Virus record (IMG/VR): IMGVR_UViG_2700989538_000002
Origin: a virus
DNA length: 64,000 nucleotides
Reading direction: 5' to 3' (one strand)
Shown piece by piece: positions 1 to 64,000 of this stretch. Both the position numbers and the translations under genes were made by a program. The notes under the pieces were generated by a model. It saw nothing but the letters and a program-made list of their open reading frames with translations, ran no database searches and was not told the origin of the DNA. The number at the start of each line of letters is the position of its first letter. Within the stretch, counting starts at the first letter, position 1.

Positions 1-362
1 TTCCACATGGCGGAGAGTTTCCGCCGAATGGCCTGGTCTGACTCCCTCAGGGCCTTCTTGAGACAGTCGAAGGCGTAGGTACTGTCTATGTCGAATTCGC
101 AGATGGTCAGGTAGTTCACGAACTTTTCGCCGAAGACACAACTGGAGCCGAGGGTGAAAATCTCGTATCCCGGGTAATACCTGCGAAAGAAATCAAGTTC
201 CGTCAGGAACCAGTCTTCCAGTGCGGGTCGGCTGCTCTTCCCGTAGACGTTCTTGACGATGTCTGGCGTATATTCGAACCCTTCGCTGGTGCAGGTTAGA
301 ACGTTCTTCTCATCTTTGGCGATGACTATCCTGTTTTTTGCTCCTTTCGGTTCCTTTTTCAT
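1..362 (-). CDS. hypothetical protein, partial (runs off the window edge; N-terminus MKKEPKGAKNRIVIAKDEKNVLTCTSEGFEY...)
   Basis: Open frame on the minus strand from ATG at 360-362 (RBS-like AAGAAAAATG) to the window edge, at least 120 codons. Not in the ORF track because it is truncated. About 48% GC. Confidence 0.35.
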   Translation of the reverse strand, partial: MKKEPKGAKNRIVIAKDEKNVLTCTSEGFEYTPDIVKNVYGKSSRPALEDWFLTELDFFRRYYPGYEIFTLGSSCVFGEKFVNYLTICEFDIDSTYAFDCLKKALRESDQAIRRKLSAMW

Positions 363-787
363 TTTTCTTGTCCTTCGAGCGTCTGTGGAGGCCGGTTTAT
401 CGTGTTTTGGAATCTCTGTTTTAGGTTTCGCTTTCCAGGGATATAAGGCGCCGGCTTACCCTGTAGTGAGTGTCTAGCTCAAATTCTTTTTCTGTGCTGG
501 ACGAAAAGTATGCGTCGGTTTCTCGGAGGCTCGTTTTCTTGAACGGAGAGTTTCGAACCTGAATCCATGAATGTTTTCCTGCCAGTGTTCCAGAGCCTTG
601 TTGGCGGCAGAATCGAACGGTCTCATTAACAGATTCGGGAAATATCATTCCGCGCGTCCGCAGCCCAAAAGGCGGGCTGGCGAAGGTCGCCGGGTGCCGA
701 ACACGGTAGGGGAGGGAGCAGCAAGGCGAGCGGGCAACAGGAAGGCCCGGCGCTGGAAGAGCAGGCAAGGGGCTGGGCAAAGAAAAA

Positions 788-822
788 GCCCCTGAAGTTC
801 ATTAGGAAAATCAGGGGCTTAT
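788..822. terminator. palindromic hairpin (AGCCCCTGA...TCAGGGGCT), T-rich on the minus-strand side
   Basis: Perfect 9-bp stem seen in sequence. Lies in a roughly 540-bp non-coding gap downstream of the minus-strand gene 1022..1279. Confidence 0.3.
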
Positions 823-907
823 CGTTTGTATTTGGTGGGCCGGGGTAATCTGAAATGACTTCCTATCTTGCTGAAAAATATGTAGATTTTTCGGTTCAAT
901 TTTCTTT

Positions 908-947
908 TGGAATACCAATTGGAATACCGCTCGGCTGGATTTGAACC
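908..947 (+). repeat. two direct TTGGAATACC 10-mers (908-917, 919-928; 11-bp phasing) followed by GGATTTGAACC (937-947); candidate distal att/arm sites of island 1
   Basis: Near-identical 23-nt block TGGAATACCA(A/C)TTGGAATACCG recurs at 24947-24967 next to the integrase. GGATTTGAACC is identical to 11 nt of the tmRNA 3' fragment at 25095-25105. Confidence 0.45.
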
Positions 948-1021
948 TAGGATTTTCGACGATAGGTGAAGAGGTGTCCTTGCCTCTAGTCTGTGGTGCG
1001 GCTTGGTAACTCAGTTGCCGC

Positions 1022-1279
1022 TTAGGTAGCCACCTGCCTCAGTCTCGCCTCCATCCCCATGAGCCTCTCGATTACCTGTGCGCGCTTTATGCCATGCTTT
1101 TTGGCCAGTTCATCGATCTGATCAATCACAGCTGTCGGTACCATCACATTGAGCTGCTTCTTATCAACGTTGCGCTCGTCAAACTGCGGGCGGCTCCACC
1201 GTTTCTTGATCTCTTGGATCATCGCTTTCAGTTCGTAGCGGCCGAGGTTTCGCTGATCAAAGAAGAGCAACAACTCCAT
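1022..1279 (-). CDS. ribbon-helix-helix (CopG/Arc-like) DNA-binding protein, 85 aa
   Basis: C-terminal segment NVMVPTAVIDQIDELAKKHGIKRAQVIERLM has the beta-strand plus two-helix pattern of RHH domains. Confidence 0.5.
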   Translation of the reverse strand: MELLLFFDQRNLGRYELKAMIQEIKKRWSRPQFDERNVDKKQLNVMVPTAVIDQIDELAKKHGIKRAQVIERLMGMEARLRQVAT

Positions 1280-1454
1280 GTAGTCGCTGATGGGGAGCTG
1301 CCTTGAAACCTCCTTCTCAAGCTGGCTTAAATAGTTCTTCTCAATCCATTCCCACGCACAGATACATCGTTTTGTGCCTTCCTTTTTGTCTGCGAGCCAT
1401 TCGAGTTGGTGAGGTAGTGAAGGATTAAATGGGCCGCACGGTGGGTTGTGGATT

Positions 1455-2123
1455 TCAGTTTGTTAGTCTCGGATATAGCAGCTTTGCTATTCTTCTACTG
1501 TTTTGTATTCTTCTCTTTATATTAAGAAGGTCTTGTTCTACGAACTTTTCTGGGGCTATTTGCACGGCAGTAGTGATCTGTTTGGTTTTTAATGAATATA
1601 GCTCTGTTAGTGCGCTCTTTAGTAACTCTAATAATCGATCTGTTATTTTTCTCTCTTCAATTATAATGGTGGAGAATTTTTTCGTGTTTGTGTCAACTGA
1701 TTTTCTGGCTTTTTTTTGGGCTAGGCTTGCGATGCCTTGTTGGTTTCTAAGTAACTCATTTATCGTTTCGCTTCTATCTTTTCCTAGATCTTTTGCGGTT
1801 TTGTCTAGGAGTTTGACTTGAGTTCTTGTTAGCTTTGTTTGCACGTGTATCGGTGGCTCTTTCTCTTTGTTGCCTAGTTCCCTTTCGTCTCTCTTCTTAT
1901 ATTTGTTGTATAGTCTTTTTATTGATTTATTTATACTTCCTAAGTGCTTAATTTTTTCTATTGCGGCTCTTGCCTCTAAATGAAAGTGGTTGTCTCGGCT
2001 TTTTGTTTTTGAAAGTGTTCTTCTGAGTATTTCCATCTCCTCTGGGTGTTTATGTATCAGGTATTCGATGGTTTCCGTGGTGTGTTTTTGGTCGCTTGTT
2101 ATATATTCTATTATTTTGCTCAT
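1455..2123 (-). CDS. highly charged K/E-rich protein with a central RHH-like segment (TRTQVKLLDKTAKDLGKDRSETINELLRN), 222 aa
   Basis: AT-rich (about 35% GC) ORF in the track. Divergent from 2239..3432 across a repeat-containing intergenic region. Confidence 0.5.
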   Translation of the reverse strand: MSKIIEYITSDQKHTTETIEYLIHKHPEEMEILRRTLSKTKSRDNHFHLEARAAIEKIKHLGSINKSIKRLYNKYKKRDERELGNKEKEPPIHVQTKLTRTQVKLLDKTAKDLGKDRSETINELLRNQQGIASLAQKKARKSVDTNTKKFSTIIIEERKITDRLLELLKSALTELYSLKTKQITTAVQIAPEKFVEQDLLNIKRRIQNSRRIAKLLYPRLTN

Positions 2124-2238
2124 ATTAGTTTTTGCGTGATTATTTTTGCGTGATTTATTTTTAATTTATTGACTTTGACATGTCAAACGATTTTTTTTGG
2201 TTGCTTTTGACAGGTGTATTTTTGGTGATAAAATTGTA
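2124..2238. promoter_or_regulatory. divergent AT-rich control region: direct repeats TTTTGCGTGATT x2 (2130-2141, 2144-2155) and perfect 14-bp palindrome TTTGACATGTCAAA (2174-2187)
   Basis: Repeats and palindrome read directly from the sequence. Lies between two divergently transcribed genes. A TTGAC -35-like motif is present. Confidence 0.4.
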
Positions 2239-3432
2239 ATGGCGTCAATTCTTAGGGCTGCCTTTATGCTGTGTGGAGAGTCGATTAACGTCTTGCTCAA
2301 CGAAACGGCTCTAGTTGAGCCCTGGGCAAAATACGCGTGGGTGCGCTTAATTGCTTCCGATGCTGCTGAACGGATTTCCTCTGTTTCTGGTACGGAATTG
2401 TGCAAGTGGTATGGCGTTCCTAGAAAGAAGGTTTCTAGGGTTTTGGGCGCTTTGGAGAGTGCCGGTGTGTTGGAGAGGGTTTTGTCGACTTCATCTGGTC
2501 GGGGGCGGCCAGTAAAGAGGTATCGACTAGTAAGACACCCGCCCGCGCATGTGCCTGCTAGGGATTGGGAAAGCATTCATGATGAGAAGATCAAGCATCT
2601 TCTTCGGTATGAACTTTGTACCCCATCAGGTGAGTTGGAAAAATATTCCTCTGATCTTGGTCCGGCAAATGCTGCCAGGTTGGGGGAGGATAGTCTCTCT
2701 GTAGTCGACCGATTGATATTGGCAGTTTTGGTGTGTCACGCAAATGAGTTCGGGCTTGTTGCTGAGTTAGGGATGGCTGAAATTGCATCCGCGGCATGTA
2801 CTGGTCAGAGAGGAGTCAAGGGCTGTTTAGAGAGATTTACTGAGAGCGGTATTATCTCATGGCGGGTGCATGGCCTATCGAGCCCAATTTTAACTCGGAT
2901 GAAGGGGGTTTACCTCCTTAATTTGGAGCATGCATGTTTTGGGGGGAATAATAATGGACGTGCTGTAGAGAGGGAGATTAAGTTCTCGATACCCTATCCT
3001 GAGGAAGCTCATTTTATGGTTCGCAAGTGTTTTAAGGAGGAGCTGTTAAGGATAAATAAGTATATTGACTGGAAGATTTGTGAGTACGCAGCCTATTTGA
3101 TTAATGAATGCAAAATGCCTGAGAAGTACTCGCCTGCGGGTGTAGATATCAAGAGGGAGGTGATTTTTTCAGATTTTAAATTGGGAGCGAGTAATAAGTT
3201 TTCAGGTTGTAGTGAGGTTGAGCTGAAAGAAGCTTTTTTTGCTTTGGTGGATGATGTCAATTGGTACTCCTATAAGTTAGCCCATGAGATTTTGAGTCAG
3301 CTTTCAAGGTTGAATTTTTTTAAGGACGATGGAGGGTTCAAGATAACGGTAATTCCCCAGTATGTGCCTGCTCGCATGTCTGGGGGGGTGGGTAGGAATT
3401 ATGTATTGGTTTTAATTCGAAGTGTTTCGTGA
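2239..3432 (+). CDS. tandem winged-helix (wHTH) DNA-binding protein, RepA/initiator-like or regulator, 398 aa
   Basis: Two wHTH-like segments: ...VSRVLGALESAGVLERV...GRPVKRYRL and ...LILAVLVCHANEFGLVAELGMAEIA...ISWRVHG. ATG at 2239; the track ORF begins at a TTG at 2197. About 38% GC. Confidence 0.5.
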   Translation: MASILRAAFMLCGESINVLLNETALVEPWAKYAWVRLIASDAAERISSVSGTELCKWYGVPRKKVSRVLGALESAGVLERVLSTSSGRGRPVKRYRLVRHPPAHVPARDWESIHDEKIKHLLRYELCTPSGELEKYSSDLGPANAARLGEDSLSVVDRLILAVLVCHANEFGLVAELGMAEIASAACTGQRGVKGCLERFTESGIISWRVHGLSSPILTRMKGVYLLNLEHACFGGNNNGRAVEREIKFSIPYPEEAHFMVRKCFKEELLRINKYIDWKICEYAAYLINECKMPEKYSPAGVDIKREVIFSDFKLGASNKFSGCSEVELKEAFFALVDDVNWYSYKLAHEILSQLSRLNFFKDDGGFKITVIPQYVPARMSGGVGRNYVLVLIRSVS

Positions 3433-3516
3433 TTTGGGATAGCCGGGGGCTGTCATGGCCGGTCATTTTTTACAACCCCTGCCAATCCTCTGAACGAATA
3501 CCGAGGAGCCCCGTTC

Positions 3517-3747
3517 ATGAGGATCATCCGCCTGAAAGAAGTCATCGAATCGACTGGCCTAGCCCGGTCGACCATCTACAAATACATCGCTGAGGGCACC
3601 TTCCCGAAGCCGGTTTCGTTGGGAGACCGTTGCGTCGGCTGGGTCGACGGCGAGGTGCATGATTGGATATTGGCAAGGATTGAGGAGCGCGACTTGGCAG
3701 AGGGGAGCGCGGCGCGGTCTGCGCAGCATCTGAGTATGGCCAGTTAG
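3517..3747 (+). CDS. alpA: AlpA-family phage/island transcriptional regulator (MerR-like HTH)
   Basis: MRIIRLKEVIESTGLARSTIYKYIAEGTFPKPVSLGDRCVGW matches the AlpA signature. RBS GAGGAG 7 nt upstream of the start. Confidence 0.85.
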   Translation: MRIIRLKEVIESTGLARSTIYKYIAEGTFPKPVSLGDRCVGWVDGEVHDWILARIEERDLAEGSAARSAQHLSMAS

Positions 3748-4170
3748 AAACAGCCACTGCGCCATGACCGGCTGAGGCTGGTCGTGGCGTTTTATGCCGG
3801 GTCTTCTCCACAGTCTCTGGGATAGCCGGGGGGCAGCTTCTTGACGTTCCCCTTCCTGAATGCCCGAGCGATGCCGCTCCCATCGCTTGGGCTGCTTGAT
3901 GGATGCTGGGCTACGGCCTTCGGGTTTGGTTTATTTCCGAAATACAGATTGAGTAAAAAATGCTGCTGTAGCTTGGTGGTCGGATCGCTTATCCCAAGCT
4001 GATAAGGGCTGCTCATTTGCGGTGCGGGTAATATGCTTTTACTAGATACCAATACTTCTACTAACACCTACACCCGATTACCTGAAGCATTCTTTCTCAC
4101 TCGATCAATAGGAAACATCATCAGAGCAATCAAGTTCAGAACATCCTGAGAGAGGTAGCCATCCCCACAG

Positions 4171-4959
4171 ATGGCTACGCCACAAGGAATCAAGTCGGAC
4201 AGGTATCTGTTAAAAATTACACAGCTAGCACTGGTTATGAAACTCACACCAGAGGTCATAACCATGTTCGACGATCCCAATCAGCGTTACCGACTCCGTT
4301 ACCCTGCCAATACCAATCTCAGTCAGTACTACGATGAGACCTTTGAAGGCCTCCCCCTGATGCTCAGCAAGGGGCCTTTCATCCGAGAGCACTTGGCTCG
4401 TCTCAAGCGCACCATCGAGCTCGCCATGGCTCAATATCCAAGGGTATTAGCATTCAGGGTAGATCTCCGCTTACCCCAGGGTATCGATCTGCCTGACTAC
4501 GCCTATACGAACGAGGTCATTACTCGGTTCTTTGAATCGTTTACGAAGAAGATACAGCACCACCAGAAGAGAGTGGGTGAGCGTGGCTATGCTCGTGGCT
4601 GCAAGGTCCGGTACGTCTGGTCAAGGGAAGTCGGTCAAAGAGGCAGGAGGCCGCACTACCACTTGCTGATCCTCCTGAACCGTGATGCCTATTACACGGT
4701 AGGACGACTGCGTTCAGAGAGGGTGAACATGATCAGTCGTATGGAAGGCTCGTGGGCTGGTGCGTTGGGGATATCAGCCGATCAGGTGAAGGGGCTGGTG
4801 GACATCCCGAAGAATGCTGAATACCTACTCAACCGTGATGTCCGTCCTGATGATATCGATGAGCTGTCAGAGCTGTTCTATAGAGCCAGTTACCTGTGCA
4901 AGACCGCTACAAAGCGCTACGGGGATCGCCAGCGAGGCTTCGACACCAGCAGGGGATAG
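4171..4959 (+). CDS. YfjJ / inovirus Gp2-family protein (DUF3296), typical CP4-57-type island gene
   Basis: 262 aa with conserved segments RLAEHLARLKRTIE, VLAFRVDLRLP and HYHLLILLNRDAYY, recalled from this family. Lies directly downstream of alpA, as in CP4-57-like islands. Confidence 0.6.
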   Translation: MATPQGIKSDRYLLKITQLALVMKLTPEVITMFDDPNQRYRLRYPANTNLSQYYDETFEGLPLMLSKGPFIREHLARLKRTIELAMAQYPRVLAFRVDLRLPQGIDLPDYAYTNEVITRFFESFTKKIQHHQKRVGERGYARGCKVRYVWSREVGQRGRRPHYHLLILLNRDAYYTVGRLRSERVNMISRMEGSWAGALGISADQVKGLVDIPKNAEYLLNRDVRPDDIDELSELFYRASYLCKTATKRYGDRQRGFDTSRG

Positions 4960-5125
4960 GGTACGTCGATCCGCCGCTTGAGTGCGGCTTGGCATCGGGC
5001 CGAGGGACCGATGCCTGCAGGCGGGGCAATTGTTCCGTTTCCGCCTAGGGTGACGGGCAGCGTTGTCGTGCAGGGGCGTGATGTGGATGTCTGCGAGTGA
5101 GGTAGTAGGCGAGGACTGACAGCCC

Positions 5126-6586
5126 TTAGAACGGCGGCTCTATTGGTTCAGTGGGCAAAGCAGGCTGGCTACCGGCGAGGAGATCAAGTAGAGCTTTCAG
5201 GCGATCGACAAGCTCGTCAAACGTCACTACATGAACCCCCTGCAGGGTGTGTCGGTATTGCTCGAAGCCTTGGATCTGCTCCTCATCAGTCGGTTTGAGA
5301 CCAGCGACAACTACGCAGGCAATGGAGTGTGGGCGGAAGCCTTTACGGTCCAGTTCCGTTCCGATAAGCCTGAAGTTCTGCTGCAGCTCCGACCGCTGGG
5401 CGACGACTTGAGCAACGGCGCCACTAAGGTCATGGGAAGGCGGATAAATGCCGCGGTACACCGTCCCCACGAGCTGGGTGCCGGGGCGCTTGATCTCAAC
5501 CAGGGCCAGGTTGTTCGTTGCTGCCGCAGCCATCAAAAAGTCACTATGTGAGCCGCCACTCCCCCTGAACGACTTCCCGCCAACATAGGGAGTGTCCCCA
5601 ATTTTCACGACTGGGTAATGGAACGCCATGGTGAGGATGAAGGGGTTATCGGAAAGGAACGATTGCCATTTCGGCTCAGTGGTCGAGACGTCCAGCAGCT
5701 GTGTACAGCGATCAATCAGCTCACGGAGGCTGACCAGTTCGATGTTCTCCTTTAATCGTAGCAGTTCGGCCGGCTCTTCCTTGGCTAGCGACGTTGTGTG
5801 CTGCTGCACCAACTTCACAGCGGCTCGCTGATCTCGTTTGGTGAGCTTTATCCCGCCGCTGGCGGAAGACGTCATTTCAGCAAGGGTATCGGGTGGTAGC
5901 GATAGGTGCTCTTTCTGGAACGACTCTGGTGCAACCCTATGCAACAGAGTGTTGTGACAAATTGTCCGCTTCTCTTTCCGTGCTGCGCGCTGATGCCGCT
6001 CGGAGATCGACGTGAGTTGTTTCCGCAGCGCGTGGAACGTGTGCATGCCAAGTAGATAAAAGGGAGGGCGCGTAAAGTCCGTGCCTGGTTGATCAGCAGG
6101 AGCATGAAAGATGATGGTGTCGATATCCGGCATTTCCTGGATCGTGGTGATGATGCTGCGGAACTCCCATCGCAAGCCCAGCCCATACCTCCAGTCCTTG
6201 TAGAACCCTGCCGGGAGACCTTCTAACATGTCCTCCAGCATGCCGTTGTCAGTTGGTAGCTCGTATTCATCATCAATGGGCTTGTAAATCATGATTCGGC
6301 GGATGCTATCGAACAGAGGCTTTCCGTAATCTCGATGGCCAAAGCGTTGCTGAATGGGCCAGATCGTCAGCATTTCAGTGGTCACATTCATGATGTGCAG
6401 CCATGGATCAGCACCAATCGCCGTCCCGTCTGGAACAGGAACGTCCGAATAGAAGACGTCGACGCCGGCAATGGTTTCTCCCGGCTTAGCGGGCAGCCCA
6501 GTATCGTCAAGTGGGAGTAGAGCCAAGAAGGGGCCGCCGTCAGTGCGCTGAGCTTGACGGTACTCACTGTTCGTAACGGAGGCCAT
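5126..6586 (-). CDS. Shedu-like (DUF4263) protein: C-terminal PD-(D/E)xK nuclease domain with a long unassigned N-terminal region
   Basis: C-terminus has ...SDFLMAAAATNNLALVEIKRPGTQL... (D-x20-E-I-K), preceded by EPKWQSFLSDNPFIL, a DUF4263-like pattern. Best start is ATG at 6584-6586 with an AGGGAA RBS; upstream candidates are TTG or lack an RBS. Confidence 0.45.
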   Translation of the reverse strand: MASVTNSEYRQAQRTDGGPFLALLPLDDTGLPAKPGETIAGVDVFYSDVPVPDGTAIGADPWLHIMNVTTEMLTIWPIQQRFGHRDYGKPLFDSIRRIMIYKPIDDEYELPTDNGMLEDMLEGLPAGFYKDWRYGLGLRWEFRSIITTIQEMPDIDTIIFHAPADQPGTDFTRPPFYLLGMHTFHALRKQLTSISERHQRAARKEKRTICHNTLLHRVAPESFQKEHLSLPPDTLAEMTSSASGGIKLTKRDQRAAVKLVQQHTTSLAKEEPAELLRLKENIELVSLRELIDRCTQLLDVSTTEPKWQSFLSDNPFILTMAFHYPVVKIGDTPYVGGKSFRGSGGSHSDFLMAAAATNNLALVEIKRPGTQLVGTVYRGIYPPSHDLSGAVAQVVAQRSELQQNFRLIGTELDRKGFRPHSIACVVVAGLKPTDEEQIQGFEQYRHTLQGVHVVTFDELVDRLKALLDLLAGSQPALPTEPIEPPF

Positions 6587-6834
6587 TCTGGATTCCCTGA
6601 AAGCTGGCATTGTCGGGAGGGTGGCAGCGAGCCGATGCGACGTCAACGTGCTGCTCTAGCCTGAGTCAGTACCTTCACAGGTGACCTTATTCGGGAAGAA
6701 TGCTCTTCGGGATGCATCCGAGGAACATTTGTTCCTTTGTACCTTTTCTGGACAGCGTCAAACCAGACTCATGACAATGTCGCATCGGGCTGTTGCCCAG
6801 CTTTGGGCAACGCCTCCAGAAAGGAACTCATGCC

Positions 6835-7194
6835 ATGCTCTACCTTGTCGATATGCAGCCGCGCCATTGCCCTAAATGTGGAAAGCCCATGGAACCAAGG
6901 CTGCATGGCTGGGAGGCGCAGGACGATTTCTACAACGCCAAGCGGCCCTTCCTCTGCGACTGCGGTGCGCGCTACCTGATCAAAGAAGCGGTTGTTGCCA
7001 ACGCCTTCGACCAGGCCGATACGGTCGGCGGTGACGCTGGTTATGATCGCGCCGCCAAGGTGAACCTATTGTCCGAGCTGTATGTGATTCTCGGAGCCCT
7101 CGATGCTCCGGAGGCGGTGCTGGATCAGGTGTTGGCGGCAGTCGAGGGCGACGTCCTTCCTTATCCTTCACTATTACCTTTCGAGAATCGCTAA
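6835..7194 (+). CDS. hypothetical protein with Cys4 zinc-ribbon (CPKCG...CDCG), 119 aa
   Basis: RBS AAGGAA 8 nt before ATG 6835. Convergent with the Shedu-like gene. Confidence 0.4.
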   Translation: MLYLVDMQPRHCPKCGKPMEPRLHGWEAQDDFYNAKRPFLCDCGARYLIKEAVVANAFDQADTVGGDAGYDRAAKVNLLSELYVILGALDAPEAVLDQVLAAVEGDVLPYPSLLPFENR

Positions 7195-7511
7195 TGGACA
7201 GAATTCACTGGTTTGCCGTCTCCAACCCCGAGCAGAAGCGCTTCCCTGAGTGGCGACGCTCCTTCGGCATCAGCGACAACGGCACCGTCTTTGTACCGGC
7301 CGCAATGGCCGGCGATGATTCGGAGTTGCACGTCATGCTCTGCGCATCTGCTGACGGGCAGAGCACCACGGTGCACCTCGATCATCACTTCGTACCCAGC
7401 GATTGGCTCAAGCGCGAGTTTCCCAAGCATTTCGAGTTGATCGAGATTATCGAGTCCCGTGCGCAGCTCACCTTGGCTGCCGCTTTCCAGCAGCAGGAAG
7501 CTCAGCGATAG
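7194..7511 (+). CDS. hypothetical protein, 105 aa
   Basis: Start overlaps the previous stop (TAATGG). ORF in the track. Confidence 0.35.
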   Translation: MDRIHWFAVSNPEQKRFPEWRRSFGISDNGTVFVPAAMAGDDSELHVMLCASADGQSTTVHLDHHFVPSDWLKREFPKHFELIEIIESRAQLTLAAAFQQQEAQR

Positions 7512-7644
7512 GATTGAGCCATTTATTACGCCGCTTGTTGACGCTCAATCGGATAGACCGGGCGTGCTGTACCCGTTACTAAAATGGCGAAAATCGACCC
7601 GTTAGGCCGCATCGGCTGTGGGGCGGTCTGTCCTGTGAGGGTGG

Positions 7645-8247
7645 TCATTCCAATAAGGGGGCGACTGCTTCCTTACCGTAGACATAGCAGACCCTCTGGC
7701 CTAAAAGCTCGCCAGGCATGATCAGGTCATTCCGGACCAGGTCCTCGATGGTTGCGACCCAGGACTTGCCATGCGGCCAGCCATTCGCTTTGGCTGCAAG
7801 CAGGCTGCATACGGCTCGTTGCCGCTGCCTTGGCCCAAGGCTTGATCGAAGCAACCCAAACCCCCGGAGCAAACGGCTTAGACCGGCCACCTGCCCGCGT
7901 CGGATAGGTGTGCTGGTCGCCAATTCTGCGATGAGCTGCAGTCCCCCTGCCTCCTGATAGCGCTCGTCACCCTCCAGGTATTCGGTCAAGGTAATCACGT
8001 CTATCGGCGAGCCTTCGCTCATCAGCTCTTCCATGGCGAGGTAGATTCGGCAATTGACGTATCCGGCGAAGTCCCCAGGGTTGAGTTTTTCCTTGGCAGC
8101 ATCCCACCAGGCGTCGCTGTTGAGCATCAAATACCCCAGCAGGTATTTTTCTGCCAGCTCCGCAGTTGCTTCGAATATGGGACCCAAGCCGTCTTCCATT
8201 TCCATGTCGGTCTTCCGGGCAGTACTGACAGGGGGCTTCGACAGCAA
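7645..8247 (-). CDS. stand-alone DnaB-helicase-N-terminal-domain-like protein, 200 aa
   Basis: Segment LGYLMLNSDAWWDAAKEKLNPGDFAGYVNCRIYLAMEELMSEGSPIDVITLTEYLEGDERYQEAGGLQLIAELATSTP follows the DnaB N-terminal domain pattern. No ATPase domain is present. Confidence 0.45.
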   Translation of the reverse strand: MLSKPPVSTARKTDMEMEDGLGPIFEATAELAEKYLLGYLMLNSDAWWDAAKEKLNPGDFAGYVNCRIYLAMEELMSEGSPIDVITLTEYLEGDERYQEAGGLQLIAELATSTPIRRGQVAGLSRLLRGFGLLRSSLGPRQRQRAVCSLLAAKANGWPHGKSWVATIEDLVRNDLIMPGELLGQRVCYVYGKEAVAPLLE

Positions 8248-8404
8248 TCAAGCGACAATGCTCCGTCTCGCTCATGGCTGATGATTCCATTGAGCTGAAT
8301 CGGCATTTAGGCGTGAAGCGGGTCAAGCTCTCGCCCCCTCGTTGTTGACCTGCGGTTGAGCCTTCGGCAGGCTCGTCAGGATTTACACCCACGGATGACC
8401 ACGC

Positions 8405-9548
8405 ATGCACTTGGACGCCAACGCGACCCAGATAGCCCTTTCTATCGAGGGTGTCTCCACCGATCTCCAAGTCCTGGAGTTTGTCGGCCGCGAAGCCCTC
8501 AACCAGCCTTACCGCTTCGACGTCGAACTGGTCAGCACCCGCCCCGACCTGGACCTCGACACGCTGATCAACCGCTCCGCCTACCTCTGCTTCGGCCCTG
8601 CCCAGGGTGGCGTGCACGGCGTGATCGACCGCATCGAGCAGGGCGACTCCGGCCACCGCCTGACCCGCTACAGCCTCACCCTGCGGCCGAAGCTGAACTA
8701 CCTGCGGCACTGCTTCGACCAGCGCATCTACCAGCACCTGTCCGTGCCCCAGGTCATCGCCCTGGTGCTGGAAGACCACGGCATCCTCGACGGCGACTAC
8801 AAGTTCCAGCTCGGCTACGTCTACCCCGAGCGTGACTACTGCGTGCAGTACGACGAGTCCGACCTGCACTTCATCCAGCGCCTGTGCGAGGAAGAGGGCA
8901 TCTCCTACCACTTCCAGCACAGCACCCGTGGCCACGTGCTGGTGTTCGGCGACGACCAGACCGTATTCCCCAAGCTGCCGCCGCTGGCCTATCAGCAGGA
9001 CACCGGTCTGTCCGCCGACAACGAAGTGGTGCGCGCCTTCGGCGTGCGCCTGGAAACCCAAGGTGCTCGGCAGCCAGACCGCCGTGGTCACCGGCCCGAA
9101 CAAATCCTCCCATGACGTCACGCTGGGACCCATGCAGCCGGCCCAGCGCAAGCCCGGTACCATTCAGCACACCGAAGTGAGCGAAGACCGCCTTCCCGGC
9201 CGTGGTGCCAACGCCCGTCTGGACGATGGGTTGAGCGCGCAATTCACCCTGTTCGCCGGCGTACAGGCAGGCATCAAGATCGATGGTTCCTTGAACTGGG
9301 CGCCGCCCGCGGCACTCGCGGCCCTGCGCGCCATTCCGGCTGCCAATGATGACGGCACGCTGTCCAAGGAGCACAACCAGTGGCTGACCCTGGCACGACT
9401 CACCGCCAACCTGAGTGGTGCAGTGGGGGTGGGGGCCAAAGGCGATGTGACCGTCTCGCTGATGGAAGGGCGGTTCGTCCTGCGCATCAAGGCCGCCTTG
9501 ATCGCCGGCCCCGGCGTGGACGGCGCCTTCACCTTCGAGGTCGGCTAA
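8405..9548 (+). pseudogene. vgrG: vgrG (T6SS spike) N-terminal fragment, frameshifted near 9060 and joined to unrelated C-terminal coding sequence
   Basis: First 215 aa in the 8405..9115 frame are VgrG-like (LQVLEFVGREALNQPYRFDVELVS...QYDESDLHFIQRLCEEEGISYHFQH...VLVFGDDQTVFPKL). A canonical VgrG is about 650-750 aa. The reading continues only in another frame (8832..9548) with non-VgrG sequence. Confidence 0.6.
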
Positions 9549-9567
9549 CCAGGGTGACCTGTACAGC

Positions 9568-10260
9568 ATGTTGCGGCTCTCGCGTACAGATAACGACCTG
9601 TGCGCCATCATGAACAACTGCCCAGCAAGCACCAAGACACCTTGGGACTGGCTCAAGCAGGCCAGAGAGATCGCGGGGGCGAACGCCGAAAAGGGGGACG
9701 CAGAAGCCATGTACATCATGTACCTGGCCACGGCGGAACTCGAATGGCTGGAAAAATCGGCCGAGGCGGGCTACGCCCGAGGCCAGTGGTTGTTGGCCAA
9801 TCGTTATCAGGAAGGTGAGGGTTTTTTCTTCCTGCCCGGAAAACGTAAGGAGGCCTTTGAGAAATGGATCAAGGCATCGGCGGAGGGCGGCTATCCGAAG
9901 GCGATGATGACCTATGTGGGTATTCTTCATGATAAAGGAGATATGGAAACCGCCCGGTACTGGATTGAGGAGGCGGCCAAAACCGGTTTTAAAAGTGGCG
10001 TGAGCAGTTTTGGCGCCTATCTGGGGCACGCCCCTGCCAAATTCGGTTTTCCGTTGGATGTGGTCAAAGGCTATGGTCTGATTTCCCTGCTTAGGGAGTT
10101 GGACGGTGGCGGTAATGTGCAGGTCTATGTCGACGAGGTGCTGTCGGAGATCGCGGCCAAGATGACGCCCGAGCAGATCGAAGAGGCCAAAGCCTTCGCT
10201 GAGGAATGGAAAGCCAGCCATCCGCCGCTCTCGTTCTTCCCGGACAAGCTGGGGTATTGA
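9568..10260 (+). CDS. Sel1/TPR-like repeat protein (possible orphan T6SS immunity or adaptor), 230 aa
   Basis: Repeated A-x-x-G-Y/W-x-x-A motifs (AEAGYARGQWLLANRYQEGEG, ASAEGGYPKAMMTYVGILHDKGD). Lies immediately downstream of the vgrG remnant. Confidence 0.5.
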   Translation: MLRLSRTDNDLCAIMNNCPASTKTPWDWLKQAREIAGANAEKGDAEAMYIMYLATAELEWLEKSAEAGYARGQWLLANRYQEGEGFFFLPGKRKEAFEKWIKASAEGGYPKAMMTYVGILHDKGDMETARYWIEEAAKTGFKSGVSSFGAYLGHAPAKFGFPLDVVKGYGLISLLRELDGGGNVQVYVDEVLSEIAAKMTPEQIEEAKAFAEEWKASHPPLSFFPDKLGY

Positions 10261-10366
10261 GTTGGCTTTGAAATCCCCTGTTCGTCATTCTGACCTTATT
10301 TGCAAACTCGGTCTCGCGATTTAACTTCGCCAACGAATTCAGTTTCTGACCTCAAGGAAGATTTCC

Positions 10367-10555
10367 ATGTTGATCCTGACCCGCCGTCCTGGCGAAACCC
10401 TGAAGATTGGCGAAGACATCGAGGTCTGCATCCTCGGCGTGACTGGTAATCAAGTTCGCCTCGGCACAAAGGCGCCCCAGGCGGTGGAGGTGCACCGAGA
10501 GGAAATCTACCGGCGTATTCACGGCGAACCGGCTCAGTCGCCCGTCGGCGATTGA
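10367..10555 (+). CDS. csrA: CsrA/RsmA-family carbon storage regulator paralog, 62 aa
   Basis: [51 protein letters not shown] is a near-canonical CsrA sequence. RBS AAGGAAG 6 nt upstream. Confidence 0.85.
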
Positions 10556-11589
10556 GCGTGCCGTCCCGGAGCCCGGCAGGCGGACGCCAAACTGGAGCAA
10601 GCGCAAGCGGAGACTTGACCACGGTGGCCGTCGAGCCTTCGGTGAAGCAACCCACGGCTTCGCCCGCTGACAATCTGTACCTGCTTCCAGAGAGCCTCCA
10701 TTCTGAAGCCCGCAGCTTCCTGCGGTTGTTGGAAAGCATGCCCAAGCAACTCCCTAGGGCATGCCCCTATTGCGATTGCACGGCATTCAGGGTCAAGCGA
10801 AACCAATATTGCCTATGCAGCGCTTGTGGTAAGAGCTTCAGCGCTTTGACGGGAACTCCGCTCTACAGGCTGTGGGGCTCCGAGCGTTTCCGTCCCTTTG
10901 CCGAAGGCTGGCTGGCAGGGGAGCGTGCCCATGTGGTGGGCGAGCAGTTGGGTATGAACGCAACCACCGCTCGCACCTGGGTGAAGCGCTTCCTGCAACT
11001 GATGGAAGAAACCCATCCCGATTTGCATCGCTGGTGGAGTGCGTACCTGTATCGCCAGGAGTTGGAGCTACCTGCCCACATCCAGGAGCAGGCACAACGG
11101 TTTCTGGATTGGTTGGCGCGTTTTCCCTTTGAGCCGTCAACCGCATGCCCACACTGCGGCTCGTCAGAGCTGATTTCCCATGGCCTTGGCAATGGACTAC
11201 CGCGCTGGCGCTGCAAGCCCTGTGGGCGCATGCACAACCGGCTGAGCGACACGCCGTTGAAATGGGTCGGGCAGATGGAACTGTGGCGTCCCTATGTGGA
11301 ACTCATGCTGCAGGGCTTTACCCATCAGGACTGCGTTCTGCAACTGGGAATAGCAGAAGCCAAGGGCACGAATCGGGACAGGAATTGGCGCCCGCGTTTC
11401 CTCAAACTCATCGAGCAACGTGAGCCGGAACTGCTGGAGTGGATTACCTGGCAGAACCGCAGGCGTCGCGGCCAACTGGCATCCGAGCACCAAGCAAACT
11501 TGAGGCGCAGGAGGGTTGGGTCCAAGCACGAGCAAGCTTCAACCTGCACCGCCGATGAGAACCAAGGAGAGCCACGGGTAGGAATCTGA
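10552..11589 (+). CDS. protein with two tandem IS1 InsA-like zinc-ribbon + HTH modules (putative DNA-binding regulator, not an intact transposase)
   Basis: [26 protein letters not shown]...[21 protein letters not shown] and [31 protein letters not shown]...[15 protein letters not shown]. Overlaps the csrA stop by 4 nt. The annotated start is a TTG; an ATG at 10738 is an alternative. Confidence 0.45.
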
Positions 11590-11736
11590 TCTGTTCAGGT
11601 ACATCGTGGCTCAAACGCTACGGAAAGGAGCGACGACATGCATACTTTGGCCCGCCGGGTTGGCGAGGCCCTGACATCTTGGCGCCAAGGCATATCTAGA
11701 ACTATCGTGAGGCGCTTTGAAGGAAAGAAAAAATAA

Positions 11737-11766
11737 ACCCCTTCCAGGCTTGAACCTGGAGGGGGT
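11737..11766 (-). terminator. hairpin CCCCTTCCAGG...CCTGGAGGGGG followed by a T-run on the minus strand
   Basis: Seen in sequence, downstream of the minus-strand gene 11984..12277. Confidence 0.35.
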
Positions 11767-11983
11767 GGTAAAACAGGAAGTGCCCTGGCCTTGCGGGTTC
11801 GTTCCGGATACCCACTGTTCACGCAGAGATCAGTAGGCAGGTCTTCTCAGCGTTAAACACCGCTTATACTCGAGACAGGGGCCGTATGCGGTGCCTCCAT
11901 AAACAAGGCTGCGTGAGGCAGGAGTCGCCAAGGGGAAAGGCGAATACCGTAAGCATGTTGTTGGGGATTAATCTGAAGCTATT

Positions 11984-12277
11984 TCATTTCTCCTCATCTT
12001 CAATGTTGTTGAAGACTCCTCCAATGATAGTCAAAGCGCCTAGTATTCCGAGGCCCCACGAAATCACTGGCGAGTCAAATAGCCTTGCTGAGAACAACGC
12101 ACCATAGAAACGATCATTGAATCGGAGAGCTATTCCATTATCAATATACAGCGATTTCTTGGTGTATATGAATTCCTTCCATGCGATATCCCACCCGCCT
12201 AGCCAGAATAGAAAAAGTCCGATGAGGATCGTCGCTATGGTGGCGCCAATTGCTTTTACGGTATCTTTTGTGTGCAT
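11984..12277 (-). CDS. small integral membrane protein, 97 aa
   Basis: Two hydrophobic helices (IGATIATILIGLFLFWLGGW, ISWGLGILGALTIIGGV). About 42% GC. Confidence 0.35.
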   Translation of the reverse strand: MHTKDTVKAIGATIATILIGLFLFWLGGWDIAWKEFIYTKKSLYIDNGIALRFNDRFYGALFSARLFDSPVISWGLGILGALTIIGGVFNNIEDEEK

Positions 12278-12283
12278 TCGGGG

Positions 12284-13714
12284 TCATCCTGCATTGTTTG
12301 CCTGGGTGGTATCAGGTTGGTAACACTTGGCTTCTATTTTATCGCGGTCTGTATACATCAAGCTGGATGATCCTTCTGCGGTTTTCAGCCATTCCGATTT
12401 TTCGCGTAGGCAGGCCTCTATTTCATTTTGGGGGGGCATAGGAGCCAGTGTTGTCGATTGGATCGAAGGTATGTCTACAAGAAGTGTTATCTCCGCGTGG
12501 TAGGGGATGCTTTCGTAATGGACGCTATCGAAGAATCGTCCTGGTAGCCGAGCATCAATGTTGGATACATCGATGAGCCCTATTTTATTTGGGTGCTCAT
12601 TGCGCATGTGTTCTGGGGGCAAAATGGCTACCTGAATTGCTTGGCCTTTAAGCCAGCTGATTACGGCGGTTAGTCTCCCATCTAGATCAAATACGCGCTC
12701 TAAACCATCTTTTACTATTGATTGGTTGATGGTCTGCGTATTATCGTCTGTGCCAAGACCGTTGTACTGGCCGACTTGCTGGCCGTTGATCCACTGGAAA
12801 TGTTTTGCACTGATGACCTTGCCGCGTTGCCATTGAACTTCGTAGGTTACATTTCCGCTACGGTCCCAGCGCTTTTCCAGCCCGTCGTACGCTAGGCTTT
12901 CCCATTTGTCGCGTTTGTCATTGACCCGGATTTGATTGACGAGGCGGGAAAGAGAACCAATGTCGTATTCTCTAATGACTGTTGACATTAGGGTTCCGTT
13001 CTCATAGGTCTCTTCCTGGTTTGTCAGTCCATGGATTGAGGTCTTCTGCAGGCCATGTCGAACTCCCATTTTATAATTCTGTTCAGCAACGACCTGGCCA
13101 TTAGCGAGTTCTAGTTGACGGCCGTGGGGTACTCCATCGACTAGGATTTGTTGCTTGTTGTAGCGGTTGTCAAATCCGGTTTCTTTGCCATTTTTCCATT
13201 CGAGACTGGTAATCAAGGTTTCCCCGCCACCCGACCAGTACTTCTCGGCTCCATCCTTTTTGCCGTTCTGGAAATGGGTTTCTGCAATGACCTTTCCATT
13301 GGCTGGGTTGAATTGAGCGGATAGCCCATTTTGTTTGTTTCTCTGCCATTGGATTCGATGGGTGAGATTTCCTGTTTCAGCGTCATAGCGCTCTTCGATT
13401 CCATCTTTTTCTCCAGCCCTGAAGTGGAGGCGACTGACGATCATTCCTGATCTGGTGGAGCAAACGGTCTCTCCGCTGGGAAGGCCTTTCTGAACCTCAA
13501 TCATGCAGCTTCCTACATTCACCAATCCCAGTAGTGATATAGGGAAGTTGAGGATGCGGCCGGTGTAAGGTTCCGTATCGTGCAACTTATATATAAGGCC
13601 TTGATTCTCATGCGTCTGGCGATAGTCGATTTCTTCGCTGAAACAGCCTGATATGAAAGTGGTCGAGATCAAGGCAAGGATGAAGACTGTCTGGCGGGAG
13701 TGCTTGTAAAGCAT
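12284..13714 (-). CDS. lipoprotein with MORN-variant (YwqK-family) repeats, about 476 aa
   Basis: Lipobox LISTTFISGC after MLYKHSRQTVFILA. Repeated Y/W-x-N-G-x-x-x-G motifs (YTGRILNF, WQRNKQNGLSAQFNPANGKVIAETHFQNGKKDGAEKYW, WKNGKETGFDNRYN). ATG at 13712-13714 with an AGGAG RBS. About 42% GC. Confidence 0.55.
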   Translation of the reverse strand: MLYKHSRQTVFILALISTTFISGCFSEEIDYRQTHENQGLIYKLHDTEPYTGRILNFPISLLGLVNVGSCMIEVQKGLPSGETVCSTRSGMIVSRLHFRAGEKDGIEERYDAETGNLTHRIQWQRNKQNGLSAQFNPANGKVIAETHFQNGKKDGAEKYWSGGGETLITSLEWKNGKETGFDNRYNKQQILVDGVPHGRQLELANGQVVAEQNYKMGVRHGLQKTSIHGLTNQEETYENGTLMSTVIREYDIGSLSRLVNQIRVNDKRDKWESLAYDGLEKRWDRSGNVTYEVQWQRGKVISAKHFQWINGQQVGQYNGLGTDDNTQTINQSIVKDGLERVFDLDGRLTAVISWLKGQAIQVAILPPEHMRNEHPNKIGLIDVSNIDARLPGRFFDSVHYESIPYHAEITLLVDIPSIQSTTLAPMPPQNEIEACLREKSEWLKTAEGSSSLMYTDRDKIEAKCYQPDTTQANNAG

Positions 13715-13782
13715 AATGACTCCTAGAGTGTGCTCGACCTGGAGATAAGTATTTAGCTGATCCCCAGCATCGTGGAGGCTGG

Positions 13783-14232
13783 CTACCAGCCGTAGCGGCA
13801 AGTGCTTTTATGACTGTCGAGGGGCGGCAGAACTTTTTTGATGTCCTGCACGGGTAGGCGTACTGTTTGCCCGTCGGCTGTTATGAAGAGGTTGTTTGCC
13901 TTGCGCAAAGCTGGCCAGAATTCTTGGAAGTTGGCCGCACAGACACGACATTCAGTATAAAAAGGGTTGTGATAACGTTCGCCATCGACGATTACGTCGA
14001 AACCCGTGTCGCTATGAGAGGCGTAGTTCTTTCCAGCAATCGTGGCGTAGGCGCTGATGTATTTTTCCTCGTCATCAGGGCAGGAAATATTCAGCTCATT
14101 TCCATTACCATCATCGACGAGGTGTTCGCTAACACCCATGCCCCAGCCCGATGTCCATTTATAGGTGCCGGCTGTAGCGGTATTAGCCATTATCCAGCAC
14201 AGCAGGGCGATCAAGGCGATGTTCCTGTTCAT
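13783..14232 (-). CDS. secreted cysteine-containing protein, 149 aa (signal peptide MNRNIALIALLCWIMANTATA)
   Basis: ATG at 14230-14232 with an AGGA RBS. Signal peptide followed by Cys-containing motifs (ISCPDD, TECRVCAANF). Low GC. Confidence 0.45.
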   Translation of the reverse strand: MNRNIALIALLCWIMANTATAGTYKWTSGWGMGVSEHLVDDGNGNELNISCPDDEEKYISAYATIAGKNYASHSDTGFDVIVDGERYHNPFYTECRVCAANFQEFWPALRKANNLFITADGQTVRLPVQDIKKVLPPLDSHKSTCRYGW

Positions 14233-14471
14233 TGAAAAATTCCTTATATGGTTGCGCGGTTGGTTGAACTCTATTGAGTGAGTGTCAACTGCTGAAAGTG
14301 AGAGTGCGTTAGGGACGGAGAACCAACGCTGACGATTGAGGTTCATCGGGATTCCCATCTCGTTAGGTATTTTCGAGTGCGCTTGTTCTCGACTCGGATG
14401 ACGCACATAGCTGACGTTATGGGTCGTAAATGCCGTGGTCGTTTTGGCATCTTAGCCGGACGATTTGCGGC

Positions 14472-14717
14472 ATGGCAAGAATCTCCGCAAGTCTCGATTC
14501 TGACGGGAGCCTGACTCGGTTGGGCTCGGCGATTCGTGCCCGGCGAACTGCGTTGGGACTATCGCAAGAGGCCTTGGCGGATTCGGCAGGTATCGATCGC
14601 TCTCACATGGGCAAGATCGAGCGAGGGGAAAGGAACGTTACTTTCTTGAATATTCAGCGCATTGCTCTGGCTGTGCGCTGCTTGCCGTCCGATTTGCTCA
14701 TAGATGCGGGACTATGA
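14472..14717 (+). CDS. XRE-family HTH transcriptional regulator
   Basis: LGLSQEALADSAGIDRSHMGKIERGERNVTFLNIQRIALAV follows the canonical HTH_3 pattern. Confidence 0.55.
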   Translation: MARISASLDSDGSLTRLGSAIRARRTALGLSQEALADSAGIDRSHMGKIERGERNVTFLNIQRIALAVRCLPSDLLIDAGL

Positions 14718-14980
14718 AGGGGCGGAACTGAGGCTGTTTCAGCTCGAAATGGCTCCGTCCCATCGATCATTAAGTTGAAAGCGCGCTCGAGCGGACTTCG
14801 CAATGAAGGTCCGAGGCCGTCGACTGCTGGATATCATGCAGAAATCCATCAGCCGGGCAGGCGTCTTGGCTGCCTCCTTGGATAGCATGACGGAAGAGTT
14901 GCCGATCAGGCACCGCGTGATCATGGTGGTGCTCCAGTGTTGTAAGACCCAGGAGCCTGGACAGGCTCCTGTTCATGCTG

Positions 14981-15169
14981 TCACGGCTCAACGGTGATCC
15001 GGATTCCGAGTAGCTGGAGGAGCCGGTGGAGCAGGACCAGTGCCAGCGTGACCACCAGCAGCAACGGCCAAAACCTCAGCATGAGCAGCACCAGCGCGAC
15101 GAACGCCGTGCAACTGGCCAAGGTGCCGATGAACACGAACAGCAGCGCTGCAAAACCCAATACATTCAT
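14981..15169 (-). CDS. small hydrophobic protein, 62 aa
   Basis: Almost entirely hydrophobic ORF in the track. It may be spurious. Confidence 0.25.
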   Translation of the reverse strand: MNVLGFAALLFVFIGTLASCTAFVALVLLMLRFWPLLLVVTLALVLLHRLLQLLGIRITVEP

Positions 15170-15180
15170 GTGCGTTCTCC

Positions 15181-15678
15181 TTACAGGTAGCCTTGTTCCG
15201 CCAGCGACACGCAGCCCTCGCGGCCTACGACGATATGGTCCAGGGTTCGTACCCCGACCAGGTTCAGGGCCTCCCGCAGTTTATGGGTCAGGGTGAGATC
15301 TGATTGGCTGGGCTCCGGATCTCCGGAAGGGTGGTTGTGCACCAGGATGACGGCCGCGGCGTTGTGCTCCAGGGCCGCCTTGACGATCTCGCGGGGATAG
15401 ACGCTGGCGCTGTCCAGGGTGCCCCGGAACAGCTCGTGAAAGGCGATCACCCGATGCCGACTGTCGAGCAGGAGCAGGGCGAACACCTCATGCTCGTAAT
15501 CGGCCAATAGCGTCTGCAGGTGACTGAACACCTCCGGTGGTGAGGTCAGTGCTCTTCCCCGGCGCAGCCGCAGATTCGCCAACTGCCGGGCCATCAGCAG
15601 GATGTCGGTTTCGGTGACCGGCGACTCGACCAGATAGGTACCGGTCGAGTCACTGGCCTTCAGCTTGTGCAGACGCAT
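15181..15678 (-). CDS. radC: RadC-like JAB-domain protein
   Basis: JAMM-type signature HNHPSGDPEPSQSD in ...AAAVILVHNHPSGDPEPSQSDLTLT. Typical ICE/island cargo. Confidence 0.8.
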   Translation of the reverse strand: MRLHKLKASDSTGTYLVESPVTETDILLMARQLANLRLRRGRALTSPPEVFSHLQTLLADYEHEVFALLLLDSRHRVIAFHELFRGTLDSASVYPREIVKAALEHNAAAVILVHNHPSGDPEPSQSDLTLTHKLREALNLVGVRTLDHIVVGREGCVSLAEQGYL

Positions 15679-16600
15679 AAGGGGCTCCTTGGTGTTGATC
15701 GATCGATGGGGGTTGGTGTTGGGCTTGCGCCTCCAGCTTCTCGGCCAGACTGGCTTTCGATGATTTGTGCGGCGTTTTGGCGTTTACCGATTGGCTCTCC
15801 TCTGCGGGGTAGAACTCCTCGACGACGGCCCCCGCGTCTTCCTCGCTGTCCTCGAAGGCGCCATTGCCGAAGCCACGCCGTGCCGCCTCATCCAGCGCGA
15901 GCTGATCGAAGCCCGCCGCCTGACGTTGCGCATCGAGTTCATTGGCCGCCTGCAGTGCCTCGGCCATGTCCAGACCGCTGCGAACCGTAAGGTCGACATA
16001 GAAGATCGGCGTGCCGTGGCTCTGCCGGGTGGACTTGCCGCGCAGGCGCAGCTCCAGCGGCAGACAGGCCAGGCGGTTGCCGGAGATGGCCTGGAAGTAA
16101 TGCAGACGAGCCGCCAGCGTGCGGATGCTGTTGAAACCCGTGGTGCGGAGCACAAAGCTGCCCAATGGGTCGTCATCGCCAATGACCACGTTCAGCCGGC
16201 CGTAGGGCTTGCACGCGCCGCCCTTGGCCAACGGACAGGCATCGGGCGAAGGGCAGGGCAGCGACTGGATACCGTCCTTGCCCAGACGCTTGCAGGTCTC
16301 GCCGTTGCCCACGCAAATCGGTCGTCCGGTCAACCGGTCGAACAGCGTGTAGTCGGCGCGAAAATTCAGCTCCGGCTCATTGAAAAGCAGGCGCACCGGA
16401 ATGCTGCGCAGCTTGTCGTCCTTGTCCTGGCGCAGCTCGTCATTGAGCGGATGCAGCAGCCAGCCAGTTTTGCCCTGCACCTGGGAGGTGATGGTGAACT
16501 GGTCATCCTTCTCCGGCAGACGCTTGCCGTTCTTCTCGATGACCTTGCCGATGGAAATCCGCCCGAGCACCGGCGGGGTGATAGCCAGACCTTTGAGCAT
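15650..16600 (-). CDS. hypothetical island protein, 316 aa (candidate recombination partner of the adjacent YqaJ exonuclease)
   Basis: ATG at 16598-16600 with an AGGAG RBS. Sits between radC and the YqaJ exonuclease, in the SSAP-like position. No recognised motif. Confidence 0.45.
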   Translation of the reverse strand: MLKGLAITPPVLGRISIGKVIEKNGKRLPEKDDQFTITSQVQGKTGWLLHPLNDELRQDKDDKLRSIPVRLLFNEPELNFRADYTLFDRLTGRPICVGNGETCKRLGKDGIQSLPCPSPDACPLAKGGACKPYGRLNVVIGDDDPLGSFVLRTTGFNSIRTLAARLHYFQAISGNRLACLPLELRLRGKSTRQSHGTPIFYVDLTVRSGLDMAEALQAANELDAQRQAAGFDQLALDEAARRGFGNGAFEDSEEDAGAVVEEFYPAEESQSVNAKTPHKSSKASLAEKLEAQAQHQPPSIDQHQGAPYASAQAEGQ

Positions 16601-16687
16601 GATGGCGCTCCTGAAATGAAAAAAGGCCAGCCACACAGCGCAAACTGAGTGGACTGGCCAAGGGGAGGGAGGGGATGAAGAGGAAAA

Positions 16688-17698
16688 TCAGCCGATCAGA
16701 AAACGCCGGCTGCCTTCCTTGTGCTTGGGATAGCGTGCTTGCAGGTAGGGTTTGTCCTTGAGCAGTTGAGCGACATCGAGATCGACGCTGTCCTTGGCCT
16801 TGCGCCAGGTGACGTAGCCGCTGGCGAACTCCGCCCGAGAGGCTTCGCCCATGGCCTGCTGCAGCATCTGCTTGAGTTCCGCCTCGCGCTTTTCCTTGTC
16901 GGCAATCGACTGACGCAGGGCTTTCAGCTCGATGAAGGCCGCGCTCAATCCGGCATGACCGCTGAAGTCGACGACCTGGCCGTTGTCCTCCGGGTAGAGG
17001 CAGCGCAGCGCGGCTTCCGCAGAGGCCGTGCCATCGGCCGGCGGTGGCGTGTCGGTTTCGATGTACTGCCAGAAGCGGCGCTCCAGTTCGATCAGGCGAG
17101 CGATCATCTGCTCGTCCCGCTCGATGCGATGAATCTCCAGCGTCTGGCCGCCGAGCAGCACCGCCACATCCGCCGCCTGTTTACCGGTGACGGCGAGCTG
17201 GTGCATCACCTGCAACTGCACATACTCGGGCACGCCTTCTGCCCACAGGCGTGCCCCGTTTATGCCGGCGGTCTTGCATTCGAGAATCTGCACGTCCTCC
17301 GCGCCGATCACCTCGCGGTCGATGTTGGCCAGCATCCATGGCAGCTCCGGATCGGGGTGTTGCAGCACGGCATTGATGCGTCGGACCTTGTTCTTGGTGC
17401 GCTTGCTGTAGTGCCAGGCGACGATGGGCTCCAGGACATTGCCCCAATAGGTCGGACTGTCTTCATCCAGGAAATCGATCTTGGGCATACTGGCGTCGCG
17501 ACCGGTCTTTTCCAGCCACAGTTCCAGCTGGGATTTGTAAGGATTGAGACCCACCGCCGCCGCCGCGTCCGAACTGCCGATGCCCTGCTTGCGCACGGCC
17601 AGCCAGTCTTCGCGAGGCAGTTCCTTGGTGCTAATCAGGCGCAGCGCCGGACGCGCCTTGCCCTTGCTGTTCAACGGAGTCGCTTTCATCGGGTTCAC
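16688..17698 (-). CDS. YqaJ-like viral recombinase-domain exonuclease (lambda-Exo-like PD-(D/E)xK)
   Basis: WLAVRKQGIGSSDAAAAVGLNPYKSQLELW...GNVLEPIVAWHY...DVQILECKTAG follows the YqaJ-domain pattern (D...E-C-K). Confidence 0.7.
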   Translation of the reverse strand: MNPMKATPLNSKGKARPALRLISTKELPREDWLAVRKQGIGSSDAAAAVGLNPYKSQLELWLEKTGRDASMPKIDFLDEDSPTYWGNVLEPIVAWHYSKRTKNKVRRINAVLQHPDPELPWMLANIDREVIGAEDVQILECKTAGINGARLWAEGVPEYVQLQVMHQLAVTGKQAADVAVLLGGQTLEIHRIERDEQMIARLIELERRFWQYIETDTPPPADGTASAEAALRCLYPEDNGQVVDFSGHAGLSAAFIELKALRQSIADKEKREAELKQMLQQAMGEASRAEFASGYVTWRKAKDSVDLDVAQLLKDKPYLQARYPKHKEGSRRFLIG

Positions 17699-17763
17699 CT
17701 TGCGGATAGAAGAACGCCCGATCTGCGCGAGGCCGACCGGGCGTCATGAGGAGGGAAGGGGGA

Positions 17764-18732
17764 TCAGGCGACCAGTTGCAGCGCCGCGTCCAAGGCACGT
17801 TGCTTGACCTGTGCGCCCTGGCCGAACCAGGCCGAGTCCAGGCGGTATTCCGTGCTGCGGGCGCGGCGCTCGTGGTCGACGTACTCGGTCACGGCGTTGA
17901 GCAGGCCCCAGGCAGAGCCGCGTGCCGAATCCAACTGGCTGCCCCGGCCACGGCCCTCGTACAGCTCCTGCACCCGACGCAGCGCTCGCTCGTTCGGCAG
18001 TTGCTCCGGCAGTTGCCCGGTCGGATGGGTATCGCACATCACGTTCATGAAGAATCCCAGCGCCTCGTGCCACTGCACCTTGCGCTCGGCCAGTGCGCGC
18101 ATTCGGTACATGAAGTCATCCCATTGCGAAGCGGCAATGCCGAGCTGCTTCTTCACTGCCTTCGGATCGAAGCGGGTGTTGTGCGGCACCTTGATCGCCC
18201 GGCTGGTGCCGTTCAGGGCCACGGTCAGGGTGTTGTTGCACACCACCCGTACAGTGGTCGGCGTCGCCGTGGTGGCCAGGGTGCCGTCGCAGGACGTGGC
18301 CAGCAGCAGATAGCCGTTGACCTGGTCGTTACCTTTCAGAGCTGCGCCTTGTCCGGTACGCGCCAGCGCCCAGAACTTGCGCCCGCCCTTGAGCACGCCA
18401 GCGGTTTCCAGCTCGTAGCCGGAGACCTCGGTGAGATCTCGGTAGAACTCCAGCACTTCCCGCGGTTGCACCGTGTGATAGCGCTGGGAGACCACCGACA
18501 GCGGCGCCTTGGTGTCGGAGCGATACAGCACCTTCTGCTCGGGAAAGGAATGGATGGTGCCCAGGTGGCCGACGGCATCCGATTTGAAGTGCACGGGGCT
18601 TTCCAGGATCTGCCAGTCCATGCCGGCTTCATGCTGCCAGACGTCGATGGGCTGCTTTTGCGTGAGCTGATTGCCCAGGCCATGCCAGGGAGCGGCGCCA
18701 GCGTAGGCCATGGTTTCGATGAGATGAGCCAT
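17764..18732 (-). CDS. DUF932 (TIGR03299 phage/plasmid-like) protein
   Basis: MAHLIETMAYAGAAPWHGLGN...GYLLLATSCDGTLATTA resembles the DUF932 family found next to radC in ICEs. ATG at 18730-18732. Confidence 0.6.
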   Translation of the reverse strand: MAHLIETMAYAGAAPWHGLGNQLTQKQPIDVWQHEAGMDWQILESPVHFKSDAVGHLGTIHSFPEQKVLYRSDTKAPLSVVSQRYHTVQPREVLEFYRDLTEVSGYELETAGVLKGGRKFWALARTGQGAALKGNDQVNGYLLLATSCDGTLATTATPTTVRVVCNNTLTVALNGTSRAIKVPHNTRFDPKAVKKQLGIAASQWDDFMYRMRALAERKVQWHEALGFFMNVMCDTHPTGQLPEQLPNERALRRVQELYEGRGRGSQLDSARGSAWGLLNAVTEYVDHERRARSTEYRLDSAWFGQGAQVKQRALDAALQLVA

Positions 18733-18835
18733 AGTTGCGATTCCTTTGGGTGCAAGCCGGCATAAAGCGCTGCGCGAGGCGCAGCACCGACCGGATGGAT
18801 GAAATGAGAGGAGAGGAGAGGAGAGAGGAGCCGGA

Positions 18836-19165
18836 TCAGACCGGCAGGTTGAAGCGATAACCGCAGAGCAGGCAGAGGTTGTGGGCCAGGACATGACGGT
18901 CGAGCGACTCACCGAGCTGTGCGCCCAGCGCACAGCCACCAACCCCACCGGCCAGGCCGCCGAGGATGGCGCCCGATACGGAACCTAGGGTGATGCCGAC
19001 AGGGCCGGCGAACGCGCCGATAGCTGCGCCAGCCTGGCCACCTGCCAGGGCAACGCTGACGCCACGCGCAACACCGCCCACGGTGCCGATGGCGGCACCG
19101 ACTTTCATGGCGTGATGGAAGGAAGCGACTTTGGGGGAGTGACAGCGAGGGCACTGCAATGACAT
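18836..19165 (-). CDS. glycine-zipper membrane protein flanked by CxxC pairs (CPRC...CLLCG)
   Basis: Gly/Ala-rich zipper GGVARGVSVALAGGQAGAAIGAFAGPVGITLGSVSGAILGGLAGGVGG. Confidence 0.35.
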   Translation of the reverse strand: MSLQCPRCHSPKVASFHHAMKVGAAIGTVGGVARGVSVALAGGQAGAAIGAFAGPVGITLGSVSGAILGGLAGGVGGCALGAQLGESLDRHVLAHNLCLLCGYRFNLPV

Positions 19166-19476
19166 GGGGTGAACCTCCTTGGTGCTGATGTCATTGCTGT
19201 TATGTAGGCTTGAGAATTTTTTGAATCGGATGGTTGTGTTTTGAGCAGTTCATTTGGGGGCAAAGAACTTCAGTCGACCCGCTGTGGTCAGTCGCATCAG
19301 GCAAAAGCCGGCTAAAAGCGGACGCTTATGAGATCCAATCAGGTTTTATTAAGACTCACTTCCGTACGTCTGTAGCGCCCAGATTTACAGATCTCAGAAG
19401 GCGTAAAAATGGAGGTTGAGCACGAGTAACCGACCAGAGCGATCACTTGGCGACATTAGGTTCTGCCACATAAATT

Positions 19477-19502
19477 TATGTAGTATCCTACATTAGAAAA
19501 TG
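19477..19502. promoter_or_regulatory. overlapping operator-like palindromes ACATAAATTTATGT and ATGTAG-TATC-CTACAT (three ACAT/ATGT half-sites)
   Basis: Read from the sequence in a 30%-GC stretch 22 bp upstream of the HTH gene 19524..19808. Resembles a controller-protein operator. Confidence 0.4.
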
Positions 19503-19523
19503 TGACCTGATTTTGGCTTTGAG

Positions 19524-19808
19524 ATGCCGTATTCGGATTTCCTTGCAGAGCTTCAGAAGGCAGGCCTGAGTGTTCGTGCGTTTGCCGAACTGATCGGCAT
19601 GAATCCGAACTCACTTTCCAATTATGCACGGTGCGGCGAACTGCCTACCCATATTGCACTGATTGCGGTTCTTGTAGCCGGAATCAGCGAGATGGGAGGC
19701 GACTATCGTCAAATCATGTCAAAGGTCATCCTCACGCCGAAGAGGCCGCGAGGCGGTGCTCGACAGGGACGCTTCGGAGGCGACCCACAGCAGGACATGG
19801 ATTTCTGA
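19524..19808 (+). CDS. small XRE-like HTH protein, candidate R-M controller (C) protein, 94 aa
   Basis: LSVRAFAELIGMNPNSLSNYARCGELPTHIAL HTH. First gene of the methyltransferase/nuclease operon. Confidence 0.5.
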   Translation: MPYSDFLAELQKAGLSVRAFAELIGMNPNSLSNYARCGELPTHIALIAVLVAGISEMGGDYRQIMSKVILTPKRPRGGARQGRFGGDPQQDMDF

Positions 19809-19893
19809 ACCATGACGAATTATCGTCCCAACCAAAAGCCTAGGCTCGTCAAGGCGGCGCACCGGCCCCTAGCCATAACGGTAGGGCAAGCCG

Positions 19894-22800
19894 ATGGCTG
19901 ATCTCATCACCTCGCTTGTCGACTTCGGCGCCGATCCGAGCGCGGTTCGACTGTTCGATACCGATACCCCCGATCTGTTGCCTTACGCGACGCTTTTGGC
20001 TGCGCGTCGTGGCGATAATGGTGTGCTTGGCGCCGTGCGTGCTGTCTACGAATGGCAAGGCGCGCCGCTTATATTCCTAGTGGACGCTGACTCGCTCGCG
20101 GACGACGACCAGTTGCATCGCATACGCCGCCTGCTCGCCATGCGTGGAGACGCACCCTACATGGGTGTAGTCGCGCCGGGACGGCTCAATGTGTATCGCA
20201 TTGAACTCGACAAGTGCTCCCTGCGGCAGGCGCATGTCGAGATGGGCAGCAACGACGATGAAAAGTACGTAACGCTGGCGCGGTTGGGCAATCTGCGCCC
20301 GCGTGCCGCGATCAGCCAGCGCGGCTGGATTTCGAACGTCGTGCTAAATCTGCTTACCGGCTCGATTACACGGCTGATCGAATTGGGCGGCGTGTCGGAC
20401 GAAGATGCCATCTCGCTGGTCGGCCGAGCGTTGTTCACGCGTTTCCTTGCCGATCGCAACCTGTTGCCAGGCGGCATGTCCACACCCGGCACGGCTGCCA
20501 TGCTTTTCGACAACCGGGTAGCAGCCAAAAGCACCTCGAAATGGCTCGACACCACCTTTAATGGCGATCTGCTGCCCCTGTCGGAGGGCATTTTCGATGT
20601 ACTCTCGCAGCAGGCATTCTTGGTGCTGGGAGACGTTCTCAGGCGGGCACCGGACAGCCAGCTTTTTCTTGGCTGGCAAGAGAAGTGGGACAATCTCGAC
20701 TTCGCCCATATCCCCGTAGGCGTCCTGAGCCAGGCCTACGAGCTTTATCTGCGCAATCATGCTCCGGATCGGCAAAAGCGCGAGGGCGGCTTCTACACGC
20801 CACGCCCAATTGCCGACCTGATGGTTCGTGCCTCGTTCCGCGCCCTGGAGCGCAACGGAGCCAGCAAGGACGCCAAGGTGCTTGATCCATCGGCGGGAGC
20901 CGGCGTTTTTCTGCTGACGGCGTTCCGCGAACTGGTGGTCGAGCGCTGGCGCGCAGATGGAGAGCGCCCCAGCACACGAACTCTTAGGTCGATTCTCTAC
21001 CAGCAGATCACCGGTTTCGACATCAACGAGGCCGCGTTACGCTTTGCGGCGCTTGGTCTGTATCTCATGTCGATCGAGCTGGATCCCAACCCGAGGCCCG
21101 TGGATAAGCTCCGTTTCGAGAACCTGCGCGGCAAAGTGCTGCACCGTCTCGAGGTGCAGTCCCCGGAGGACGGCGCTGAACTGGGGAGCCTTGGCCCGCT
21201 GATCGATGAGCGGCATATAGGCAGATATGACCTGGTGATTGGCAATCCACCGTGGTCGAGCGGCACCAAGCTGCGAGATTGGCATCTGGTGCGCAACGCG
21301 GTCGCCCGTATCGCCAGCAATAGGCAAATCTCCAATCCCTCCCCGCCATTGCCAAACGAAGGGCTCGACCTTCCGTTCGTATGGCGCGCCATGGAGTGGG
21401 CGAAAGCCAATGGCCAGATTGCCTTCGCACTGCACGCACGTCTGCTTTTCCAACAGGGCGATGGCATGGTGGAGGCGCGCCAAGCGTTGTTCGAGGCGCT
21501 TGACGTTACCTCGATCATCAATGGCGTCGAACTGCGGCAGACCAAGGTGTGGCCCGAGATCTCGGCGCCATTCTGCCTCCTGCTCGCAACCAACCGGCGG
21601 CCAGGTGTAGGCGCCGGCTTTCGCCTCATCAGCCCCAGGCTGGAGCAGGCATTGAACGATGCAGGCAGCATGCGGATAGATGCGCTGAACGCCGAGCTCG
21701 TGCCGTCCTCACAACTTTTCGAAACGCCCGATATCCTGAAGATACTGTTCCGCGGGACAAAGGCCGATCTGGGCATAGTGGAGCGCATTCGCGCCCAAGG
21801 GCATCCGACGCTCGATGCTTACTGGCGTAGCCGTATTGGCGTGACAGAGCGGGGCCTCTTGCAGGGCAGCGGGAATGGCTATCAGCGGCTCCGGCCAAGC
21901 AGCCGGGTTCGCCGGCAAGGCGATGGCCTGCCGGGGGTGGACGCGAGTTACCTTCACGGCCTTCCGGAGATCAACGCCGAAACCTTCACCGGCCTGTTCA
22001 TCGATGGCGATGGTCTGGGGTCGTTTTCGCAGGCACGTATCCACGACCCCAGGTCCCCCTCTCTGTTCGCCGGCCCCTTGATCATCGTTCACAAATCCCC
22101 TCCTGCCGCGACGGGGCGGATAGGTATTGCAGTGGCGGAAAGGGACGTCGTCTTCAACGAGACCTTCTACGGCTATAGCCCAGGCGCACATCCCGATGCC
22201 GCATCACTGGTCCGCTACCTAGCGCTGATTCTCGGCAGCCAACTGGCGGTGTGGTTGGCGCTAGTTACCAGCGGAGAGTTCGGCTTCGAGCGCGAGGTCA
22301 TCGAGAAATACACCCTTGATCGCATTCCCATTCCCGACTTCGATGCCCTTGAGCCTGTCAGGCGCAAAGAAGTTTTCCAGTTGTTCGAGAGGTTGCGCAT
22401 GGGAGAGGTCTCCTGGCAGGACATCGACGAGTGGGTGGCGCGTCTTTATGGGCTGGGAACACGCGATCTGCAGGTTATTTCCGACACGCTCGCATACAAC
22501 CTGCCCTTTTCTGAAAACAAGCACAGGGCCCAGTCCCTTCCGAGGCCGGAGGAAAAGGCGAGATTCTGTGAAGTACTTGCCAGTGAATTGGCACCTTGGT
22601 GCGAGCGCTTCGGTTCCTCTCTCGTGGTACGACCAGCGTTCCAGCCTGCCGCTTCGCCCTGGCACGGTATCGAATTGCGGGTAGGCAACACCCACGCTAC
22701 CTCGGAGAACGATTGGGAAGGATTGTTGCGCGCCGCCGATGAGATCATGAGTTCGGAAATTCTGATCCGCACCGATGGCAATGGACTACTGATCGGACGG

Positions 22801-22902
22801 CTGGCCCAGCAGCGTTACTGGAGCGAGACGCAGGCGAGGCTGCTTGCACAACGCATCATCTGGTCACACCTGGACATATTGAAAGGATGCATCGAGGTAT
22901 GA
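19894..22902 (+). CDS. large N6-adenine DNA methyltransferase-family protein (HsdM/Eco57I-type N6_Mtase core, gamma-class order), 1002 aa, with unassigned N- and C-terminal regions
   Basis: GGFYTPRPIADLMVRA (N6_Mtase motif X), VLDPSAGAGVFLL (motif I) and LVIGNPPWSS (motif IV, NPPW). About 300 aa before and about 550 aa after the catalytic core. Confidence 0.8.
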   Translation: MADLITSLVDFGADPSAVRLFDTDTPDLLPYATLLAARRGDNGVLGAVRAVYEWQGAPLIFLVDADSLADDDQLHRIRRLLAMRGDAPYMGVVAPGRLNVYRIELDKCSLRQAHVEMGSNDDEKYVTLARLGNLRPRAAISQRGWISNVVLNLLTGSITRLIELGGVSDEDAISLVGRALFTRFLADRNLLPGGMSTPGTAAMLFDNRVAAKSTSKWLDTTFNGDLLPLSEGIFDVLSQQAFLVLGDVLRRAPDSQLFLGWQEKWDNLDFAHIPVGVLSQAYELYLRNHAPDRQKREGGFYTPRPIADLMVRASFRALERNGASKDAKVLDPSAGAGVFLLTAFRELVVERWRADGERPSTRTLRSILYQQITGFDINEAALRFAALGLYLMSIELDPNPRPVDKLRFENLRGKVLHRLEVQSPEDGAELGSLGPLIDERHIGRYDLVIGNPPWSSGTKLRDWHLVRNAVARIASNRQISNPSPPLPNEGLDLPFVWRAMEWAKANGQIAFALHARLLFQQGDGMVEARQALFEALDVTSIINGVELRQTKVWPEISAPFCLLLATNRRPGVGAGFRLISPRLEQALNDAGSMRIDALNAELVPSSQLFETPDILKILFRGTKADLGIVERIRAQGHPTLDAYWRSRIGVTERGLLQGSGNGYQRLRPSSRVRRQGDGLPGVDASYLHGLPEINAETFTGLFIDGDGLGSFSQARIHDPRSPSLFAGPLIIVHKSPPAATGRIGIAVAERDVVFNETFYGYSPGAHPDAASLVRYLALILGSQLAVWLALVTSGEFGFEREVIEKYTLDRIPIPDFDALEPVRRKEVFQLFERLRMGEVSWQDIDEWVARLYGLGTRDLQVISDTLAYNLPFSENKHRAQSLPRPEEKARFCEVLASELAPWCERFGSSLVVRPAFQPAASPWHGIELRVGNTHATSENDWEGLLRAADEIMSSEILIRTDGNGLLIGRLAQQRYWSETQARLLAQRIIWSHLDILKGCIEV

Positions 22903-23612
22903 GCGCTCCGGCTATCCGGCCCCGCCCCGACCAGATCGGCGAACTGACACGCGGCCTGCACCTGCCGCTCCCGGCGGTGGACGCCTTGCATTTGGAGATC
23001 ATCGCCGAAGGGCTATCCCGCGCATTCGCTGATGTTCGCGCACATCACCCGCTGGTGGTGAGCTCGGGTAGTGAGGCAGAAGTGACTAGCTTGATGGAGG
23101 CGCGCCTGAACGCACTGATCGGACAGGATCCCTTCTGGGGCCAGTTGGTGACGTGTGTCGTACGAGGCAAGGAAAGCGTGAGCTTCGACGGTTCGCATAT
23201 CGAGAAGCGGCCTGATCTCTCGATCTATCTGTCTAGTCGGGCACGGAACTTCCCTCTGATCGCCGAAGCGAAGATCATCGACTCCGGTGCATCCAAGACA
23301 GAGGCTTTGTACTGCGACAAAGGCTTGCATCGATTTCTTGCTGGAGAGTATGCCTGGGCGAACCAGGAAGCCTTCATGGTCGCTTATGTGCGCGACGGGT
23401 CGTCGATCAGCGATAGGCTGCTCCCATTTCTGGCAGACGCCATGACTCAGGCGCCTCCCCGTTATGCGGTGGAAGCGCTGCCCACCTCCTACTCAAGCGG
23501 TAAAAGTGATCTGGCGTGGTCTCGACACGCTAGAGGCTTCGTCTACAACCATCAGGCCCCACCCGCCCATCATCCTGGCTCAATTGCTATTTGGCATCTA
23601 TGGCTGTCGTAG
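22899..23612 (+). CDS. PD-(D/E)xK-family nuclease (restriction endonuclease-like), 237 aa, translationally coupled to the methyltransferase
   Basis: EKRPDLSIYLSSRARNFPLIAEAKIID gives PD-x20-E-A-K. ATG overlaps the upstream TGA (ATGA). RBS AAAGGA 11 nt upstream. Confidence 0.55.
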   Translation: MSAPAIRPRPDQIGELTRGLHLPLPAVDALHLEIIAEGLSRAFADVRAHHPLVVSSGSEAEVTSLMEARLNALIGQDPFWGQLVTCVVRGKESVSFDGSHIEKRPDLSIYLSSRARNFPLIAEAKIIDSGASKTEALYCDKGLHRFLAGEYAWANQEAFMVAYVRDGSSISDRLLPFLADAMTQAPPRYAVEALPTSYSSGKSDLAWSRHARGFVYNHQAPPAHHPGSIAIWHLWLS

Positions 23613-23638
23613 TGGGCGGTCGGGCGACGCTCTGTTGG

Positions 23639-24895
23639 TCACCGTATTGAAACGACTTTCCTATCCCGATTTTCCTGGATAGCAGCCACAGACAGGTTGC
23701 CAGTGGCTGCTTCCTGGATATGCTCGCTCCACCAGGTCATCATCGGGCGTCTGCGCTCGATGTAGTCCGCCCGGTTGTAGGCGCTGCGAACCTCATCCTT
23801 GTCGACATGCGCAAGCGCTACCTCGATCAGTTCAGGATCCCAGCCATGCTCGTTGAGGATGGTGCTCGCCATCGAGCGCATGCCGTGGCTGACCAGGCGC
23901 CCTTCGAAACCCATGCGTTTGAGTGCCATGTTGGCGGTCTGGCTGTTGCAGTGAGTGCGAGGGTTCCGGTCTGCGGGGAACACGTACTCTCGGTGTCCGC
24001 TGTACGGCTTGATCGCCTCCAGAAGTGCGAGGGCCTGTTCCGTGAGCGGGACGATATGCGTCCGGCGTTTCTTCATGCGTTCCGCAGGAATCGTCCAGAT
24101 CTTCTTCTCGATGTCGATGTCCGCCCAGCGTGTGGTTGCCGCCTCCGCTGGTCGGGTCATGGTGTGAAGTTGCCATTCGATCAGGCACCGAGTGGTCCTT
24201 TTGATGCTCGCATTGGCGACTGCCACCATGAGCTCTTTCAGCTCATCGGGAGGCAGCGCCGCCATGTTCTTCTTTTTCGGCTTCTTGAAGACGGAGCGGA
24301 TCCCGCTGAGCGGATTCGCGTGAATCAGTCCCGAATTGACCCCGTAGGTCATGATCTCGTTGAGCCGCTGCGTCAGCCGCTTCACGGTCTCAAGGCTGCC
24401 CTTGGTTTCGAGCGGCCGGAGCAGGTTGATGACCTTGGGGGCATTGATGGCGGAGATCGGGGTGCTGCCCAGGTCGGGGAAAACGTGCAGCGTGAGGGAG
24501 CGCCAGATGTCTTCGGCGTAGGCCTGTGTGACCGCATCCTTTTTCAGCTCATACCAGGCCGTCGCCACGTTCTGGAAGGTGTGTTCGGTCGCCGCCTTCT
24601 TGGCCTGTTGCACGGCATCCCGTTTCTCTTTGGGGTCGATCCCGTGGGCGAGGAGTTCCCGTGCTTCAACGGTTCTTTTGCGTGCCTGCGCCAATGAAAC
24701 TTCGGGGAAGGTTCCGAGCCCCATGTTGATCCGGTTCTTCGTCACCGGGTGCCGGTAGTTGAAGTTCCAGAGCTTTGAGCCATTGCTTCTCACTCGCATT
24801 TGAAGGCCGTCACCATCGCTCAGAACGTAGTCTTTCTCTTGAGGCTTGGCGGCTTTGACCTTGAGGTCCGAGAGGCGGGTGGCTTGGGCGCACAT
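23639..24895 (-). CDS. int: P4-type tyrosine integrase with DUF4102 arm-binding N-domain
   Basis: N-terminus LSDLKVKAAKPQEKDYVLSDGDGLQMRVRSNGSKLWNFNYR (DUF4102). C-terminal R...H-x-x-R...Y catalytic region (HGMRSMASTIL...AYNRADY). Lies next to a tmRNA 3' fragment. Confidence 0.85.
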   Translation of the reverse strand: MCAQATRLSDLKVKAAKPQEKDYVLSDGDGLQMRVRSNGSKLWNFNYRHPVTKNRINMGLGTFPEVSLAQARKRTVEARELLAHGIDPKEKRDAVQQAKKAATEHTFQNVATAWYELKKDAVTQAYAEDIWRSLTLHVFPDLGSTPISAINAPKVINLLRPLETKGSLETVKRLTQRLNEIMTYGVNSGLIHANPLSGIRSVFKKPKKKNMAALPPDELKELMVAVANASIKRTTRCLIEWQLHTMTRPAEAATTRWADIDIEKKIWTIPAERMKKRRTHIVPLTEQALALLEAIKPYSGHREYVFPADRNPRTHCNSQTANMALKRMGFEGRLVSHGMRSMASTILNEHGWDPELIEVALAHVDKDEVRSAYNRADYIERRRPMMTWWSEHIQEAATGNLSVAAIQENRDRKVVSIR

Positions 24896-24897
24896 GG

Positions 24898-24967
24898 GGT
24901 ATTCCAGAAGCGGTTTCGGTATTCCAAAAATTACCAGTGGATGGCTTGGAATACCACTTGGAATACC
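24898..24967. repeat. four TGGAATACC sites between the integrase start and the att core: two inverted (24898-24906, 24918-24926) and two direct (24946-24955, 24958-24967)
   Basis: Read from the sequence. Same motif pair as at 908-928. Candidate arm-type integrase or excisionase-binding sites. Confidence 0.5.
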
Positions 24968-25040
24968 GGATTTCGTAGATCCTGCTGGACGCTATCGGAT
25001 CGTGATATCGCTGAAAGCTCCGGAATTACTGGGTTTCAGG

Positions 25041-25069
25041 CACAAAAAAAGACGTCCGAGGACGTCTTT
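25041..25069 (-). terminator. rho-independent terminator (stem GACGTCC/GGACGTC, loop GA, then T7 on the minus strand) 11 nt downstream of the tmRNA 3' end copy
   Basis: Perfect 7-bp GC-rich stem followed by TTTTTTTGTG on the minus strand. Confidence 0.5.
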
Positions 25070-25080
25070 AGATGGTTATT

Positions 25081-25112
25081 TGGTGGAGCCGGGGGGATTT
25101 GAACCCGCATCT
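25081..25112 (-). other. ssrA: tmRNA (ssrA) 3'-terminal fragment and att core: GGTTCAAATCCCCCCGGCTCCACCA (T-arm + acceptor 3' strand + CCA), only about 25 nt
   Basis: Reverse complement of 25081-25105 equals the tRNA-like 3' end of tmRNA, with the CGGCUCC acceptor strand that carries the G3:U70 alanine determinant. No upstream tmRNA body, no tag-peptide coding sequence and no 5' GGGGCCG follow, so this is a duplicated att copy rather than a full gene. Confidence 0.5.
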
Positions 25113-25159
25113 AACCCTGTATTGGTGCGGCTTTCAGGTTCAAGGCTGCCATAAGGCTG

Positions 25160-25702
25160 TCATTCATCCAGAGATTCGTATTCATGCATGGCAGGCTTCC
25201 TGTGTGCCGCGCTCAGATCCCACTGATTCCAGATGTTCCGAAGATAGGTTGAAGTATTCTCCAGATCATCTTGGATGATCATCGGTTCGCCATCAGGGTC
25301 GCCGAAGGCGTAGACATACGCCGGCCAGTAATCGCCGTTCACATTAGAGGCTATATGTGCCCATTCCTTCAGGTATGCCTCTTTGTCGTATACGGCCCAG
25401 AAGGCTTGGTCGACAAGGACGGTCAGCGAACCTTTCCTTTCCCCAATGAACTTGACCGGGCCGAGTAGCCCCCTGAAGTACCCCGCGTTAATCACATCGA
25501 TAATTCGCTCGTCATGGTCCTCATCCCAAATGACAGCGAATTTTTGAATGTTGGCTGAGTGATCGGGGTGCGGAACCATATGTTCATCGCACCATTGAGC
25601 ACAGCTCAATATGGAGTAATGGGTTCCCCTTCCGATATAGCCCGCGGGTTCTGATTGGTCGTAGACGGTAGAGAAATAGGGGGAATAGCTGCGATTTTTC
25701 AT
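25160..25702 (-). CDS. hypothetical moron protein (180 aa) between the att core and the prophage integrase
   Basis: ATG at 25700-25702 with an AAGGA RBS. Lower GC (about 50%) than the flanks. His/Trp-rich sequence with no recognised motif. Confidence 0.45.
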   Translation of the reverse strand: MKNRSYSPYFSTVYDQSEPAGYIGRGTHYSILSCAQWCDEHMVPHPDHSANIQKFAVIWDEDHDERIIDVINAGYFRGLLGPVKFIGERKGSLTVLVDQAFWAVYDKEAYLKEWAHIASNVNGDYWPAYVYAFGDPDGEPMIIQDDLENTSTYLRNIWNQWDLSAAHRKPAMHEYESLDE

Positions 25703-25761
25703 AGTTGGTCCTTTAGTATTTTTCCAATACTGCGTCGCGCCTTTCGGGCGCTGCACGGTCG

Positions 25762-26943
25762 CTAGCCAGTTGGCAGGTTTTCTAGGTCTGGTGTCAAGCG
25801 CTTTTTGCCCCACAGGTCCTCCGCTTTCGATCCAGCGTGCTCATCAGCTGTTGGCATCCACCTGCCGTAGACCCTGGCAATCATCGTCCAGTCGCTGTGC
25901 CCCATCTGCTGCGCAACCCACATGGGGTGCTCGCCGGCGGACAGCATCATCGAGGCATAGGTGTGCCGGGTCTGGTAGGGACGACGGTAGCGCACGCCGG
26001 CCTTCTTCAGCGCGTAAACCCACAGTGTTTTCCGGATCGGTCCGTCGCCGACCCATCGCTCGCCCGTCCTTGGATTCTGGAAGACTTCCTGGTTGGCCAG
26101 GTAGGTGAATGCCTTCTGCGCTTTCAGGGCTTCCAGCGCAGGGCCGAGCAGCTTGATGCTGCGCCGGCCGGATGTGGTTTTCGTCACCTCCGCTTTCCCC
26201 TTGGCCGCCTGGGTCATGGCGCGAGTGACATGCACCTCGCCGCGGAGCCAGTCAATATCGCCCCACTCGAGGCCGACGAGTTCGCTGGTCCGCATCCCCG
26301 TCCAGAGTGCGAACTGCACCAGGTTCCGCCCTTGACCATCCAAGGCATCCAGAATCGCTCGCTGCTCTTCCGGCGAGAACGGGTCCACGTCGTCGCCCTT
26401 GACCTCTCCCTTCCTTGCGTATGTCCAGCCGGCGAGGGGATTGTTGTCGATCAGTTCCTCTTCCATCGCATCACTGAGGGCCGAGCGTAGGCAGCTCTGG
26501 ATATTGCTGAGTGTCTTGTTGCTCACCTTCAAAGTATCCAGCCAATCCTTGACGGTTTTCCGCTTCAGGTCGACCACCATGACGGGGCCTAGGGCTGGCA
26601 CCAGGCGAAGCTCTACAATCTTCCTGTAGCCCTCGAAGGTACTGCTGGAGACGTGCTTGCGCTTCGACTCAAGCCATCGGCCAAGGAATCCCGTAACCGT
26701 TTCGCGTGACGCCTCAGGCGCAAACTTGGCGGCGCGCGGAGATCCAGGAAATGTCACCGAGTAGTCGAAGGTGCCGGCGGCGATCGCATGTTCGACAGCC
26801 GCCTTATGCTGCTCCGCTCGCTTCAGGTTAGTGGCGGTGGGCTTGAGCGAGATGCGCTCCCGGCACCTGACGCCGCGATACATGAACGTGATTTCGATAC
26901 TCGAATCAGAGACCGCCCTGACTCCCCGCCCATCTCTACCCAT
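25762..26943 (-). CDS. int: lambda-family tyrosine integrase (prophage)
   Basis: C-terminal catalytic region ...RPYQTRHTYASMMLSAGEHPMWVAQQMGHSDWTMIARVYGRW (H-x-x-R...Y). The preceding small gene overlaps it in the usual xis-int arrangement. Confidence 0.85.
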   Translation of the reverse strand: MGRDGRGVRAVSDSSIEITFMYRGVRCRERISLKPTATNLKRAEQHKAAVEHAIAAGTFDYSVTFPGSPRAAKFAPEASRETVTGFLGRWLESKRKHVSSSTFEGYRKIVELRLVPALGPVMVVDLKRKTVKDWLDTLKVSNKTLSNIQSCLRSALSDAMEEELIDNNPLAGWTYARKGEVKGDDVDPFSPEEQRAILDALDGQGRNLVQFALWTGMRTSELVGLEWGDIDWLRGEVHVTRAMTQAAKGKAEVTKTTSGRRSIKLLGPALEALKAQKAFTYLANQEVFQNPRTGERWVGDGPIRKTLWVYALKKAGVRYRRPYQTRHTYASMMLSAGEHPMWVAQQMGHSDWTMIARVYGRWMPTADEHAGSKAEDLWGKKRLTPDLENLPTG

Positions 26944-27098
26944 GCTTCATAGCCTTCTACATCAATAAGCGTCCGGCCATCCGGTGCTTTCTTCCATACG
27001 TCGCCGAGGCGCCAGATTCCGTCGCGGATCTTCGAGCGCACAGCGTCTTCGGTGTAGCCAGACTCGCTGGCGAATTTTTTAACAGTCAGGTAGCGCAT
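26823..27098 (-). CDS. xis: putative excisionase / DNA-binding protein
   Basis: MRYLTVKKFASESGYTEDAVRSKIRDGIW... resembles an Xis-like winged helix. Overlaps the int 5' end as in lambda. Confidence 0.45.
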   Translation of the reverse strand: MRYLTVKKFASESGYTEDAVRSKIRDGIWRLGDVWKKAPDGRTLIDVEGYEAWVEMGGESGRSLIRVSKSRSCIAASGAGSASRSSPPPLT

Positions 27099-27430
27099 TC
27101 CTGAGGTCTAGGCTTGAATGCAAGCCCCTCCCAGCGGCCGGATGGGCCGCGGATCTCGCTGCGCCGAACGTAGGCCCGGCGTTTCTTGCTATCGAACAGT
27201 GCCTGGCAGACATCCATCCGCTCATCATTATTCGTTATTGCCAGTAGTCTGGCGCGGTCACCGCTGTTGACGAAGACAAAGCCGTCCTTGACCTTCCCGA
27301 ATCCACTGGTCCGGTATAAGGCCCAGCGCGCCCCTCCTTTCTTGCCCCCCTTCGACCCTTCGGTCAGGTAGAACGCGAACTCTCCCCTCATCACGCGGAA
27401 CAGAGTTCTAGCCATGGCGACCCCCTCCAT
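27086..27430 (-). CDS. hypothetical phage early protein
   Basis: ORF in the leftward early operon. Confidence 0.4.
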   Translation of the reverse strand: MEGVAMARTLFRVMRGEFAFYLTEGSKGGKKGGARWALYRTSGFGKVKDGFVFVNSGDRARLLAITNNDERMDVCQALFDSKKRRAYVRRSEIRGPSGRWEGLAFKPRPQECAT

Positions 27431-28127
27431 CTTTCCCCACTTCCGTATAGACCTCAGGCTTTCGCTCGACCGTGCGGATTGAACCGTCTCGGCAGTGCAG
27501 CGTCAGCGCGGCCCGCTTCGTCTCGATCGTGCCGTCGTTGCGGATCACTGTCTGGGGCACGCCATAGAGTGGCCCGCCGGGAGCGAACGGATCGGGTAGA
27601 GCCTCAGGGTTCTCCTCTGCGAATCGCAGCATCTCGGCTATGATGCAGTTGAACAGTGGGCCGTCCTTCAGGTCCGCCTCTCGCCTTCCGCTGAAAGCGT
27701 TCGAGCTATCCTCAAGGCCCTCGACGAAGGCGATGTGATTGAGCATCTGCCCAGGCTTGGCGCCTTGGATGGCGGAGCGGTGGACCGGATTGACGCCGAG
27801 GGCATCGCAGATGCGATCGACTCCAATCTCTCCCTCGATCCACCTCTCGGCCTGCAGGAGCCAGGCGCCAAGGGCGGCTTGGGCTTTCTCGTGGTAGCTG
27901 CTGGATGTTTTCCGAAACTCCTTCGCCTGTTCCAACTGGGCCCTGGTGAATGGAAGGCCCTTCCTTGCCTCCTTGATCTTTCGATCAGCGCAGGTCCTGT
28001 CGGCCTCCCAGCCGAACTGGTACTGCCTGGCCATGCGACGCGCGACCAGGAGGCGGGTGAGCGCGGAGAGGTCTGGCTTGTCCCAAATGTTGAGCAGACG
28101 CTTCAGGTTCTCGTAGGTCATCAGCAT
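27408..28127 (-). CDS. hypothetical phage early protein, 239 aa
   Basis: ORF in the track. Co-oriented operon. Confidence 0.4.
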   Translation of the reverse strand: MLMTYENLKRLLNIWDKPDLSALTRLLVARRMARQYQFGWEADRTCADRKIKEARKGLPFTRAQLEQAKEFRKTSSSYHEKAQAALGAWLLQAERWIEGEIGVDRICDALGVNPVHRSAIQGAKPGQMLNHIAFVEGLEDSSNAFSGRREADLKDGPLFNCIIAEMLRFAEENPEALPDPFAPGGPLYGVPQTVIRNDGTIETKRAALTLHCRDGSIRTVERKPEVYTEVGKDGGGRHG

Positions 28128-28600
28128 GATGGCGGCTCCTTGTCCACGCCCATCCTATGGAGTAGACGTTCCTTGCAGAGCTGTTCTTGAAGGCGTTGGA
28201 TCTCGCAGGTGTAATTCTTTGCAGTCCGCAGCGAGCCGAGCGCGTATCCGACGTAGAGGACGCCCGCGCACCAGACGATGCAGAGGAGTAGTGTTCCGAT
28301 CATGGCTGGCGCCCCTTGTCCGTGTCGCAGATCCGCAGGTCGACCCCGCAGGCCTGGACCAGTTCGGTCAACTCGCCGAGCTTGGTGTTGGGGTTCTGCA
28401 TCGCCTGGCCCAGGCGGACCAACTGTTGGCCTAGGGTGGCGAGCGGGGTAGGGCGATACCCTGGTGGTGGAATATCGGAGCCTCTCATCACTGGCATACC
28501 TCCCAGATGAACAGGGTCTTGAACGGCTGGAGCGCGGTGCCGGCGGCAACCGCAGCCAGGCCAAACAGCGCGACGAGTGCGATGGCGGTCAGTGCTTTTC

Positions 28601-29128
28601 TCATGCATCACCCAGTAGGAGTCGCATCGCCGCGTAGGTTTCGGGGGCTCCCCTGCTGCGTTGCCAGTCCAGCCCAGCTTCTTGCAGGAAAAGGTTGGTG
28701 AGCTTTCCCCAACTGCTCGCCAGTGCGGCCCACTCCTGGCTGTGCTGGGCCATCTCGCGGATGCGTGGCGCCCATTCAGGGATCAGGTTCAGCAGAAGCA
28801 GGCAGCGATTCAGATCATCCGGGTCATGGGGATAGGCCGCGTGATGGCGTTCCATGGGCAGACCGAGCATGTGATCGTGGATGGCCCGCGAAGACGCTCC
28901 CACTTGACCGTCCCTCAGCCATCTCGCGGCCCGCTCCTCGATGGTGCTGCCGGTACCGGGCATGCTGGTGTCGTAGCCCAGCGGGCAGCCGGCGTTATCC
29001 AGGGCTTTGACGCAGGCATCATCGAAACTTGCCAGGTCAACCCGGCCCTGAATCAGGTCGTTCATTACCGGGGTGATAGCGTCGAGCTGGCGCTGGTTGA
29101 GGGCATGGCCCTTGAGGGTGATGCTCAT
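28601..29128 (-). CDS. hypothetical phage early protein, 175 aa
   Basis: ORF in the track. Overlaps the next gene by 4 nt. Confidence 0.4.
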   Translation of the reverse strand: MSITLKGHALNQRQLDAITPVMNDLIQGRVDLASFDDACVKALDNAGCPLGYDTSMPGTGSTIEERAARWLRDGQVGASSRAIHDHMLGLPMERHHAAYPHDPDDLNRCLLLLNLIPEWAPRIREMAQHSQEWAALASSWGKLTNLFLQEAGLDWQRSRGAPETYAAMRLLLGDA

Positions 29129-30024
29129 GCGTCACCGCCTTCCGCCGGCGCGGTCCAATTGTGAATGGCCAGTTCCACACGGTCGGTAGCGACGTCAACG
29201 CCTGCGCACAGAACCTCGGCCGACCATTTCGCCATGGCAGCATCGATGGCCTCGTCCAGATCAGCCTCTACCAGGAGGTTGCCGTCCTTGTCCCGCGGGA
29301 GAAGGTTGACGACGCTCTTGTCCATGCGATTGACCTCGCGGGCCAGGTCCGATGCGTAGAGAGCCGTGTTGCGCAGCCACAGGTAGCGCTTGGCGTTCTC
29401 GGCCTGCACTTCCCGCTCCAGCATCTGGTCCATCTCGACGCAGTCCTGGCACTGGCCATGCTGGCGAATGAAGGCCGCTTCGACGCTGTCCCCGGCGAAC
29501 CAGTGGTTGCAGCGGCAGAAGGCCGGATCGACTGGTTGTTGCTGGCGCTTCATCTCGGTGACCACCACCTCGACGGCCTCGATCACCGGCACGCCGACGT
29601 AGCCGTCCTCGATTGCCACGCGATCAAGCCAGCGCACCAGAGTTTGGAGGCTTTCGGCCAGTTTGCTGTCGCCCGATCCCGGCGCGGGGTGGGGTCGCTC
29701 GCCGGCATTACCCGGTCCGGAAACAGGTTCGCCGCCAGGATTGCCCGGTTCGGAACTCGCTCCAGCGCCACTCAATGCCGCCAGTGCGATCTGTCGCATG
29801 TTCGCCGCCGGCATGTTGTCCTGCTCGGGACAGGGGTACTCGGCGATGGTGCGGAGCGCCAGGACGGCGCGCTCGAGCGGATGCTCTTCTGCAGCCTCGG
29901 CGCCGGCCAGGTGCTTCGCTACCGTTTCCCGGATGACGCGCAGCGCGTTCATGGCCTGGAGCGAGCTACCGTCCTGGCCGAGCTTGGCGGTCAGATCGAT
30001 CTGTTTAAACAGGGCATGGGTCAT
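29125..30024 (-). CDS. hypothetical phage early protein, 299 aa (Cys cluster CRCNHW...CQDC)
   Basis: ORF in the track. Confidence 0.4.
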   Translation of the reverse strand: MTHALFKQIDLTAKLGQDGSSLQAMNALRVIRETVAKHLAGAEAAEEHPLERAVLALRTIAEYPCPEQDNMPAANMRQIALAALSGAGASSEPGNPGGEPVSGPGNAGERPHPAPGSGDSKLAESLQTLVRWLDRVAIEDGYVGVPVIEAVEVVVTEMKRQQQPVDPAFCRCNHWFAGDSVEAAFIRQHGQCQDCVEMDQMLEREVQAENAKRYLWLRNTALYASDLAREVNRMDKSVVNLLPRDKDGNLLVEADLDEAIDAAMAKWSAEVLCAGVDVATDRVELAIHNWTAPAEGGDA

Positions 30025-30356
30025 AGGTCACCCCCTTGCTCGGCTCTGCGCACCGCCTGGTAGGCGAGGGCGTAGCAAGCCATTTGCACCAGCAGGCTTG
30101 AAGCCGCGAGCGCAGGGTGATCTGTGAGGGCCAGGGCCGCCACGTGCAGAGCGCCGGTAGGGATGGAGAGCCACGGGCGGGCGAGCATGTTCGCGGCTCC
30201 TTGCCCCTTGATGCCGCCGGCGAAGATCAGCAGCCAACAGAGGACGTTTAGGGCCGCTGACACATAGAAGGCGAACTGGTGGATGGAGCCATGTCCGAAG
30301 TACAGACACGCGCTGATCAGCAGGCTGACCGCGGTACTGGTGAGTGCTTGCTTCAT
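30021..30356 (-). CDS. small membrane protein, 111 aa
   Basis: Three predicted hydrophobic helices. Confidence 0.4.
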   Translation of the reverse strand: MKQALTSTAVSLLISACLYFGHGSIHQFAFYVSAALNVLCWLLIFAGGIKGQGAANMLARPWLSIPTGALHVAALALTDHPALAASSLLVQMACYALAYQAVRRAEQGGDL

Positions 30357-30358
30357 GA

Positions 30359-30589
30359 TCAGCGGCCTCCGACGGCGGTGGTCAACGCATCGAGGAGCGC
30401 ATGCTTTCGGCGCTGGCCATGCAGGTACTCGCGCAGGGCAACGACGATCAAGGAGTTCATGCTGCGCTCGTCTCGCTTGGCCTCGGCTTCGACCTCGGCC
30501 CTCAGTCCGTCCGGCAGTCGGACAACGAACTTGTCCATGTCCCGGCTGGTGCTGGCCGGCAGTTCGGTTACAACGGTTGCTCGTTTCAT
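30359..30589 (-). CDS. Arc/MetJ-type ribbon-helix-helix DNA-binding protein
   Basis: KFVVRLPDGLRAEVEAEAKRDERSMNSLIVVALREYL is an Arc-like RHH. Confidence 0.55.
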   Translation of the reverse strand: MKRATVVTELPASTSRDMDKFVVRLPDGLRAEVEAEAKRDERSMNSLIVVALREYLHGQRRKHALLDALTTAVGGR

Positions 30590-30591
30590 GA

Positions 30592-31380
30592 TCAGCCCCC
30601 CGCCTTCACGAACCGGTGGTTGTCATCCAGCTTGTAGGCAACACCTGGCTCAAGGCCGTCTTCGCCGATATAGCCGATGACGGTGCGGTACCGTTCGGTC
30701 TTTTCGTCCCAGTAGCGGATTTGGATCTCGCCTTTCTTCCCGGCGGTGGCGGTGCCCTCGTCCCCGGCGGTGGCGGTGCCCTCGTCCCCGGCGGTGGCGG
30801 TGCCCTCGTTCCCGGCGGTGGCGGTGCCCCAGTACCCGGCGGTGGCGGTGCCCTTGTACCCGGCGGTGGCGGTGCCCTCGTCCCCGGCGGTGGCGGTGCC
30901 CTTGTACCCGGCGGTGGCGGTGCCCTTGTACCCGGCGGTGGCGGTGCCATATGCGCCTACCTGACAGAGTTCCTTATCGCCTGCCTGTAGGGTGGCGCCG
31001 ATCACTGCTACGCCAGCCGCGCGCGGTTCGTTTGCGATCAGGAACTGTGTTGCGCTTGCCTTGTCCCCGATGTGACGGACTGTGCAGCGAGGAAACTTCA
31101 CCTTGCCGCCGAGGGCGATCAGGTCGGAGAGACCCACTTCAACCACCAGCCACTTCGCATCTGCGTCGCCTACGGTGCTGCTGCAATCATGGTCGCCCTG
31201 TCCGAACAGCCATCCATGCAGGCCGTGACCGCACTTGTTGTCCTTCTTCCAGTCCGGGGCTTCGACTACCGCTCCGATCTTGTCTGGCCACTGAAACCCG
31301 CCGTGACTGGTGAGATCAGCGCTGCAGGTCCTGAGGATGAGAGCGGTGCCTTGCTTCTTGGTCTTTGCTTTGGTGGTCAT
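30592..31380 (-). CDS. phage protein with nine tandem octapeptide repeats (GTATAG-x-x), 263 aa
   Basis: ATG at 31378-31380. Repeat block YGTATAGYKGTATAGYKGTATAGDEG... encoded by the 24-bp tandem DNA repeats. Confidence 0.5.
   Translation of the reverse strand: MTTKAKTKKQGTALILRTCSADLTSHGGFQWPDKIGAVVEAPDWKKDNKCGHGLHGWLFGQGDHDCSSTVGDADAKWLVVEVGLSDLIALGGKVKFPRCTVRHIGDKASATQFLIANEPRAAGVAVIGATLQAGDKELCQVGAYGTATAGYKGTATAGYKGTATAGDEGTATAGYKGTATAGYWGTATAGNEGTATAGDEGTATAGDEGTATAGKKGEIQIRYWDEKTERYRTVIGYIGEDGLEPGVAYKLDDNHRFVKAGG
30740..30955. repeat. 9 x 24-bp perfect or near-perfect tandem repeat (CGGCGGTGGCGGTGCCCTCGTCCC-type units), intragenic
   Basis: Read directly from the sequence. Units differ only at the two wobble-linked codons that encode x-x. 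Confidence 0.7.
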
Positions 31381-31424
31381 GTTTTTCTCCAGTGGCGCCA
31401 TCGCTGGCGCCGGGGCGAGGGTGG

Positions 31425-32261
31425 CTACTTGCTGATGCCGATGAAGGGAAGCGGGGAGCCGCTGGCCATGTAGGTGGGCAGCTTTCCGTCCCACTTCTCG
31501 ACGGCATTGAGGGTCACGACGTCGGGGTTCGAGCGCAGCGCCTGGGCGCGGATCTCGATCGCCTTCGCGTCGGCGGTGGCCAGGGTCAGCTTCGCGTCCG
31601 CCTCCCCTTGGGCCCGAGCGCGTTCCTTGTCGGCTTTTGCCTTGGCTTGGGCGACCTCGTTACGGCGCTGCTCGGCCATCTGGGTGGCCTGGATCTTCGC
31701 GTTCAGGCTCTGCGTAACCTGCGGCGGGAGGACCAGGTCGGATGCGTAGTAGATGCGCTCGATGTTGATGCCGATGGGCGCCACCTGATCGCGCACGCGC
31801 TTCTCGACGGCCAGCAGCAGGTCCGCCTTACCGGCGCCATAGACGCTCTCGACTGGAAGCTTCGAGGCAACATCGTTGAAGGCATCGCGCACCATGTTCC
31901 GCAGGAACTTGTTCGTGATTTCGTCGATTCCCGCCCGGTACTTCTGGAACAGCGTCGTCACCTTGTCGGGGGATACCGAGTAGGTGATGCCGACGGCGCC
32001 GCCAACCTTCATGCCCTCAACGGTCTGGAAACTGATCGCTTCCTCGCCGCCCCAGGTTTCGGTCTGCGTGAAGGTGGGGAACAGGTAGAGCTCCTCGTTC
32101 ACGCCTACCCAGTAGCGACCAGTTCCGACCTCGCGCGTCTCCACGCCCTTCTCGGAGCCGTAAAGGTTGACGATCACGCCGACGTTGCCGGCAGGCACCT
32201 TCGAACAGCCCGCCAGGACGGCGAGCAGGCACAGCATTGCAGCAGCGGGAATCCGCTTCAT
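31425..32261 (-). CDS. SPFH/band-7 (stomatin/prohibitin-like) domain lipoprotein, 278 aa
   Basis: Signal plus lipobox MKRIPAAAMLCLLAVLAGCS. SPFH core GNVGVIVNLYGSEKGVETREVGTGRYWV..., then an Ala/Lys/Glu-rich coiled-coil tail. ATG at 32259-32261. Confidence 0.65.
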   Translation of the reverse strand: MKRIPAAAMLCLLAVLAGCSKVPAGNVGVIVNLYGSEKGVETREVGTGRYWVGVNEELYLFPTFTQTETWGGEEAISFQTVEGMKVGGAVGITYSVSPDKVTTLFQKYRAGIDEITNKFLRNMVRDAFNDVASKLPVESVYGAGKADLLLAVEKRVRDQVAPIGINIERIYYASDLVLPPQVTQSLNAKIQATQMAEQRRNEVAQAKAKADKERARAQGEADAKLTLATADAKAIEIRAQALRSNPDVVTLNAVEKWDGKLPTYMASGSPLPFIGISK

Positions 32262-32512
32262 TGGTCTTTCTCCTTGCTGGTGGTGGCCGCTTCTTCGCGG
32301 CGGGTGTTGGCGAGGTGGATGCCGAGGCAGACCGAGGCGATCAACCAGACGCCGGGGATGGCGAATCCCGCGAAGACCAGAACATCGTCGCGACTGCTGA
32401 CCAGGGCCGGCCCAATGCCGCCCACCAGGGCGACGGACAACCCGGCATAGGCCAGCAGGGCGATACAGATCAGGAAGAGCTTCCCGGGCTTGATGAGAGG
32501 TTTGTTGTCCAT
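32258..32512 (-). CDS. small two-TM membrane protein, overlaps and is co-transcribed with the SPFH gene
   Basis: ATGA overlap with the downstream SPFH gene. Hydrophobic helices LFLICIALLAYAGLSVALVGG and VFAGFAIPGVWLIASVCLGI. Confidence 0.45.
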   Translation of the reverse strand: MDNKPLIKPGKLFLICIALLAYAGLSVALVGGIGPALVSSRDDVLVFAGFAIPGVWLIASVCLGIHLANTRREEAATTSKEKDQ

Positions 32513-32611
32513 GCTTTCCTCCAGGCAAGCCGATGGCCTGCCGCGGTTGTTGGCTTTCGCGAAAATCGGTTGGTTACTGCTTGGCTGCTTCGGCGCGTTC
32601 GGTCTGCCGCG

Positions 32612-32851
32612 TCAGATCAGCCCTCTCTGCTGCAGGTCGTTCAGTTCTGCGTCCGCAAATCCGGCCGCTGCCTTCAGGTCTGCCACGGTAAGCTCGTCGA
32701 GCGTCTTGCCCAGGCCCTGGATGTGCCGGGCGAAAGCGCGCTGTGCCGGCCCGTTGTAGCCATGGCAGAAGTCGGCCGCTGCGCGCAGTTCACCGTCGAG
32801 CTGCAGCGCCAGGATGTTGAGAGGATCGTTTCTGTCCCAGGCCATGATCAC
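32612..32851 (-). CDS. hypothetical protein, 79 aa
   Basis: ORF in the track. Confidence 0.3.
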   Translation of the reverse strand: MIMAWDRNDPLNILALQLDGELRAAADFCHGYNGPAQRAFARHIQGLGKTLDELTVADLKAAAGFADAELNDLQQRGLI

Positions 32852-33252
32852 GCCACCCAGGCCACGCCATCGCGGCGAGCAGTCAGACGAGTTTCGATCT
32901 TCCTTTCGCCGCCACGGCGGCTGCGCATCATGTGGTCATCGTTGAGCAGTGGCTGACCGGCGACGAGGAAGGCGAGGGCGATCACGGCGGGCGAGATAAG
33001 CCCGCGGCGCATAGCCTCGGCGACCAGTGCTGCGCGACGGGTGACGCCGAGCTTGGTGGTCGCCGCCAAGACGCGCTTACCCACTGTGCCCGGCTGCATG
33101 CCCAGGTCGCGGGCCAGTTCCTTCGAGGTACGACCCGCAGCGATACCCAGGACGCACTGAAGCTCACGCAGGGACAGGCCTTTGCCGAGGAAGCCGGTGA
33201 AACCGTGTGCGGTGATGGTTTGTGGATGCATTGCTGTCTCCCATGTGTGCAA
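32848..33252 (-). CDS. LuxR/GerE-type HTH regulator
   Basis: LSLRELQCVLGIAAGRTSKELARDLGMQPGTVGKRVLAATTKLGV matches the GerE-family signature. Confidence 0.5.
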   Translation of the reverse strand: MHTWETAMHPQTITAHGFTGFLGKGLSLRELQCVLGIAAGRTSKELARDLGMQPGTVGKRVLAATTKLGVTRRAALVAEAMRRGLISPAVIALAFLVAGQPLLNDDHMMRSRRGGERKIETRLTARRDGVAWVA

Positions 33253-33348
33253 TTCAAGTTATTCGCAAATGAATTTATTGTCAATGCATTATTGAATTTT
33301 TCGAGAGACAAAAAAGCCCGCAATGCGGGCTTGGTAGGTATCCGGTGG

Positions 33349-33939
33349 CTATCGCCTTCGAATCTTGAGAATCCGCTCTACCTTTTCTGAATGGGTGAGA
33401 GGGTCTTCGAACTCAAGCGTGATCTTCACTAGGCGGCTTCGTTGCGCTGCGCTAAAGAGATAACCCAGGTCATCCGAGAGCGCCTTAAGCAGAAGCTGCT
33501 GGAGGCTGCTTGGCTTATGCCTGCTCCCTTCCAGAGCTATGCAGGGCCTTATTGAGTAACCGCGTCGAAGGCCATTGCTGTCTGTCAGTTTCAGCTGGAG
33601 CTCAGTCTGGCGCGGATCAAAGTCTTCAAGGTCTTCATTCTCAAGCTCCTGGCGCTCCTTATCCTCAAGATCCAGTTCCTGCAGTTCGTTCTCTTCAAGA
33701 ATTTCTTGCTCGCTTGGCGTAAATGGAATGCTTCCCGACCAAAGCCACTCTGCCGAGACACCCAGCGCCTTTGCTAGGCGGGTGACGGTCTCCCTTCTTG
33801 GCTGACCCGTGTCACCTCTAGCAATGCGGTGAACTGTTGGCTGCGGCACATGAGCGCGCCGGCTTAGCTCGGTTTCAGACCATCCTTTTTCTGACATTAG
33901 TTCTCTGAGCCGCTCTGCGAGCGTCATGGCGAAAGTCAC
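33349..33939 (-). CDS. CI-like prophage repressor, XRE HTH N-domain, no S24 peptidase domain
   Basis: LAERLRELMSEKGWSETELSRRAHVPQPTVHRIARG HTH. Acidic linker. The C-terminus lacks the Ser/Lys autoproteolysis motifs. Divergent from the cro-like gene. Confidence 0.6.
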   Translation of the reverse strand: MTFAMTLAERLRELMSEKGWSETELSRRAHVPQPTVHRIARGDTGQPRRETVTRLAKALGVSAEWLWSGSIPFTPSEQEILEENELQELDLEDKERQELENEDLEDFDPRQTELQLKLTDSNGLRRGYSIRPCIALEGSRHKPSSLQQLLLKALSDDLGYLFSAAQRSRLVKITLEFEDPLTHSEKVERILKIRRR

Positions 33940-34026
33940 CCCTTGTAAGACGATGAGAGATTGTATTGCGATGCCCTATGCGTTGGTGTATTTTTATTGA
34001 TGCATAGATGAATAAGGCCATGCAGG

Positions 34027-34302
34027 ATGAATATTCCCGAAGCTTTGGCGAGGCTTGGCTCAGTTGGCCTCTCGCAAAAGGCAATTGCAAAAGCCGTTGG
34101 ATCGAGCCAATCCACCATCAATAGGGCATTGCATGGTAAGGATATCCGGTTCTCCACCGGCGCTTTGATCATTGAGTTGGCCGAGAGGATTGAAAAGACC
34201 ACAAGCTCCGCCGACCTTGAGCCCATTCTGCCGCCCGATTCCCACGTCCGGCAGTGCGCTGATGCTGCTGTGCAGGCATCCAGTGCCGAGGTGGCGCCAT
34301 GA
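34027..34302 (+). CDS. Cro-like HTH regulator
   Basis: LSQKAIAKAVGSSQSTINRALHGK HTH. Divergent from the repressor gene. Confidence 0.55.
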   Translation: MNIPEALARLGSVGLSQKAIAKAVGSSQSTINRALHGKDIRFSTGALIIELAERIEKTTSSADLEPILPPDSHVRQCADAAVQASSAEVAP

Positions 34303-34800
34303 GCATTCGGTTTGCGGTGCCCGACCGAGGGCTATATCGAGGCCTGCCGAGCGGATCAATTTCGCATGCTAAAGCGCCACGGGCCGAATCATTAAACCCA
34401 GTTAAAAGCCAAGGGGTTTCCTGCTGGTGGAAGCTCTGCCCACAAACCCGGGGTGACGCGCGCAAAAAAGGGGCACTGGCAACCCACTATTCCTATGAGC
34501 GTTCCTGTGCGGAGTCTGGTCATGGTGACCATCGGCAGGGCCTCTTCAGGGCCTTCGTTTACTTGGGCGCTTGGGATATTTCTAAACGGGTGCAGGCTGT
34601 CTGCGTCGTTCAACGAAATTCGGGAGCTTGCACTTTGAAAAAGCCTGATACGCGCGCTCGCGCCCCTTCCTCAAAGCCGCCCTGATCGCGGTTTTCAAAA
34701 TGCGTGGTGGATAGGGCATTCCTGTCCCCAGACAGCAAGAAGCCCCGCTTTCGCGAGGCCCTTAGTCGGTAGTCGTTGGCGCGACTGCCTAGGTACTTCT

Positions 34801-35136
34801 TTGTCTCAAGGGAGACGAACTATGCAACCCAAAAATATCAAAACGTCAACCCCGGCGCAACAACCAGCCGCTACCAAGGAGGTCGGGTTTCTTGTCGTTC
34901 CTAGTTCCGGAGCTTGTGCGCTCAAGGTTTGCGAAGGAGTTCCCGTTGGTGAGCTGATGGGGATCTATGAGGATTCACTGGATGCTGTTTGCGCTTTTAT
35001 CAAGCGCATTGCCCGGGATGGCGAGCATCCGATGGACGAGTGCGAAGCCGCAGCGATCGCCCTGCTTACTGAGGTGGTGGCGGCTATGCACAGTAGCTGC
35101 GTGCGCGGCCTTGATGCTGCGGGAGATGCTGCATGA
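34801..35136 (+). CDS. hypothetical early-right protein
   Basis: First of five short ORFs joined by 4-nt ATGA overlaps. Confidence 0.4.
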   Translation: MSQGRRTMQPKNIKTSTPAQQPAATKEVGFLVVPSSGACALKVCEGVPVGELMGIYEDSLDAVCAFIKRIARDGEHPMDECEAAAIALLTEVVAAMHSSCVRGLDAAGDAA

Positions 35137-35420
35137 ACGCGCTTCTGAGAGCTCGCCCTATCGACCCGGAGAACAGTTTCTTCAAGGTCAACCCTGGACT
35201 TTCCAAGCGGGAAGCCTTGGACGAGGCCAGCGTCATTCTGGCCGGACTCAGCGACATCCTCATCTCCCTCGTCGAGGGTAGCCCCATGGATGGCAATGGC
35301 TACCACGCGCTGGCGTACCTGAGTGATGCGGCAAAGGCGCTGGTGGATGCCGCCATCCCTCTGCCTGCGGAGGAGGCGGAAATCGCCGCTGCGCTCAATG
35401 CAAAGGAGCGCCGCCAATGA
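35133..35420 (+). CDS. hypothetical early-right protein
   Basis: 4-nt overlap chain. Confidence 0.4.
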   Translation: MNALLRARPIDPENSFFKVNPGLSKREALDEASVILAGLSDILISLVEGSPMDGNGYHALAYLSDAAKALVDAAIPLPAEEAEIAAALNAKERRQ

Positions 35421-35725
35421 ACCTCGCGACACTGCTCAGCAATCAGTGCTCCCCGGTCCCCGATGAAGTTCTGACCGATAAGCAGATCCGCTCCATCAAG
35501 TTGGATCGTGGTACGGCTCGCCATGCGGCTCAGAACATGGCGCTTGGTGTCGCCGCAGTCGGGAAACTGCTGGCGCTTACCAGTGCAGAAGGCGAGCTCG
35601 ATCAGGAGACCGCCGAGCGTCTCGGATGGTTCTTGGAGGAGGTTGGCGGTGCCATCTTCCAGTTGGCGGAGTTCGAACAGGTCTGTTCTGCTCGAATCGA
35701 TCGGCAGAAGGAGCGGAAGCAATGA
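35417..35725 (+). CDS. hypothetical early-right protein
   Basis: 4-nt overlap chain. Confidence 0.4.
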   Translation: MNLATLLSNQCSPVPDEVLTDKQIRSIKLDRGTARHAAQNMALGVAAVGKLLALTSAEGELDQETAERLGWFLEEVGGAIFQLAEFEQVCSARIDRQKERKQ

Positions 35726-36318
35726 GCGCCTCAATCACCATGCTCCGCCAGGGTATTCGGGCAGAGCGCGACCTGACCTCGCACCTCTGGACGATCCTCA
35801 ACGAAATGCGGCTACAAAGGCAACTCCCAGAGTGGGCCGAGCGCGCCATCGATGGCACTTCGCAGCAGGCGGACGAGATCAGTGCGCATCGCAAGCAGGT
35901 CGACACGGTCCTGTTCGAGTTGGTCCCTGGGCTTCGCGAGGATGTCGAAAGGACTGATCGCGAGAGCTACCTCGAATGGAGAGCCCGTGAGCGCGAGGTT
36001 AAGGACGCGCTGGGAGGTGTCATGCCTGATCTCTCGAAGGCACAGGCCTCTCGTCCTCCGCTTCCTGTCGACGGGGAGGTGATGGAGCGGGTCGAGCTCA
36101 GTCGTAATGAGTTCGATCTATTCAACCACGCTCGGAGCGATATGACGCAACTTCGGGCTCTGCTGATGGACTCGGTCGTACCTGCCCTAGGTGGTGGAGG
36201 GCACCCCGTTGTGACGGAGATTCATGACCTGATCGAGCGGATCATCTTGTGCACCGGGAATTTTCTCTACCGCTACAACCAGCAGATCGGCGCCGCCTAT
36301 CGGGAGCGTGACCTGTGA
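35722..36318 (+). CDS. hypothetical early-right protein, 198 aa
   Basis: ATG at 35722 within the track ORF 35626..36318. Confidence 0.4.
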   Translation: MSASITMLRQGIRAERDLTSHLWTILNEMRLQRQLPEWAERAIDGTSQQADEISAHRKQVDTVLFELVPGLREDVERTDRESYLEWRAREREVKDALGGVMPDLSKAQASRPPLPVDGEVMERVELSRNEFDLFNHARSDMTQLRALLMDSVVPALGGGGHPVVTEIHDLIERIILCTGNFLYRYNQQIGAAYRERDL

Positions 36319-36644
36319 ACCCTGGCAGCTTCGATACCGGCGACACGTTTCAGCGTGCGTCTTCAGGCGATGGAATTCTGTTCTGGTTCATCTCCACACC
36401 GGCCGTTCAGAAGGGTGGGATTGCGATAGCCCAGATGGTCGCTCCGTTCTCGACCGAGGAAGAGGCCCAGCGCGGCGCCGATCTGCTGAACGACCGCTAC
36501 CCCGGCAACCGTTGCTGGGTAGGCCGTGGCGAGTACGCGCCGGAATACGCCACCCCGGATCGTTTGGACCACGACGCCAAGCGAGCACGCGCCGACCTCG
36601 CCGGGCTTCTGTCTGGCATTACCGGGAGGAGCGGCCATGACTGA
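36315..36644 (+). CDS. hypothetical early-right protein
   Basis: 4-nt overlap chain. Confidence 0.4.
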   Translation: MNPGSFDTGDTFQRASSGDGILFWFISTPAVQKGGIAIAQMVAPFSTEEEAQRGADLLNDRYPGNRCWVGRGEYAPEYATPDRLDHDAKRARADLAGLLSGITGRSGHD

Positions 36645-37407
36645 TCTGACCGGCTTCGGCGGCCAGGCCGCCACCATGACCAGCCGGGAGATCGCGGATC
36701 TTGTCGAGGCTCGCCACAACGACGTTGTCACGACCATCGAACGTCTCTTCGACAAGGGTCTTTTACGATCAAGTCGTAAAACTCGCCGGGAGTCCACCGG
36801 TGGCCGTCCGATCGCTGTGTATGACCTGATCGAGAGGGATACTCACCTGGTCGTTGCTGGTTACAGCGATGAGCATCGTGCCCGAGTGATCGACCGCTGG
36901 CAGCAGCTTGAGGCTGAGCGTACCGGTCGCGATTACCAGATCCCGCGTACCCGAGCCGAGGCCCTGCGGCTGGCTGCTGACCTGGAGGAACAGAACGCCG
37001 TCCTGCAACTGGAGAATCAGCACCAGGCCGAGACCATCTCCAGCCTTGAATCGCTGTTCATGGTAGGCGAGACGCCTACTCAGTTCTGCAAGCGCCTGAA
37101 CGGGGTGAACTGCGCCAAGGTAAACAGCACCCTGTGCCAACTCGGCTGGCTCTTCAATGAGCAGCGCGAAGAGGAGGGCGCACCGCGGTATCGCGTCGCC
37201 AGCCGTGTCCGCGACAAGTACCTCACCGAGCGCCCGCGCAAAATCGCCCCCGAGGGCGGTGACTCCTTCATCAAGTACGACCTGCAGTTGCTGCTGGCCG
37301 GCGCCCAGCGCCTGCACCAACTCTACATGCAGCAAAAGCTGGTCATGAAAGCCACCTGGGACGGCCGGTTCACGCAGGCCAAGTACACCGGGGAGACCAT
37401 CCAATGA
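36637..37407 (+). CDS. Rha-family phage regulatory protein with KilA-C / antirepressor-like C-domain
   Basis: MTSREIADLVEARHNDVVTTIERL follows the Phage_pRha N-terminal signature. The C-terminal part resembles an AntA-type antirepressor. Confidence 0.55.
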   Translation: MTDLTGFGGQAATMTSREIADLVEARHNDVVTTIERLFDKGLLRSSRKTRRESTGGRPIAVYDLIERDTHLVVAGYSDEHRARVIDRWQQLEAERTGRDYQIPRTRAEALRLAADLEEQNAVLQLENQHQAETISSLESLFMVGETPTQFCKRLNGVNCAKVNSTLCQLGWLFNEQREEEGAPRYRVASRVRDKYLTERPRKIAPEGGDSFIKYDLQLLLAGAQRLHQLYMQQKLVMKATWDGRFTQAKYTGETIQ

Positions 37408-37634
37408 CCACACAACCGAAACCGGGCCGGATCACCACCAGCCCCAACGGCCGCCCGGTGATCGCCGGGCCCTGGCCGTCCTACCGTCAATTCCGCGACC
37501 TGCCCGAGCGTAAGCGCTGGGTGCTCTACGGCCACGCCAAGGCATGCCGCGGTGCGCTTGAAGATCAAGGTTTCCTCATGGCCGAGGGATATCACGACTT
37601 CGTGAAGCGCGTCACCGAGGAGTTAGACATATGA
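37404..37634 (+). CDS. hypothetical protein
   Basis: ORF in the track. Confidence 0.35.
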   Translation: MTTQPKPGRITTSPNGRPVIAGPWPSYRQFRDLPERKRWVLYGHAKACRGALEDQGFLMAEGYHDFVKRVTEELDI

Positions 37635-38470
37635 GCGTTCAGGCCATGACCTGGGCACTGGAGCAGCAGGTCGTTACCGATGCCGCCATGAGGCATGTGC
37701 TGTTGTGCCTGGCGAACTATGCCAACGAGGCGGGAAAGGGGGCGTTCCCTTCTATCGCCACGCTGAGCAGTGATACAGGGCTATCCGAGCGGACTGTCCA
37801 GTACAAGCTCCGGTCCCTCGAGGAGGCTGGTGTGATTCGCCGTGGAAACCAGGCAATCGCTGCCGCCTACATCTCGCACCGGGATCGCCTGCCGATGGTG
37901 TACGACCTCTCGATGGAACGGGGTGCAACGGTTGCACCGGGTGCAAATGACGACGTAACGGGGTGCAAACCACGACGTAACGGGGTGCAACTGACGACAC
38001 AACGGGGTGCAACGGTTGCACCCGATCCGTCACTTAACCACCAAAGAACCACCAATGAACCTAAAGAGCATGTCCAAACCGGCGAAACCGGTTCGGACGA
38101 CGTGGGTGATCGGAAGGGAAAACCCGAGTCTGGGAAGCGGACGACCAAGCCCAATCCTCTGGATGGTTTCGAGGAGTTTTACCAGGCCTACCCAAAGCAC
38201 AAGGATCGAGCGAAGGCAGAGAAGGCTTGGCGGAAGATCGACCCTGCTCTGCACCCTGTGATCATGGCGGCGCTTCCGAAGCACTGCCGACAACGTGATT
38301 GGCTGAAGGACAACGGCCAGTTCGTTCCGCTGCCGGCCAGTTGGCTCAACGGGCGACGATGGGAAGACGAGATAGCCCCTGATGCTGGCCCGGCATCGAA
38401 CTTCACCAACCTCCCCAAGCACACCCCCGACATGTATCAGGACCGCGACGATGGCAGAGCAAATTTTTAA
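37631..38470 (+). CDS. replication initiation protein (lambda O-like; N-terminal wHTH) with internal origin iterons
   Basis: VLLCLANYANEAGKGAFPSIATLSSDTGLSERTVQYKLRSLEEAGVI is a replisome-organiser HTH. Iterons lie inside the gene. A DnaC-like and a DnaB gene follow. Confidence 0.55.
   Translation: MSVQAMTWALEQQVVTDAAMRHVLLCLANYANEAGKGAFPSIATLSSDTGLSERTVQYKLRSLEEAGVIRRGNQAIAAAYISHRDRLPMVYDLSMERGATVAPGANDDVTGCKPRRNGVQLTTQRGATVAPDPSLNHQRTTNEPKEHVQTGETGSDDVGDRKGKPESGKRTTKPNPLDGFEEFYQAYPKHKDRAKAEKAWRKIDPALHPVIMAALPKHCRQRDWLKDNGQFVPLPASWLNGRRWEDEIAPDAGPASNFTNLPKHTPDMYQDRDDGRANF
37925..38030 (+). repeat. origin-like iterons: ACGGGGTGCAA x4 (starting at 37925, 37965, 37987, 38009), the outer two followed by the palindrome GGTGCAACGGTTGCACC (37928-37944, 38012-38028)
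   Basis: Read from the sequence. Same arrangement as lambda ori inside O. Confidence 0.55.
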
Positions 38471-39266
38471 CTTCTGGCGTAAACCCAACCGCAAGAGCGA
38501 AGAAAGCCCTTCTCTTCGCTGCCCGGTTCACGGTGACTACCACGCGATCCAGGTGGAGCAGTTTGATGGCAGCTACTTGACCTGGTCTTGCTCTCGGTGT
38601 GTTTGGGATGGGGTGAGTCGCGGGCCGGGGAGCGAGGAGTTTTCGGTGGCCCTGGCTGAGAAAACCCAACGCAAGATCAACGAGTTGCTGGTTGGCTCTG
38701 GCATCCCCGCTCGCTACCGGGTCAGCACTTTCGAGACTTACCGCACCGATGGCAAGGCGGAGAAGGCGGCGGTGCTGGAAGCATGCCGGGAGTATGCCGA
38801 GCGATTCGTGGAGAACTTCCAGGACGGCCGCTGCCTCTTGCTCCTGGGCAACCTTGGGACGGGCAAGACCCATCTCGCGTGCTCAATCGTCCAGTACGTC
38901 GTACGGAACCTTCAGGCCCAAGCAGTGATCACCTCGGCGTCGGAAATAATCCGTGTGGCTAAGGGGGCGATGAATCGGGCGGCGAAGTACACCGAACGGG
39001 ACGCTCTCGAAGAACTGGCGGGCTTCGACCTGTTGGTGATCGACGAGCTCGGCGCGCAGAGCGGTACCGAGTACGAATTGGGGCTGCTCCATGAGGTGAT
39101 TGACCGCCGGTATCGGGAGATGCGGCCTACGGTGGTGGTTTCGAACATGAGCGCGCAGGAGGTCGCCAAGTACATCGGTGATCGTGCGGTGGATCGTCTC
39201 CGCGAGAACGGCGGCAAGGCTGTTGGTTTCACCTGGGGCTCCGCTCGCCGGGAGGTTCTGGAGTGA
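38451..39266 (+). CDS. DnaC/IstB-like AAA+ helicase loader
   Basis: Walker A LLLGNLGTGKTHLA and Walker B DLLVIDELG. Confidence 0.7.
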   Translation: MAEQIFNFWRKPNRKSEESPSLRCPVHGDYHAIQVEQFDGSYLTWSCSRCVWDGVSRGPGSEEFSVALAEKTQRKINELLVGSGIPARYRVSTFETYRTDGKAEKAAVLEACREYAERFVENFQDGRCLLLLGNLGTGKTHLACSIVQYVVRNLQAQAVITSASEIIRVAKGAMNRAAKYTERDALEELAGFDLLVIDELGAQSGTEYELGLLHEVIDRRYREMRPTVVVSNMSAQEVAKYIGDRAVDRLRENGGKAVGFTWGSARREVLE

Positions 39267-40660
39267 GCCGGGAGCTGTACAGCGAAGAGGCTGAGTTCGG
39301 CGTGCTCGGCGCTATCTTGCAGTCCGCGCTCCAGCAGAATCAGGCGCTGGTTGACGAGGCCTTGTCCAGCGTGACCGCTGCCGATTTCTACTTCGAGGAT
39401 AACGCCGCGCTGTTCCAGGCGATCAAGGATTGCTACGAGGAAGGGATTCCCGTCGATCCGGTGACCGTGGGAGTGGTCTGCGATGTGCTGCCCAGCGGCG
39501 CGAAGCTCATTCCCTATGCCGGGAACATTGCCCGCAATGTGCCTTCGGTGGCGAACTGGAGGACGTACGTCCGGCACGTCCGGGAGCGGGCCATCCTGCG
39601 TTGCTTGATCGACACGGCCGAGTCGGTGAAGGCCTCCGCCACGGATGACCGACCGTTGCCTGAGATCATCGCCAGAGCGCAGCAGGCGATGGCGGACCTG
39701 CGCGACCTCGATGACGAGGCGCCGAAGTACAAGCGGCTCGACGAGGTGATGCTCAAGGCTGTCGACGTTATCGACGACAAGTTCAACGGCCGCGCGCCTC
39801 AGTGGCCTAGCACTGGCCTGGCCGATCTCGACAAACTGGTGCGCGGCATCCGCCCTCGGAAGCTCACCGTTATCGCCGGCCTTCCCGGCAGTGGCAAGAC
39901 CACACTTGCCCTGCAGATCGCCCAGTACAACGCCTGCGAGGCAGGGGAGCCCTGGCTGGTGTTCTCCCTGGAAATGCCTGAGGAGGAGTTGGGTGTGCGT
40001 TCCATCGCCTCGCTGGGCGGAGTGGACCTGAAGCGCCTGGACGATCCGCAGCAGTTGGGTGACGACGACTGGCCGCGCATCACATCTGCGGTGGCCAAGG
40101 CCAAGGGGGCGCCCTTGTTCATCTGCGACGATCCCAACGTGACCGCCAGCCAGATCCGCAGCACCGCGCGGCGTGTCAAGCGTGAGCACGGCCTGGCCGG
40201 CATCGTCGTCGACTATCTGGGCCTGATTCCACCAGAGGCGAAAGGGCGCACGCGCAGCGAGGAAGTGGGCAAGACCAACAAGTCGCTGTTGCGCCTGGCC
40301 AAGGAGCTCGGCGTTCCAGTCATCGAGCTGGCGCAGCTCAACCGCGACTCGACCAAGCGCCCCGGTAAGCGCCCGCAGTCGAGCGACCTGCGCGACTCGG
40401 GGGAGATCGAGGCCGACGCCAGTTGCATCCTGATGGTCCACCGGGACATGGACAGCGAGGCCGGCCAGAACGGCATCACCGAGATCCTGATGACCAAGTG
40501 CCGACACGCGCCGCCGGGCATGTGCCTGCTCCAGCAGCAGGGCATGTACGGACGATTCGTCAACTTCGCCGGCTCACGCGAGATGAGCCAAGAGGAGATC
40601 GAGATGGGGCGTAGCTACTTCGCCAACAAGCACGGCAAGAAAAAGGGGAAGGCCGCATGA
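39263..40660 (+). CDS. dnaB: replicative DNA helicase DnaB (phage-encoded)
   Basis: N-domain EAEFGVLGAIL. Walker A AGLPGSGKTTLAL. Also IVVDYLGLI and a LAQLNRD...RPQSSDLRDSGEIEADA arginine-finger region. Confidence 0.85.
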   Translation: MSRELYSEEAEFGVLGAILQSALQQNQALVDEALSSVTAADFYFEDNAALFQAIKDCYEEGIPVDPVTVGVVCDVLPSGAKLIPYAGNIARNVPSVANWRTYVRHVRERAILRCLIDTAESVKASATDDRPLPEIIARAQQAMADLRDLDDEAPKYKRLDEVMLKAVDVIDDKFNGRAPQWPSTGLADLDKLVRGIRPRKLTVIAGLPGSGKTTLALQIAQYNACEAGEPWLVFSLEMPEEELGVRSIASLGGVDLKRLDDPQQLGDDDWPRITSAVAKAKGAPLFICDDPNVTASQIRSTARRVKREHGLAGIVVDYLGLIPPEAKGRTRSEEVGKTNKSLLRLAKELGVPVIELAQLNRDSTKRPGKRPQSSDLRDSGEIEADASCILMVHRDMDSEAGQNGITEILMTKCRHAPPGMCLLQQQGMYGRFVNFAGSREMSQEEIEMGRSYFANKHGKKKGKAA

Positions 40661-40935
40661 GCAACGTACAACCGATGGCACCCCGCAAGGTCATGACCAG
40701 GCTGGAGCGGGAGTTTCTCAAGGTGGCCGGCCAGGAGCTGGCGCAGGTCAAGGTGGGCGGTGCTGCTGCCTTGGCTGCGCTGTTGGTCATGATCGCCAAC
40801 TGGCACGGCGACCGCGGCACTCTGGGTTTTCACGACTATGGCCGGCTCTGGTTGCTGGACGGCAATGCGAAGGGCGCGGCGGTGGAAGCGCTGCTGCGCG
40901 ATCTGTTTGGCCTGAACGGTCCGGGGGCGGCATGA
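40657..40935 (+). CDS. hypothetical protein
   Basis: ORF in the track. Confidence 0.35.
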   Translation: MSNVQPMAPRKVMTRLEREFLKVAGQELAQVKVGGAAALAALLVMIANWHGDRGTLGFHDYGRLWLLDGNAKGAAVEALLRDLFGLNGPGAA

Positions 40936-41321
40936 GCAGAACTCGAACCTACGTGGACAAGCTGCTGGGCGATACCGAGTACCTCCTCGAGCAGTGGGGG
41001 TGGTGGCGAATGGATGGAATGGGGGTTCCCGGATATGTGTCGCCGGCCGCCGCTATCATGAGCCAAGCCATGCCAATGTCGAGCCCCAAGGCCTACCACG
41101 TCACTGATGATATGGCCTTGGCGGTCGACCGGGTCATTGCTCGACTCATCGACAGGGCGCCGCAGGCCGGCGACTTCGTGTGGCTCTACTACGGCGCGAA
41201 GTGGCCGGCCCTGCGCATTGCGCGTGAACACCAGATCGGCGAGGCCAAGGTCAGGGAGACTCTGAAGTTGGCGGTGGGATGGGTCGACAGCGCCCTGGAG
41301 CGGTTCCGCGAGAGCGCTTGA
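40932..41321 (+). CDS. putative late-gene antiterminator (Q-like)
   Basis: Sits between the replication and lysis modules and is followed by a strong terminator. WGWW motif and C-terminal helical DNA-binding-like segment. The family assignment is from memory only. Confidence 0.4.
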   Translation: MSRTRTYVDKLLGDTEYLLEQWGWWRMDGMGVPGYVSPAAAIMSQAMPMSSPKAYHVTDDMALAVDRVIARLIDRAPQAGDFVWLYYGAKWPALRIAREHQIGEAKVRETLKLAVGWVDSALERFRESA

Positions 41322-41400
41322 AGAAATAGTTTTACGCGCGGAATGAAGGGTGTTTTCATACCAGCGTGAATTGCTGTGAACGCAGCGTGACGCACTCGAA

Positions 41401-41426
41401 ACCCGGCCCTGGCGCCGGGTTTTTCT
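41401..41426 (+). terminator. rho-independent terminator ACCCGGC-CCTGGC-GCCGGGT + TTTTT
   Basis: Perfect 7-bp stem plus a T-run, 80 nt after the Q-like gene. Confidence 0.5.
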
Positions 41427-41482
41427 TGCCTCACGATTACCGTCACTCGAAAATGTCGCTTTGACTGCTGGGAAGGGCAAAG

Positions 41483-41707
41483 ATGGTTTTGCGTGGAATG
41501 GCTCAAATGCACATTGATGATCTGGCTGAGAGGTTCCAGATCATGGTGCGATCTCTAGCTGGAACAGACAGGCTGGATATCGTCTGGGTGGTGTTCTATC
41601 AGGGGCGAGTGTTCGGTGCTTATCCAGAGGTGGATCAGGCGCTTGAGAAAGTTTCAGAAATTGAACACTGCATCAGCGTTGACGAGGCCCCGACGCCACA
41701 GGTCTAG
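41483..41707 (+). CDS. hypothetical small protein
   Basis: ORF in the track. Confidence 0.3.
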   Translation: MVLRGMAQMHIDDLAERFQIMVRSLAGTDRLDIVWVVFYQGRVFGAYPEVDQALEKVSEIEHCISVDEAPTPQV

Positions 41708-41951
41708 GAGATCGCAGAACTTCATAGCGGGTTGTCAGAATTTTCTGATCTCGTCATCATCCCCCCGTCTGACTCGATGTTTTCCTTCCTTGGCTTTCAG
41801 CGAGATGGGCGGGAGGCCCGGAAGATCCCCTCTCCCGGGCCTTTTTAGTTTCCGAAGGCCAGAAATTCGGTAGACGGCAGTCTCACCTGCCACATCGGGC
41901 TGTAAGCAAAGTGACGGGTTACCGACCCACAAGGCCTTCACCCTTGCGATA

Positions 41952-42203
41952 ATGACCGCCTTGACGTTGAGAGGTGGCTCGATGAGAAATCCTGATATCA
42001 AGGTCGTGAAGCTTGAAGGGGACGATCTTCCGCGTGCGCTTCGTGAATCTGGCTATTCGGCCTGTTATGTAGTGATGCATGGCTTCACACCGAAAGGAGG
42101 TTGTTTCTTGTCGGCAGAAGAGGCCGAGGCGGCAGCCGACGCCTTGCATGAGCAGATTCTTGGCGAGTTGAGATCGACGCTGGGCTCTGTCCGAGGGAAG
42201 TGA
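41952..42203 (+). CDS. hypothetical small protein
   Basis: ORF in the track. Confidence 0.35.
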   Translation: MTALTLRGGSMRNPDIKVVKLEGDDLPRALRESGYSACYVVMHGFTPKGGCFLSAEEAEAAADALHEQILGELRSTLGSVRGK

Positions 42204-42510
42204 CCGGTCAATGCAGGTGGAGCGCGGGATGCGCGCAGGGGTAGTGGCCCCTGCCACCTGCCCCCATTCCAGCCCGCTATTGGGCGAGGCTGTTTAAGGG
42301 GGGCTGATTGTTCTGATAGGTGACGCAGTTCCGTTTTCGTGGATTGGCCAGATCTGACGGGTTGCCCATGATGCGACAAATTGCCATCATCGGCTTGCCA
42401 ACACTTCAAGCCATCGGTTCGCTGTCCCCATCTCCTTCCGGTGGCTTGAGCTGAAAGCACTCCTTTTGTCCCCCGGCTTCGGCCGGGTTTTTAACCTGTG
42501 ACGAATAGTC

Positions 42511-42720
42511 TTGGTGGATCAACAGGGAGGCAGAGTGAGCTGCTATTGGATTGCCGAGACTGAAGTTGTCTCCACAGATGGACACTATCCAATCTATGCC
42601 ATCATGCGAGGAACGGTGATGGTGAGCGACGTTGTGTATTCGAGGGCCGACGCTGAAGCGTTGCTGAAAAATATGCGCGAGGCTAAAGACTCAAACACTG
42701 AAGAGACGCAGTCTGACTAA
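42511..42720 (+). CDS. hypothetical small protein
   Basis: ORF in the track, followed by a terminator. Confidence 0.35.
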   Translation: MVDQQGGRVSCYWIAETEVVSTDGHYPIYAIMRGTVMVSDVVYSRADAEALLKNMREAKDSNTEETQSD

Positions 42721-42766
42721 CGTGGACTACGGCTATCACTTCTTCTGAGCCAGATTGAACCATAAA

Positions 42767-42797
42767 GAGCCCAGCCTTCGAGCTGGGCTTTTTCGTT
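42767..42797 (+). terminator. rho-independent terminator (GCCCAGC-CTTCG-GCTGGGC + TTTTT)
   Basis: Seen in sequence. Confidence 0.45.
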
Positions 42798-42909
42798 TCC
42801 GCCGCAAGGCAACCCAACACGCAGCTAGGCCCGTACAGCCGAACGGCGGATGTCCGCTCATCCGTCCGCCCCGCTGCGCTCCTTTTTCCAGGTGAGTGGA
42901 GTGGATCAG

Positions 42910-43440
42910 ATGAGTGAAATTGATCTTGATGAGGCCAGCCTGCGTGACCTGGTAATGGTCAATGACGGCCAGGTCGTAACGACATCGCTGAAGGTGGCCG
43001 AACGCTTCGGAAAGCGGCACGACAACGTCCTTCGGGCTATCGACAACTTGGATTGCTCGGCTGGTTTCCGTCTCCTCAATTTTGAGGAGACGGTCATGTG
43101 GCGGGAAAATCCGAGCGGCGGAGAACCGATCAAGAGTCGAAGCTTCGACATGACCAAGGACGGCTTCATGTTCCTTGTGATGGGCTTTAGGGGTAAAGCC
43201 GCAGCTGCCTGGAAAGAAGCTTTCATCCATGCCTTCAACTGGATGGCCGAGCAGTTGTTCAAACGCTCAATGGACTTCAACACCATGCGCAACGAGCTGA
43301 TGGCGGAGTACCGACAGGAGCGAGGGATTGCCAGCCTGGCTGGCAAGACCCTGCGTCGATGGCAGATCAAGGCACCCGTCATCGAACAGAAGATCATCGA
43401 GATCGAGCGCGAAGGGCAGTTGCAGCTGTTTCACGCCTGA
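42910..43440 (+). CDS. Rha-family phage regulatory protein (second copy)
   Basis: VVTTSLKVAERFGKRHDNVLRAIDNL follows the Phage_pRha signature. ATG at 42910. Confidence 0.5.
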   Translation: MSEIDLDEASLRDLVMVNDGQVVTTSLKVAERFGKRHDNVLRAIDNLDCSAGFRLLNFEETVMWRENPSGGEPIKSRSFDMTKDGFMFLVMGFRGKAAAAWKEAFIHAFNWMAEQLFKRSMDFNTMRNELMAEYRQERGIASLAGKTLRRWQIKAPVIEQKIIEIEREGQLQLFHA

Positions 43441-43524
43441 TCCATCCGGAACCTACCCCGACGAACGAAAGCCCGCCACTGAGCGGGCTTCGTCGTTTTA
43501 GAACCCCTGCGAGGGGCAGAGACT

Positions 43525-43857
43525 ATGAAAATGCCAGAACGCCCTGAAACTTGGGCTGCGCTGCTTGCGTGGCTGTCTGCGCACTATCCGCAGTTGTACG
43601 CCGCCGGCTTGTCATTTGTGGTCGCGCTGACCCGGGTGATCTACGGCGGTGGAACGCGGCGCCAGGCGCTGCTCGAGGCAACGCTCTGCACCTTGATTAC
43701 CTTGGGTCTGATTCCGGTCCTTGAGTGGTTTGGCCTTCCGCAGAACATGGCTACTGCTGCCGGGGTGTTCACCGGTTTCCTGGGTGTGAAGAAGATCGCC
43801 GAGTTCGCTGATCGGATCGCCGACTGGAAGTTTCCGCGCCGGGGGGCTGGCGAATGA
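43525..43857 (+). CDS. holin (three predicted TM helices)
   Basis: Hydrophobic helices, charged C-terminus, and a 4-nt overlap with the endolysin gene. Confidence 0.5.
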   Translation: MKMPERPETWAALLAWLSAHYPQLYAAGLSFVVALTRVIYGGGTRRQALLEATLCTLITLGLIPVLEWFGLPQNMATAAGVFTGFLGVKKIAEFADRIADWKFPRRGAGE

Positions 43858-44471
43858 AGATCACCGCCGATCAACTCGACCGCGCTACCGGCTGCGGTGC
43901 TGCTACTGCCTCGACTTGGGTCGAACACATCAACGGCGCCATGGCTCGTTTCGAGATCAACACGGCTGAGCGGGTGGCGATGTTCCTGGCTCAGGTCGGG
44001 CACGAAAGCCAAAGCATCAAGCGAGTGGTCGAGAACCTGAACTACTCCGCAGAGGGGCTGCTCAAGACCTGGCCGACGCGGTTCACGCCGGCCGAGGCGA
44101 AGCAGTACGCCCGCCAGCCCGAGCGCATCGCGAACCGCGTCTACGCAAACCGGATGGGCAACGGGTCGCCGGATACGGGCGATGGGTATCGATACCGGGG
44201 ACGTGGCCTGATCATGATCACCGGCCACGACAACTACGCCGAAGCCGCCCGCGCCCTGGCGCTGCCACTGGTGGCGCAACCGGAGTTGCTTGAGCAACGG
44301 ACCTGGGCAGCAATCGCCGCGGGATGGTTCTGGCATTCGCGGGGTTTAAACGATCTGGCCGACCAGGGCCGTTTCGAGAAGATCACCCTCCGCATAAACG
44401 GATCGTTTACCGGGGCCGAGGATCGCAACGCCCGGCTCGAATGGGCGCGTGCTGCGCTCAAGGGGGAATGA
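43854..44471 (+). CDS. endolysin, glycoside hydrolase family 19 (chitinase-like lysozyme)
   Basis: RVAMFLAQVGHESQSIKRVVENLNYSAEGL...YRYRGRGLIMITGHDNY...GWFW matches GH19 phage lysozyme signatures. Confidence 0.8.
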   Translation: MKITADQLDRATGCGAATASTWVEHINGAMARFEINTAERVAMFLAQVGHESQSIKRVVENLNYSAEGLLKTWPTRFTPAEAKQYARQPERIANRVYANRMGNGSPDTGDGYRYRGRGLIMITGHDNYAEAARALALPLVAQPELLEQRTWAAIAAGWFWHSRGLNDLADQGRFEKITLRINGSFTGAEDRNARLEWARAALKGE

Positions 44472-44710
44472 TGCTCGGGTTCACGACGAAAGCCGAAGCT
44501 CAACAGCTCGGCGTCTCGCACCATGGGAGCTATTACGGCATTCCGATGTGGCTGGGGGATGTCGATAGCGATTGCCCGCTGGCGTTCGCCAAGTGGGCGC
44601 CGCTTGAGATGGTCGTTTCCCTGCTCTCGGTCATCGAGGGCATCGTGAATTCCATGCTCGATCAAGAGCCGACGTTCATGTTCAAGGTTGGCCGGAGGAT
44701 CGACCAGTGA
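44468..44710 (+). CDS. hypothetical protein, 80 aa
   Basis: ATG overlaps the endolysin stop. Confidence 0.3.
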   Translation: MMLGFTTKAEAQQLGVSHHGSYYGIPMWLGDVDSDCPLAFAKWAPLEMVVSLLSVIEGIVNSMLDQEPTFMFKVGRRIDQ

Positions 44711-45177
44711 CCTGGCAGCCATGGTTGGTGGTCGCTCTGGTAGCCGCGCTTGTGTTCTGGCGCCTCGATCACGTGACCGCCCAGCGTGATGACCTGCAGG
44801 CCGCCGTCGAGCAATCCGCCGAGACGATCACCGCCATGGCCCAGCAGGCCCAGCGCGACACCCAGGCGCAGGCCCAGGCCGACGCCCTGGCCCGAACCTA
44901 CCAAGCAGCACTACAGGCCTCCCATGAAGAAAACCAATTGCGCCGCGATGCTATCGGCACTGGTGCTCGCGTCGTGTACGTCAAAGCCCGCTGCCCCGCA
45001 GACGGAGTGCACCCGGCTCCCGGAGCCTCCGGCAGCGCTCATGCAGGAGGAGCCGTCCTTGCTGCCGCTGATGGACAAGTTGTTTCTGATCTCCGAGCCG
45101 GAGTCGAGCGACGCGAACTGATGATCACGGCGCTGCGTAAGCACATCGCCGGCCTGCCGAGGTATTGCCGAAGATGA
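44707..45177 (+). CDS. Rz-like i-spanin
   Basis: N-terminal TM helix WLVVALVAALVFW, then an Ala/Gln-rich coiled coil. Placed after the endolysin. Confidence 0.55.
   Translation: MTWQPWLVVALVAALVFWRLDHVTAQRDDLQAAVEQSAETITAMAQQAQRDTQAQAQADALARTYQAALQASHEENQLRRDAIGTGARVVYVKARCPADGVHPAPGASGSAHAGGAVLAAADGQVVSDLRAGVERRELMITALRKHIAGLPRYCRR
44924..45121 (+). CDS. Rz1-like o-spanin lipoprotein embedded in the +1 frame of Rz
   Basis: MKKTNCAAMLSALVLASC lipobox, then a Pro-rich short ORF entirely inside the Rz gene. Confidence 0.45.
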   Translation: MKKTNCAAMLSALVLASCTSKPAAPQTECTRLPEPPAALMQEEPSLLPLMDKLFLISEPESSDAN

Positions 45178-45917
45178 TCAGCATCAAGCCGGAAGGGTTC
45201 CAGCAGCAGCTAGCCGACCTGACTGAGCTTGAGCAGCGGCAGATTCCTTACGCGACAGCCACTGCGCTTACGCGGACCGCGCAAGGCCTGATGGATCGAT
45301 TGCGTGATGAGATGCGTGTCGTGTTCGACCGCCCGACCCCGTACACCCTGAACAGCCTGCGCATGGTGCCGGCCAGGAAAGATCGGCTGGAAGCGCGGGT
45401 TTGGTTCAAGGACGAAGCGGACGGTGCGCAGCCTGCATCGGTGTGGATTGCCCCCGAGGTCTACGGTGGGCCGCGTCGGAACAAGCCGGCCGAGCTTCAG
45501 CTCAGGGCCAAGGGGATACTGCCCGAAGGTAAGTACGTGGTGCCTGGTGCCGGCGCGGACCTGGATCGCTACGGGAACATCAGGCGCGGCCAGGTCACCA
45601 AGGCATTGAGCGGCATCCGCGGCTTCAGCCAGGCCGGGTACAACGCGAACGCGACCGATAGCAGACGGAGCAGGGCGAAGGGTAATGCTCGCCGCTACTT
45701 CGTCATGACCCGCAAGGGCCAGCCCATAGGCATTGCTGAGCGCACAGGCCGAGGCCGGGATGCTGTATCGGTCATCATGGCCTTCGTGTCTCGCCCTTCG
45801 TACCGCCGCCGGCTGAGCTTCTTCGAGATCGCGCAGCAGTACGCCGACGAGAACCTGCCACGCGAGTTCGAGGTGGCGATGCGCGGCGTTGCTGCTCGGT
45901 TCGCTGCGAGGCGCTGA
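45174..45917 (+). CDS. hypothetical phage protein, 247 aa
   Basis: ATG at 45174 within the track ORF. Confidence 0.4.
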   Translation: MISIKPEGFQQQLADLTELEQRQIPYATATALTRTAQGLMDRLRDEMRVVFDRPTPYTLNSLRMVPARKDRLEARVWFKDEADGAQPASVWIAPEVYGGPRRNKPAELQLRAKGILPEGKYVVPGAGADLDRYGNIRRGQVTKALSGIRGFSQAGYNANATDSRRSRAKGNARRYFVMTRKGQPIGIAERTGRGRDAVSVIMAFVSRPSYRRRLSFFEIAQQYADENLPREFEVAMRGVAARFAARR

Positions 45918-46036
45918 CTGATGCACCAAAGTGGTGCGTCGCGGGTCCTCCCCGGGGTGCCCCCGTCAGAGGGTAATTCGAGCCCCGCGCGCCAAATATG
46001 TATGACCTTTTTTCGGAGGTTGGTTGTTGTTTAGTC

Positions 46037-46582
46037 ATGAGCAAAAACGAAACAACCAAGCAGCGCGGATGGTTGAACAAGTCCGAGATGGCCGCGAGCC
46101 TCGGAATTTCTCCGCAAGCCTTTGATAAATGGGGCGTTCAACCAATCGAGCGAATAGGTCGAGAGGCCTTTTACACGGTGGCGGATGTGGTTGAAAACCG
46201 CATCCAGCACGCCGCTCGGAAACAACAACCTGAGGGGGAGCTACCGGAAGGTCTCGATCCCTACGCTGAAGCCAAGCTGACACAGGAGCGACTCCGGCTC
46301 ACCAAGGCCCAGGCCTACGCCCAAGAGCAGAAAAACCAGGTCCAGGACAAGCTCCTGGTCCCGGTCCCGTTCGCCACTTTCGCCCTGGCGAAAATCGCCG
46401 CCAAGATCGGCTCGGCGTTGGAGACCGTCTGCAAAACGGTCAGTCGCCGCTACCCGGATGCTGATCCCTTGGTGATGGAGTCCTTCGAGCGGGAGATCGC
46501 CTTGGCGCGAAACCTATCCGCTGAGTTCAGCGACGACATCCCGGGAATCCTTGATGAGTACCTTGCAACCCTGGATCAGTGA
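46037..46582 (+). CDS. terminase small subunit (Nu1-like, HTH)
   Basis: LNKSEMAASLGISPQAFDKWGV HTH. Immediately upstream of the large terminase subunit. Confidence 0.5.
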   Translation: MSKNETTKQRGWLNKSEMAASLGISPQAFDKWGVQPIERIGREAFYTVADVVENRIQHAARKQQPEGELPEGLDPYAEAKLTQERLRLTKAQAYAQEQKNQVQDKLLVPVPFATFALAKIAAKIGSALETVCKTVSRRYPDADPLVMESFEREIALARNLSAEFSDDIPGILDEYLATLDQ

Positions 46583-48530
46583 TCTGCGCACTGCGGTCAA
46601 GCTGGGTTTGCAGGGAATGTTCAAAGAGCCGCCGATGACGGCGGTGGAGTGGGCCGACAAGCATTTCTACATGTCGGCCGAGTCCTCTTACAACGAGGGC
46701 CGCTGGAAGACTGCGCCATTCCAGGTCGCGATCCTGAACGCGATGGGCAACGACCTGATTCGAGTGGTCAACTTCGTGAAGTCGGCCCGGATCGGTTACA
46801 CGAAGCTGTTGCTGGCCAACATCGGCTACAAGATCCAGCACAAGCGCCGCAACGTGATGATGTGGAGTCCGACCGACCCGGACGCCGAGGACATCAGCAA
46901 GAGCCACGTCAACGGCCTGATCCGCGACGTGCCGGTCATGCTGGAACTGGCGCCTTGGTTCGGTCGGAAGCACAGCGATAACACCTTGGACAACAAGGTG
47001 TTCGCGAACCGACGCAACCTCTGGATTCGCGGCGGCAAGGCCTCCCGGAACTACCGGGAGAAGTCCCCCGACGAGGTTATCTACGACGAGCTGTCGAAGT
47101 TCGACGCCGACGTCGAGGGCGAAGGCTCGCCGACATTCCTGGGTGACAAGCGCCTGGACGGTGCGGTCTACCCGAAGTCTATCCGGGGATCGACGCCTGG
47201 GGTCGCTGGCGCTTGCCAGATCACCAAGGCGGCGGAAGAGTCTCCGCACCGGCTGCGCCTGCATATTGCTTGCCCGCATTGTCAGCGGGAGCAGCACCTG
47301 AAGTTTGGCGGCAAGGATTGTGAGTTCGGCCTGAAGTGGGAAAAGAACGAGCTGGGCGAGGCCGAGCGCGCCTGGTACGTCTGTGAGCACTGTGCAGCCT
47401 GTTTTGAACACCGCGACATGGTGGTGGCCCAGGCTAAAGGCCGCTGGATCTGCGACGAGACCGGCATCTGGACGCGCGACAGTATCGACTGGTTCGGCCC
47501 AAACAACGAGCCGATCCGCACGCCGCGCTCGGTCAGCTTCTACTGCTGGGCGATCTACAGCACCTGGACGACCTGGGTGTCGCTGGTTGACGAGTGGCTC
47601 AAGGTCAAGGGCGACCGCGAGAAGCTAATCACCTTCATCAACACCACGCGCGGCGAGGTGTGGGAAGAAGAGCAGGGCGACCGCGTGGAGTGGCAGACGC
47701 TCTACGCTCGCCGCGAGAACTACCCGAAGGTGCCACCCCAGGCGCTGGTCCTGATGGGCGGCATCGACACCCAGGACGACCGCTACGAGGGCCGCGTCTG
47801 GGCCTTCGGATTGGGCGAGGAGGCCTGGCTGGTGCATCGCTTCATCCTGACCGGCGATCCCGCCAGCGAGGAGTTGCGGCGCAAGGTGGGGTTGGAGATT
47901 CACCGGCAGTTCACCCGGGTAGACGGCGTGCCGATGCGTGTCGAGCGGTGGTGCTGGGATGCTGGCGGCCACTACGCCGACGAGGTGGAGGCCGAGAGCA
48001 TCAAACACGGCGTGCATTGGGTGATCCCGACCTTCGGGGCCAGCGCCTACGGCAAGCCCATCGCGAACTTCCCGAAGCGTCGCAAGCGCAAGGTCTACAA
48101 GACTGAACTGGGCACCGACAACGCGAAGGAGCTGATCTACAGCCGCCTGCGCATTGATGTGCCCATTCCGTGGCAGCCGACGCCCGGCTGTGTGCACTTT
48201 CCGATCGACAGCGACATCTGCGACGAAGACGAACTGAAGCAGATCACCGCCGAGAAGAAGAAGCCGGTGATGGCGAAGGGTGTTCGCGTCCTGCGCTGGG
48301 ATTCCGGCGGGCGCCGAAACGAGGCGTTGGATTGCTTCGTGTACGCCCTTGCCGCGCTGCGCATCAGCCAGCAGCGCTTCGGCCTCGACCTCGATCAGAT
48401 GGGAGCCGCACGCCAGGCTGTTGCCAGGCCGGCGGTCGCCGAAGTGGTCGAGAAACATACCTCCAATCAATCTGCGCAGGACGTGACCAACGCGTTCCTG
48501 GGTACAACAGGTGGCAGTCCATGGCTATGA
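46554..48530 (+). CDS. terminase large subunit (lambda GpA family)
   Basis: Size, position and the GpA-type zinc motif HIACPHCQREQHLKFGG...CEHCAACF. Confidence 0.8.
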   Translation: MSTLQPWISDLRTAVKLGLQGMFKEPPMTAVEWADKHFYMSAESSYNEGRWKTAPFQVAILNAMGNDLIRVVNFVKSARIGYTKLLLANIGYKIQHKRRNVMMWSPTDPDAEDISKSHVNGLIRDVPVMLELAPWFGRKHSDNTLDNKVFANRRNLWIRGGKASRNYREKSPDEVIYDELSKFDADVEGEGSPTFLGDKRLDGAVYPKSIRGSTPGVAGACQITKAAEESPHRLRLHIACPHCQREQHLKFGGKDCEFGLKWEKNELGEAERAWYVCEHCAACFEHRDMVVAQAKGRWICDETGIWTRDSIDWFGPNNEPIRTPRSVSFYCWAIYSTWTTWVSLVDEWLKVKGDREKLITFINTTRGEVWEEEQGDRVEWQTLYARRENYPKVPPQALVLMGGIDTQDDRYEGRVWAFGLGEEAWLVHRFILTGDPASEELRRKVGLEIHRQFTRVDGVPMRVERWCWDAGGHYADEVEAESIKHGVHWVIPTFGASAYGKPIANFPKRRKRKVYKTELGTDNAKELIYSRLRIDVPIPWQPTPGCVHFPIDSDICDEDELKQITAEKKKPVMAKGVRVLRWDSGGRRNEALDCFVYALAALRISQQRFGLDLDQMGAARQAVARPAVAEVVEKHTSNQSAQDVTNAFLGTTGGSPWL

Positions 48531-48745
48531 ACCTTGAGCAATCGCGCGAGATTCTGCAGCGCTACATCGAAGCAGAGCAGGATGTCCTTCTGGGGAAAAC
48601 CGTCTCGTTCAACAGTCGCGTCTTGACCATGGTCGACCTGGGCGAGATTCGTCGCGGTCGCCAGGAGTGGGAGCGCAAGGTGGCAGCTTTGGAGCGTCTC
48701 GCCGGTGGCCAGTCTCGTCCCTACAAGCTGGCGGTCTTCGAATGA
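48521..48745 (+). CDS. gpW-like head-tail joining protein
   Basis: Roughly 70-aa ORF between terminase and portal that overlaps both, as in lambda W. Confidence 0.4.
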   Translation: MAMNLEQSREILQRYIEAEQDVLLGKTVSFNSRVLTMVDLGEIRRGRQEWERKVAALERLAGGQSRPYKLAVFE

Positions 48746-50388
48746 ACTGGATTGATCGGCTGCTGGCGCCTCTGGCACCGGGATTTGTCGCTCAACGCAT
48801 GCGGCACCAGGCGGTGATCCGTGCGTATGAAGCTGCGAGGCCCTCGCGCACCCACAAGGCCAAGGGAGAGACGCGTTCTGCTGACGCGGCCTTGCAATCC
48901 GCCGGCCGGTCACTGCGAGAGCAGTGCCGGTGGCTGGACGAGAACCACGACATCGTTACTGGGTTGTTCGACCGCCTGGAGGAGCGAGTGGTTGGCGGTA
49001 GCGGCATTGGGGTTGAACCCCTGGTGTTGGACCTGGCTGGCGAGGTGCATCTGGAGTTTTGCGCTCAGATCAAGAGCGCTTGGGCCGAGTGGTCTTTGAG
49101 GCCGGAGACGGCGGGTGAGTTGACTAGGCCGCAGATGGAGCGGCTGGTTTGCCGAACTTGGCTGAGGGACGGCGAATCTCTGGCCCAGAAAGTCATGGGT
49201 CCGGTGGCGAACTACAAGCACCTTACTGCCGTCCCCTTCGCTCTGGAACTGCTGGAGCCGGACTATCTGCCCTTTGAGTTGAACGACACTGGCAAAGGAA
49301 TCATTCAGGGGATCGAGCGCGATGCCTGGCGGCGCATCCGAGCCTTCCATTTGCTCAAGGCGCATCCAGGAGACATTGGAAGCGGGATCTTCCAGCAGAC
49401 CAAGCGCGTGGAGGCTGAGCGAGTTATTCACGTTGCCAATCGCAAGCGAATCGGCCAGAACCGTGGCGTACCGCTGCTACATGCCGCGCTGGTTCGTTTG
49501 GCAGACCTGAAGGACTACGAGGAGAGCGAGCGCATTGCCGCGCGTATTTCGGCGGCGATGGCCTTCTACATCAAGAAGGGGGAAGCAGCCGACTACGGCG
49601 CAAACCAGGCTCCCGCCGACAAGCGCGGTTCATTCCCGATTGCGCCAGGAATGATCTTCGACGACCTGCAGCCAGGTGAAGACCTGGAGATGTTCGAAAG
49701 CAACCGACCCAACCCGATGCTGGAGGGATACCGCAACGGCATGCTCCGCGCGGTGGCTGCTGCTGGCCGGAGTGCCTACTCGACCATCGCGCGCTCCTAC
49801 GATGGTAACTATTCATCGCAGCGGCAGGAGTTGGTGGAGGCGCAAGAGGGCTACGACCTGCTGCAACACGACTTCATCGACGACTGGTGCCGTCCGGTAT
49901 ACCGCACATGGGTGCCTTTGGCGATTGCCTCTGGCGTGCTTCGGGTGCCGCCGGATGTGGATGTGAGAACCCTGTTGTCGGCCGTTTACCAAGGTCCGGT
50001 GATGCCCTGGATCAATCCGGTTCATGAGGCCAATGCCTGGGAAACCTTGGTCAAGGGTGGTTTCGCCGATGAAGCCGAGGTGGCTCGAGCTAGAGGACGC
50101 AACCCGCAGGAGTTGAAAAAGTCCCGCGCCTCCGAGATAGCGCAGAACCGCGAATTGGGATTGGTGTTCAGTTCGGACGCAGCGCACAGCCTGACCAAGG
50201 ATCGGCAATTGACCGCCGTTGAGGCGATCCAGAAAGCCTATTTGGGTGTTGGGAAAGTACTCACCAGCGACGAGGCGCGACGCCTGGTCAACCAGTACGG
50301 CGCCGATCTGGAGATCCCAGGCCCCGACTTCACCGAGGAAGAGAAACCGACAGGAGGCGCCGATGGGCAGCCAACGGAAGATGAGTAG
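48742..50388 (+). CDS. portal protein (lambda gpB family)
   Basis: 548 aa, in position after terminase and W. Confidence 0.8.
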   Translation: MNWIDRLLAPLAPGFVAQRMRHQAVIRAYEAARPSRTHKAKGETRSADAALQSAGRSLREQCRWLDENHDIVTGLFDRLEERVVGGSGIGVEPLVLDLAGEVHLEFCAQIKSAWAEWSLRPETAGELTRPQMERLVCRTWLRDGESLAQKVMGPVANYKHLTAVPFALELLEPDYLPFELNDTGKGIIQGIERDAWRRIRAFHLLKAHPGDIGSGIFQQTKRVEAERVIHVANRKRIGQNRGVPLLHAALVRLADLKDYEESERIAARISAAMAFYIKKGEAADYGANQAPADKRGSFPIAPGMIFDDLQPGEDLEMFESNRPNPMLEGYRNGMLRAVAAAGRSAYSTIARSYDGNYSSQRQELVEAQEGYDLLQHDFIDDWCRPVYRTWVPLAIASGVLRVPPDVDVRTLLSAVYQGPVMPWINPVHEANAWETLVKGGFADEAEVARARGRNPQELKKSRASEIAQNRELGLVFSSDAAHSLTKDRQLTAVEAIQKAYLGVGKVLTSDEARRLVNQYGADLEIPGPDFTEEEKPTGGADGQPTEDE

Positions 50389-52453
50389 CGCGCCGCTGCT
50401 GGCCCCACAGGCCATGGCGTGCGCATTGACCAACGACACCAAGCCGGCGGAAAGCTGGTACAGCATCAAGGCGCTTTCCCGAGGCGTTGCCGAGATTCTG
50501 CTGTACGACGAGATCGGCGCTTGGGGCATCACCGCCCAGCAGTTTGCCCGAGAGCTGAAGGCGCTTGGTGACTTGTCACTGATCAGCCTGCGGGTTCACT
50601 CGCCGGGCGGAGATGTCTTTGAGGGAACTGCGATCTACAACCTGCTCAAGCATCATCCGGCCAGAGTTGAAGGCTACGTTGATGGCTTGGCTGCATCCAT
50701 GGCCACTGTTGTTCTCATGTCCTGCGATGTGATCCACATCCCCGAGAACGCAATGATGATGGTGCATCGCCCATGGGGAATCCAGGGGGGCGAGGCGGAC
50801 GACATGCGCCGCTACGCTGACCTGCTGGAAAAGATCGAGGGCACCATGGTTGCCGCCTACATGGCGAAGACCGGGAAGTCCGAGGAAGACATCAAGGCTT
50901 TGCTCAAGGCTGAGACCTGGATGGATGGCCGCGAGGCCGTCGAGGCCGGCTTTGCCGACCAACTTACCGAGCCGCTCGCCGCTGCTGCTCAACTGACCTC
51001 AAAACGCATGAAGGAGTTTGCCCACATGCCCGAAGCACTGAAAGCCCTGATGCAGCCGCGCGCGTCTACCCCTGCCGCCGCTGCTCCGACCCCATCTCCG
51101 GCCGCACCTACCTCGCAGCCGGCTCCCGCCGCACCGGATGAAGCCGCCGTGCGTGCCCAGATCAACGCCGCCGAGAACACCCGCCGGGAAGGCATCCGCG
51201 CCGTGTTCCAGCCGTTCGCCGCCTCCCACGGCGAAATGCTCAACGAGGTGCTGCTCGACAGCAGCGTCACCATCGAGCAGGCTCAAGCCAAGCTCCTGGC
51301 CTCGCTGGCCTCTGGAGCCACTCCCAGCGCCGGCCCTTCCGGCAGTCAGGGCGCAAACAGCCTCGTGTACGCTGGCAACGGCAATCTGGTTGGTGACTCC
51401 GTCCGCGCCTCCGTTATGGCCCGTGCCGGCCTGGAAGAACAGCAGAGCGACAACCGCTACAACTTCATGAGCCTGCGCGAACTGGCGCGTGCTTCGCTGG
51501 TCGACCGTGGTATTGGTGTTGCCTCCTACAGTCCGATGCAAATGGTTGGCCTGGCTTTCACTCATACCACCAGCGACTTCGGCACGATCCTGATCGACGT
51601 GGCCAACCGCTCCATGTTGGCCGGCTGGGACGAGGCCGAGGAGACCTTCCAACTGTGGACGAAGAAGGGCATGTTGTCCGACTTCAAAACGGTGCACCGC
51701 GTTGGCCTCGGCGAGTTTCCGTCCCTGCGCCAAGTGCGCGAAGGCGCCGAGTACAAGTACGTTACCGTCGGTAGTCGCTCCCAGCCGATCGCCCTGGCCA
51801 CCTACGGCGAGATCTTCAGCATTACCCGCCAGGCCATCATCAACGACGACATGAACCTGCTCACCGACATCCCGCGCAAGATGGGCATGGCGGCCAAGGC
51901 AACCATCGGCGATCTGGTCTACGCCATCCTGACCAGCAACCCGGTGCTGTCGGACGGCAAGGCTCTGTTCCATGCCGATCACAAGAACCTGCAGACCGGC
52001 GCAAGCTCTGCGCTGTCCATCGAGTCGCTGAGCAAGGCTAAGACTCAGATGGCTACTCAGAAGACCGAGGTGGAAGGTGGGAAGCCTCGCACGCTCAACA
52101 TCCGGCCGGCCTTCGTGCTGACCCCTGTGGCTCTGGAGGATAAGGCCAAGCAGATCATCCGCTCGGCCTCGGTGCCCGGCGCAGAATCGAACTCCGGCAT
52201 CGAGAACCCGATCCGCAACTTCGCCGAGGTGATCGGCGAGCCGCGGCTGGATGACAACTCGGCTACTGCCTACTACCTGGCCGCTCGCCAGGGCTCGGAC
52301 ACCATTGAGGTTGCGTACCTCGATGGCAACGAACTGCCCTACATGGAGCAGCAGCAGGGCTTCACCGTCGACGGCGTAGCAACCAAGGTCCGCATCGACG
52401 CCGGCGTGGCGCCCCTGGACTTCCGTGGCCTGCAGAAATCCAACGGCGCCTGA
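50363..52453 (+). CDS. prohead protease (ClpP/S49-like) fused to major capsid protein, 696 aa
   Basis: N-terminal region DEIGAWGITAQQFARELKALGDLSLISLRVHSPGGDVFEGTAIYN...SMATVVLMSCD is ClpP-like (Ser...His). An Ala/Pro-rich linker and a roughly 400-aa capsid-like C-domain follow. Confidence 0.65.
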   Translation: MGSQRKMSSAPLLAPQAMACALTNDTKPAESWYSIKALSRGVAEILLYDEIGAWGITAQQFARELKALGDLSLISLRVHSPGGDVFEGTAIYNLLKHHPARVEGYVDGLAASMATVVLMSCDVIHIPENAMMMVHRPWGIQGGEADDMRRYADLLEKIEGTMVAAYMAKTGKSEEDIKALLKAETWMDGREAVEAGFADQLTEPLAAAAQLTSKRMKEFAHMPEALKALMQPRASTPAAAAPTPSPAAPTSQPAPAAPDEAAVRAQINAAENTRREGIRAVFQPFAASHGEMLNEVLLDSSVTIEQAQAKLLASLASGATPSAGPSGSQGANSLVYAGNGNLVGDSVRASVMARAGLEEQQSDNRYNFMSLRELARASLVDRGIGVASYSPMQMVGLAFTHTTSDFGTILIDVANRSMLAGWDEAEETFQLWTKKGMLSDFKTVHRVGLGEFPSLRQVREGAEYKYVTVGSRSQPIALATYGEIFSITRQAIINDDMNLLTDIPRKMGMAAKATIGDLVYAILTSNPVLSDGKALFHADHKNLQTGASSALSIESLSKAKTQMATQKTEVEGGKPRTLNIRPAFVLTPVALEDKAKQIIRSASVPGAESNSGIENPIRNFAEVIGEPRLDDNSATAYYLAARQGSDTIEVAYLDGNELPYMEQQQGFTVDGVATKVRIDAGVAPLDFRGLQKSNGA

Positions 52454-52519
52454 TCGGCGCCAACTCCCGAGCCCCGCATCTAGCGGGGCTTTCTGTTTCT
52501 GCCATTAGGAGAATCAACC

Positions 52520-52837
52520 ATGGCGAAGAACTATGTGGAGGACGGCGACGTCCTGACTCTCATCGCGCCCTCTGGCGGCGTTCAGTCCGGTGTGCCGGCG
52601 GTAGTAGGTGACCTGGTGGTGGTGTCGCTGGTCAACGCTGCCGAGGGAGAACCTTTCGCTGGGAAGTCTGGCGGCGTCTGGCGGCTCCCGGCTGCCGCTG
52701 GCCTGACCCAGGGTGCCAAGTGCAGCGTGCTCGATGGGGAACTGGTAGCTGCTGCCACTGCCGACTCGGTGGCGTTCGGCAAGATCACCGAACCCACCGT
52801 TGACGGCTTCGCGTCGGCGATGCTGATCCAGCAATGA
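52520..52837 (+). CDS. DUF2190-like head protein (decoration/cement candidate)
   Basis: Position after the capsid gene. Gly/Val-rich 105-aa protein. Confidence 0.4.
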   Translation: MAKNYVEDGDVLTLIAPSGGVQSGVPAVVGDLVVVSLVNAAEGEPFAGKSGGVWRLPAAAGLTQGAKCSVLDGELVAAATADSVAFGKITEPTVDGFASAMLIQQ

Positions 52838-53163
52838 GCGCGCCGGGCCGTTTTGGCCGGCTGATCCAACGGCTCCACGATCGTGGGCAGCAGCGGTTAT
52901 CTGATGCCGTGGGCGAGTTCCGCGGCATCGGTCGCCCCCCGATCAAGGGGATACCGCTGCAGGTCGACCGAAACCTCACCTACGAGCGGCCTGATGGGGT
53001 TTTCATCACGGACAAGGTTGGGATCAGTTGGCTGGCGAAGGACGTTCCAACGGCATCGCGTGGCGACCTCTTCGTCATCGGGTCGTCGCGCTATCTCGTG
53101 GAAAAGCTCATTGCGAACGACGGTTGGTTGCTGACGGCAGCAACGATCGAGGAGGAAGCATGA
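52834..53163 (+). CDS. head-tail connector candidate
   Basis: Position. ORF in the track. Confidence 0.35.
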   Translation: MSAPGRFGRLIQRLHDRGQQRLSDAVGEFRGIGRPPIKGIPLQVDRNLTYERPDGVFITDKVGISWLAKDVPTASRGDLFVIGSSRYLVEKLIANDGWLLTAATIEEEA

Positions 53164-53630
53164 AGCCGAACGTGCTCACGATCGGCCGCTTGGCCTTGCT
53201 GGCGCGCCTGCAAACCATCACGCCAAACCAGGGATACCGGACAGACGCTGGCACTCGTGTGCTCTCCGGGTGGTTTAACGAGCTGGTCAAGGAACGGCAC
53301 GAGGGCTTTCCGCTGATTGTTGTCCAGCCCGGCAAGGAGCAGCCGCCGGAGCATCTTGATGCCGCCGTTCGCTTCCATCGTGGCTTCGACGTGGTGGGCG
53401 CGGTGCAAGGTGGGTATGACCACTATGAGGAGGCCCTGGAGGATCTACAGCTAGACCTTCTGGCGTGCCTGATGCCTGCCCCCAAGGGGCAGTTCCTGCG
53501 CTGGCTGCCCCGAGAGCGCGGCATTACCGGGCTGACGTTGGGGGCGCCTGAGCCGTACCCGCCGGGTGATGGAGTGGCCGCTGCCGTGATTCGAATCCCT
53601 GTCTATCTGAAAACCATCATCGAGGGGTAA
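53160..53630 (+). CDS. tail completion / head-tail joining candidate
   Basis: ATG at 53160 in the track ORF 53028..53630. Confidence 0.35.
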   Translation: MKPNVLTIGRLALLARLQTITPNQGYRTDAGTRVLSGWFNELVKERHEGFPLIVVQPGKEQPPEHLDAAVRFHRGFDVVGAVQGGYDHYEEALEDLQLDLLACLMPAPKGQFLRWLPRERGITGLTLGAPEPYPPGDGVAAAVIRIPVYLKTIIEG

Positions 53631-53633
53631 CCC

Positions 53634-53828
53634 ATGAAGAGCGATCCCCAGGTGCCGGCCACGGTCGACGCCGCGCCTCCGGCTGCGCTGAACAAAGCCG
53701 TCGAGGTCACCCTGGCCAAGGTGCATTGGCACCAAGGCGAGGAGAAGGCGGCCGGCGAAAAGATCAACGTCAGCCCTGACCAGGTTGAATTCCTGCGCCG
53801 CGAAGGCGTGATCAAGAAGGAGGCCTGA
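53634..53828 (+). CDS. hypothetical small protein
   Basis: ORF in the track. Confidence 0.3.
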   Translation: MKSDPQVPATVDAAPPAALNKAVEVTLAKVHWHQGEEKAAGEKINVSPDQVEFLRREGVIKKEA

Positions 53829-53829
53829 T

Positions 53830-54582
53830 ATGGCTATCGAGAAAGAGACGTACGTGATCGGCGGCTGGCTGAAGGCACGCGAGGCAGGGACTACAGGGCC
53901 TTTCAAGAAGGTAGGTCTGGTATCCACCATTCAGCAGACCATCGAGAGCAGTGAGATCACGCTACCCGACACCACCACTCCGCAGGGCGGCGAGTACGAC
54001 TCGGTATCGCGCATCTCCTCGGTCGGCCTGGGAATCAACTTCCGCGAACTGCATACCCCGATGCTGGCGGCCCTGATGTGGGGCGACGCCACCAACGTTC
54101 CCTCTGCCACCCACACCGACGAAGCGCACACCGCTGTTCCGGGAGGCACGATCGCGCTCGACTTCATGCCGCTGGAGATTACCAGCGTGAAGAGCGATGA
54201 CGGCACCACGACCTACGAAGAGTTCGACGACTGGAACATGACCGGGGCCGGGCTCGAGATCGTTGAAGGGGGCGCGATCTCTGCGGCCACACCGATCAAG
54301 GTGACCTACAAGTCCGCCACCGTCGATGTGATCGAGGCGCTGACCAACAGCGGCAAGACGTTCGAGTTCCTTTTCGAGGGCGAGAACGCCGCTGGTACCC
54401 AGCGCCGCATCCAGGCGCGCTACTTCCTCTGCCGCTTAAACCCGTCGAGCCAGCAGGATTGGATCAACACCGAAGACTTCCTGGCCGCCGAGGCCACTGC
54501 CAAGGTGCTGATGGACCCGACCAAGGTCGGCGCTGGAAAATCGAAGTACTTCAACATCAAGAAGGAACTGGCGACGGTGTGA
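53830..54582 (+). CDS. major tail (tube) protein
   Basis: 250 aa, located before the chaperone (G/GT) and tape measure genes. Confidence 0.55.
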   Translation: MAIEKETYVIGGWLKAREAGTTGPFKKVGLVSTIQQTIESSEITLPDTTTPQGGEYDSVSRISSVGLGINFRELHTPMLAALMWGDATNVPSATHTDEAHTAVPGGTIALDFMPLEITSVKSDDGTTTYEEFDDWNMTGAGLEIVEGGAISAATPIKVTYKSATVDVIEALTNSGKTFEFLFEGENAAGTQRRIQARYFLCRLNPSSQQDWINTEDFLAAEATAKVLMDPTKVGAGKSKYFNIKKELATV

Positions 54583-54726
54583 CGCCGTTCATGCCCGGCA
54601 GGGACGCCAGGCGAGCAATCTCTGATTCCGATCTGTCATTGTCACTACCAGAGCCCGGCTATGTGCTAGGTTTTGATGCTGGCGCAGTGATGCTAAAGTC
54701 CTCTTCATCATACAGGGAGGACGGCT

Positions 54727-55098
54727 ATGAAATGCCCAAACTGCGCATATGAACCGACTATGCGAGAAATCACAGAAAGCGCTGACTCGTGCCCTAAGTG
54801 TGGAACTAATTACCAAGAGTATTCCGAGCGTCAGGCCAGTCAGAGGTCTGACCCCATGTCATGGGGCAATCTCTCTAAGCTACATCCTGAGGCTAGAAAT
54901 GTTGTCATGAACTATAAAGGAGCAAGTCCAGTTGTAGTGATTGACTTCAAAATGGGCTTTTGGTCAATGGTTTTCTTTATGGTTAAAGCGTCAATTGCTG
55001 CAATTCCGGCGATAATTATAGTTTCATTTATTGTTGCTGGGCTTTTTGCTGTGTTTGGTGGGTTCTTGGCGGGGCTCTCTTCGCTTTATGTGAAATAG
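54727..55098 (+). CDS. moron: N-terminal zinc-ribbon (CPNC...CPKCG) plus C-terminal two-TM membrane protein
   Basis: About 42% GC against about 63% in the flanks. Inserted between the major tail and tail assembly chaperone genes. Confidence 0.5.
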   Translation: MKCPNCAYEPTMREITESADSCPKCGTNYQEYSERQASQRSDPMSWGNLSKLHPEARNVVMNYKGASPVVVIDFKMGFWSMVFFMVKASIAAIPAIIIVSFIVAGLFAVFGGFLAGLSSLYVK

Positions 55099-55154
55099 AA
55101 AATTCTGCTTTGAAACCCCGCATTAGCGGGGTTTTGTTTTTTATGGAGTCGAAA

Positions 55155-55457
55155 ATGTCAACATTTACAGCAAGCAGGGTTGTTGATATTGATGGCGTTG
55201 AGCTTACCGTGCGTGAACTTAGCGTTGCGGATGTTCGAAAACTAATGCAAGAGGTCAGTGACCAAGACCTCGTCAGTAATGCTCTCTTCGAAGATATCAG
55301 GCTTTCCGATCTGTGCCTGATGACGTCGGTTACGGAGAGCCAAATTAACGATCTCCGGCCGAGCCAACTCGCCAAGTTGCGGGATGCATGTAAAGAGGTG
55401 AACCCGCATTTTTTCGGAATGCTGGGCCGTCTCTCGAAACTCCGCGACAAGCCTTGA
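55155..55457 (+). CDS. tail assembly chaperone (gpG-like); -1 frameshift at T TTT TTC (55409-55415) would extend it to 55558 (gpGT-like)
   Basis: The heptamer sits in X XXY YYZ phase. The -1 frame stays open for 47 codons to a TGA 2 nt before the tape-measure ATG. Confidence 0.5.
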   Translation: MSTFTASRVVDIDGVELTVRELSVADVRKLMQEVSDQDLVSNALFEDIRLSDLCLMTSVTESQINDLRPSQLAKLRDACKEVNPHFFGMLGRLSKLRDKP

Positions 55458-55559
55458 GGAGTTTGGAGCGCGCCATTTGCGTTCTGGTGAGGCTTGGGCA
55501 TCACCAAGTCCTTGAATATCCCTGGTCGCTGTTCTTGACCGCGCTGAAGGCTGAATGAA

Positions 55560-58043
55560 ATGGCTGACGTAAAGATCCGGCTGACTGCTGACCTCGATGA
55601 TGCGCTGCGCGAGGTGTCAGGTTTCCGCAAGGAATATGCCGAACTGGTCAGGCAAGTCGCGCAACCTCTCAAGCGTTTAAACGATTTCACTGCTCTCGAA
55701 AGCACCCTTGAGGACACGCAACGCCAGGCGCGCTCGGCGCGCGAGCAGATCCGCACGCTCGGCAATGAGCTGGCATCGACGATCAGGCCAAGCCGCGAAT
55801 TGCAGCAGGCGTACCGGGACTCCATTTCGGACCTGCGAAGCCTGGAGCGGGCAGAGACCGTCCAGGTAGCCAAGCTCGGAGCGATGCGCCGGGAGTTGAA
55901 GCAGGCCGGGCTGGATACGAGGAGCCTGACATCCGAACGGCAGCGGCTCCAGCGGGAGCTGGATCGAAACCTCCAGGCGGGCCGGAATGATGCGGCCACC
56001 ACCAGCCTCCGGCAACAGGCAGCAGCGATCAAGCAGAGCGCGATAGAGCAGCGCCGCTTCAACTTGGAGCAAGCGCGTAGCACCCTGGGAGTCGCCAGGG
56101 TGCGCGAACTGCAGGCTGCTATCGGGCAGTTAAACCAGCAATATCGCTTGCTTCGATCGAGCGGAACGCTGTCCACAAGGGAGCTTGCCGTTGCGCAGCG
56201 GGCGCTCAAGAAGCAGATCGCGGAGACCAAGAGCGAACTCAACTCGCTTGGTGCCGGCTCGCGGCTGTCGAGCATCGGCTCTCTCCGCGGGAGCGGTCCA
56301 GCGCTGGCGGTGGCGGGTCTCGCAGCCGCAGTAGGGGCTGCAACGGCGAAGCTAGCGAACGGCGCCGACACTGTTGGCCGGCTCGATTCCCGGCTTCGCC
56401 TGGCGACCCGCTCGCAGGAAGAGTTCAACACCGCGCAGATCGAACTCGACCGTATCGCGGATGATGTTCAGGGCGACGTCGGCGACCTCGTCGGCCTTTA
56501 TTCGCGGTTGCAGCGCCCGCTTCGGGATGTGGGAATGGATCAGCGAGCCGCCCTCGAAACCGTAGAGGCGGTATCCCTTGGCCTGAAAATCGGTGGAGCC
56601 TCTGCCGAGGAGTCGGCGTCGGTCATTACCCAGTTCTCCCAGGCCATCGCCAGTGGCGTCCTGCGGGGCGAAGAGTTCAATACCGTTCTGGAGTCCTCGG
56701 ATCGCATTGCTGGCGCCCTGGCGGACTCCTTCGGGGTGACTGTTGGCCGGCTTCGTGAGATGGCTGCCGCCGGTGAGCTGACGTCGGAGCAGATCGTTAT
56801 CGCGCTGCGGAAGGAACTTCCGAAGCTCCGCGAGGAGATGGCTTCGTTTGCGCCGGAGATCGGCGCGGGGCTGAACCGGATCTTTTCCGAAACCCAGAAA
56901 TATTGGGGGCGCAGAGCGAAGAATACAGGCATCGTCGATTGGGTTGCGAACCAGTTGAACGATGTTGCCAAGTCGATCAACACGGCGACTACGCTGGTGA
57001 AAAAGGGCGAGGGCAGCCTCACTGCCACCCTCGCCGCCGAGAAGGCGCGTCAAGAGCAGATCGTGAAGCGCCAGAACGATGCCCTGAAGCGGGCTCGGGA
57101 TCAGAACGTCGCCGATCTCCAGTCTGAGGTTGTTCGGACCAAGGCCCTCCTTGAACAGTCCACCAAGAACCTCAACGACGCGCTTTCGCGCCAGGCAGAT
57201 GTCCGTAAGGAGTTTGCCGACCTGGTGAAGGGCATCCAGGCGACGCCCACCTCCGGAATGCAGACCTTCGGTGATGCCACTGCGGCCCAGGCCTCGGCTC
57301 GCAACGCGCTGACCGCCGGCAACAATCAAAAGGCGATCGAGGAGGCGCGCCGCGCGCTGCAGATCCTCCAGCAACTGAAGGACGCTGGCGCGAACAGCTA
57401 CGGCTTCGAAGGCGTGGCCAAGGAGGTGGAGCGCATCGCCAACAAGGCCGCAGAGGTAGAGGCTGGTAATGCCAAGGCTGCGGATGACGTCAACCGCCTG
57501 AACCTGGCCGACCTCGAGGAGCGCATCAAGGCTGTGCAAAACGTCGAGGTGTCGTTCGGAATGGACTTCGAAAGCGCGGAGACCTTGAAGCAACAGGTCG
57601 CCGACATCGCCGCCGGCCTGGCTGAGCAACTCGTGATACCTATCACGCTGGTTCCGCCTCCGGAGATGGGCGTGCCTGGCGTGCCCAGCATCACCCCCAA
57701 GATACCCGGGTTTGCCACTGGTACGCAGAGCGCTCCCCCTGGTATGGCGTGGGTTGGGGAGCGTGGGCCGGAGTTGATGATGATGCGGGGAGGAGAGCGC
57801 ATCTTCAACGCGGTGCAGTCGCTGCAGATGTCGCAGAGGTATCAACGAACTCTCCCCGAGATACCCGAGATTCCTACTGCGGCGCTTCAGCAGGCGAATC
57901 CGCCGGCAGCCATGCAAAACCTGGGATCGCTGACCCTCAACCTAGGTGGAGACGATGCCGGTTTCACCGTTTTCGGGACACACGACACGCTCCGAGATAT
58001 ACGCAAGGCCGCCTCGAAGTTCGGGCGGACGCGCCCAAAATGA
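55560..58043 (+). CDS. tail tape measure protein
   Basis: 827 aa, coiled-coil-rich, after G/GT. Confidence 0.85.
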   Translation: MADVKIRLTADLDDALREVSGFRKEYAELVRQVAQPLKRLNDFTALESTLEDTQRQARSAREQIRTLGNELASTIRPSRELQQAYRDSISDLRSLERAETVQVAKLGAMRRELKQAGLDTRSLTSERQRLQRELDRNLQAGRNDAATTSLRQQAAAIKQSAIEQRRFNLEQARSTLGVARVRELQAAIGQLNQQYRLLRSSGTLSTRELAVAQRALKKQIAETKSELNSLGAGSRLSSIGSLRGSGPALAVAGLAAAVGAATAKLANGADTVGRLDSRLRLATRSQEEFNTAQIELDRIADDVQGDVGDLVGLYSRLQRPLRDVGMDQRAALETVEAVSLGLKIGGASAEESASVITQFSQAIASGVLRGEEFNTVLESSDRIAGALADSFGVTVGRLREMAAAGELTSEQIVIALRKELPKLREEMASFAPEIGAGLNRIFSETQKYWGRRAKNTGIVDWVANQLNDVAKSINTATTLVKKGEGSLTATLAAEKARQEQIVKRQNDALKRARDQNVADLQSEVVRTKALLEQSTKNLNDALSRQADVRKEFADLVKGIQATPTSGMQTFGDATAAQASARNALTAGNNQKAIEEARRALQILQQLKDAGANSYGFEGVAKEVERIANKAAEVEAGNAKAADDVNRLNLADLEERIKAVQNVEVSFGMDFESAETLKQQVADIAAGLAEQLVIPITLVPPPEMGVPGVPSITPKIPGFATGTQSAPPGMAWVGERGPELMMMRGGERIFNAVQSLQMSQRYQRTLPEIPEIPTAALQQANPPAAMQNLGSLTLNLGGDDAGFTVFGTHDTLRDIRKAASKFGRTRPK

Positions 58044-58070
58044 CCAAGCCCGCCTCGCGCGGGCTTTTTT

Positions 58071-58604
58071 ATGGAGTTGGGAATGATCATTCCGAACGTG
58101 ATGCTTGGGGGCGTACCGATCGTGATACACGGCGGCGCCCCGCAGTGTCAGTACCAGGCTGTAGATGGCGGCGTCGAGCGATTGAGGCTCAGCGGAGGTG
58201 CGGCAGTACAGATGACGCACTGGCGCAAGACGGCAATCACCATCAGCGGTTCAGGATGGATCGGCACGGGGATGCTTGGACTCGACTTCGACAACCCGTT
58301 GGAGCTGCGATGCAATGCGTCGCTTGGCATTTCCGGCCGTACTGCCGCCGACCGAGTATTCACAATCCCTGGAGAGGTTCGCCCCGATGCCAGTCCGTGG
58401 GGGCTGGCGCTGGTCGGCCGTGAGTGGGTCAGAACGGACGTGTCGTCCGCCGGCCAGGTGGTAACCGTGTCGGAGATCCCAGGCGCGCAACTCTACCGCG
58501 TCGAGTGGTGGCCGCTGTTCCACGTCTTCGCGTCGGTCCCTCCTGAAGCGCTTGATTCTTCGAACAACAGCCGGACCTGGCAAATTGTCGCTGAGGAAAT
58601 CTGA
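58071..58604 (+). CDS. minor tail protein
   Basis: Position after the tape measure gene. Confidence 0.4.
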   Translation: MELGMIIPNVMLGGVPIVIHGGAPQCQYQAVDGGVERLRLSGGAAVQMTHWRKTAITISGSGWIGTGMLGLDFDNPLELRCNASLGISGRTAADRVFTIPGEVRPDASPWGLALVGREWVRTDVSSAGQVVTVSEIPGAQLYRVEWWPLFHVFASVPPEALDSSNNSRTWQIVAEEI

Positions 58605-60301
58605 TGCTCAACGGTGGACCGCTCAATAGCGCTGAGCTGAACTCGGCCGCTCAATCCGTTGTGCCTGGTCCTGAGCCGATCATTCCAGGCTACGCTTTCA
58701 CCTGGCGAGCAATCGTGCGTGTTGGCGATGACGACGTTACACCGCTCCTGACCGGGGAGATCGAGGTCGATCGTGAAGAGGGGGCGGCAGGCGTCGCTTC
58801 CTTTTCGATCTATCTCGGCGACGGCCCTGTTGTCCCTACGGACTGGATTGGTCGAACCGTAACCATCGACTACGCAACGGAGACCGCCGGCGAGCTGAGT
58901 CAGGGCCGGCGGTTTACGGGAAGGGTTACGCAGCCAGCCTGGAATCCTGTTCGGCGCGTCCTGGACGTCAGTTGCACGGACCAGTTGCAGCAGCGTGTAG
59001 AGGCCATGGAGATTGCGGCCGTTGACGCCCTGGTCGGCGGCGCCTGGTCCGCAGATGTGTTCGAGCCGGTCGATGGACGCTCGCGGTGGGACTACGCCCA
59101 GGAGCGTTTGACCAGCGTAACTGGGAGCTTGGACTGTTCGCCATATGGTGCTCTCCGCGTCACGTCATGGCTTTCGGTGGCTCCTGCCTTCGAGTTCGGC
59201 CAAGGCTCTACGGTATACGGATCGCTTGCGGTCGAGTTGGCCGACCTGAGTTCGCAGACGAACAGGATCGAGATCGAGTGCGACTACCGATTCAGCCGGC
59301 TTTGGCAGTTGAACGCATCGTATGGATGGCAGCACCCCGGGACGGGTAACGCTGTTGGCGAGGCAGGGTTTTGCAACTGGCGCGGCGATGACACCGAGTT
59401 ACCTGATGTCGAGATGATCACCTCGGCGACCGAAAGCAGCGGTCAGACATTGTTCTATGCCACCTGGTATCCACTGCCGCCAACCGGGGTCTACTGCAAT
59501 CCGCCAGCGGCCTGGGTCAATAGTTTCACCGACCTGCTGTTGGGCGGAAATTGGATCGCTGGGAGGCGCTGGACGCAAGCCGTAACCGAGCGCTACCGGC
59601 TGGTCATGGAAGTTCAGCCGAGCGTGGCGGCGACCGGTCCGATTGTCGGTCGGCAGCGTGCCTCGTTCGAGATCGAGTCGGACAAGGCCGAGCGCTGGGA
59701 AAGCGACCCGATCACCGGCGGCAGCACCGGCCACGACGACGAGAAGGATGGAAACCGGCGTTTGTCCGCGCTGAACTGCTTGTTGGCCCAGGGCGCCACG
59801 ACGCTCATCGCCGCGCACCGCGGGACGACTGTGACGTGGGACGTGCCCACCAGCATGGTTCTACCGATCGACCTAGTGCATACGCTCCGCCTCGATGATC
59901 AGGGCGCGCGTGCGGTGGGCAAGTGTCGACGCATTGTCGACCGGCTCGACCTCGCATCCGGAAGCGCGCTGACCACGATCTCTATCGCTGTGATGCGAGG
60001 CGGCGGTGGCGCAGAAGACCCCCTTGTTCCTCCTGCTGGCTCGTCAGATCCCGTCAGCCCGCCGTCGGGCGGGGGGCAGCTCTCGACGCAGCTTGGAGGC
60101 CGCAACGGCAGTCCCGCGTATGACGATGAGGCGGATGGTTTCTCAGGCAACTGGAGCAATCGCGATCCCGGCGCCGAACTGTTCCCGCGGCGCTTCTCGT
60201 TGACCGCGAAAGACATTCCGGAGACCTACCGGGACGAGCATGCGCCTGAGATCGCGGCCACCTACCGGGTATCCGTGCCTGACGACTTACTGGAGATGTA
60301 G
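58604..60301 (+). CDS. tail structural protein, 565 aa
   Basis: Position. ORF in the track. Confidence 0.45.
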   Translation: MLNGGPLNSAELNSAAQSVVPGPEPIIPGYAFTWRAIVRVGDDDVTPLLTGEIEVDREEGAAGVASFSIYLGDGPVVPTDWIGRTVTIDYATETAGELSQGRRFTGRVTQPAWNPVRRVLDVSCTDQLQQRVEAMEIAAVDALVGGAWSADVFEPVDGRSRWDYAQERLTSVTGSLDCSPYGALRVTSWLSVAPAFEFGQGSTVYGSLAVELADLSSQTNRIEIECDYRFSRLWQLNASYGWQHPGTGNAVGEAGFCNWRGDDTELPDVEMITSATESSGQTLFYATWYPLPPTGVYCNPPAAWVNSFTDLLLGGNWIAGRRWTQAVTERYRLVMEVQPSVAATGPIVGRQRASFEIESDKAERWESDPITGGSTGHDDEKDGNRRLSALNCLLAQGATTLIAAHRGTTVTWDVPTSMVLPIDLVHTLRLDDQGARAVGKCRRIVDRLDLASGSALTTISIAVMRGGGGAEDPLVPPAGSSDPVSPPSGGGQLSTQLGGRNGSPAYDDEADGFSGNWSNRDPGAELFPRRFSLTAKDIPETYRDEHAPEIAATYRVSVPDDLLEM

Positions 60302-60303
60302 CG

Positions 60304-60714
60304 ATGGCGAGAGCCTGGATCAACAACTGGAAGACGACGCTGAGCACCGGCCTTTCGCCTGGCGAATTGAGCCTGACGGTGCCGGATGCTGCCGCCGCGC
60401 TGCTGCCGCTCTCTGGCGGTAACTGGGTGCTGTTGACGCTGGCGGATGCTGCCGGCGCTCAGCATGAGATCGTGAAAGCAACCTCCCGCGCCGGTGGGGT
60501 GGTGACGATCGAGCGCGCCCAGGAAGCCACCGCCGACGGCAACTGGCCGGCGGGGTCGGCGATCTATGCAGCCGTCACGGCCGGCGATCTCATGGCACTG
60601 CAAGCGCGAATCGCGGCCCTTGAGGGCGGCACTCCCGAAGGAGCCCTGGTCGATGCGAGCGGTTTGGCTCTCGTCGATGGCGCCGGAAACAACCTGATCA
60701 TGGAGAACAACTGA
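60304..60714 (+). CDS. hypothetical tail protein
   Basis: ORF in the track. Confidence 0.4.
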   Translation: MARAWINNWKTTLSTGLSPGELSLTVPDAAAALLPLSGGNWVLLTLADAAGAQHEIVKATSRAGGVVTIERAQEATADGNWPAGSAIYAAVTAGDLMALQARIAALEGGTPEGALVDASGLALVDGAGNNLIMENN

Positions 60715-61259
60715 TGGCAACTGTTACGCACGTCCTGTCCGGTGCTGGCGCTCCACCCTCGGCCCCGCCCAGCGTGGGCGCTCATTACGTAAACACGACA
60801 AACGGTGACCAATACCTTGCCAAGGGCACGGCCTCTGCGGCGGATTGGGTGAGGCAGGGCGGCGGCGGTGGAAGCGCTCCCTCCGAAGTACTGCACATAA
60901 CTGGCGCGGGCAATTTCTCGCTTGGGCCGCAGCACGCTGTTGTCGAGGCGCCTCTGAATAACATTCCTGAGAACGAGATCGGGGCTGTCGATATCGAGAC
61001 AGCCTCTTCTCGGCAATTTGATTTGCACGTCAAGGGGAACGCAGATTCAGTGTTTTTCGTCGGGACCGCGGGTGGCGTCGACTTGCCGGGTGGGACGTTC
61101 ATCGTCGGGATGCAGAGGAATTGGGCTTCAACCCGCGAGTATGGATTCCAGATCCGAGGCATAGACCTAGCTGGTGAGGCCTGGGCGCGGGTGTATTACG
61201 ACGCCATCGCTGGGACGATGACCATGCTTGTACTCGCTGACATGCCTGCGCCGGCATAA
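60714..61259 (+). CDS. hypothetical tail protein
   Basis: ORF in the track. Confidence 0.4.
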   Translation: MATVTHVLSGAGAPPSAPPSVGAHYVNTTNGDQYLAKGTASAADWVRQGGGGGSAPSEVLHITGAGNFSLGPQHAVVEAPLNNIPENEIGAVDIETASSRQFDLHVKGNADSVFFVGTAGGVDLPGGTFIVGMQRNWASTREYGFQIRGIDLAGEAWARVYYDAIAGTMTMLVLADMPAPA

Positions 61260-61271
61260 CGGAGGTGGATC

Positions 61272-61676
61272 ATGGCTCTATCAGATGAGCGCCGCGGCAT
61301 CGGCGCAAGGAACGAAGCGATCCGCCGCGCCGGCGGCCAGCGGGTCGAAGCGGAGCGACGCGGTGACCAGGGCTTGACGGCGGCGCTCAACCGGCTGATC
61401 GAGCCGGAGCGTCAGGCGCGCGCACTGCGCAAGATCGATCCGCGCGGCGCTCTGGATGCCGCGCGCGGCAGGGCCGACTACAACCCCGCAGGCAAGCAGA
61501 TCGGCGGGGGCGGTGTGTCCTGGCCGTTGGCCGAAACCGACAAGTCGAAGCGCACGGTGGCCGATGAAGAGATCGTGAGCACCGATGGCCTGGTTGTCGT
61601 TGTGTTCAAGCGCGTCACCAGCTTCGAGATGCAGGATGGCGGCGAGAATATCGGCCGCATGGAGTTCAAGGCATGA
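61272..61676 (+). CDS. hypothetical tail protein
   Basis: ORF in the track. Confidence 0.4.
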   Translation: MALSDERRGIGARNEAIRRAGGQRVEAERRGDQGLTAALNRLIEPERQARALRKIDPRGALDAARGRADYNPAGKQIGGGGVSWPLAETDKSKRTVADEEIVSTDGLVVVVFKRVTSFEMQDGGENIGRMEFKA

Positions 61677-63331
61677 ACCAACTTATGCCCTGGGACGGCG
61701 AGGTCGTTCGCATGGGCTGGCCGTGGCACGGAAAGATCCGCCAGCCGGACAAGGATCTGGCCGGCTACGTCACCCTGCCGAACGGGGCGACGCGCCCAGC
61801 GATCGCGCACTACGGCACCTGGCCGATGAATCATACGCATCTGTTCGACATGGGCCTGCCGGACCAGGACGACCCGCAGGTCGAGGAGCAGGGCGGGAAG
61901 TGGTGGGGGCGAACGATCCTCCGAGGCGGAGGCAATTACGACTATCAGTTGTTCTACGGCGGCGCGACGACCTCGGCCGAGGGGCAGTCCTACACTGGTG
62001 AAGCTCCGTTCAGGGGGCTTCCTCTCTGGTGGGATAGCGACGATGAACCGCGCCGCCCGCTGTATGTAGATATCTACCTCAATTTGGAGCAGGGCAGCTA
62101 CTACCTCGATTTTTGGACAAAGGGCGGAACGATTCACACCCTTCGGAAGAAGATAACGCTTGAGGATGTTGGGCAGGGCGCAGGACAGCCGGAGTGTGCG
62201 GTAAAAGATTTGCTCGGGAGCAACTTCGATTACTGGTTTTTTGGTGACAACGTCAAGCTGGACTACCTGAAGCTGCTGGGGGTCTACCGAAATCGGTTGC
62301 TGCTGGGGGTGGTGGTGACACAGGGTGAAGGGATGCGGCAGATTGACCCTCCGCCCGGAACGTCGGTGGTCAGCGGTTCGTCCCCGTCTGGAGCCCCTCA
62401 GGGGTTGTATGGTCTCGTCGAGGTGACCATTGCCCCGGATATCCGAGATCCAGAGGCGGATCACAGTCAGACGGTCACAATAGACGTGATCGAGAATCGC
62501 CAGGCCGCGCTCGGTAATCCGGTTCATCAGGTGACCGACGAGAGCAGTCAGCCGGGCGATCCAATCGAAACTACGCTCTATCTAGAGGAGTGGAACCAGA
62601 CCTCTGGGTTGCTGACCGCCTGGTATGACGCCCAGGGAAACATCCAGACTGCGCGCTACAACCGACGCCACTATGCACTTAAGGAGTACCGCAACGAGCC
62701 CGGCGTGACGACAAGAACAGCGACGGAGCGAACAAGCGAGGTTGCGCTGTTGAGCGGCTCCGGGTCAGTTGTCGACAGCTCCGTGCTGACCGAGCAGTTC
62801 GAGGCGATCTACATCCCAGGGACAGGACTGCAGATCACTCGGACGGTGAAGTGTACGGGGGAGCCGGATGACGTCACGACTTATACCGACCCAGACCATA
62901 CGGGTGGTCCAGTGGTTACCCCGCCGACGACGACATTCCCCCCAGGTATGCATATCGTCAACACCGTTGTGACCTACCAGTGGCTGGTGAACGGCGAGAA
63001 CATGCTGGCCAACCAGGACCAGCATCAGGTGTGGCTCGCCGCGCTGAGCAACAACAGCGCAGCCATCTGCCACATCCGCGATCCGTTCGACTATCCCGAG
63101 GGGCAGACCACAACGACCGTCAGCGTTCGCCAGGGGCCGGCCGTGCACCTTGGCGGCGTGACCTCTGGAACGGTTACCGACACCCTGACCAAGAGTAAGC
63201 CAGCGCATGAGTACCGGCGCGGATTTTTCTGGGAGCCAGCCGACCGCTGGGTGCGAGCCAGTTGCAACCCGATCACCGGAGAGCTCTCTCGCGGCCCGGA
63301 GTGCATCCAGTACCTGACCAGTTGGGTTTAG
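61673..63331 (+). CDS. putative tail fibre / host-specificity protein, 552 aa
   Basis: Size and distal position. The assignment is tentative. Confidence 0.4.
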   Translation: MNQLMPWDGEVVRMGWPWHGKIRQPDKDLAGYVTLPNGATRPAIAHYGTWPMNHTHLFDMGLPDQDDPQVEEQGGKWWGRTILRGGGNYDYQLFYGGATTSAEGQSYTGEAPFRGLPLWWDSDDEPRRPLYVDIYLNLEQGSYYLDFWTKGGTIHTLRKKITLEDVGQGAGQPECAVKDLLGSNFDYWFFGDNVKLDYLKLLGVYRNRLLLGVVVTQGEGMRQIDPPPGTSVVSGSSPSGAPQGLYGLVEVTIAPDIRDPEADHSQTVTIDVIENRQAALGNPVHQVTDESSQPGDPIETTLYLEEWNQTSGLLTAWYDAQGNIQTARYNRRHYALKEYRNEPGVTTRTATERTSEVALLSGSGSVVDSSVLTEQFEAIYIPGTGLQITRTVKCTGEPDDVTTYTDPDHTGGPVVTPPTTTFPPGMHIVNTVVTYQWLVNGENMLANQDQHQVWLAALSNNSAAICHIRDPFDYPEGQTTTTVSVRQGPAVHLGGVTSGTVTDTLTKSKPAHEYRRGFFWEPADRWVRASCNPITGELSRGPECIQYLTSWV

Positions 63332-63360
63332 CCCCTCTCACTACATCAAGGAGAAGCCGC

Positions 63361-63948
63361 ATGACGCCGGCCTGTGTACCCCTGCGCATTGAAAAAGGGG
63401 CGACGTTCCGCGACGCACTGCGGATCATGCAACCGAGCCTGGTCTATCTGCCGATCACCCAGATCGCGCCGACTGCCCCCGTCCGGCTGACCATCCCTGG
63501 GCACGGATTGCCCGGCACCTGGCTGGCATGGATCGATGGCGCGCAGGGCATGCCCGAGCTGAACCGCGCCCGGCTTCGGCAATTGCCTCACCGGGTCGCG
63601 TCCATCGACGACAACACCGTCGAGATCAACCTGCTTTCAGCCGTTGGGCTGGCGCCTGTGGGCGGGCAGTTGATCTACCAGCCACCCGTCGACCTGGCTG
63701 GCGCCGAGGTACGGATGCAGATCCGCGACGCGCCAGGCGGGACTGTGCTGATGACGCTGGCGCTCGGCTCCGGCCTTGAGATCGCTGGCGCCGGAACGAT
63801 CTCGCGGGAGATATCGGCCTCCGCCACCGCGGCGTTGGCATGGTCGTCGGCGGTCTACGACGTGGACGTGACATACCCAGATGGCACGGTCCACCGCTAC
63901 TACAGCGGACCGATCACTGTGAGCCGTGGGGGAGGGTGCGATGGATGA
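63361..63948 (+). CDS. hypothetical tail-associated protein
   Basis: ATG at 63361 with RBS AAGGAGAAG. Confidence 0.4.
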   Translation: MTPACVPLRIEKGATFRDALRIMQPSLVYLPITQIAPTAPVRLTIPGHGLPGTWLAWIDGAQGMPELNRARLRQLPHRVASIDDNTVEINLLSAVGLAPVGGQLIYQPPVDLAGAEVRMQIRDAPGGTVLMTLALGSGLEIAGAGTISREISASATAALAWSSAVYDVDVTYPDGTVHRYYSGPITVSRGGGCDG

Positions 63949-64000
63949 CGCCGCCGAGCCCTGGGCGCTGGCGATCGAGGTTGATTGCGAGCCGCTTGTG
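63945..64000 (+). CDS. hypothetical protein, 5' end only (MDDAAEPWALAIEV...)
   Basis: ATG overlaps the previous stop. Truncated by the window edge. Confidence 0.3.
   Translation, partial: MTPPSPGRWRSRLIASRL

Follow-up and report, generated by a model that had tools for sequence, protein, structure and literature searches.

Layout of the cassette and its control region

The locus is a three-gene operon on a Pseudomonas aeruginosa genomic island, with genes for an HTH protein, a methyltransferase and a nuclease all on the + strand of the window, by which we mean the whole 64,000-nucleotide stretch of DNA that was analysed. From the putative promoter and operator through the end of the nuclease gene, the cassette occupies positions 19461-23612. 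Its first gene (19524-19808) encodes an Xre-like HTH protein of 94 amino acids, a probable autorepressor or controller of the operon. This is followed by the gene for a gamma-class N6-adenine methyltransferase of 1002 amino acids (19894-22902), a 3' segment of which spans 21751-22899, and by the gene for a PD-(D/E)xK-type endonuclease of 237 amino acids (22899-23612). A preliminary description of this DNA had proposed an atypical restriction-modification (R-M)-like operon of three open reading frames, with methyltransferase and nuclease translationally coupled by an ATGA overlap. All three frames were found on the + strand where that description had placed them, the overlap is present at 22899-22902, and conservation, motifs and fold evidence all lend good support to the R-M-like character of the operon. 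The nuclease length required correction: the 241 amino acids first reported correspond to a version of the reading frame that begins at an upstream ATG (22887-23612), whereas the start within the ATGA gives 237 amino acids, and homologues are overwhelmingly of this length. Sequence sources label the three products 'XRE family transcriptional regulator', 'HsdM family' or 'N-6 DNA methylase', and 'hypothetical protein', respectively.

Upstream of the cassette lie genes for RadC, a Gp3-like RDF, YqaJ and DUF932, and downstream lies a P4-type integrase (23639-24895). BREX, DISARM and Type I partner genes had been reported missing from the vicinity, and these neighbours agree with that account. The integrase does adjoin the cassette as described, but the adjacency is incidental, the flanks being unrelated elsewhere across many phyla. 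The same island carries a Shedu SduA_C protein at 5126-6646 and is thus a defence-bearing island.

The putative promoter and its double operator span positions 19461-19503 (+ strand). A -35-like TTCTGC (19461-19466) and a -10-like TATCCT (19484-19489) are separated by a 17-nt spacer occupied by inverted repeat 1, ACATAAATTTATGT (19468-19481), and inverted repeat 2, ACATTAGAAAATGT (19490-19503), lies directly 3' of the -10-like element. The palindromic operator noted previously was therefore borne out and is in fact double. The pattern ACAT-N6-ATGT occurs twice in the 64-kb window, against 0.42 sites expected, and both occurrences are at the operator, 22 bp apart centre to centre. Most related loci keep this pair of sites ahead of their HTH gene, and the order TTTAC(N) / CACATAAAnnTATGTG / TAnnnT / ACATTAAnnTATGTG is retained 5' of the HTH gene in loci of several phyla. 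We infer from these elements that the operon is transcribed from this promoter; the -35 element of the window is poor, and a simple sigma-70 promoter scan gave no call at this position.

The HTH protein gave weak Pfam matches to HTH_31/HTH_3 at residues 6-36, both under their cut-offs (HTH_3 scoring 17.3 bits against 23), together with matches to PHROG regulators. With 57-80% identity it occupies the same place in 11 of 13 genome loci. The preliminary description had called it C-protein-like, and we sought to determine how far this comparison holds. The C-protein hallmark of paired inverted-repeat operators just 5' of the regulator's own gene is present, and a small HTH regulator leading the operon behind a double inverted-repeat operator is shared with AhdI-type ('Type I 1/2') C-protein systems. 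In contrast, a phmmer search found no match between the HTH protein and solved C-proteins even at E up to 10, and the operator is not positioned around the inferred -35 and -10 elements in the way classical C-boxes are. The HTH protein is probably a functional analogue of a C-protein and not a detectable member of that family. With one operator site within the putative promoter and the other just past it, pure repression is suggested and not the activate-then-repress logic of C-boxes, which suggests plain autorepression by the HTH protein. Gene order sets the cassette apart as well. In C-controlled systems C and R usually lie together and M is transcribed separately, whereas here the order is C-M-R in one operon.

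Anatomy of the methyltransferase and the nuclease

The catalytic motifs listed in the preliminary description (FYTPR, DPSAGAGVF and NPPW) were all found in the methyltransferase, in the gamma-class order X-I-IV (GGFYTPRP, residues 298-305; DPSAGAGVF, 331-339; NPPW, 451-454). Pfam N6_Mtase spans residues 277-563 (E 5e-19), and Eco57I also matched (E 3e-9). Loss of these motifs on alignment had been named as grounds for abandoning the R-M reading; close homologues retain them intact, as do the relatives examined at ~34% identity. The chain also holds an HsdS-like recognition domain, and the top structural matches for core and recognition domain together included CamA and M.BseCI; BpuSI, DrdV and MmeI also matched in structure. 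PADLOC IIG profiles are co-linear with residues 167-637 and 680-817, and the methyltransferase is co-linear with Type IIG enzymes from residue ~167 onward; the Type IIG/IIL enzymes BpuSI, DrdV, Eco57I and MmeI are among its closest known counterparts. It thus shows the Type IIG arrangement, in which a single chain of ~900-1100 residues carries a gamma-class N6A domain and, after it, a recognition domain. Among the MmeI domains that mark Type IIL, only MmeI_Mtase matched, at 22.7 bits and under its gathering score of 27; the other MmeI-specific domains in Pfam (N, helical, TRD, C) were absent from the methyltransferase. Between cassettes, the recognition region diverges gradually and faster. 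No block swaps of this region were found between near-identical cassettes, so that none of them clearly combines an altered specificity with an unaltered nuclease.

What defines a Type IIG enzyme is that its own chain begins with a PD-ExK cleavage domain (PMC3874165). If the cassette methyltransferase were an ordinary member of this class, then its N-terminus should carry such a domain. The catalytic domain (residues 271-570) and a preceding helical linker (residues 166-270) are encoded at 20389-21603, and residues 1-165 (19894-20388) form an N-terminal domain in the position of the Type IIG nuclease domain, predicted to be alpha/beta from AF2 secondary structure. Residues 1-170 matched nothing in Pfam, the PADLOC IIG profiles or PDB sequences, and the domain has no (D/E)xK motif, no conserved Lys and zero invariant residues across the superfamily. 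The C-terminal domain likewise holds no nuclease motif, its invariant residues including one Glu and no Lys, and by hhalign neither terminal domain is related to the 237-residue nuclease. An N-terminal cleavage domain in cis thus appears to be lacking, in agreement with the preliminary description. That account had also given ~300 N-terminal and ~550 C-terminal residues as free of recognised motifs; both ends are indeed Pfam-free, at the smaller sizes of about 276 and about 440 residues.

In the nuclease, the PD...EAK motif on which the earlier PD-(D/E)xK assignment was based is present, and close homologues show no variation at D106, E123 or K125 (counting from the 22899 start). The E...PD...ExK signature is kept in the family down to 24% identity, and the protein has the alpha-beta-beta-beta-alpha-beta core that characterizes the superfamily, in which D opens one strand, (D/E)xK stands on the next and the helix before them usually bears an acidic residue. 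It consists essentially of this nuclease core with short extensions. Searches for a family placement (61 members scanned against Pfam, and two different profiles against PDB sequences) returned chance-level matches throughout, with nothing significant in Pfam, NCBIfam, PADLOC, PHROGs or PDB sequences. AF2 modelled the nuclease with low confidence; its best structural neighbours are Type IIP enzymes of about its own size that act autonomously as homodimers. Many non-catalytic residues are conserved across deep divergence, and there is also a conserved N-terminal peptide, predicted to be disordered. When 50%-identity representatives were searched at E up to 0.001, no fusion of nuclease and methyltransferase was evident in the best 150 of 456, the longest listed being 326 residues.

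Distribution and co-divergence of the gene pair

The methyltransferase-nuclease pair was found at 13 genome loci in at least three phyla, with the ATGA overlap kept in 12 of the 13 examined. The complete HTH-methyltransferase-nuclease unit occurs in Gamma- and Alphaproteobacteria, Acidobacteriota and Desulfarculia with unrelated flanks; since flanking genes are not conserved, the cassette behaves as an autonomous mobile module. A scan of metagenomic loci placed the methyltransferase directly 5' of the nuclease in 77 of 80, the remaining three loci extending no more than 545 nt upstream. The same layout recurs in plasmid cassettes whose methyltransferases are only 23-25% identical: a regulator, a methyltransferase of ~1030 residues and an overlapping protein of 217-237 residues, which is hit by the nuclease HMM (E 7e-16 to 6e-12) and keeps D...ExK. 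In more distant cassettes a MerR/AlpA-like regulator replaces the HTH protein, and one relative has its methyltransferase divided between an M-like and an S-like gene, which accompany a nuclease gene. Over 53 unique pairs, nuclease divergence correlated with methyltransferase divergence at Spearman coefficients of 0.88 for the core, 0.86 for the C-terminus and 0.83 for the N-domain.

Relation to known systems and proposed mechanism

Several multi-gene systems with related methyltransferases were considered and rejected. BREX was excluded because BrxA, BrxB, BrxC, BrxL and PglZ genes are not found near the cassette and NCBIfam models for PglX (BrxX) score 20-28 bits against cut-offs of 400-900. 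MADS was excluded on a score of 38.7 bits for NF047738 (MAD2) against a cut-off of 720, with no further mad-like genes in the neighbourhood, and DISARM on gene content and model scores. For Type I R-M, no HsdR or HsdS genes lie within 10 kb, and TIGR00497 hsdM scores 16.9 bits against 242. The cassette does share with Type I a gamma-class HsdM-like domain, an HsdS-like recognition domain and cleavage on a separate polypeptide, but its nuclease has 237 residues and no ATPase or translocase, and M and S are fused in most members. AhdI-type systems have separate M and S plus an independent R, and the relative with M-like, S-like and nuclease genes is built likewise. We also followed a methylome lead from P. 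aeruginosa ST235, in which a 'Type IIG' motif, AAGAYC, was assigned to WP_023098846 (PMC7037351). That protein is 39% identical to Mesil_3351 on pMESIL01, and this plasmid, though in the plasmid collection, was unmatched by the window methyltransferase at E 1e-20; the AAGAYC enzyme is therefore a different protein and the lead was rejected.

Relative to Type IIG enzymes, in which the nuclease is fused in cis, the cassette has a non-catalytic N-domain and a nuclease that is always a separate gene. The split Type IIG-like system suggested in the preliminary description fits this anatomy of a co-linear methyltransferase and a detached nuclease; that the nuclease acts in trans is our inference. 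On our best reading of the sequence evidence, the cassette is most likely an R-M defence system whose nuclease is a dedicated, probably trans-acting, cleavage partner of the Type IIG-like methyltransferase. A dedicated partnership is favoured because nuclease divergence tracks methyltransferase divergence (Spearman 0.83-0.88), because so many non-catalytic nuclease residues and the predicted disordered N-terminal peptide are conserved, and because no fusion was evident among the best 150 of 456 representatives and M-like, S-like and nuclease functions fall on separate genes in one natural variant. We give about an even chance to the fuller proposal of a self-contained, horizontally mobile R-M operon in which the nuclease serves as trans-acting cleavage subunit. 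In such an operon the HTH protein would bind both ACAT-N6-ATGT sites, one in the promoter spacer and one at the transcription start, so that entry into a new cell would bring a burst of expression followed by autorepression. The methyltransferase would mark host DNA at its own recognition sequence, and the nuclease would cut incoming unmarked DNA. Less certainly, the nuclease may have no sequence specificity of its own and may be docked on the methyltransferase, perhaps at the non-catalytic N-terminal domain, where Type IIG enzymes carry their fused nuclease; the system would then be a 'split Type IIG' or a motor-less Type I-like enzyme. Slightly below even we place the generalization that a generic nuclease is recruited by the N- (or C-)terminal domain, which would define a two-polypeptide, motor-less R-M class with specificity residing entirely in the recognition domain. 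This class would stand between Type I, with its separate R subunit, and Type IIG, in which the R domain is fused.

Several points weigh against this proposal. The best structural neighbours, being autonomous homodimeric Type IIP enzymes, fit an independent nuclease equally well; the recognition region diverges gradually, without block swaps; the -35 element is poor; C-controlled systems seldom transcribe M and R together; and a single promoter leaves survival of a new host at establishment unexplained. We accordingly weighed an orthodox Type II system, in which the 237-residue protein is an autonomous, probably homodimeric, sequence-specific nuclease that forms no complex with the methyltransferase, a reading we consider rather unlikely. 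That the 1002-residue protein is merely its cognate, unusually large modification enzyme and the HTH protein its controller seems doubtful to the same degree. Adjacent methyltransferase and endonuclease genes with intact catalytic motifs are indeed present, and the cassette shares separate R and M genes, a recognition domain fused to the methyltransferase and a small PD-ExK nuclease with M.TaqI/R.TaqI and M.BseCI/R.BseCI (CamA being an orphan). Type II nucleases of differing specificity, however, are described as normally losing detectable sequence similarity (PMC2441816), whereas this nuclease co-diverges with the methyltransferase family over very deep distances and remains recognisable and always paired with it down to 23% methyltransferase identity. 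Orthodox gamma-methyltransferases have 420-580 residues, whereas the cassette enzyme is extended by about 270 N-terminal residues, consisting of a novel domain and the helical linker of Type IIG/PglX enzymes, and by a further domain at the C-terminus. On the orthodox reading, conserved residues numbering about 270 at the N-terminus and about 120 at the C-terminus would go unexplained. A single promoter without delay for R would also be risky for an autonomous nuclease.

A service to the mobile element itself, either as an addiction or post-segregational killing pair or through pre-protection by the methyltransferase with another role for the nuclease (exclusion, recombination), appears improbable. 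Many copies do have transfer and establishment genes as neighbours, on plasmids and islands that are conjugative or mobilisable (DUF932/YqaJ/RadC in the window, T4CP-MobF in B. glumae, and DUF736, toprim and toxin-antitoxin genes elsewhere), and remnants persist in which the methyltransferase is 5'-truncated and the nuclease reading frame intact. These remnants, however, have lost the promoter and HTH gene, so their nuclease is probably not expressed; some copies are chromosomal, with called flanking genes that include no recognisable mobility genes; and tight M-R coupling with a controller is what an R-M system needs. Addiction is moreover a known property of R-M systems and therefore does not exclude restriction. 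The methylation-dependent (Type IV-like) or methylation-as-signal module, in which the nuclease attacks a foreign or cognate methyl mark, comes solely from the preliminary description and we think it very improbable, since nothing found points there, no methyl-reading domain (SRA, winged-helix, YTH-like) was detected in either protein, and a nuclease cutting the mark of its coupled methyltransferase would be suicidal.

Searches of the literature on split Type IIG enzymes, the accession numbers and the island gene set found no description of this widespread layout, and no biochemical, methylome or phage-challenge data for any family member. If the cassette restricts DNA, catalogues of defence systems would gain an R-M layout that is common yet unannotated. 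The family occurs widely, on chromosomes as well as on plasmids and islands, and annotation pipelines enter it as a hypothetical protein beside an orphan or 'HsdM family' methyltransferase. Because source labels are vague and only the methyltransferase matched any PADLOC model, and that partially, carrier genomes may be credited with no more than an orphan methyltransferase or a doubtful Type IIG enzyme. If the nuclease is a trans-acting subunit, the family would show a link between fused Type IIG and multi-subunit Type I enzymes, and a modular enzyme with specificity in one recognition domain would be attractive for engineering. Islands of clinical P. aeruginosa frequently carry the cassette, with more than 100 contigs for single sequence variants, and it could therefore affect phage therapy and plasmid uptake.

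Genes of the cassette and their upstream region

We found three consecutive plus-strand ORFs, encoding a 94-aa HTH protein (19524-19808), a 1002-aa methyltransferase (19894-22902) and a small nuclease (22887/22899-23612; 241 or 237 aa depending on the start), in agreement with the operon-like array proposed in the preliminary description. The ATGA overlap that it had reported was located at 22899-22902, where the methyltransferase stop is joined to the ATG of the small gene, and was kept in 12 of 13 loci examined. Because the homologues are almost all 237 aa long and the overlap is so widely kept, the small product was revised from 241 to 237 aa, the length obtained from the ATGA start; its residues are numbered from 22899. 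The exact cassette proteins were found in Pseudomonas aeruginosa, with the database names 'HsdM family class I SAM-dependent methyltransferase' (large protein), 'hypothetical protein' (small protein) and 'XRE family transcriptional regulator' (HTH). Two UniRef entries already name the small protein 'Restriction endonuclease', so partial recognition of it exists. The minus-strand genes upstream of the cassette encode RadC, a Gp3-like RDF, YqaJ and DUF932, and the downstream neighbor is a P4-type integrase; none of the BREX, DISARM or Type I partner genes, correctly described as absent, lies among these neighbors. The RDF and RadC genes (15181-16636, minus strand) overlap by 29 nt in different frames, and in a near-identical P. 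aeruginosa assembly (L027, 9566-10984) they are called as a single 472-aa fusion product.

The palindromic operator described earlier is double: inverted repeats lie upstream of the HTH gene at 19468-19481 (ACATAAATTTATGT) and at 19490-19503 (ACATTAGAAAATGT). Nowhere else in the 64 kb does ACAT-N6-ATGT occur, and chance alone would give 0.42 such sites. Across loci, the pattern TTTAC(N), CACATAAAnnTATGTG, TAnnnT, ACATTAAnnTATGTG was observed ~15-25 nt 5' of the HTH start codon. From this pattern we infer a promoter in which a -35 element would be followed by operator 1 filling the 17-nt spacer, a -10 element, and operator 2 over the transcription start, so arranged that a bound regulator would repress. 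The window's own -35, TTCTGC, is a poor match, and a simple promoter scan of the window did not flag the site. In two Acidobacteriota loci (L008 and L013) the second repeat upstream of the HTH gene is missing or degenerate and the first, in the promoter spacer, is retained; the first repeat may be the essential operator site. The label of a C-protein-like HTH fits the operator pair and the regulator position. The Pfam scores of the 94-aa protein for HTH_3 and HTH_31 were sub-threshold and no similarity to solved C-proteins was found; it is better taken as a putative controller analogue than as an established member of the C-protein family. At some loci the stop codon of the HTH gene overlaps the start of the methyltransferase gene, so that all three genes there are translationally coupled.

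The methyltransferase and the nuclease

The motifs previously named in the methyltransferase (FYTPR, DPSAGAGVF, NPPW) were recovered in gamma-class order, as GGFYTPRP (aa 298-305), DPSAGAGVF (331-339) and NPPW (451-454). Pfam matched N6_Mtase at aa 277-563 (E 5e-19) as well as Eco57I, and the catalytic motifs were retained in the relatives examined, to ~34% identity. PADLOC Type IIG profiles were co-linear with aa 167-637 and aa 680-817, and none matched aa 1-170. The AF2 model (pLDDT 68; 80-95 across most of the C-terminal third) suggested a Type IIG build, its top Foldseek PDB match being the Type IIG enzyme BpuSI with a full-length alignment, followed by CamA, M.BseCI, PglX, DrdV, MmeI and LlaBIII. 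The N-terminal 165 residues are predicted to form an alpha/beta domain at the position of the Type IIG nuclease. On alignment this domain has neither a (D/E)xK motif nor a conserved Lys; it has no relative among PDB sequences and zero residues invariant across the superfamily. Kinship of the domain with the 237-aa nuclease was ruled out by profile comparison (hhalign). Sequence divergence is among the highest in the protein at aa 641-760, a segment that also diverges faster than the catalytic core in closely related pairs, as would be expected of a DNA-recognition region. We conclude that the methyltransferase is intact and carries a recognition domain of its own.

Type IIG enzymes are gamma-methyltransferases with a permanently present N-terminal cleavage domain (Loenen et al. 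review, PMC3874165). The cassette methyltransferase lacks this defining domain but shares the rest of the architecture. Full-text literature searches found no account of the cassette. The P. aeruginosa 'Type IIG' methylome motif AAGAYC, considered as a candidate for the cassette, belongs to a different enzyme. What appears to be new is the make-up of this probable R-M system: a methyltransferase of Type IIG build minus the fused nuclease, together with a separate nuclease family absent from the annotation libraries searched.

The nuclease gave zero matches in Pfam, NCBIfam, PADLOC and PDB sequences, profiles included. Scanning 61 family members one by one still gave no match in annotation libraries, and the only PHROGs hit was at chance level (E 0.2). 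Residues E59, E61, R89, E92, E102, R104, P105, D106, E123, A124, K125 and D128 are invariant in close homologues; across the 61 relatives, which reach down to 24% identity, K125 never varies and E59, P105, D106 and E123 are each at least 90% conserved. The AF2 model is of low confidence (pLDDT 49), yet in its predicted secondary structure E59 falls on a helix, D106 ahead of a strand, and E123-x-K125 on the strand that follows, the positions required by a PD-(D/E)xK fold. Among 1.84 billion representatives searched, 456 were relatives; among the best 150 no fusions were apparent, and full-length members were mostly ~220-255 aa, the longest being 326 aa. Judged by its sequence, the nuclease looks intact.

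Remnants of the cassette also exist, in which the methyltransferase has lost its 5' part and follows an IS element, with the nuclease ORF still intact. In decayed copies of the island end on Pseudomonas/Ectopseudomonas contigs (L030-L032), only the C-terminal 674 aa of the methyltransferase survive, behind an IS element, and the HTH gene has been lost, but both the integrase and the 237-aa nuclease ORF remain complete. Because the promoter is lost, such remnants say little on nuclease toxicity.

Spread and constancy of the cassette

A scan of one genome per species, with the 237-aa protein as query, gave 14 loci; these belong to Gamma- and Alphaproteobacteria, to Desulfarculia and, within Acidobacteriota, to Vicinamibacterales and Bryobacterales, to which a single marginal partial match in Solirubrobacterales is to be added. 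The methyltransferase (63-74% identity) lies directly upstream of the nuclease in 13 of the 14, and is preceded by the 94-aa HTH gene (57-80% identity) in 11. Apart from distant integrase-family matches in three, no island gene around the cassette recurs in these loci: the conserved unit is the cassette, not the island. The entire island is conserved in P. aeruginosa, whose cassette-positive strains include the NCTC strain of assembly GCA_900455145.1, and the three cassette genes stand alone amid chromosomal genes in Rhizobium hainanense. A metagenome scan gave 80 loci with nuclease relatives (48-99% identity); the methyltransferase ends at the nuclease start in 77, and in the remaining three no more than 545 nt of sequence precedes the nuclease.

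Plasmid relatives at ~34% methyltransferase identity share the cassette layout. On a Pseudomonas frederiksbergensis plasmid the three products are, in order, a 151-aa protein, the methyltransferase (998 aa) and the nuclease (249 aa). On a conjugative plasmid of B. glumae the array has four genes, encoding a 163-aa product, an M-like protein of 548 aa, a protein of 448 aa and the nuclease (221 aa). The 548-aa product aligns to aa 20-518 of the window methyltransferase and the 448-aa product to aa 538-985, a natural split into M-like and S-like subunits. The three-gene order persists at 23-25% methyltransferase identity on plasmids from Bradyrhizobium betae, B. elkanii and Mameliella alba. There the regulator is of the MerR family or 158 aa long, the N-6 methylase has 1032-1035 aa, and the 'hypothetical protein' that overlaps it (217-237 aa) matches the nuclease-family HMM (E 7e-16 to 6e-12) and retains D...ExK. 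Since cassettes are headed by Xre-type, MerR/AlpA-like or no detectable regulators, the regulator is exchangeable; the constant element of the family is the methyltransferase-nuclease pair. On the B. elkanii plasmid pBel61 (L115, 7607-10553), the distant cassette is immediately followed by another large gene, annotated 'Eco57I restriction-modification methylase domain', and this may be a stacked R-M locus.

A 109-aa Gly/Ala-rich protein is encoded between DUF932 and the cassette (18836-19165, minus strand), with a counterpart at 3785-4114 of a related locus (L024). The P. frederiksbergensis cassette adjoins, and is preceded by, the same DUF932 and 109-aa pair. As this 109-aa neighbor is 81% identical to the window's yet the methyltransferase is only 34% identical, one backbone position holds different cassette versions.

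Role of the cassette and other elements of the window

Linkage of methyltransferase and nuclease is obligate, and coupling and operator are conserved. We hold with good confidence that the cassette is an autoregulated R-M system, in which the methyltransferase would mark host DNA adenines and the nuclease would cut incoming unmethylated DNA; arrival in a naive cell would bring an expression burst followed by autorepression.

Within this reading, the nuclease could be a dedicated trans-acting cleavage partner of the methyltransferase, which we favor and to which we give about an even chance, or an autonomous Type IIP-like enzyme, which we consider possible but rather doubtful. Type II nucleases of differing specificity normally lose detectable sequence similarity (PMC2441816). 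The cassette nuclease, in contrast, stays recognizable and always accompanies the same methyltransferase family at profile-only divergence, which argues for the partner and against the autonomous enzyme. The partner is also favored because nuclease divergence tracks methyltransferase divergence (Spearman 0.88 for the core, 0.86 for the C-terminus and 0.83 for the N-domain; 53 unique pairs), and because many conserved nuclease residues are non-catalytic and a conserved N-terminal peptide, RPxPDQIxELTRGLxLPLP, is predicted to be disordered. Further, the methyltransferase keeps ~270 N-terminal and ~120 C-terminal conserved residues that are unneeded for modification alone, and the natural variant in which the M-like, S-like and nuclease genes are separate looks like an enzyme of several subunits. 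Two observations count against a trans-acting partner: the best structural neighbors of the nuclease are autonomous homodimeric enzymes of like size, and comparison of cassettes revealed no case in which the recognition region had been exchanged as a block and the nuclease left unchanged. The earlier idea of a split Type IIG-like system fits the Type IIG-like build and the separate nuclease gene.

The frequent location of cassettes on plasmids and islands makes it plausible that they serve in addition as addiction or establishment modules of mobile elements, a role that does not displace the R-M reading. Methylation-dependent defence by a nuclease that cuts modified DNA, the other option first offered, is very unlikely.

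A second candidate defence gene lies on the island at 5126-6646 (minus strand): its product, 506 aa long, has the C-terminal nuclease domain of Shedu SduA (PF14082, E 1e-20), and the gene-position index contains no record of this exact sequence. A lambda-like prophage (25160-64000) is integrated in tandem with the island, adjoining the island's own integrase; it begins with a second tyrosine integrase (25762-26943, minus strand) and includes terminase gpA (46551-48530), portal (48667-50388) and tape measure (55560-58043) genes. There are no tRNA genes anywhere in the window, and the attachment site is therefore not a tRNA. The island further encodes a YagK/YfjJ-family protein (4171-4959, plus strand) and a MORN-repeat protein (12284-13801, minus strand); a YfjT-like gene and a small HTH gene are present in addition on some of its sister islands.

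What the first reader, a model, noticed from the sequence alone, without database searches (positions are those of the whole stretch)
24898..25112. Two mobile elements in tandem at a tmRNA 3'-end att site; only a 25-nt ssrA 3' copy plus terminator is present
The plus-strand 25081-25105 is the exact reverse complement of the tmRNA tRNA-like 3' end (GGTTCAAATCCCCCCGGCTCCACCA), and a strong terminator lies 11 nt downstream. No tmRNA body or tag-coding sequence follows, so this is an att-site duplicate. The P4-type integrase of island 1 sits immediately to its left, and the lambda-type integrase of the prophage, with a moron, immediately to its right. Both read toward lower coordinates. This is a tandem accretion at ssrA. 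The intact ssrA is expected outside the window, probably right of the prophage.
Basis: partly seen in the sequence, partly recalled or inferred. Interest (0 to 1): 0.55.

Follow-up and report, generated by a model that had tools for sequence, protein, structure and literature searches.

The report
Island and prophage stacked at ssrA
A 26-base leftover of the tmRNA gene's 3' end marks the seam between a defence-carrying genomic island and a prophage that both inserted into the same Pseudomonas aeruginosa gene; this is an ordinary case of a well-known integration hotspot.

Summary
Window 25081-25106 (- strand) is an exact 26-nt copy of the 3' end of the tmRNA gene (ssrA), followed 11 nt later by a terminator. 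ARAGORN and Rfam find no tmRNA body in the window.

A public record identical to the window's last 12.3 kb continues to an intact 353-nt tmRNA gene about 2.6 kb past the window end, at the far end of the prophage.

Other P. aeruginosa genomes show every intermediate state:
- an empty site (ssrA followed by the native terminator)
- the island alone next to intact ssrA
- the prophage alone

The free phage JBD68 carries the same 25-nt core in its attP.

The left element (about 858-25080, 24.2 kb) resembles E. coli CP4-57. It has an IntA-type integrase, AlpA, Shedu and a type IIG-like restriction-modification gene. The right element is a prophage of about 41.5 kb related to LESphi2 and JBD68.

The locus is the published "core defence hotspot 2". 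Low novelty. One curiosity: the island's distal copy lacks the tmRNA G·U wobble base, as in CP4-57 and CP4So.

The parts
779..820 (-). Native (chromosomal) ssrA terminator, displaced about 65.7 kb from the gene by the two insertions
   Evidence: The same hairpin directly follows intact ssrA in empty sites L150 and L151. It also follows the remnant in prophage-only genomes. It folds at -22.7 kcal/mol, z = -5.7.
833..857 (-). Degenerate third ssrA 3' copy, the distal att site of island 1. It reads cATTTCAGATTACCCCGGC-CCACCA and lacks the T that encodes the tmRNA G3·U70 wobble U.
   Evidence: Alignment with ssrA, attP and empty-site sequences. The same T-less copy is found in the five other island-1 loci examined, L013-L017, of which L013 is the source record. 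Homology to the empty site resumes at window 845.
908..928 (-). Two GGTATTCCA repeats in the distal arm of island 1; putative arm-type integrase binding sites
   Evidence: All 6 copies in the 64-kb window lie at the two island ends, against 0.21 expected. Their function is inferred.
858..25080 (.). Island 1: a 24.2-kb CP4-57-like integrative island carrying defence genes. These are Shedu SduA (5126-6586, -) and a type IIG-like restriction-modification gene (19894-22902, +). It also carries DUF932, YqaJ, RadC, YfjT and YfjJ-like genes.
   Evidence: Gene contexts and Pfam families. PADLOC gives SduA at 1e-167 and REase_MTase_IIG at 5e-24. The boundaries come from comparison with empty sites.
3517..3747 (+). 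AlpA-family gene of island 1; likely excisionase or regulator
   Evidence: Pfam Phage_AlpA on the 76-aa product; ORF read. The role is inferred from CP4-57 and CP4So (PMC5148205).
23639..24895 (-). Island 1 integrase, P4/IntA type, 418 aa
   Evidence: Pfam Arm-DNA-bind_3, Phage_int_M and Phage_integrase. NCBIfam NF007246 at 511 bits over its full length. 50% identical to E. coli K-12 IntA of CP4-57 over 411 aa.
24898..24967 (.). Four GGTATTCCA repeats (two direct, two inverted) between the att core and the integrase start; putative arm-type sites of island 1
   Evidence: They are identical in island-only genomes.
25041..25069 (-). Island-borne intrinsic terminator. It serves intact ssrA in island-only genomes. 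Here it can end only transcripts that read through from the prophage integrase and 180-aa ORF.
   Evidence: The same sequence follows intact ssrA in L006. It differs from both the native and the phage-borne terminators.
25081..25106 (-). 26-nt exact ssrA 3' remnant (GGGTTCAAATCCCCCCGGCTCCACCA). It is shared between the integrase-proximal att of the prophage and the integrase-proximal att of island 1.
25160..25702 (-). 180-aa cargo ORF ('moron') between the prophage integrase and its att
   Evidence: No match in Pfam, NCBIfam or PADLOC. It accompanies this integrase in all eight places shown and is absent from JBD68.
25762..26943 (-). Prophage tyrosine integrase, 393 aa
   Evidence: Pfam Arm-DNA-bind_2, Phage_int_SAM_3 and Phage_integrase. 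The DNA is about 93% identical to the integrase regions of JBD68, vB_Pae_CF55b and others.
25107..64000 (.). Prophage of about 41.5 kb that runs off the window. It ends at the intact ssrA at window-equivalent 66592.
   Evidence: 74-77% of window 39001-64000 matches the phages Ostro, vB_PaeS_AV001 and LESphi2 at 92-95% identity. The right end and ssrA come from L001.

Best explanation
The segment is the seam of a tandem array of two independent integrative elements in the 3' end of the Pseudomonas aeruginosa tmRNA gene (ssrA). Each element encodes a tyrosine integrase. Each carries, in its attP, a copy of the last nucleotides of ssrA plus its own terminator. Recombination with ssrA therefore rebuilds a complete gene from element DNA and pushes the previous 3' end downstream.

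Reading in the direction of ssrA (high to low window coordinates), the order is:
- intact ssrA, just outside the window, rebuilt by the prophage and followed by the phage-borne terminator
- the 41.5-kb LESphi2/JBD68-like prophage, with its integrase at the far end
- the 26-nt ssrA remnant (25106-25081)
- the island-borne terminator and four arm-type repeats
- the 24.2-kb CP4-57-like defence island, with its IntA-type integrase first
- a degenerate ssrA copy (857-833)
- the native ssrA terminator and the chromosomal flank

What is shown: the anatomy, both integrases, all three ssrA copies, and the empty, single-occupancy and attP states in other genomes.

What is inferred: that the island was there first and the phage then entered the rebuilt ssrA; that the GGTATTCCA repeats are arm sites; and that either element can still excise.
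For: - The 26-nt copy is exact, unique in the window and not expected by chance.
- The window holds no tmRNA body.
- An intact tmRNA gene with the same 3' end lies at the other end of the prophage, in a record identical to the window's right 12.3 kb.
- Island-only genomes have the same junction at 99.99% identity.
- Prophage-only genomes have the same phage-side junction, followed by the native terminator.
- Empty sites join the right chromosomal flank directly to window 845-1.
- The attP of the free phage JBD68 has 25 nt of ssrA 3' identity. It also has the very terminator that follows intact ssrA here.
- Both integrases are full-length by Pfam and NCBIfam.
- GGTATTCCA occurs 6 times, only at the two island ends, against 0.21 expected.
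- The three ssrA copies are followed by three different strong terminators.
- Published context: this ssrA-to-VOC/LysR interval is 'core defence hotspot 2' (PMC10250203). Tandem arrays with one tDNA fragment and one integrase per island are a recognised class (Islander, PMC4383910).
Against: - The intact ssrA was not seen in the window itself. It comes from a public record that differs from the window by 120 nt in a prophage tandem repeat, so the two are near-identical rather than proven identical.
- The island's distal copy is imperfect: 3-4 substitutions and a 1-nt deletion. Its present mobility is therefore uncertain.
- The order of insertion cannot be read from the final structure. The island entering the displaced remnant after the phage would give the same map.
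- No excision products or expression data were available.
Confidence: 0.95

Rival explanations
1. The same tandem array, built in the opposite order. The prophage integrated first, and the island later integrated into the displaced 26-nt remnant rather than into the intact gene.
For: The remnant keeps the whole stretch shared by the island's two att copies (CCCCGGC(T)CCACCAAA). It could therefore serve as a secondary attB. The final map would be identical.
Against: The exact 418-aa integrase was read on 13 contigs. All places shown except the source record have the island directly at intact ssrA with no prophage. Copies of the island in five further loci (L013-L017) lie on three different native-flank haplotypes: AAATA, AAACA and AAACG. 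This points to an old, widespread island. The tandem state was seen only in the source record. The closest relative of this island and flank, at 1 mismatch in 11.5 kb and the same AAATA haplotype, lacks the prophage.
Confidence: 0.12
2. One composite 66-kb element with two integrases that moves as a unit, with the 26-mer as an internal relic.
For: The two elements are adjacent, and their outermost ssrA copies could in principle recombine.
Against: Each half occurs alone at ssrA in other genomes with clean junctions. JBD68 is a free phage with its own attP. The outermost copies differ in the T-loop part that the phage attP matches.
Confidence: 0.02
3. The 25-mer is a chance match, a tRNA-Ala 3' fragment, or the stump of an ssrA gene destroyed by deletion.
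For: The acceptor 3' strand GGCTCCACCA also fits tRNA-Ala. No gene body is adjacent.
Against: None of 100 shuffles gave a match. The 26 nt are identical to the genome's own tmRNA 3' end, T-loop included. An intact ssrA exists 41.5 kb away, so nothing was destroyed. The break point coincides exactly with the phage attP boundary seen in eight places shown, including the source record.
Confidence: 0.01

Closest known systems
Tandem arrays of genomic islands at tRNA and tmRNA genes (Williams 2002; Islander database, PMC4383910)
   Same: An intact target gene sits at one end. Each element has one same-orientation 3' fragment and one integrase gene. The elements restore the gene. tmRNA is the most enriched target. 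All of this was seen here.
   Different: Nothing essential differs. The island's distal fragment is degenerate enough (3-4 substitutions and a deletion) to escape simple repeat searches.
E. coli K-12 cryptic prophage CP4-57 and Shewanella oneidensis CP4So (P4-like elements in ssrA)
   Same: The IntA-type integrase sits immediately downstream of ssrA and is 50% identical to K-12 IntA. Shared genes include AlpA, YfjJ-like, YfjT, DUF932 (YfjQ-like) and RadC-like. The distal att copy lacks the T for the tmRNA G·U wobble, as in CP4-57 and as published for CP4So.
   Different: The host and cargo differ: Shedu and a type IIG-like restriction-modification gene here, against AbpAB and RnlAB in K-12. 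Here the island no longer abuts the intact gene, because a prophage lies between. Excision and its effect on tmRNA are untested in Pseudomonas.
P. aeruginosa temperate siphoviruses JBD68, vB_Pae_CF55b/CF79a, LESphi2 and Ostro (F10-like group)
   Same: The integrase region is about 93% identical in DNA. The attP has the same 25-nt ssrA core and the same P'-arm terminator. 74-75% of the structural region matches at about 95%.
   Different: The segment between the integrase and the core differs. JBD68 has two forward genes there; this prophage has a 180-aa reverse ORF with no family match. The genomes are mosaic elsewhere.
Core defence hotspot 2 (cDHS2) of P. aeruginosa (Johnson et al. 2023, PMC10250203)
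   Same: The markers match: ssrA on one side, and VRR-NUC, VOC and LysR genes on the other. The site is occupied by mobile elements carrying defence systems.
   Different: The paper describes the hotspot statistically. It does not, in the passages read, dissect att sites or tandem order.

Membership tests
Tandem island array at a tmRNA gene (Islander criteria) | Intact tmRNA gene at one end of the array | tested here: met
   ARAGORN finds a 353-nt tmRNA with tag ANDDNYALAA. Rfam RF00023 scores 207.5 bits over the full length, at L001 14920-15272 (window-equivalent 66592-66944). It lies outside the window, in a record identical to the window's last 12.3 kb.
Tandem island array at a tmRNA gene (Islander criteria) | Each element has its own 3' gene fragment in the same orientation as the gene | tested here: met
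   An exact 26-nt fragment lies at 25081-25106 (-). A degenerate fragment lies at 833-857 (-). Both have the orientation of ssrA.
Tandem island array at a tmRNA gene (Islander criteria) | Each element has its own integrase gene | tested here: met
   The integrases lie at 23639-24895 and 25762-26943. Both give near full-length tyrosine recombinase domain hits.
Tandem island array at a tmRNA gene (Islander criteria) | The elements occur independently and the site can be empty | tested here: met
   Island-only genomes L006-L012. Prophage-only genomes L140 and L144. Empty sites L150 and L151.
CP4-57 / CP4So-like ssrA islands | IntA (P4-type) integrase directly downstream of ssrA | tested here: met
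   50% identity to K-12 IntA over 411 aa, E = 2e-152. NF007246 is matched above its cut-off. The gene is adjacent to intact ssrA in island-only genomes.
CP4-57 / CP4So-like ssrA islands | AlpA-family excision regulator | tested here: met
   Pfam Phage_AlpA on the 76-aa product at 3517-3747. Its activity was not tested.
CP4-57 / CP4So-like ssrA islands | Distal att copy lacking the wobble U of the tmRNA acceptor stem | tested here: met
   The window and five island-1 loci (L013-L017) read CCCCGGC-CCACCA. K-12 reads CCGCCAGC-CCACCAA. The same is published for CP4So. The empty attB has the T.
CP4-57 / CP4So-like ssrA islands | Excision alters or inactivates tmRNA | not testable with these tools
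   This needs PCR and sequencing of excision junctions in an island-only strain.
JBD68 / LESphi2-like temperate phages | Shared integrase and attP core | tested here: met
   The integrase DNA is about 93% identical. The JBD68 attP holds 25 of the 26 nt of the core, plus the same downstream terminator.
JBD68 / LESphi2-like temperate phages | Complete structural and lysis module | tested here: inconclusive
   Terminase, portal, Clp-protease/capsid, tape measure and tail genes match at 92-95% over about 75% of 25 kb. Gene-by-gene intactness and inducibility were not checked.
   ARAGORN finds none and Rfam at gathering scores finds none. The only hit is a 10.3-bit local match, against a threshold of 47.

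The most novel reading that the evidence does not exclude
Island 1 may belong to a cross-genus family (CP4-57, CP4So and this one) whose distal att copy lacks, as a built-in feature, the U of the tmRNA G3·U70 alanine-identity pair. In island-only strains, excision would then leave an uncharged, non-functional tmRNA. That would act either as an addiction device or as a physiological switch, as shown for Shewanella CP4So.

In this genome the later prophage insertion moved the island's proximal att onto a 26-nt decoy. Island loss would therefore no longer touch ssrA, so the tandem arrangement would uncouple the switch.

The T-less copy and its conservation are shown here. Its consequence in Pseudomonas is untested.
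Probability: 0.3. Interest if true: 0.45.

Novelty: already known. Interest (0 to 1): 0.15.

Why it matters
The value is mainly for annotation. The seam fixes the exact borders of two mobile elements: a 24.2-kb island carrying Shedu and a type IIG-like restriction-modification gene, and a 41.5-kb prophage related to LESphi2 and JBD68. It also shows that three different terminators can serve ssrA, depending on which element sits next to it.

It adds a fully resolved set of sites for the published P. aeruginosa ssrA defence hotspot: attB, both junctions of each element, and the attP of the related free phage JBD68. The island's own attP is only reconstructed.

One wider point concerns the missing wobble-U in the island's distal att copy. 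It is now seen in E. coli, Shewanella and Pseudomonas elements with related IntA integrases. This suggests that tmRNA inactivation on excision may be a family trait, and that is testable.

Tried and rejected
- Exact and 3-mismatch searches for a further core copy in the window and in the left extension found nothing. A 14-mer search with 2 mismatches gave only a chance-level hit at 15015. The island's distal copy emerged only by comparison with a prophage record that overshoots into the chromosomal flank.
It returned ssrA genes of many Pseudomonadaceae and Cellvibrio species but no P. aeruginosa. It shows only that this 3' end is widely conserved.
- A viral-contig scan for the empty attB found nothing. 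The metagenome scan then found three contigs.
- ATGACAGC/ATGGCAGC motifs lie near both prophage att ends and in the JBD68 attP. They may be arm sites of the phage integrase, but there are too few copies for statistical support.
- My first coordinate transfer from the public record to the window was off. The causes were a 120-nt repeat-number difference and a 1-nt offset that made one search fail. One search repeated that search with corrected coordinates.
- Rejected explanations: chance match, tRNA-Ala fragment, decayed ssrA gene, and a single composite element (see the rival explanations).

Full report
**Observation**

Window 25081-25105 (+) reads TGGTGGAGCCGGGGGGATTTGAACC, the reverse complement of a tRNA-like T-arm, acceptor strand and CCA. 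It is unique in the window even with three mismatches allowed, and none of 100 shuffles produced it. On the - strand, 11 nt after the CCA, lies a 9-bp hairpin followed by a T-run (25069-25048). It folds at -13.9 kcal/mol, z = -4.7. ARAGORN finds no tRNA or tmRNA in the 64 kb, and Rfam finds nothing at gathering thresholds. A permissive Rfam scan gives only a 10-bit local tmRNA match at 25081-25131 (-), against a threshold of 47. So a 3' stump is present and no gene.

**Flanking integrases**

- 23639-24895 (-) encodes a 418-aa integrase with the P4-type architecture: Arm-DNA-bind_3, Phage_int_M and Phage_integrase. It matches NCBIfam NF007246 over its full length.
- 25762-26943 (-) encodes a 393-aa integrase with Arm-DNA-bind_2 and Phage_integrase domains.
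- Between the second integrase and the stump lies a 180-aa ORF (25160-25702, -). It has no match in Pfam, NCBIfam or PADLOC.

**Where the intact gene is**

An exact-protein look-up of a tail gene near the window's right end found a 3.37-Mb contig, GCA_900455145.1. It is identical to window 51673-64000 (0 mismatches in 12,328 nt) and continues 9.3 kb further. In that extension the prophage ends at a complete 353-nt tmRNA gene on the - strand with tag ANDDNYALAA. Rfam RF00023 scores it at 207.5 bits over the full model. Its position is window-equivalent 66592-66944, about 2.6 kb past the window end, and its last 26 nt equal window 25106-25081. Beyond it lie chromosomal genes: a 292-aa ORF, TetR, a hydrolase, AraC, OmpA-like and pta.

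One caveat applies. The same record has 120 nt more than the window in a 24-nt tandem repeat inside the prophage. The window is therefore a near-identical relative or another assembly, and the extension is a very strong inference rather than a direct reading.

**Other states of the site**

1. *Island only.* The exact 418-aa integrase was read on 13 contigs. Every place shown except the source record has intact ssrA immediately upstream of it. L006 9790-21257 matches window 25106-13639 with one mismatch, and homology starts exactly at the 26-mer.
2. *Prophage only.* The exact 393-aa integrase is very common, listed in 186 index blocks. In seven of eight places shown, the same phage-side junction (...GGGTTAGATGC|GGGTTCAAATCCCCCCGGCTCCACCA) is followed by a different hairpin, AAGCCCCTGA...TCAGGGGCTT. 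In L144 the genes for a 212-aa protein, TM2, PAAR, VRR-NUC and TsiV follow directly; in five others further islands lie beyond that hairpin. Only the source record has island 1 at this position.
3. *Empty site.* Three metagenome contigs carry ssrA directly followed by that same hairpin. L150 and L151 join window-equivalent 66589 straight to window 845-1. The hairpin at window 779-820 is therefore the native ssrA terminator (-22.7 kcal/mol). The two elements together are a 65.7-kb insertion.
4. *attP.* The free phage JBD68 carries TGGTTCAAATCCCCCCGGCTCCACCA about 1 kb from its integrase gene, so 25 nt are identical to ssrA. This is followed by the very terminator and arm sequence that follow intact ssrA in the source record.

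**Anatomy of the left element**

Its far end lies inside the window. On the - strand, 857-833 reads cATTTCAGATTACCCCGGC-CCACCA. This is a degenerate ssrA 3' copy followed by the native terminator. The simple searches missed it. Repeat-to-repeat, the island is 24,248 bp.

The nonamer GGTATTCCA occurs six times in the window, against 0.21 expected. All six are at the island's two ends: 908-928 and 24898-24967. I take them to be arm-type sites for the Arm-DNA-bind_3 domain, which is an inference. Four of them lie inside the flagged interval.

The cargo includes:
- Shedu SduA (5126-6586; PADLOC 1e-167)
- a 1002-aa type IIG-like restriction-modification protein (19894-22902)
- AlpA, YfjJ-like, YfjT, DUF932, YqaJ and RadC genes

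The integrase is 50% identical to IntA of E. coli K-12 CP4-57, and the gene set overlaps that of CP4-57.

**Anatomy of the right element**

74-77% of window 39001-64000 matches Pseudomonas phages Ostro, vB_PaeS_AV001 and LESphi2 at 92-95% identity. The integrase region matches JBD68, vB_Pae_CF55b and others at about 93%. Repeat-to-repeat the prophage is about 41.5 kb.

**Mechanism**

Each attP mimics the 3' end of ssrA and brings its own terminator. Integrase-mediated exchange within the shared core rebuilds the gene from element DNA and displaces the former 3' end. Three ssrA 3' copies are therefore followed by three different strong terminators:
- the phage-borne one, next to the live gene
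- the island-borne one, next to the 26-mer
- the native one, next to the degenerate copy

The 26-mer doubles as the integrase-proximal att of the prophage and the integrase-proximal att of the island.

The likelier order is island first, then phage. Island-only genomes are many and sit on three native-flank haplotypes. The closest relative of this island and flank lacks the prophage, and the tandem state was seen only once. The reverse order, with the island entering the remnant, gives the same map and is not excluded.

**Comparison with what is known**

This is the textbook arrangement for tDNA-targeting elements. The Islander database formalises tandem arrays by exactly these criteria and notes tmRNA as the most enriched target. 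The interval from ssrA to the VRR-NUC, VOC and LysR genes is the published "core defence hotspot 2" of P. aeruginosa. The VOC and LysR markers lie just left of the window. Nothing here departs from known kinds.

**One curiosity**

The island's distal copy lacks the T that encodes the U of the tmRNA G3·U70 pair. That reading follows from pairing 5' GGGGCCG with 3' CGGCUCC. The same T is missing in the five other island-1 loci examined, L013-L017, of which L013 is the source record. It is also missing in the E. coli K-12 CP4-57 distal copy, CCGCCAGC-CCACCAA. In Shewanella CP4So, excision was shown experimentally to yield a non-functional ssrA lacking that U (PMC5148205).

The empty Pseudomonas attB has the T. 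The T-less version is therefore either carried by the element or created in the exchange region. If the Pseudomonas island behaves like CP4So, its loss from island-only strains would cripple tmRNA. In the tandem strain, the island's proximal att is only a decoy stump and ssrA would be spared. This is untested.

**Verdict**

The feature is an already known kind of system and of low interest.

Noticed in passing
window 833-857 (-); L141 about 22670-22690 (E. coli K-12): The distal att copy of the IntA-type island lacks the T encoding the tmRNA G3·U70 wobble U. The same base is missing in E. coli CP4-57 and, as published, in Shewanella CP4So, where excision inactivates tmRNA. The empty Pseudomonas attB has the T.
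   Followed up: partly
window 30682-30996, inside ORF 30592-31494 (-): A 24-nt tandem repeat of about 10 units lies inside a prophage gene, which carries DUF7666 in the public record. The otherwise near-identical record GCA_900455145.1 has 120 nt (5 units) more, so copy number varies between assemblies or isolates.
   Followed up: partly
window about 940-955 (-): A T-loop-like motif, AGGTTCAAATCCAGCC, lies about 90 nt inside island 1 from its distal att, next to the GGTATTCCA repeats. It may be an old tDNA scrap or part of the attP arm. It remains unexplained.
   Followed up: no
window 61673-63331 (+); loci L002-L005: The identical 552-aa tail-region protein, with a collinear tail-gene order, occurs in prophages of other strains that end next to a tRNA-synt_1b gene and OprD rather than ssrA. 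These are mosaic phages with a different integration site.
   Followed up: no
window 25160-25702 (-): A 180-aa ORF lies between the prophage integrase and att. It has no match in Pfam, NCBIfam or PADLOC. It accompanies this exact integrase in all eight places shown, yet is absent from JBD68, which has two unrelated forward genes there.
   Followed up: partly
window 15182-16600 (-) versus loci L006, L007, L009: In the source record the Gp3-like and RadC genes of island 1 are called as one 472-aa product. Other strains have separate 316-aa and 165-aa genes. This could be a fusion or a frameshift difference.
   Followed up: no
window 10366-10554 (+): Island 1 carries a 62-aa CsrA-family gene, plus a Phage_GPD (VgrG-like) fragment and a DnaB N-terminal fragment at about 7644-9114. 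In other strains an IS66 element with an OTCace_N gene is inserted in this part of the island (L014-L016).
   Followed up: no
loci L019-L098: The last 38 nt of this tmRNA gene are identical in more than 120 genome contigs, from Pseudomonas, Stutzerimonas, Azotobacter, Cellvibrio and other genera. The att core targeted here is conserved far beyond P. aeruginosa.
   Followed up: no
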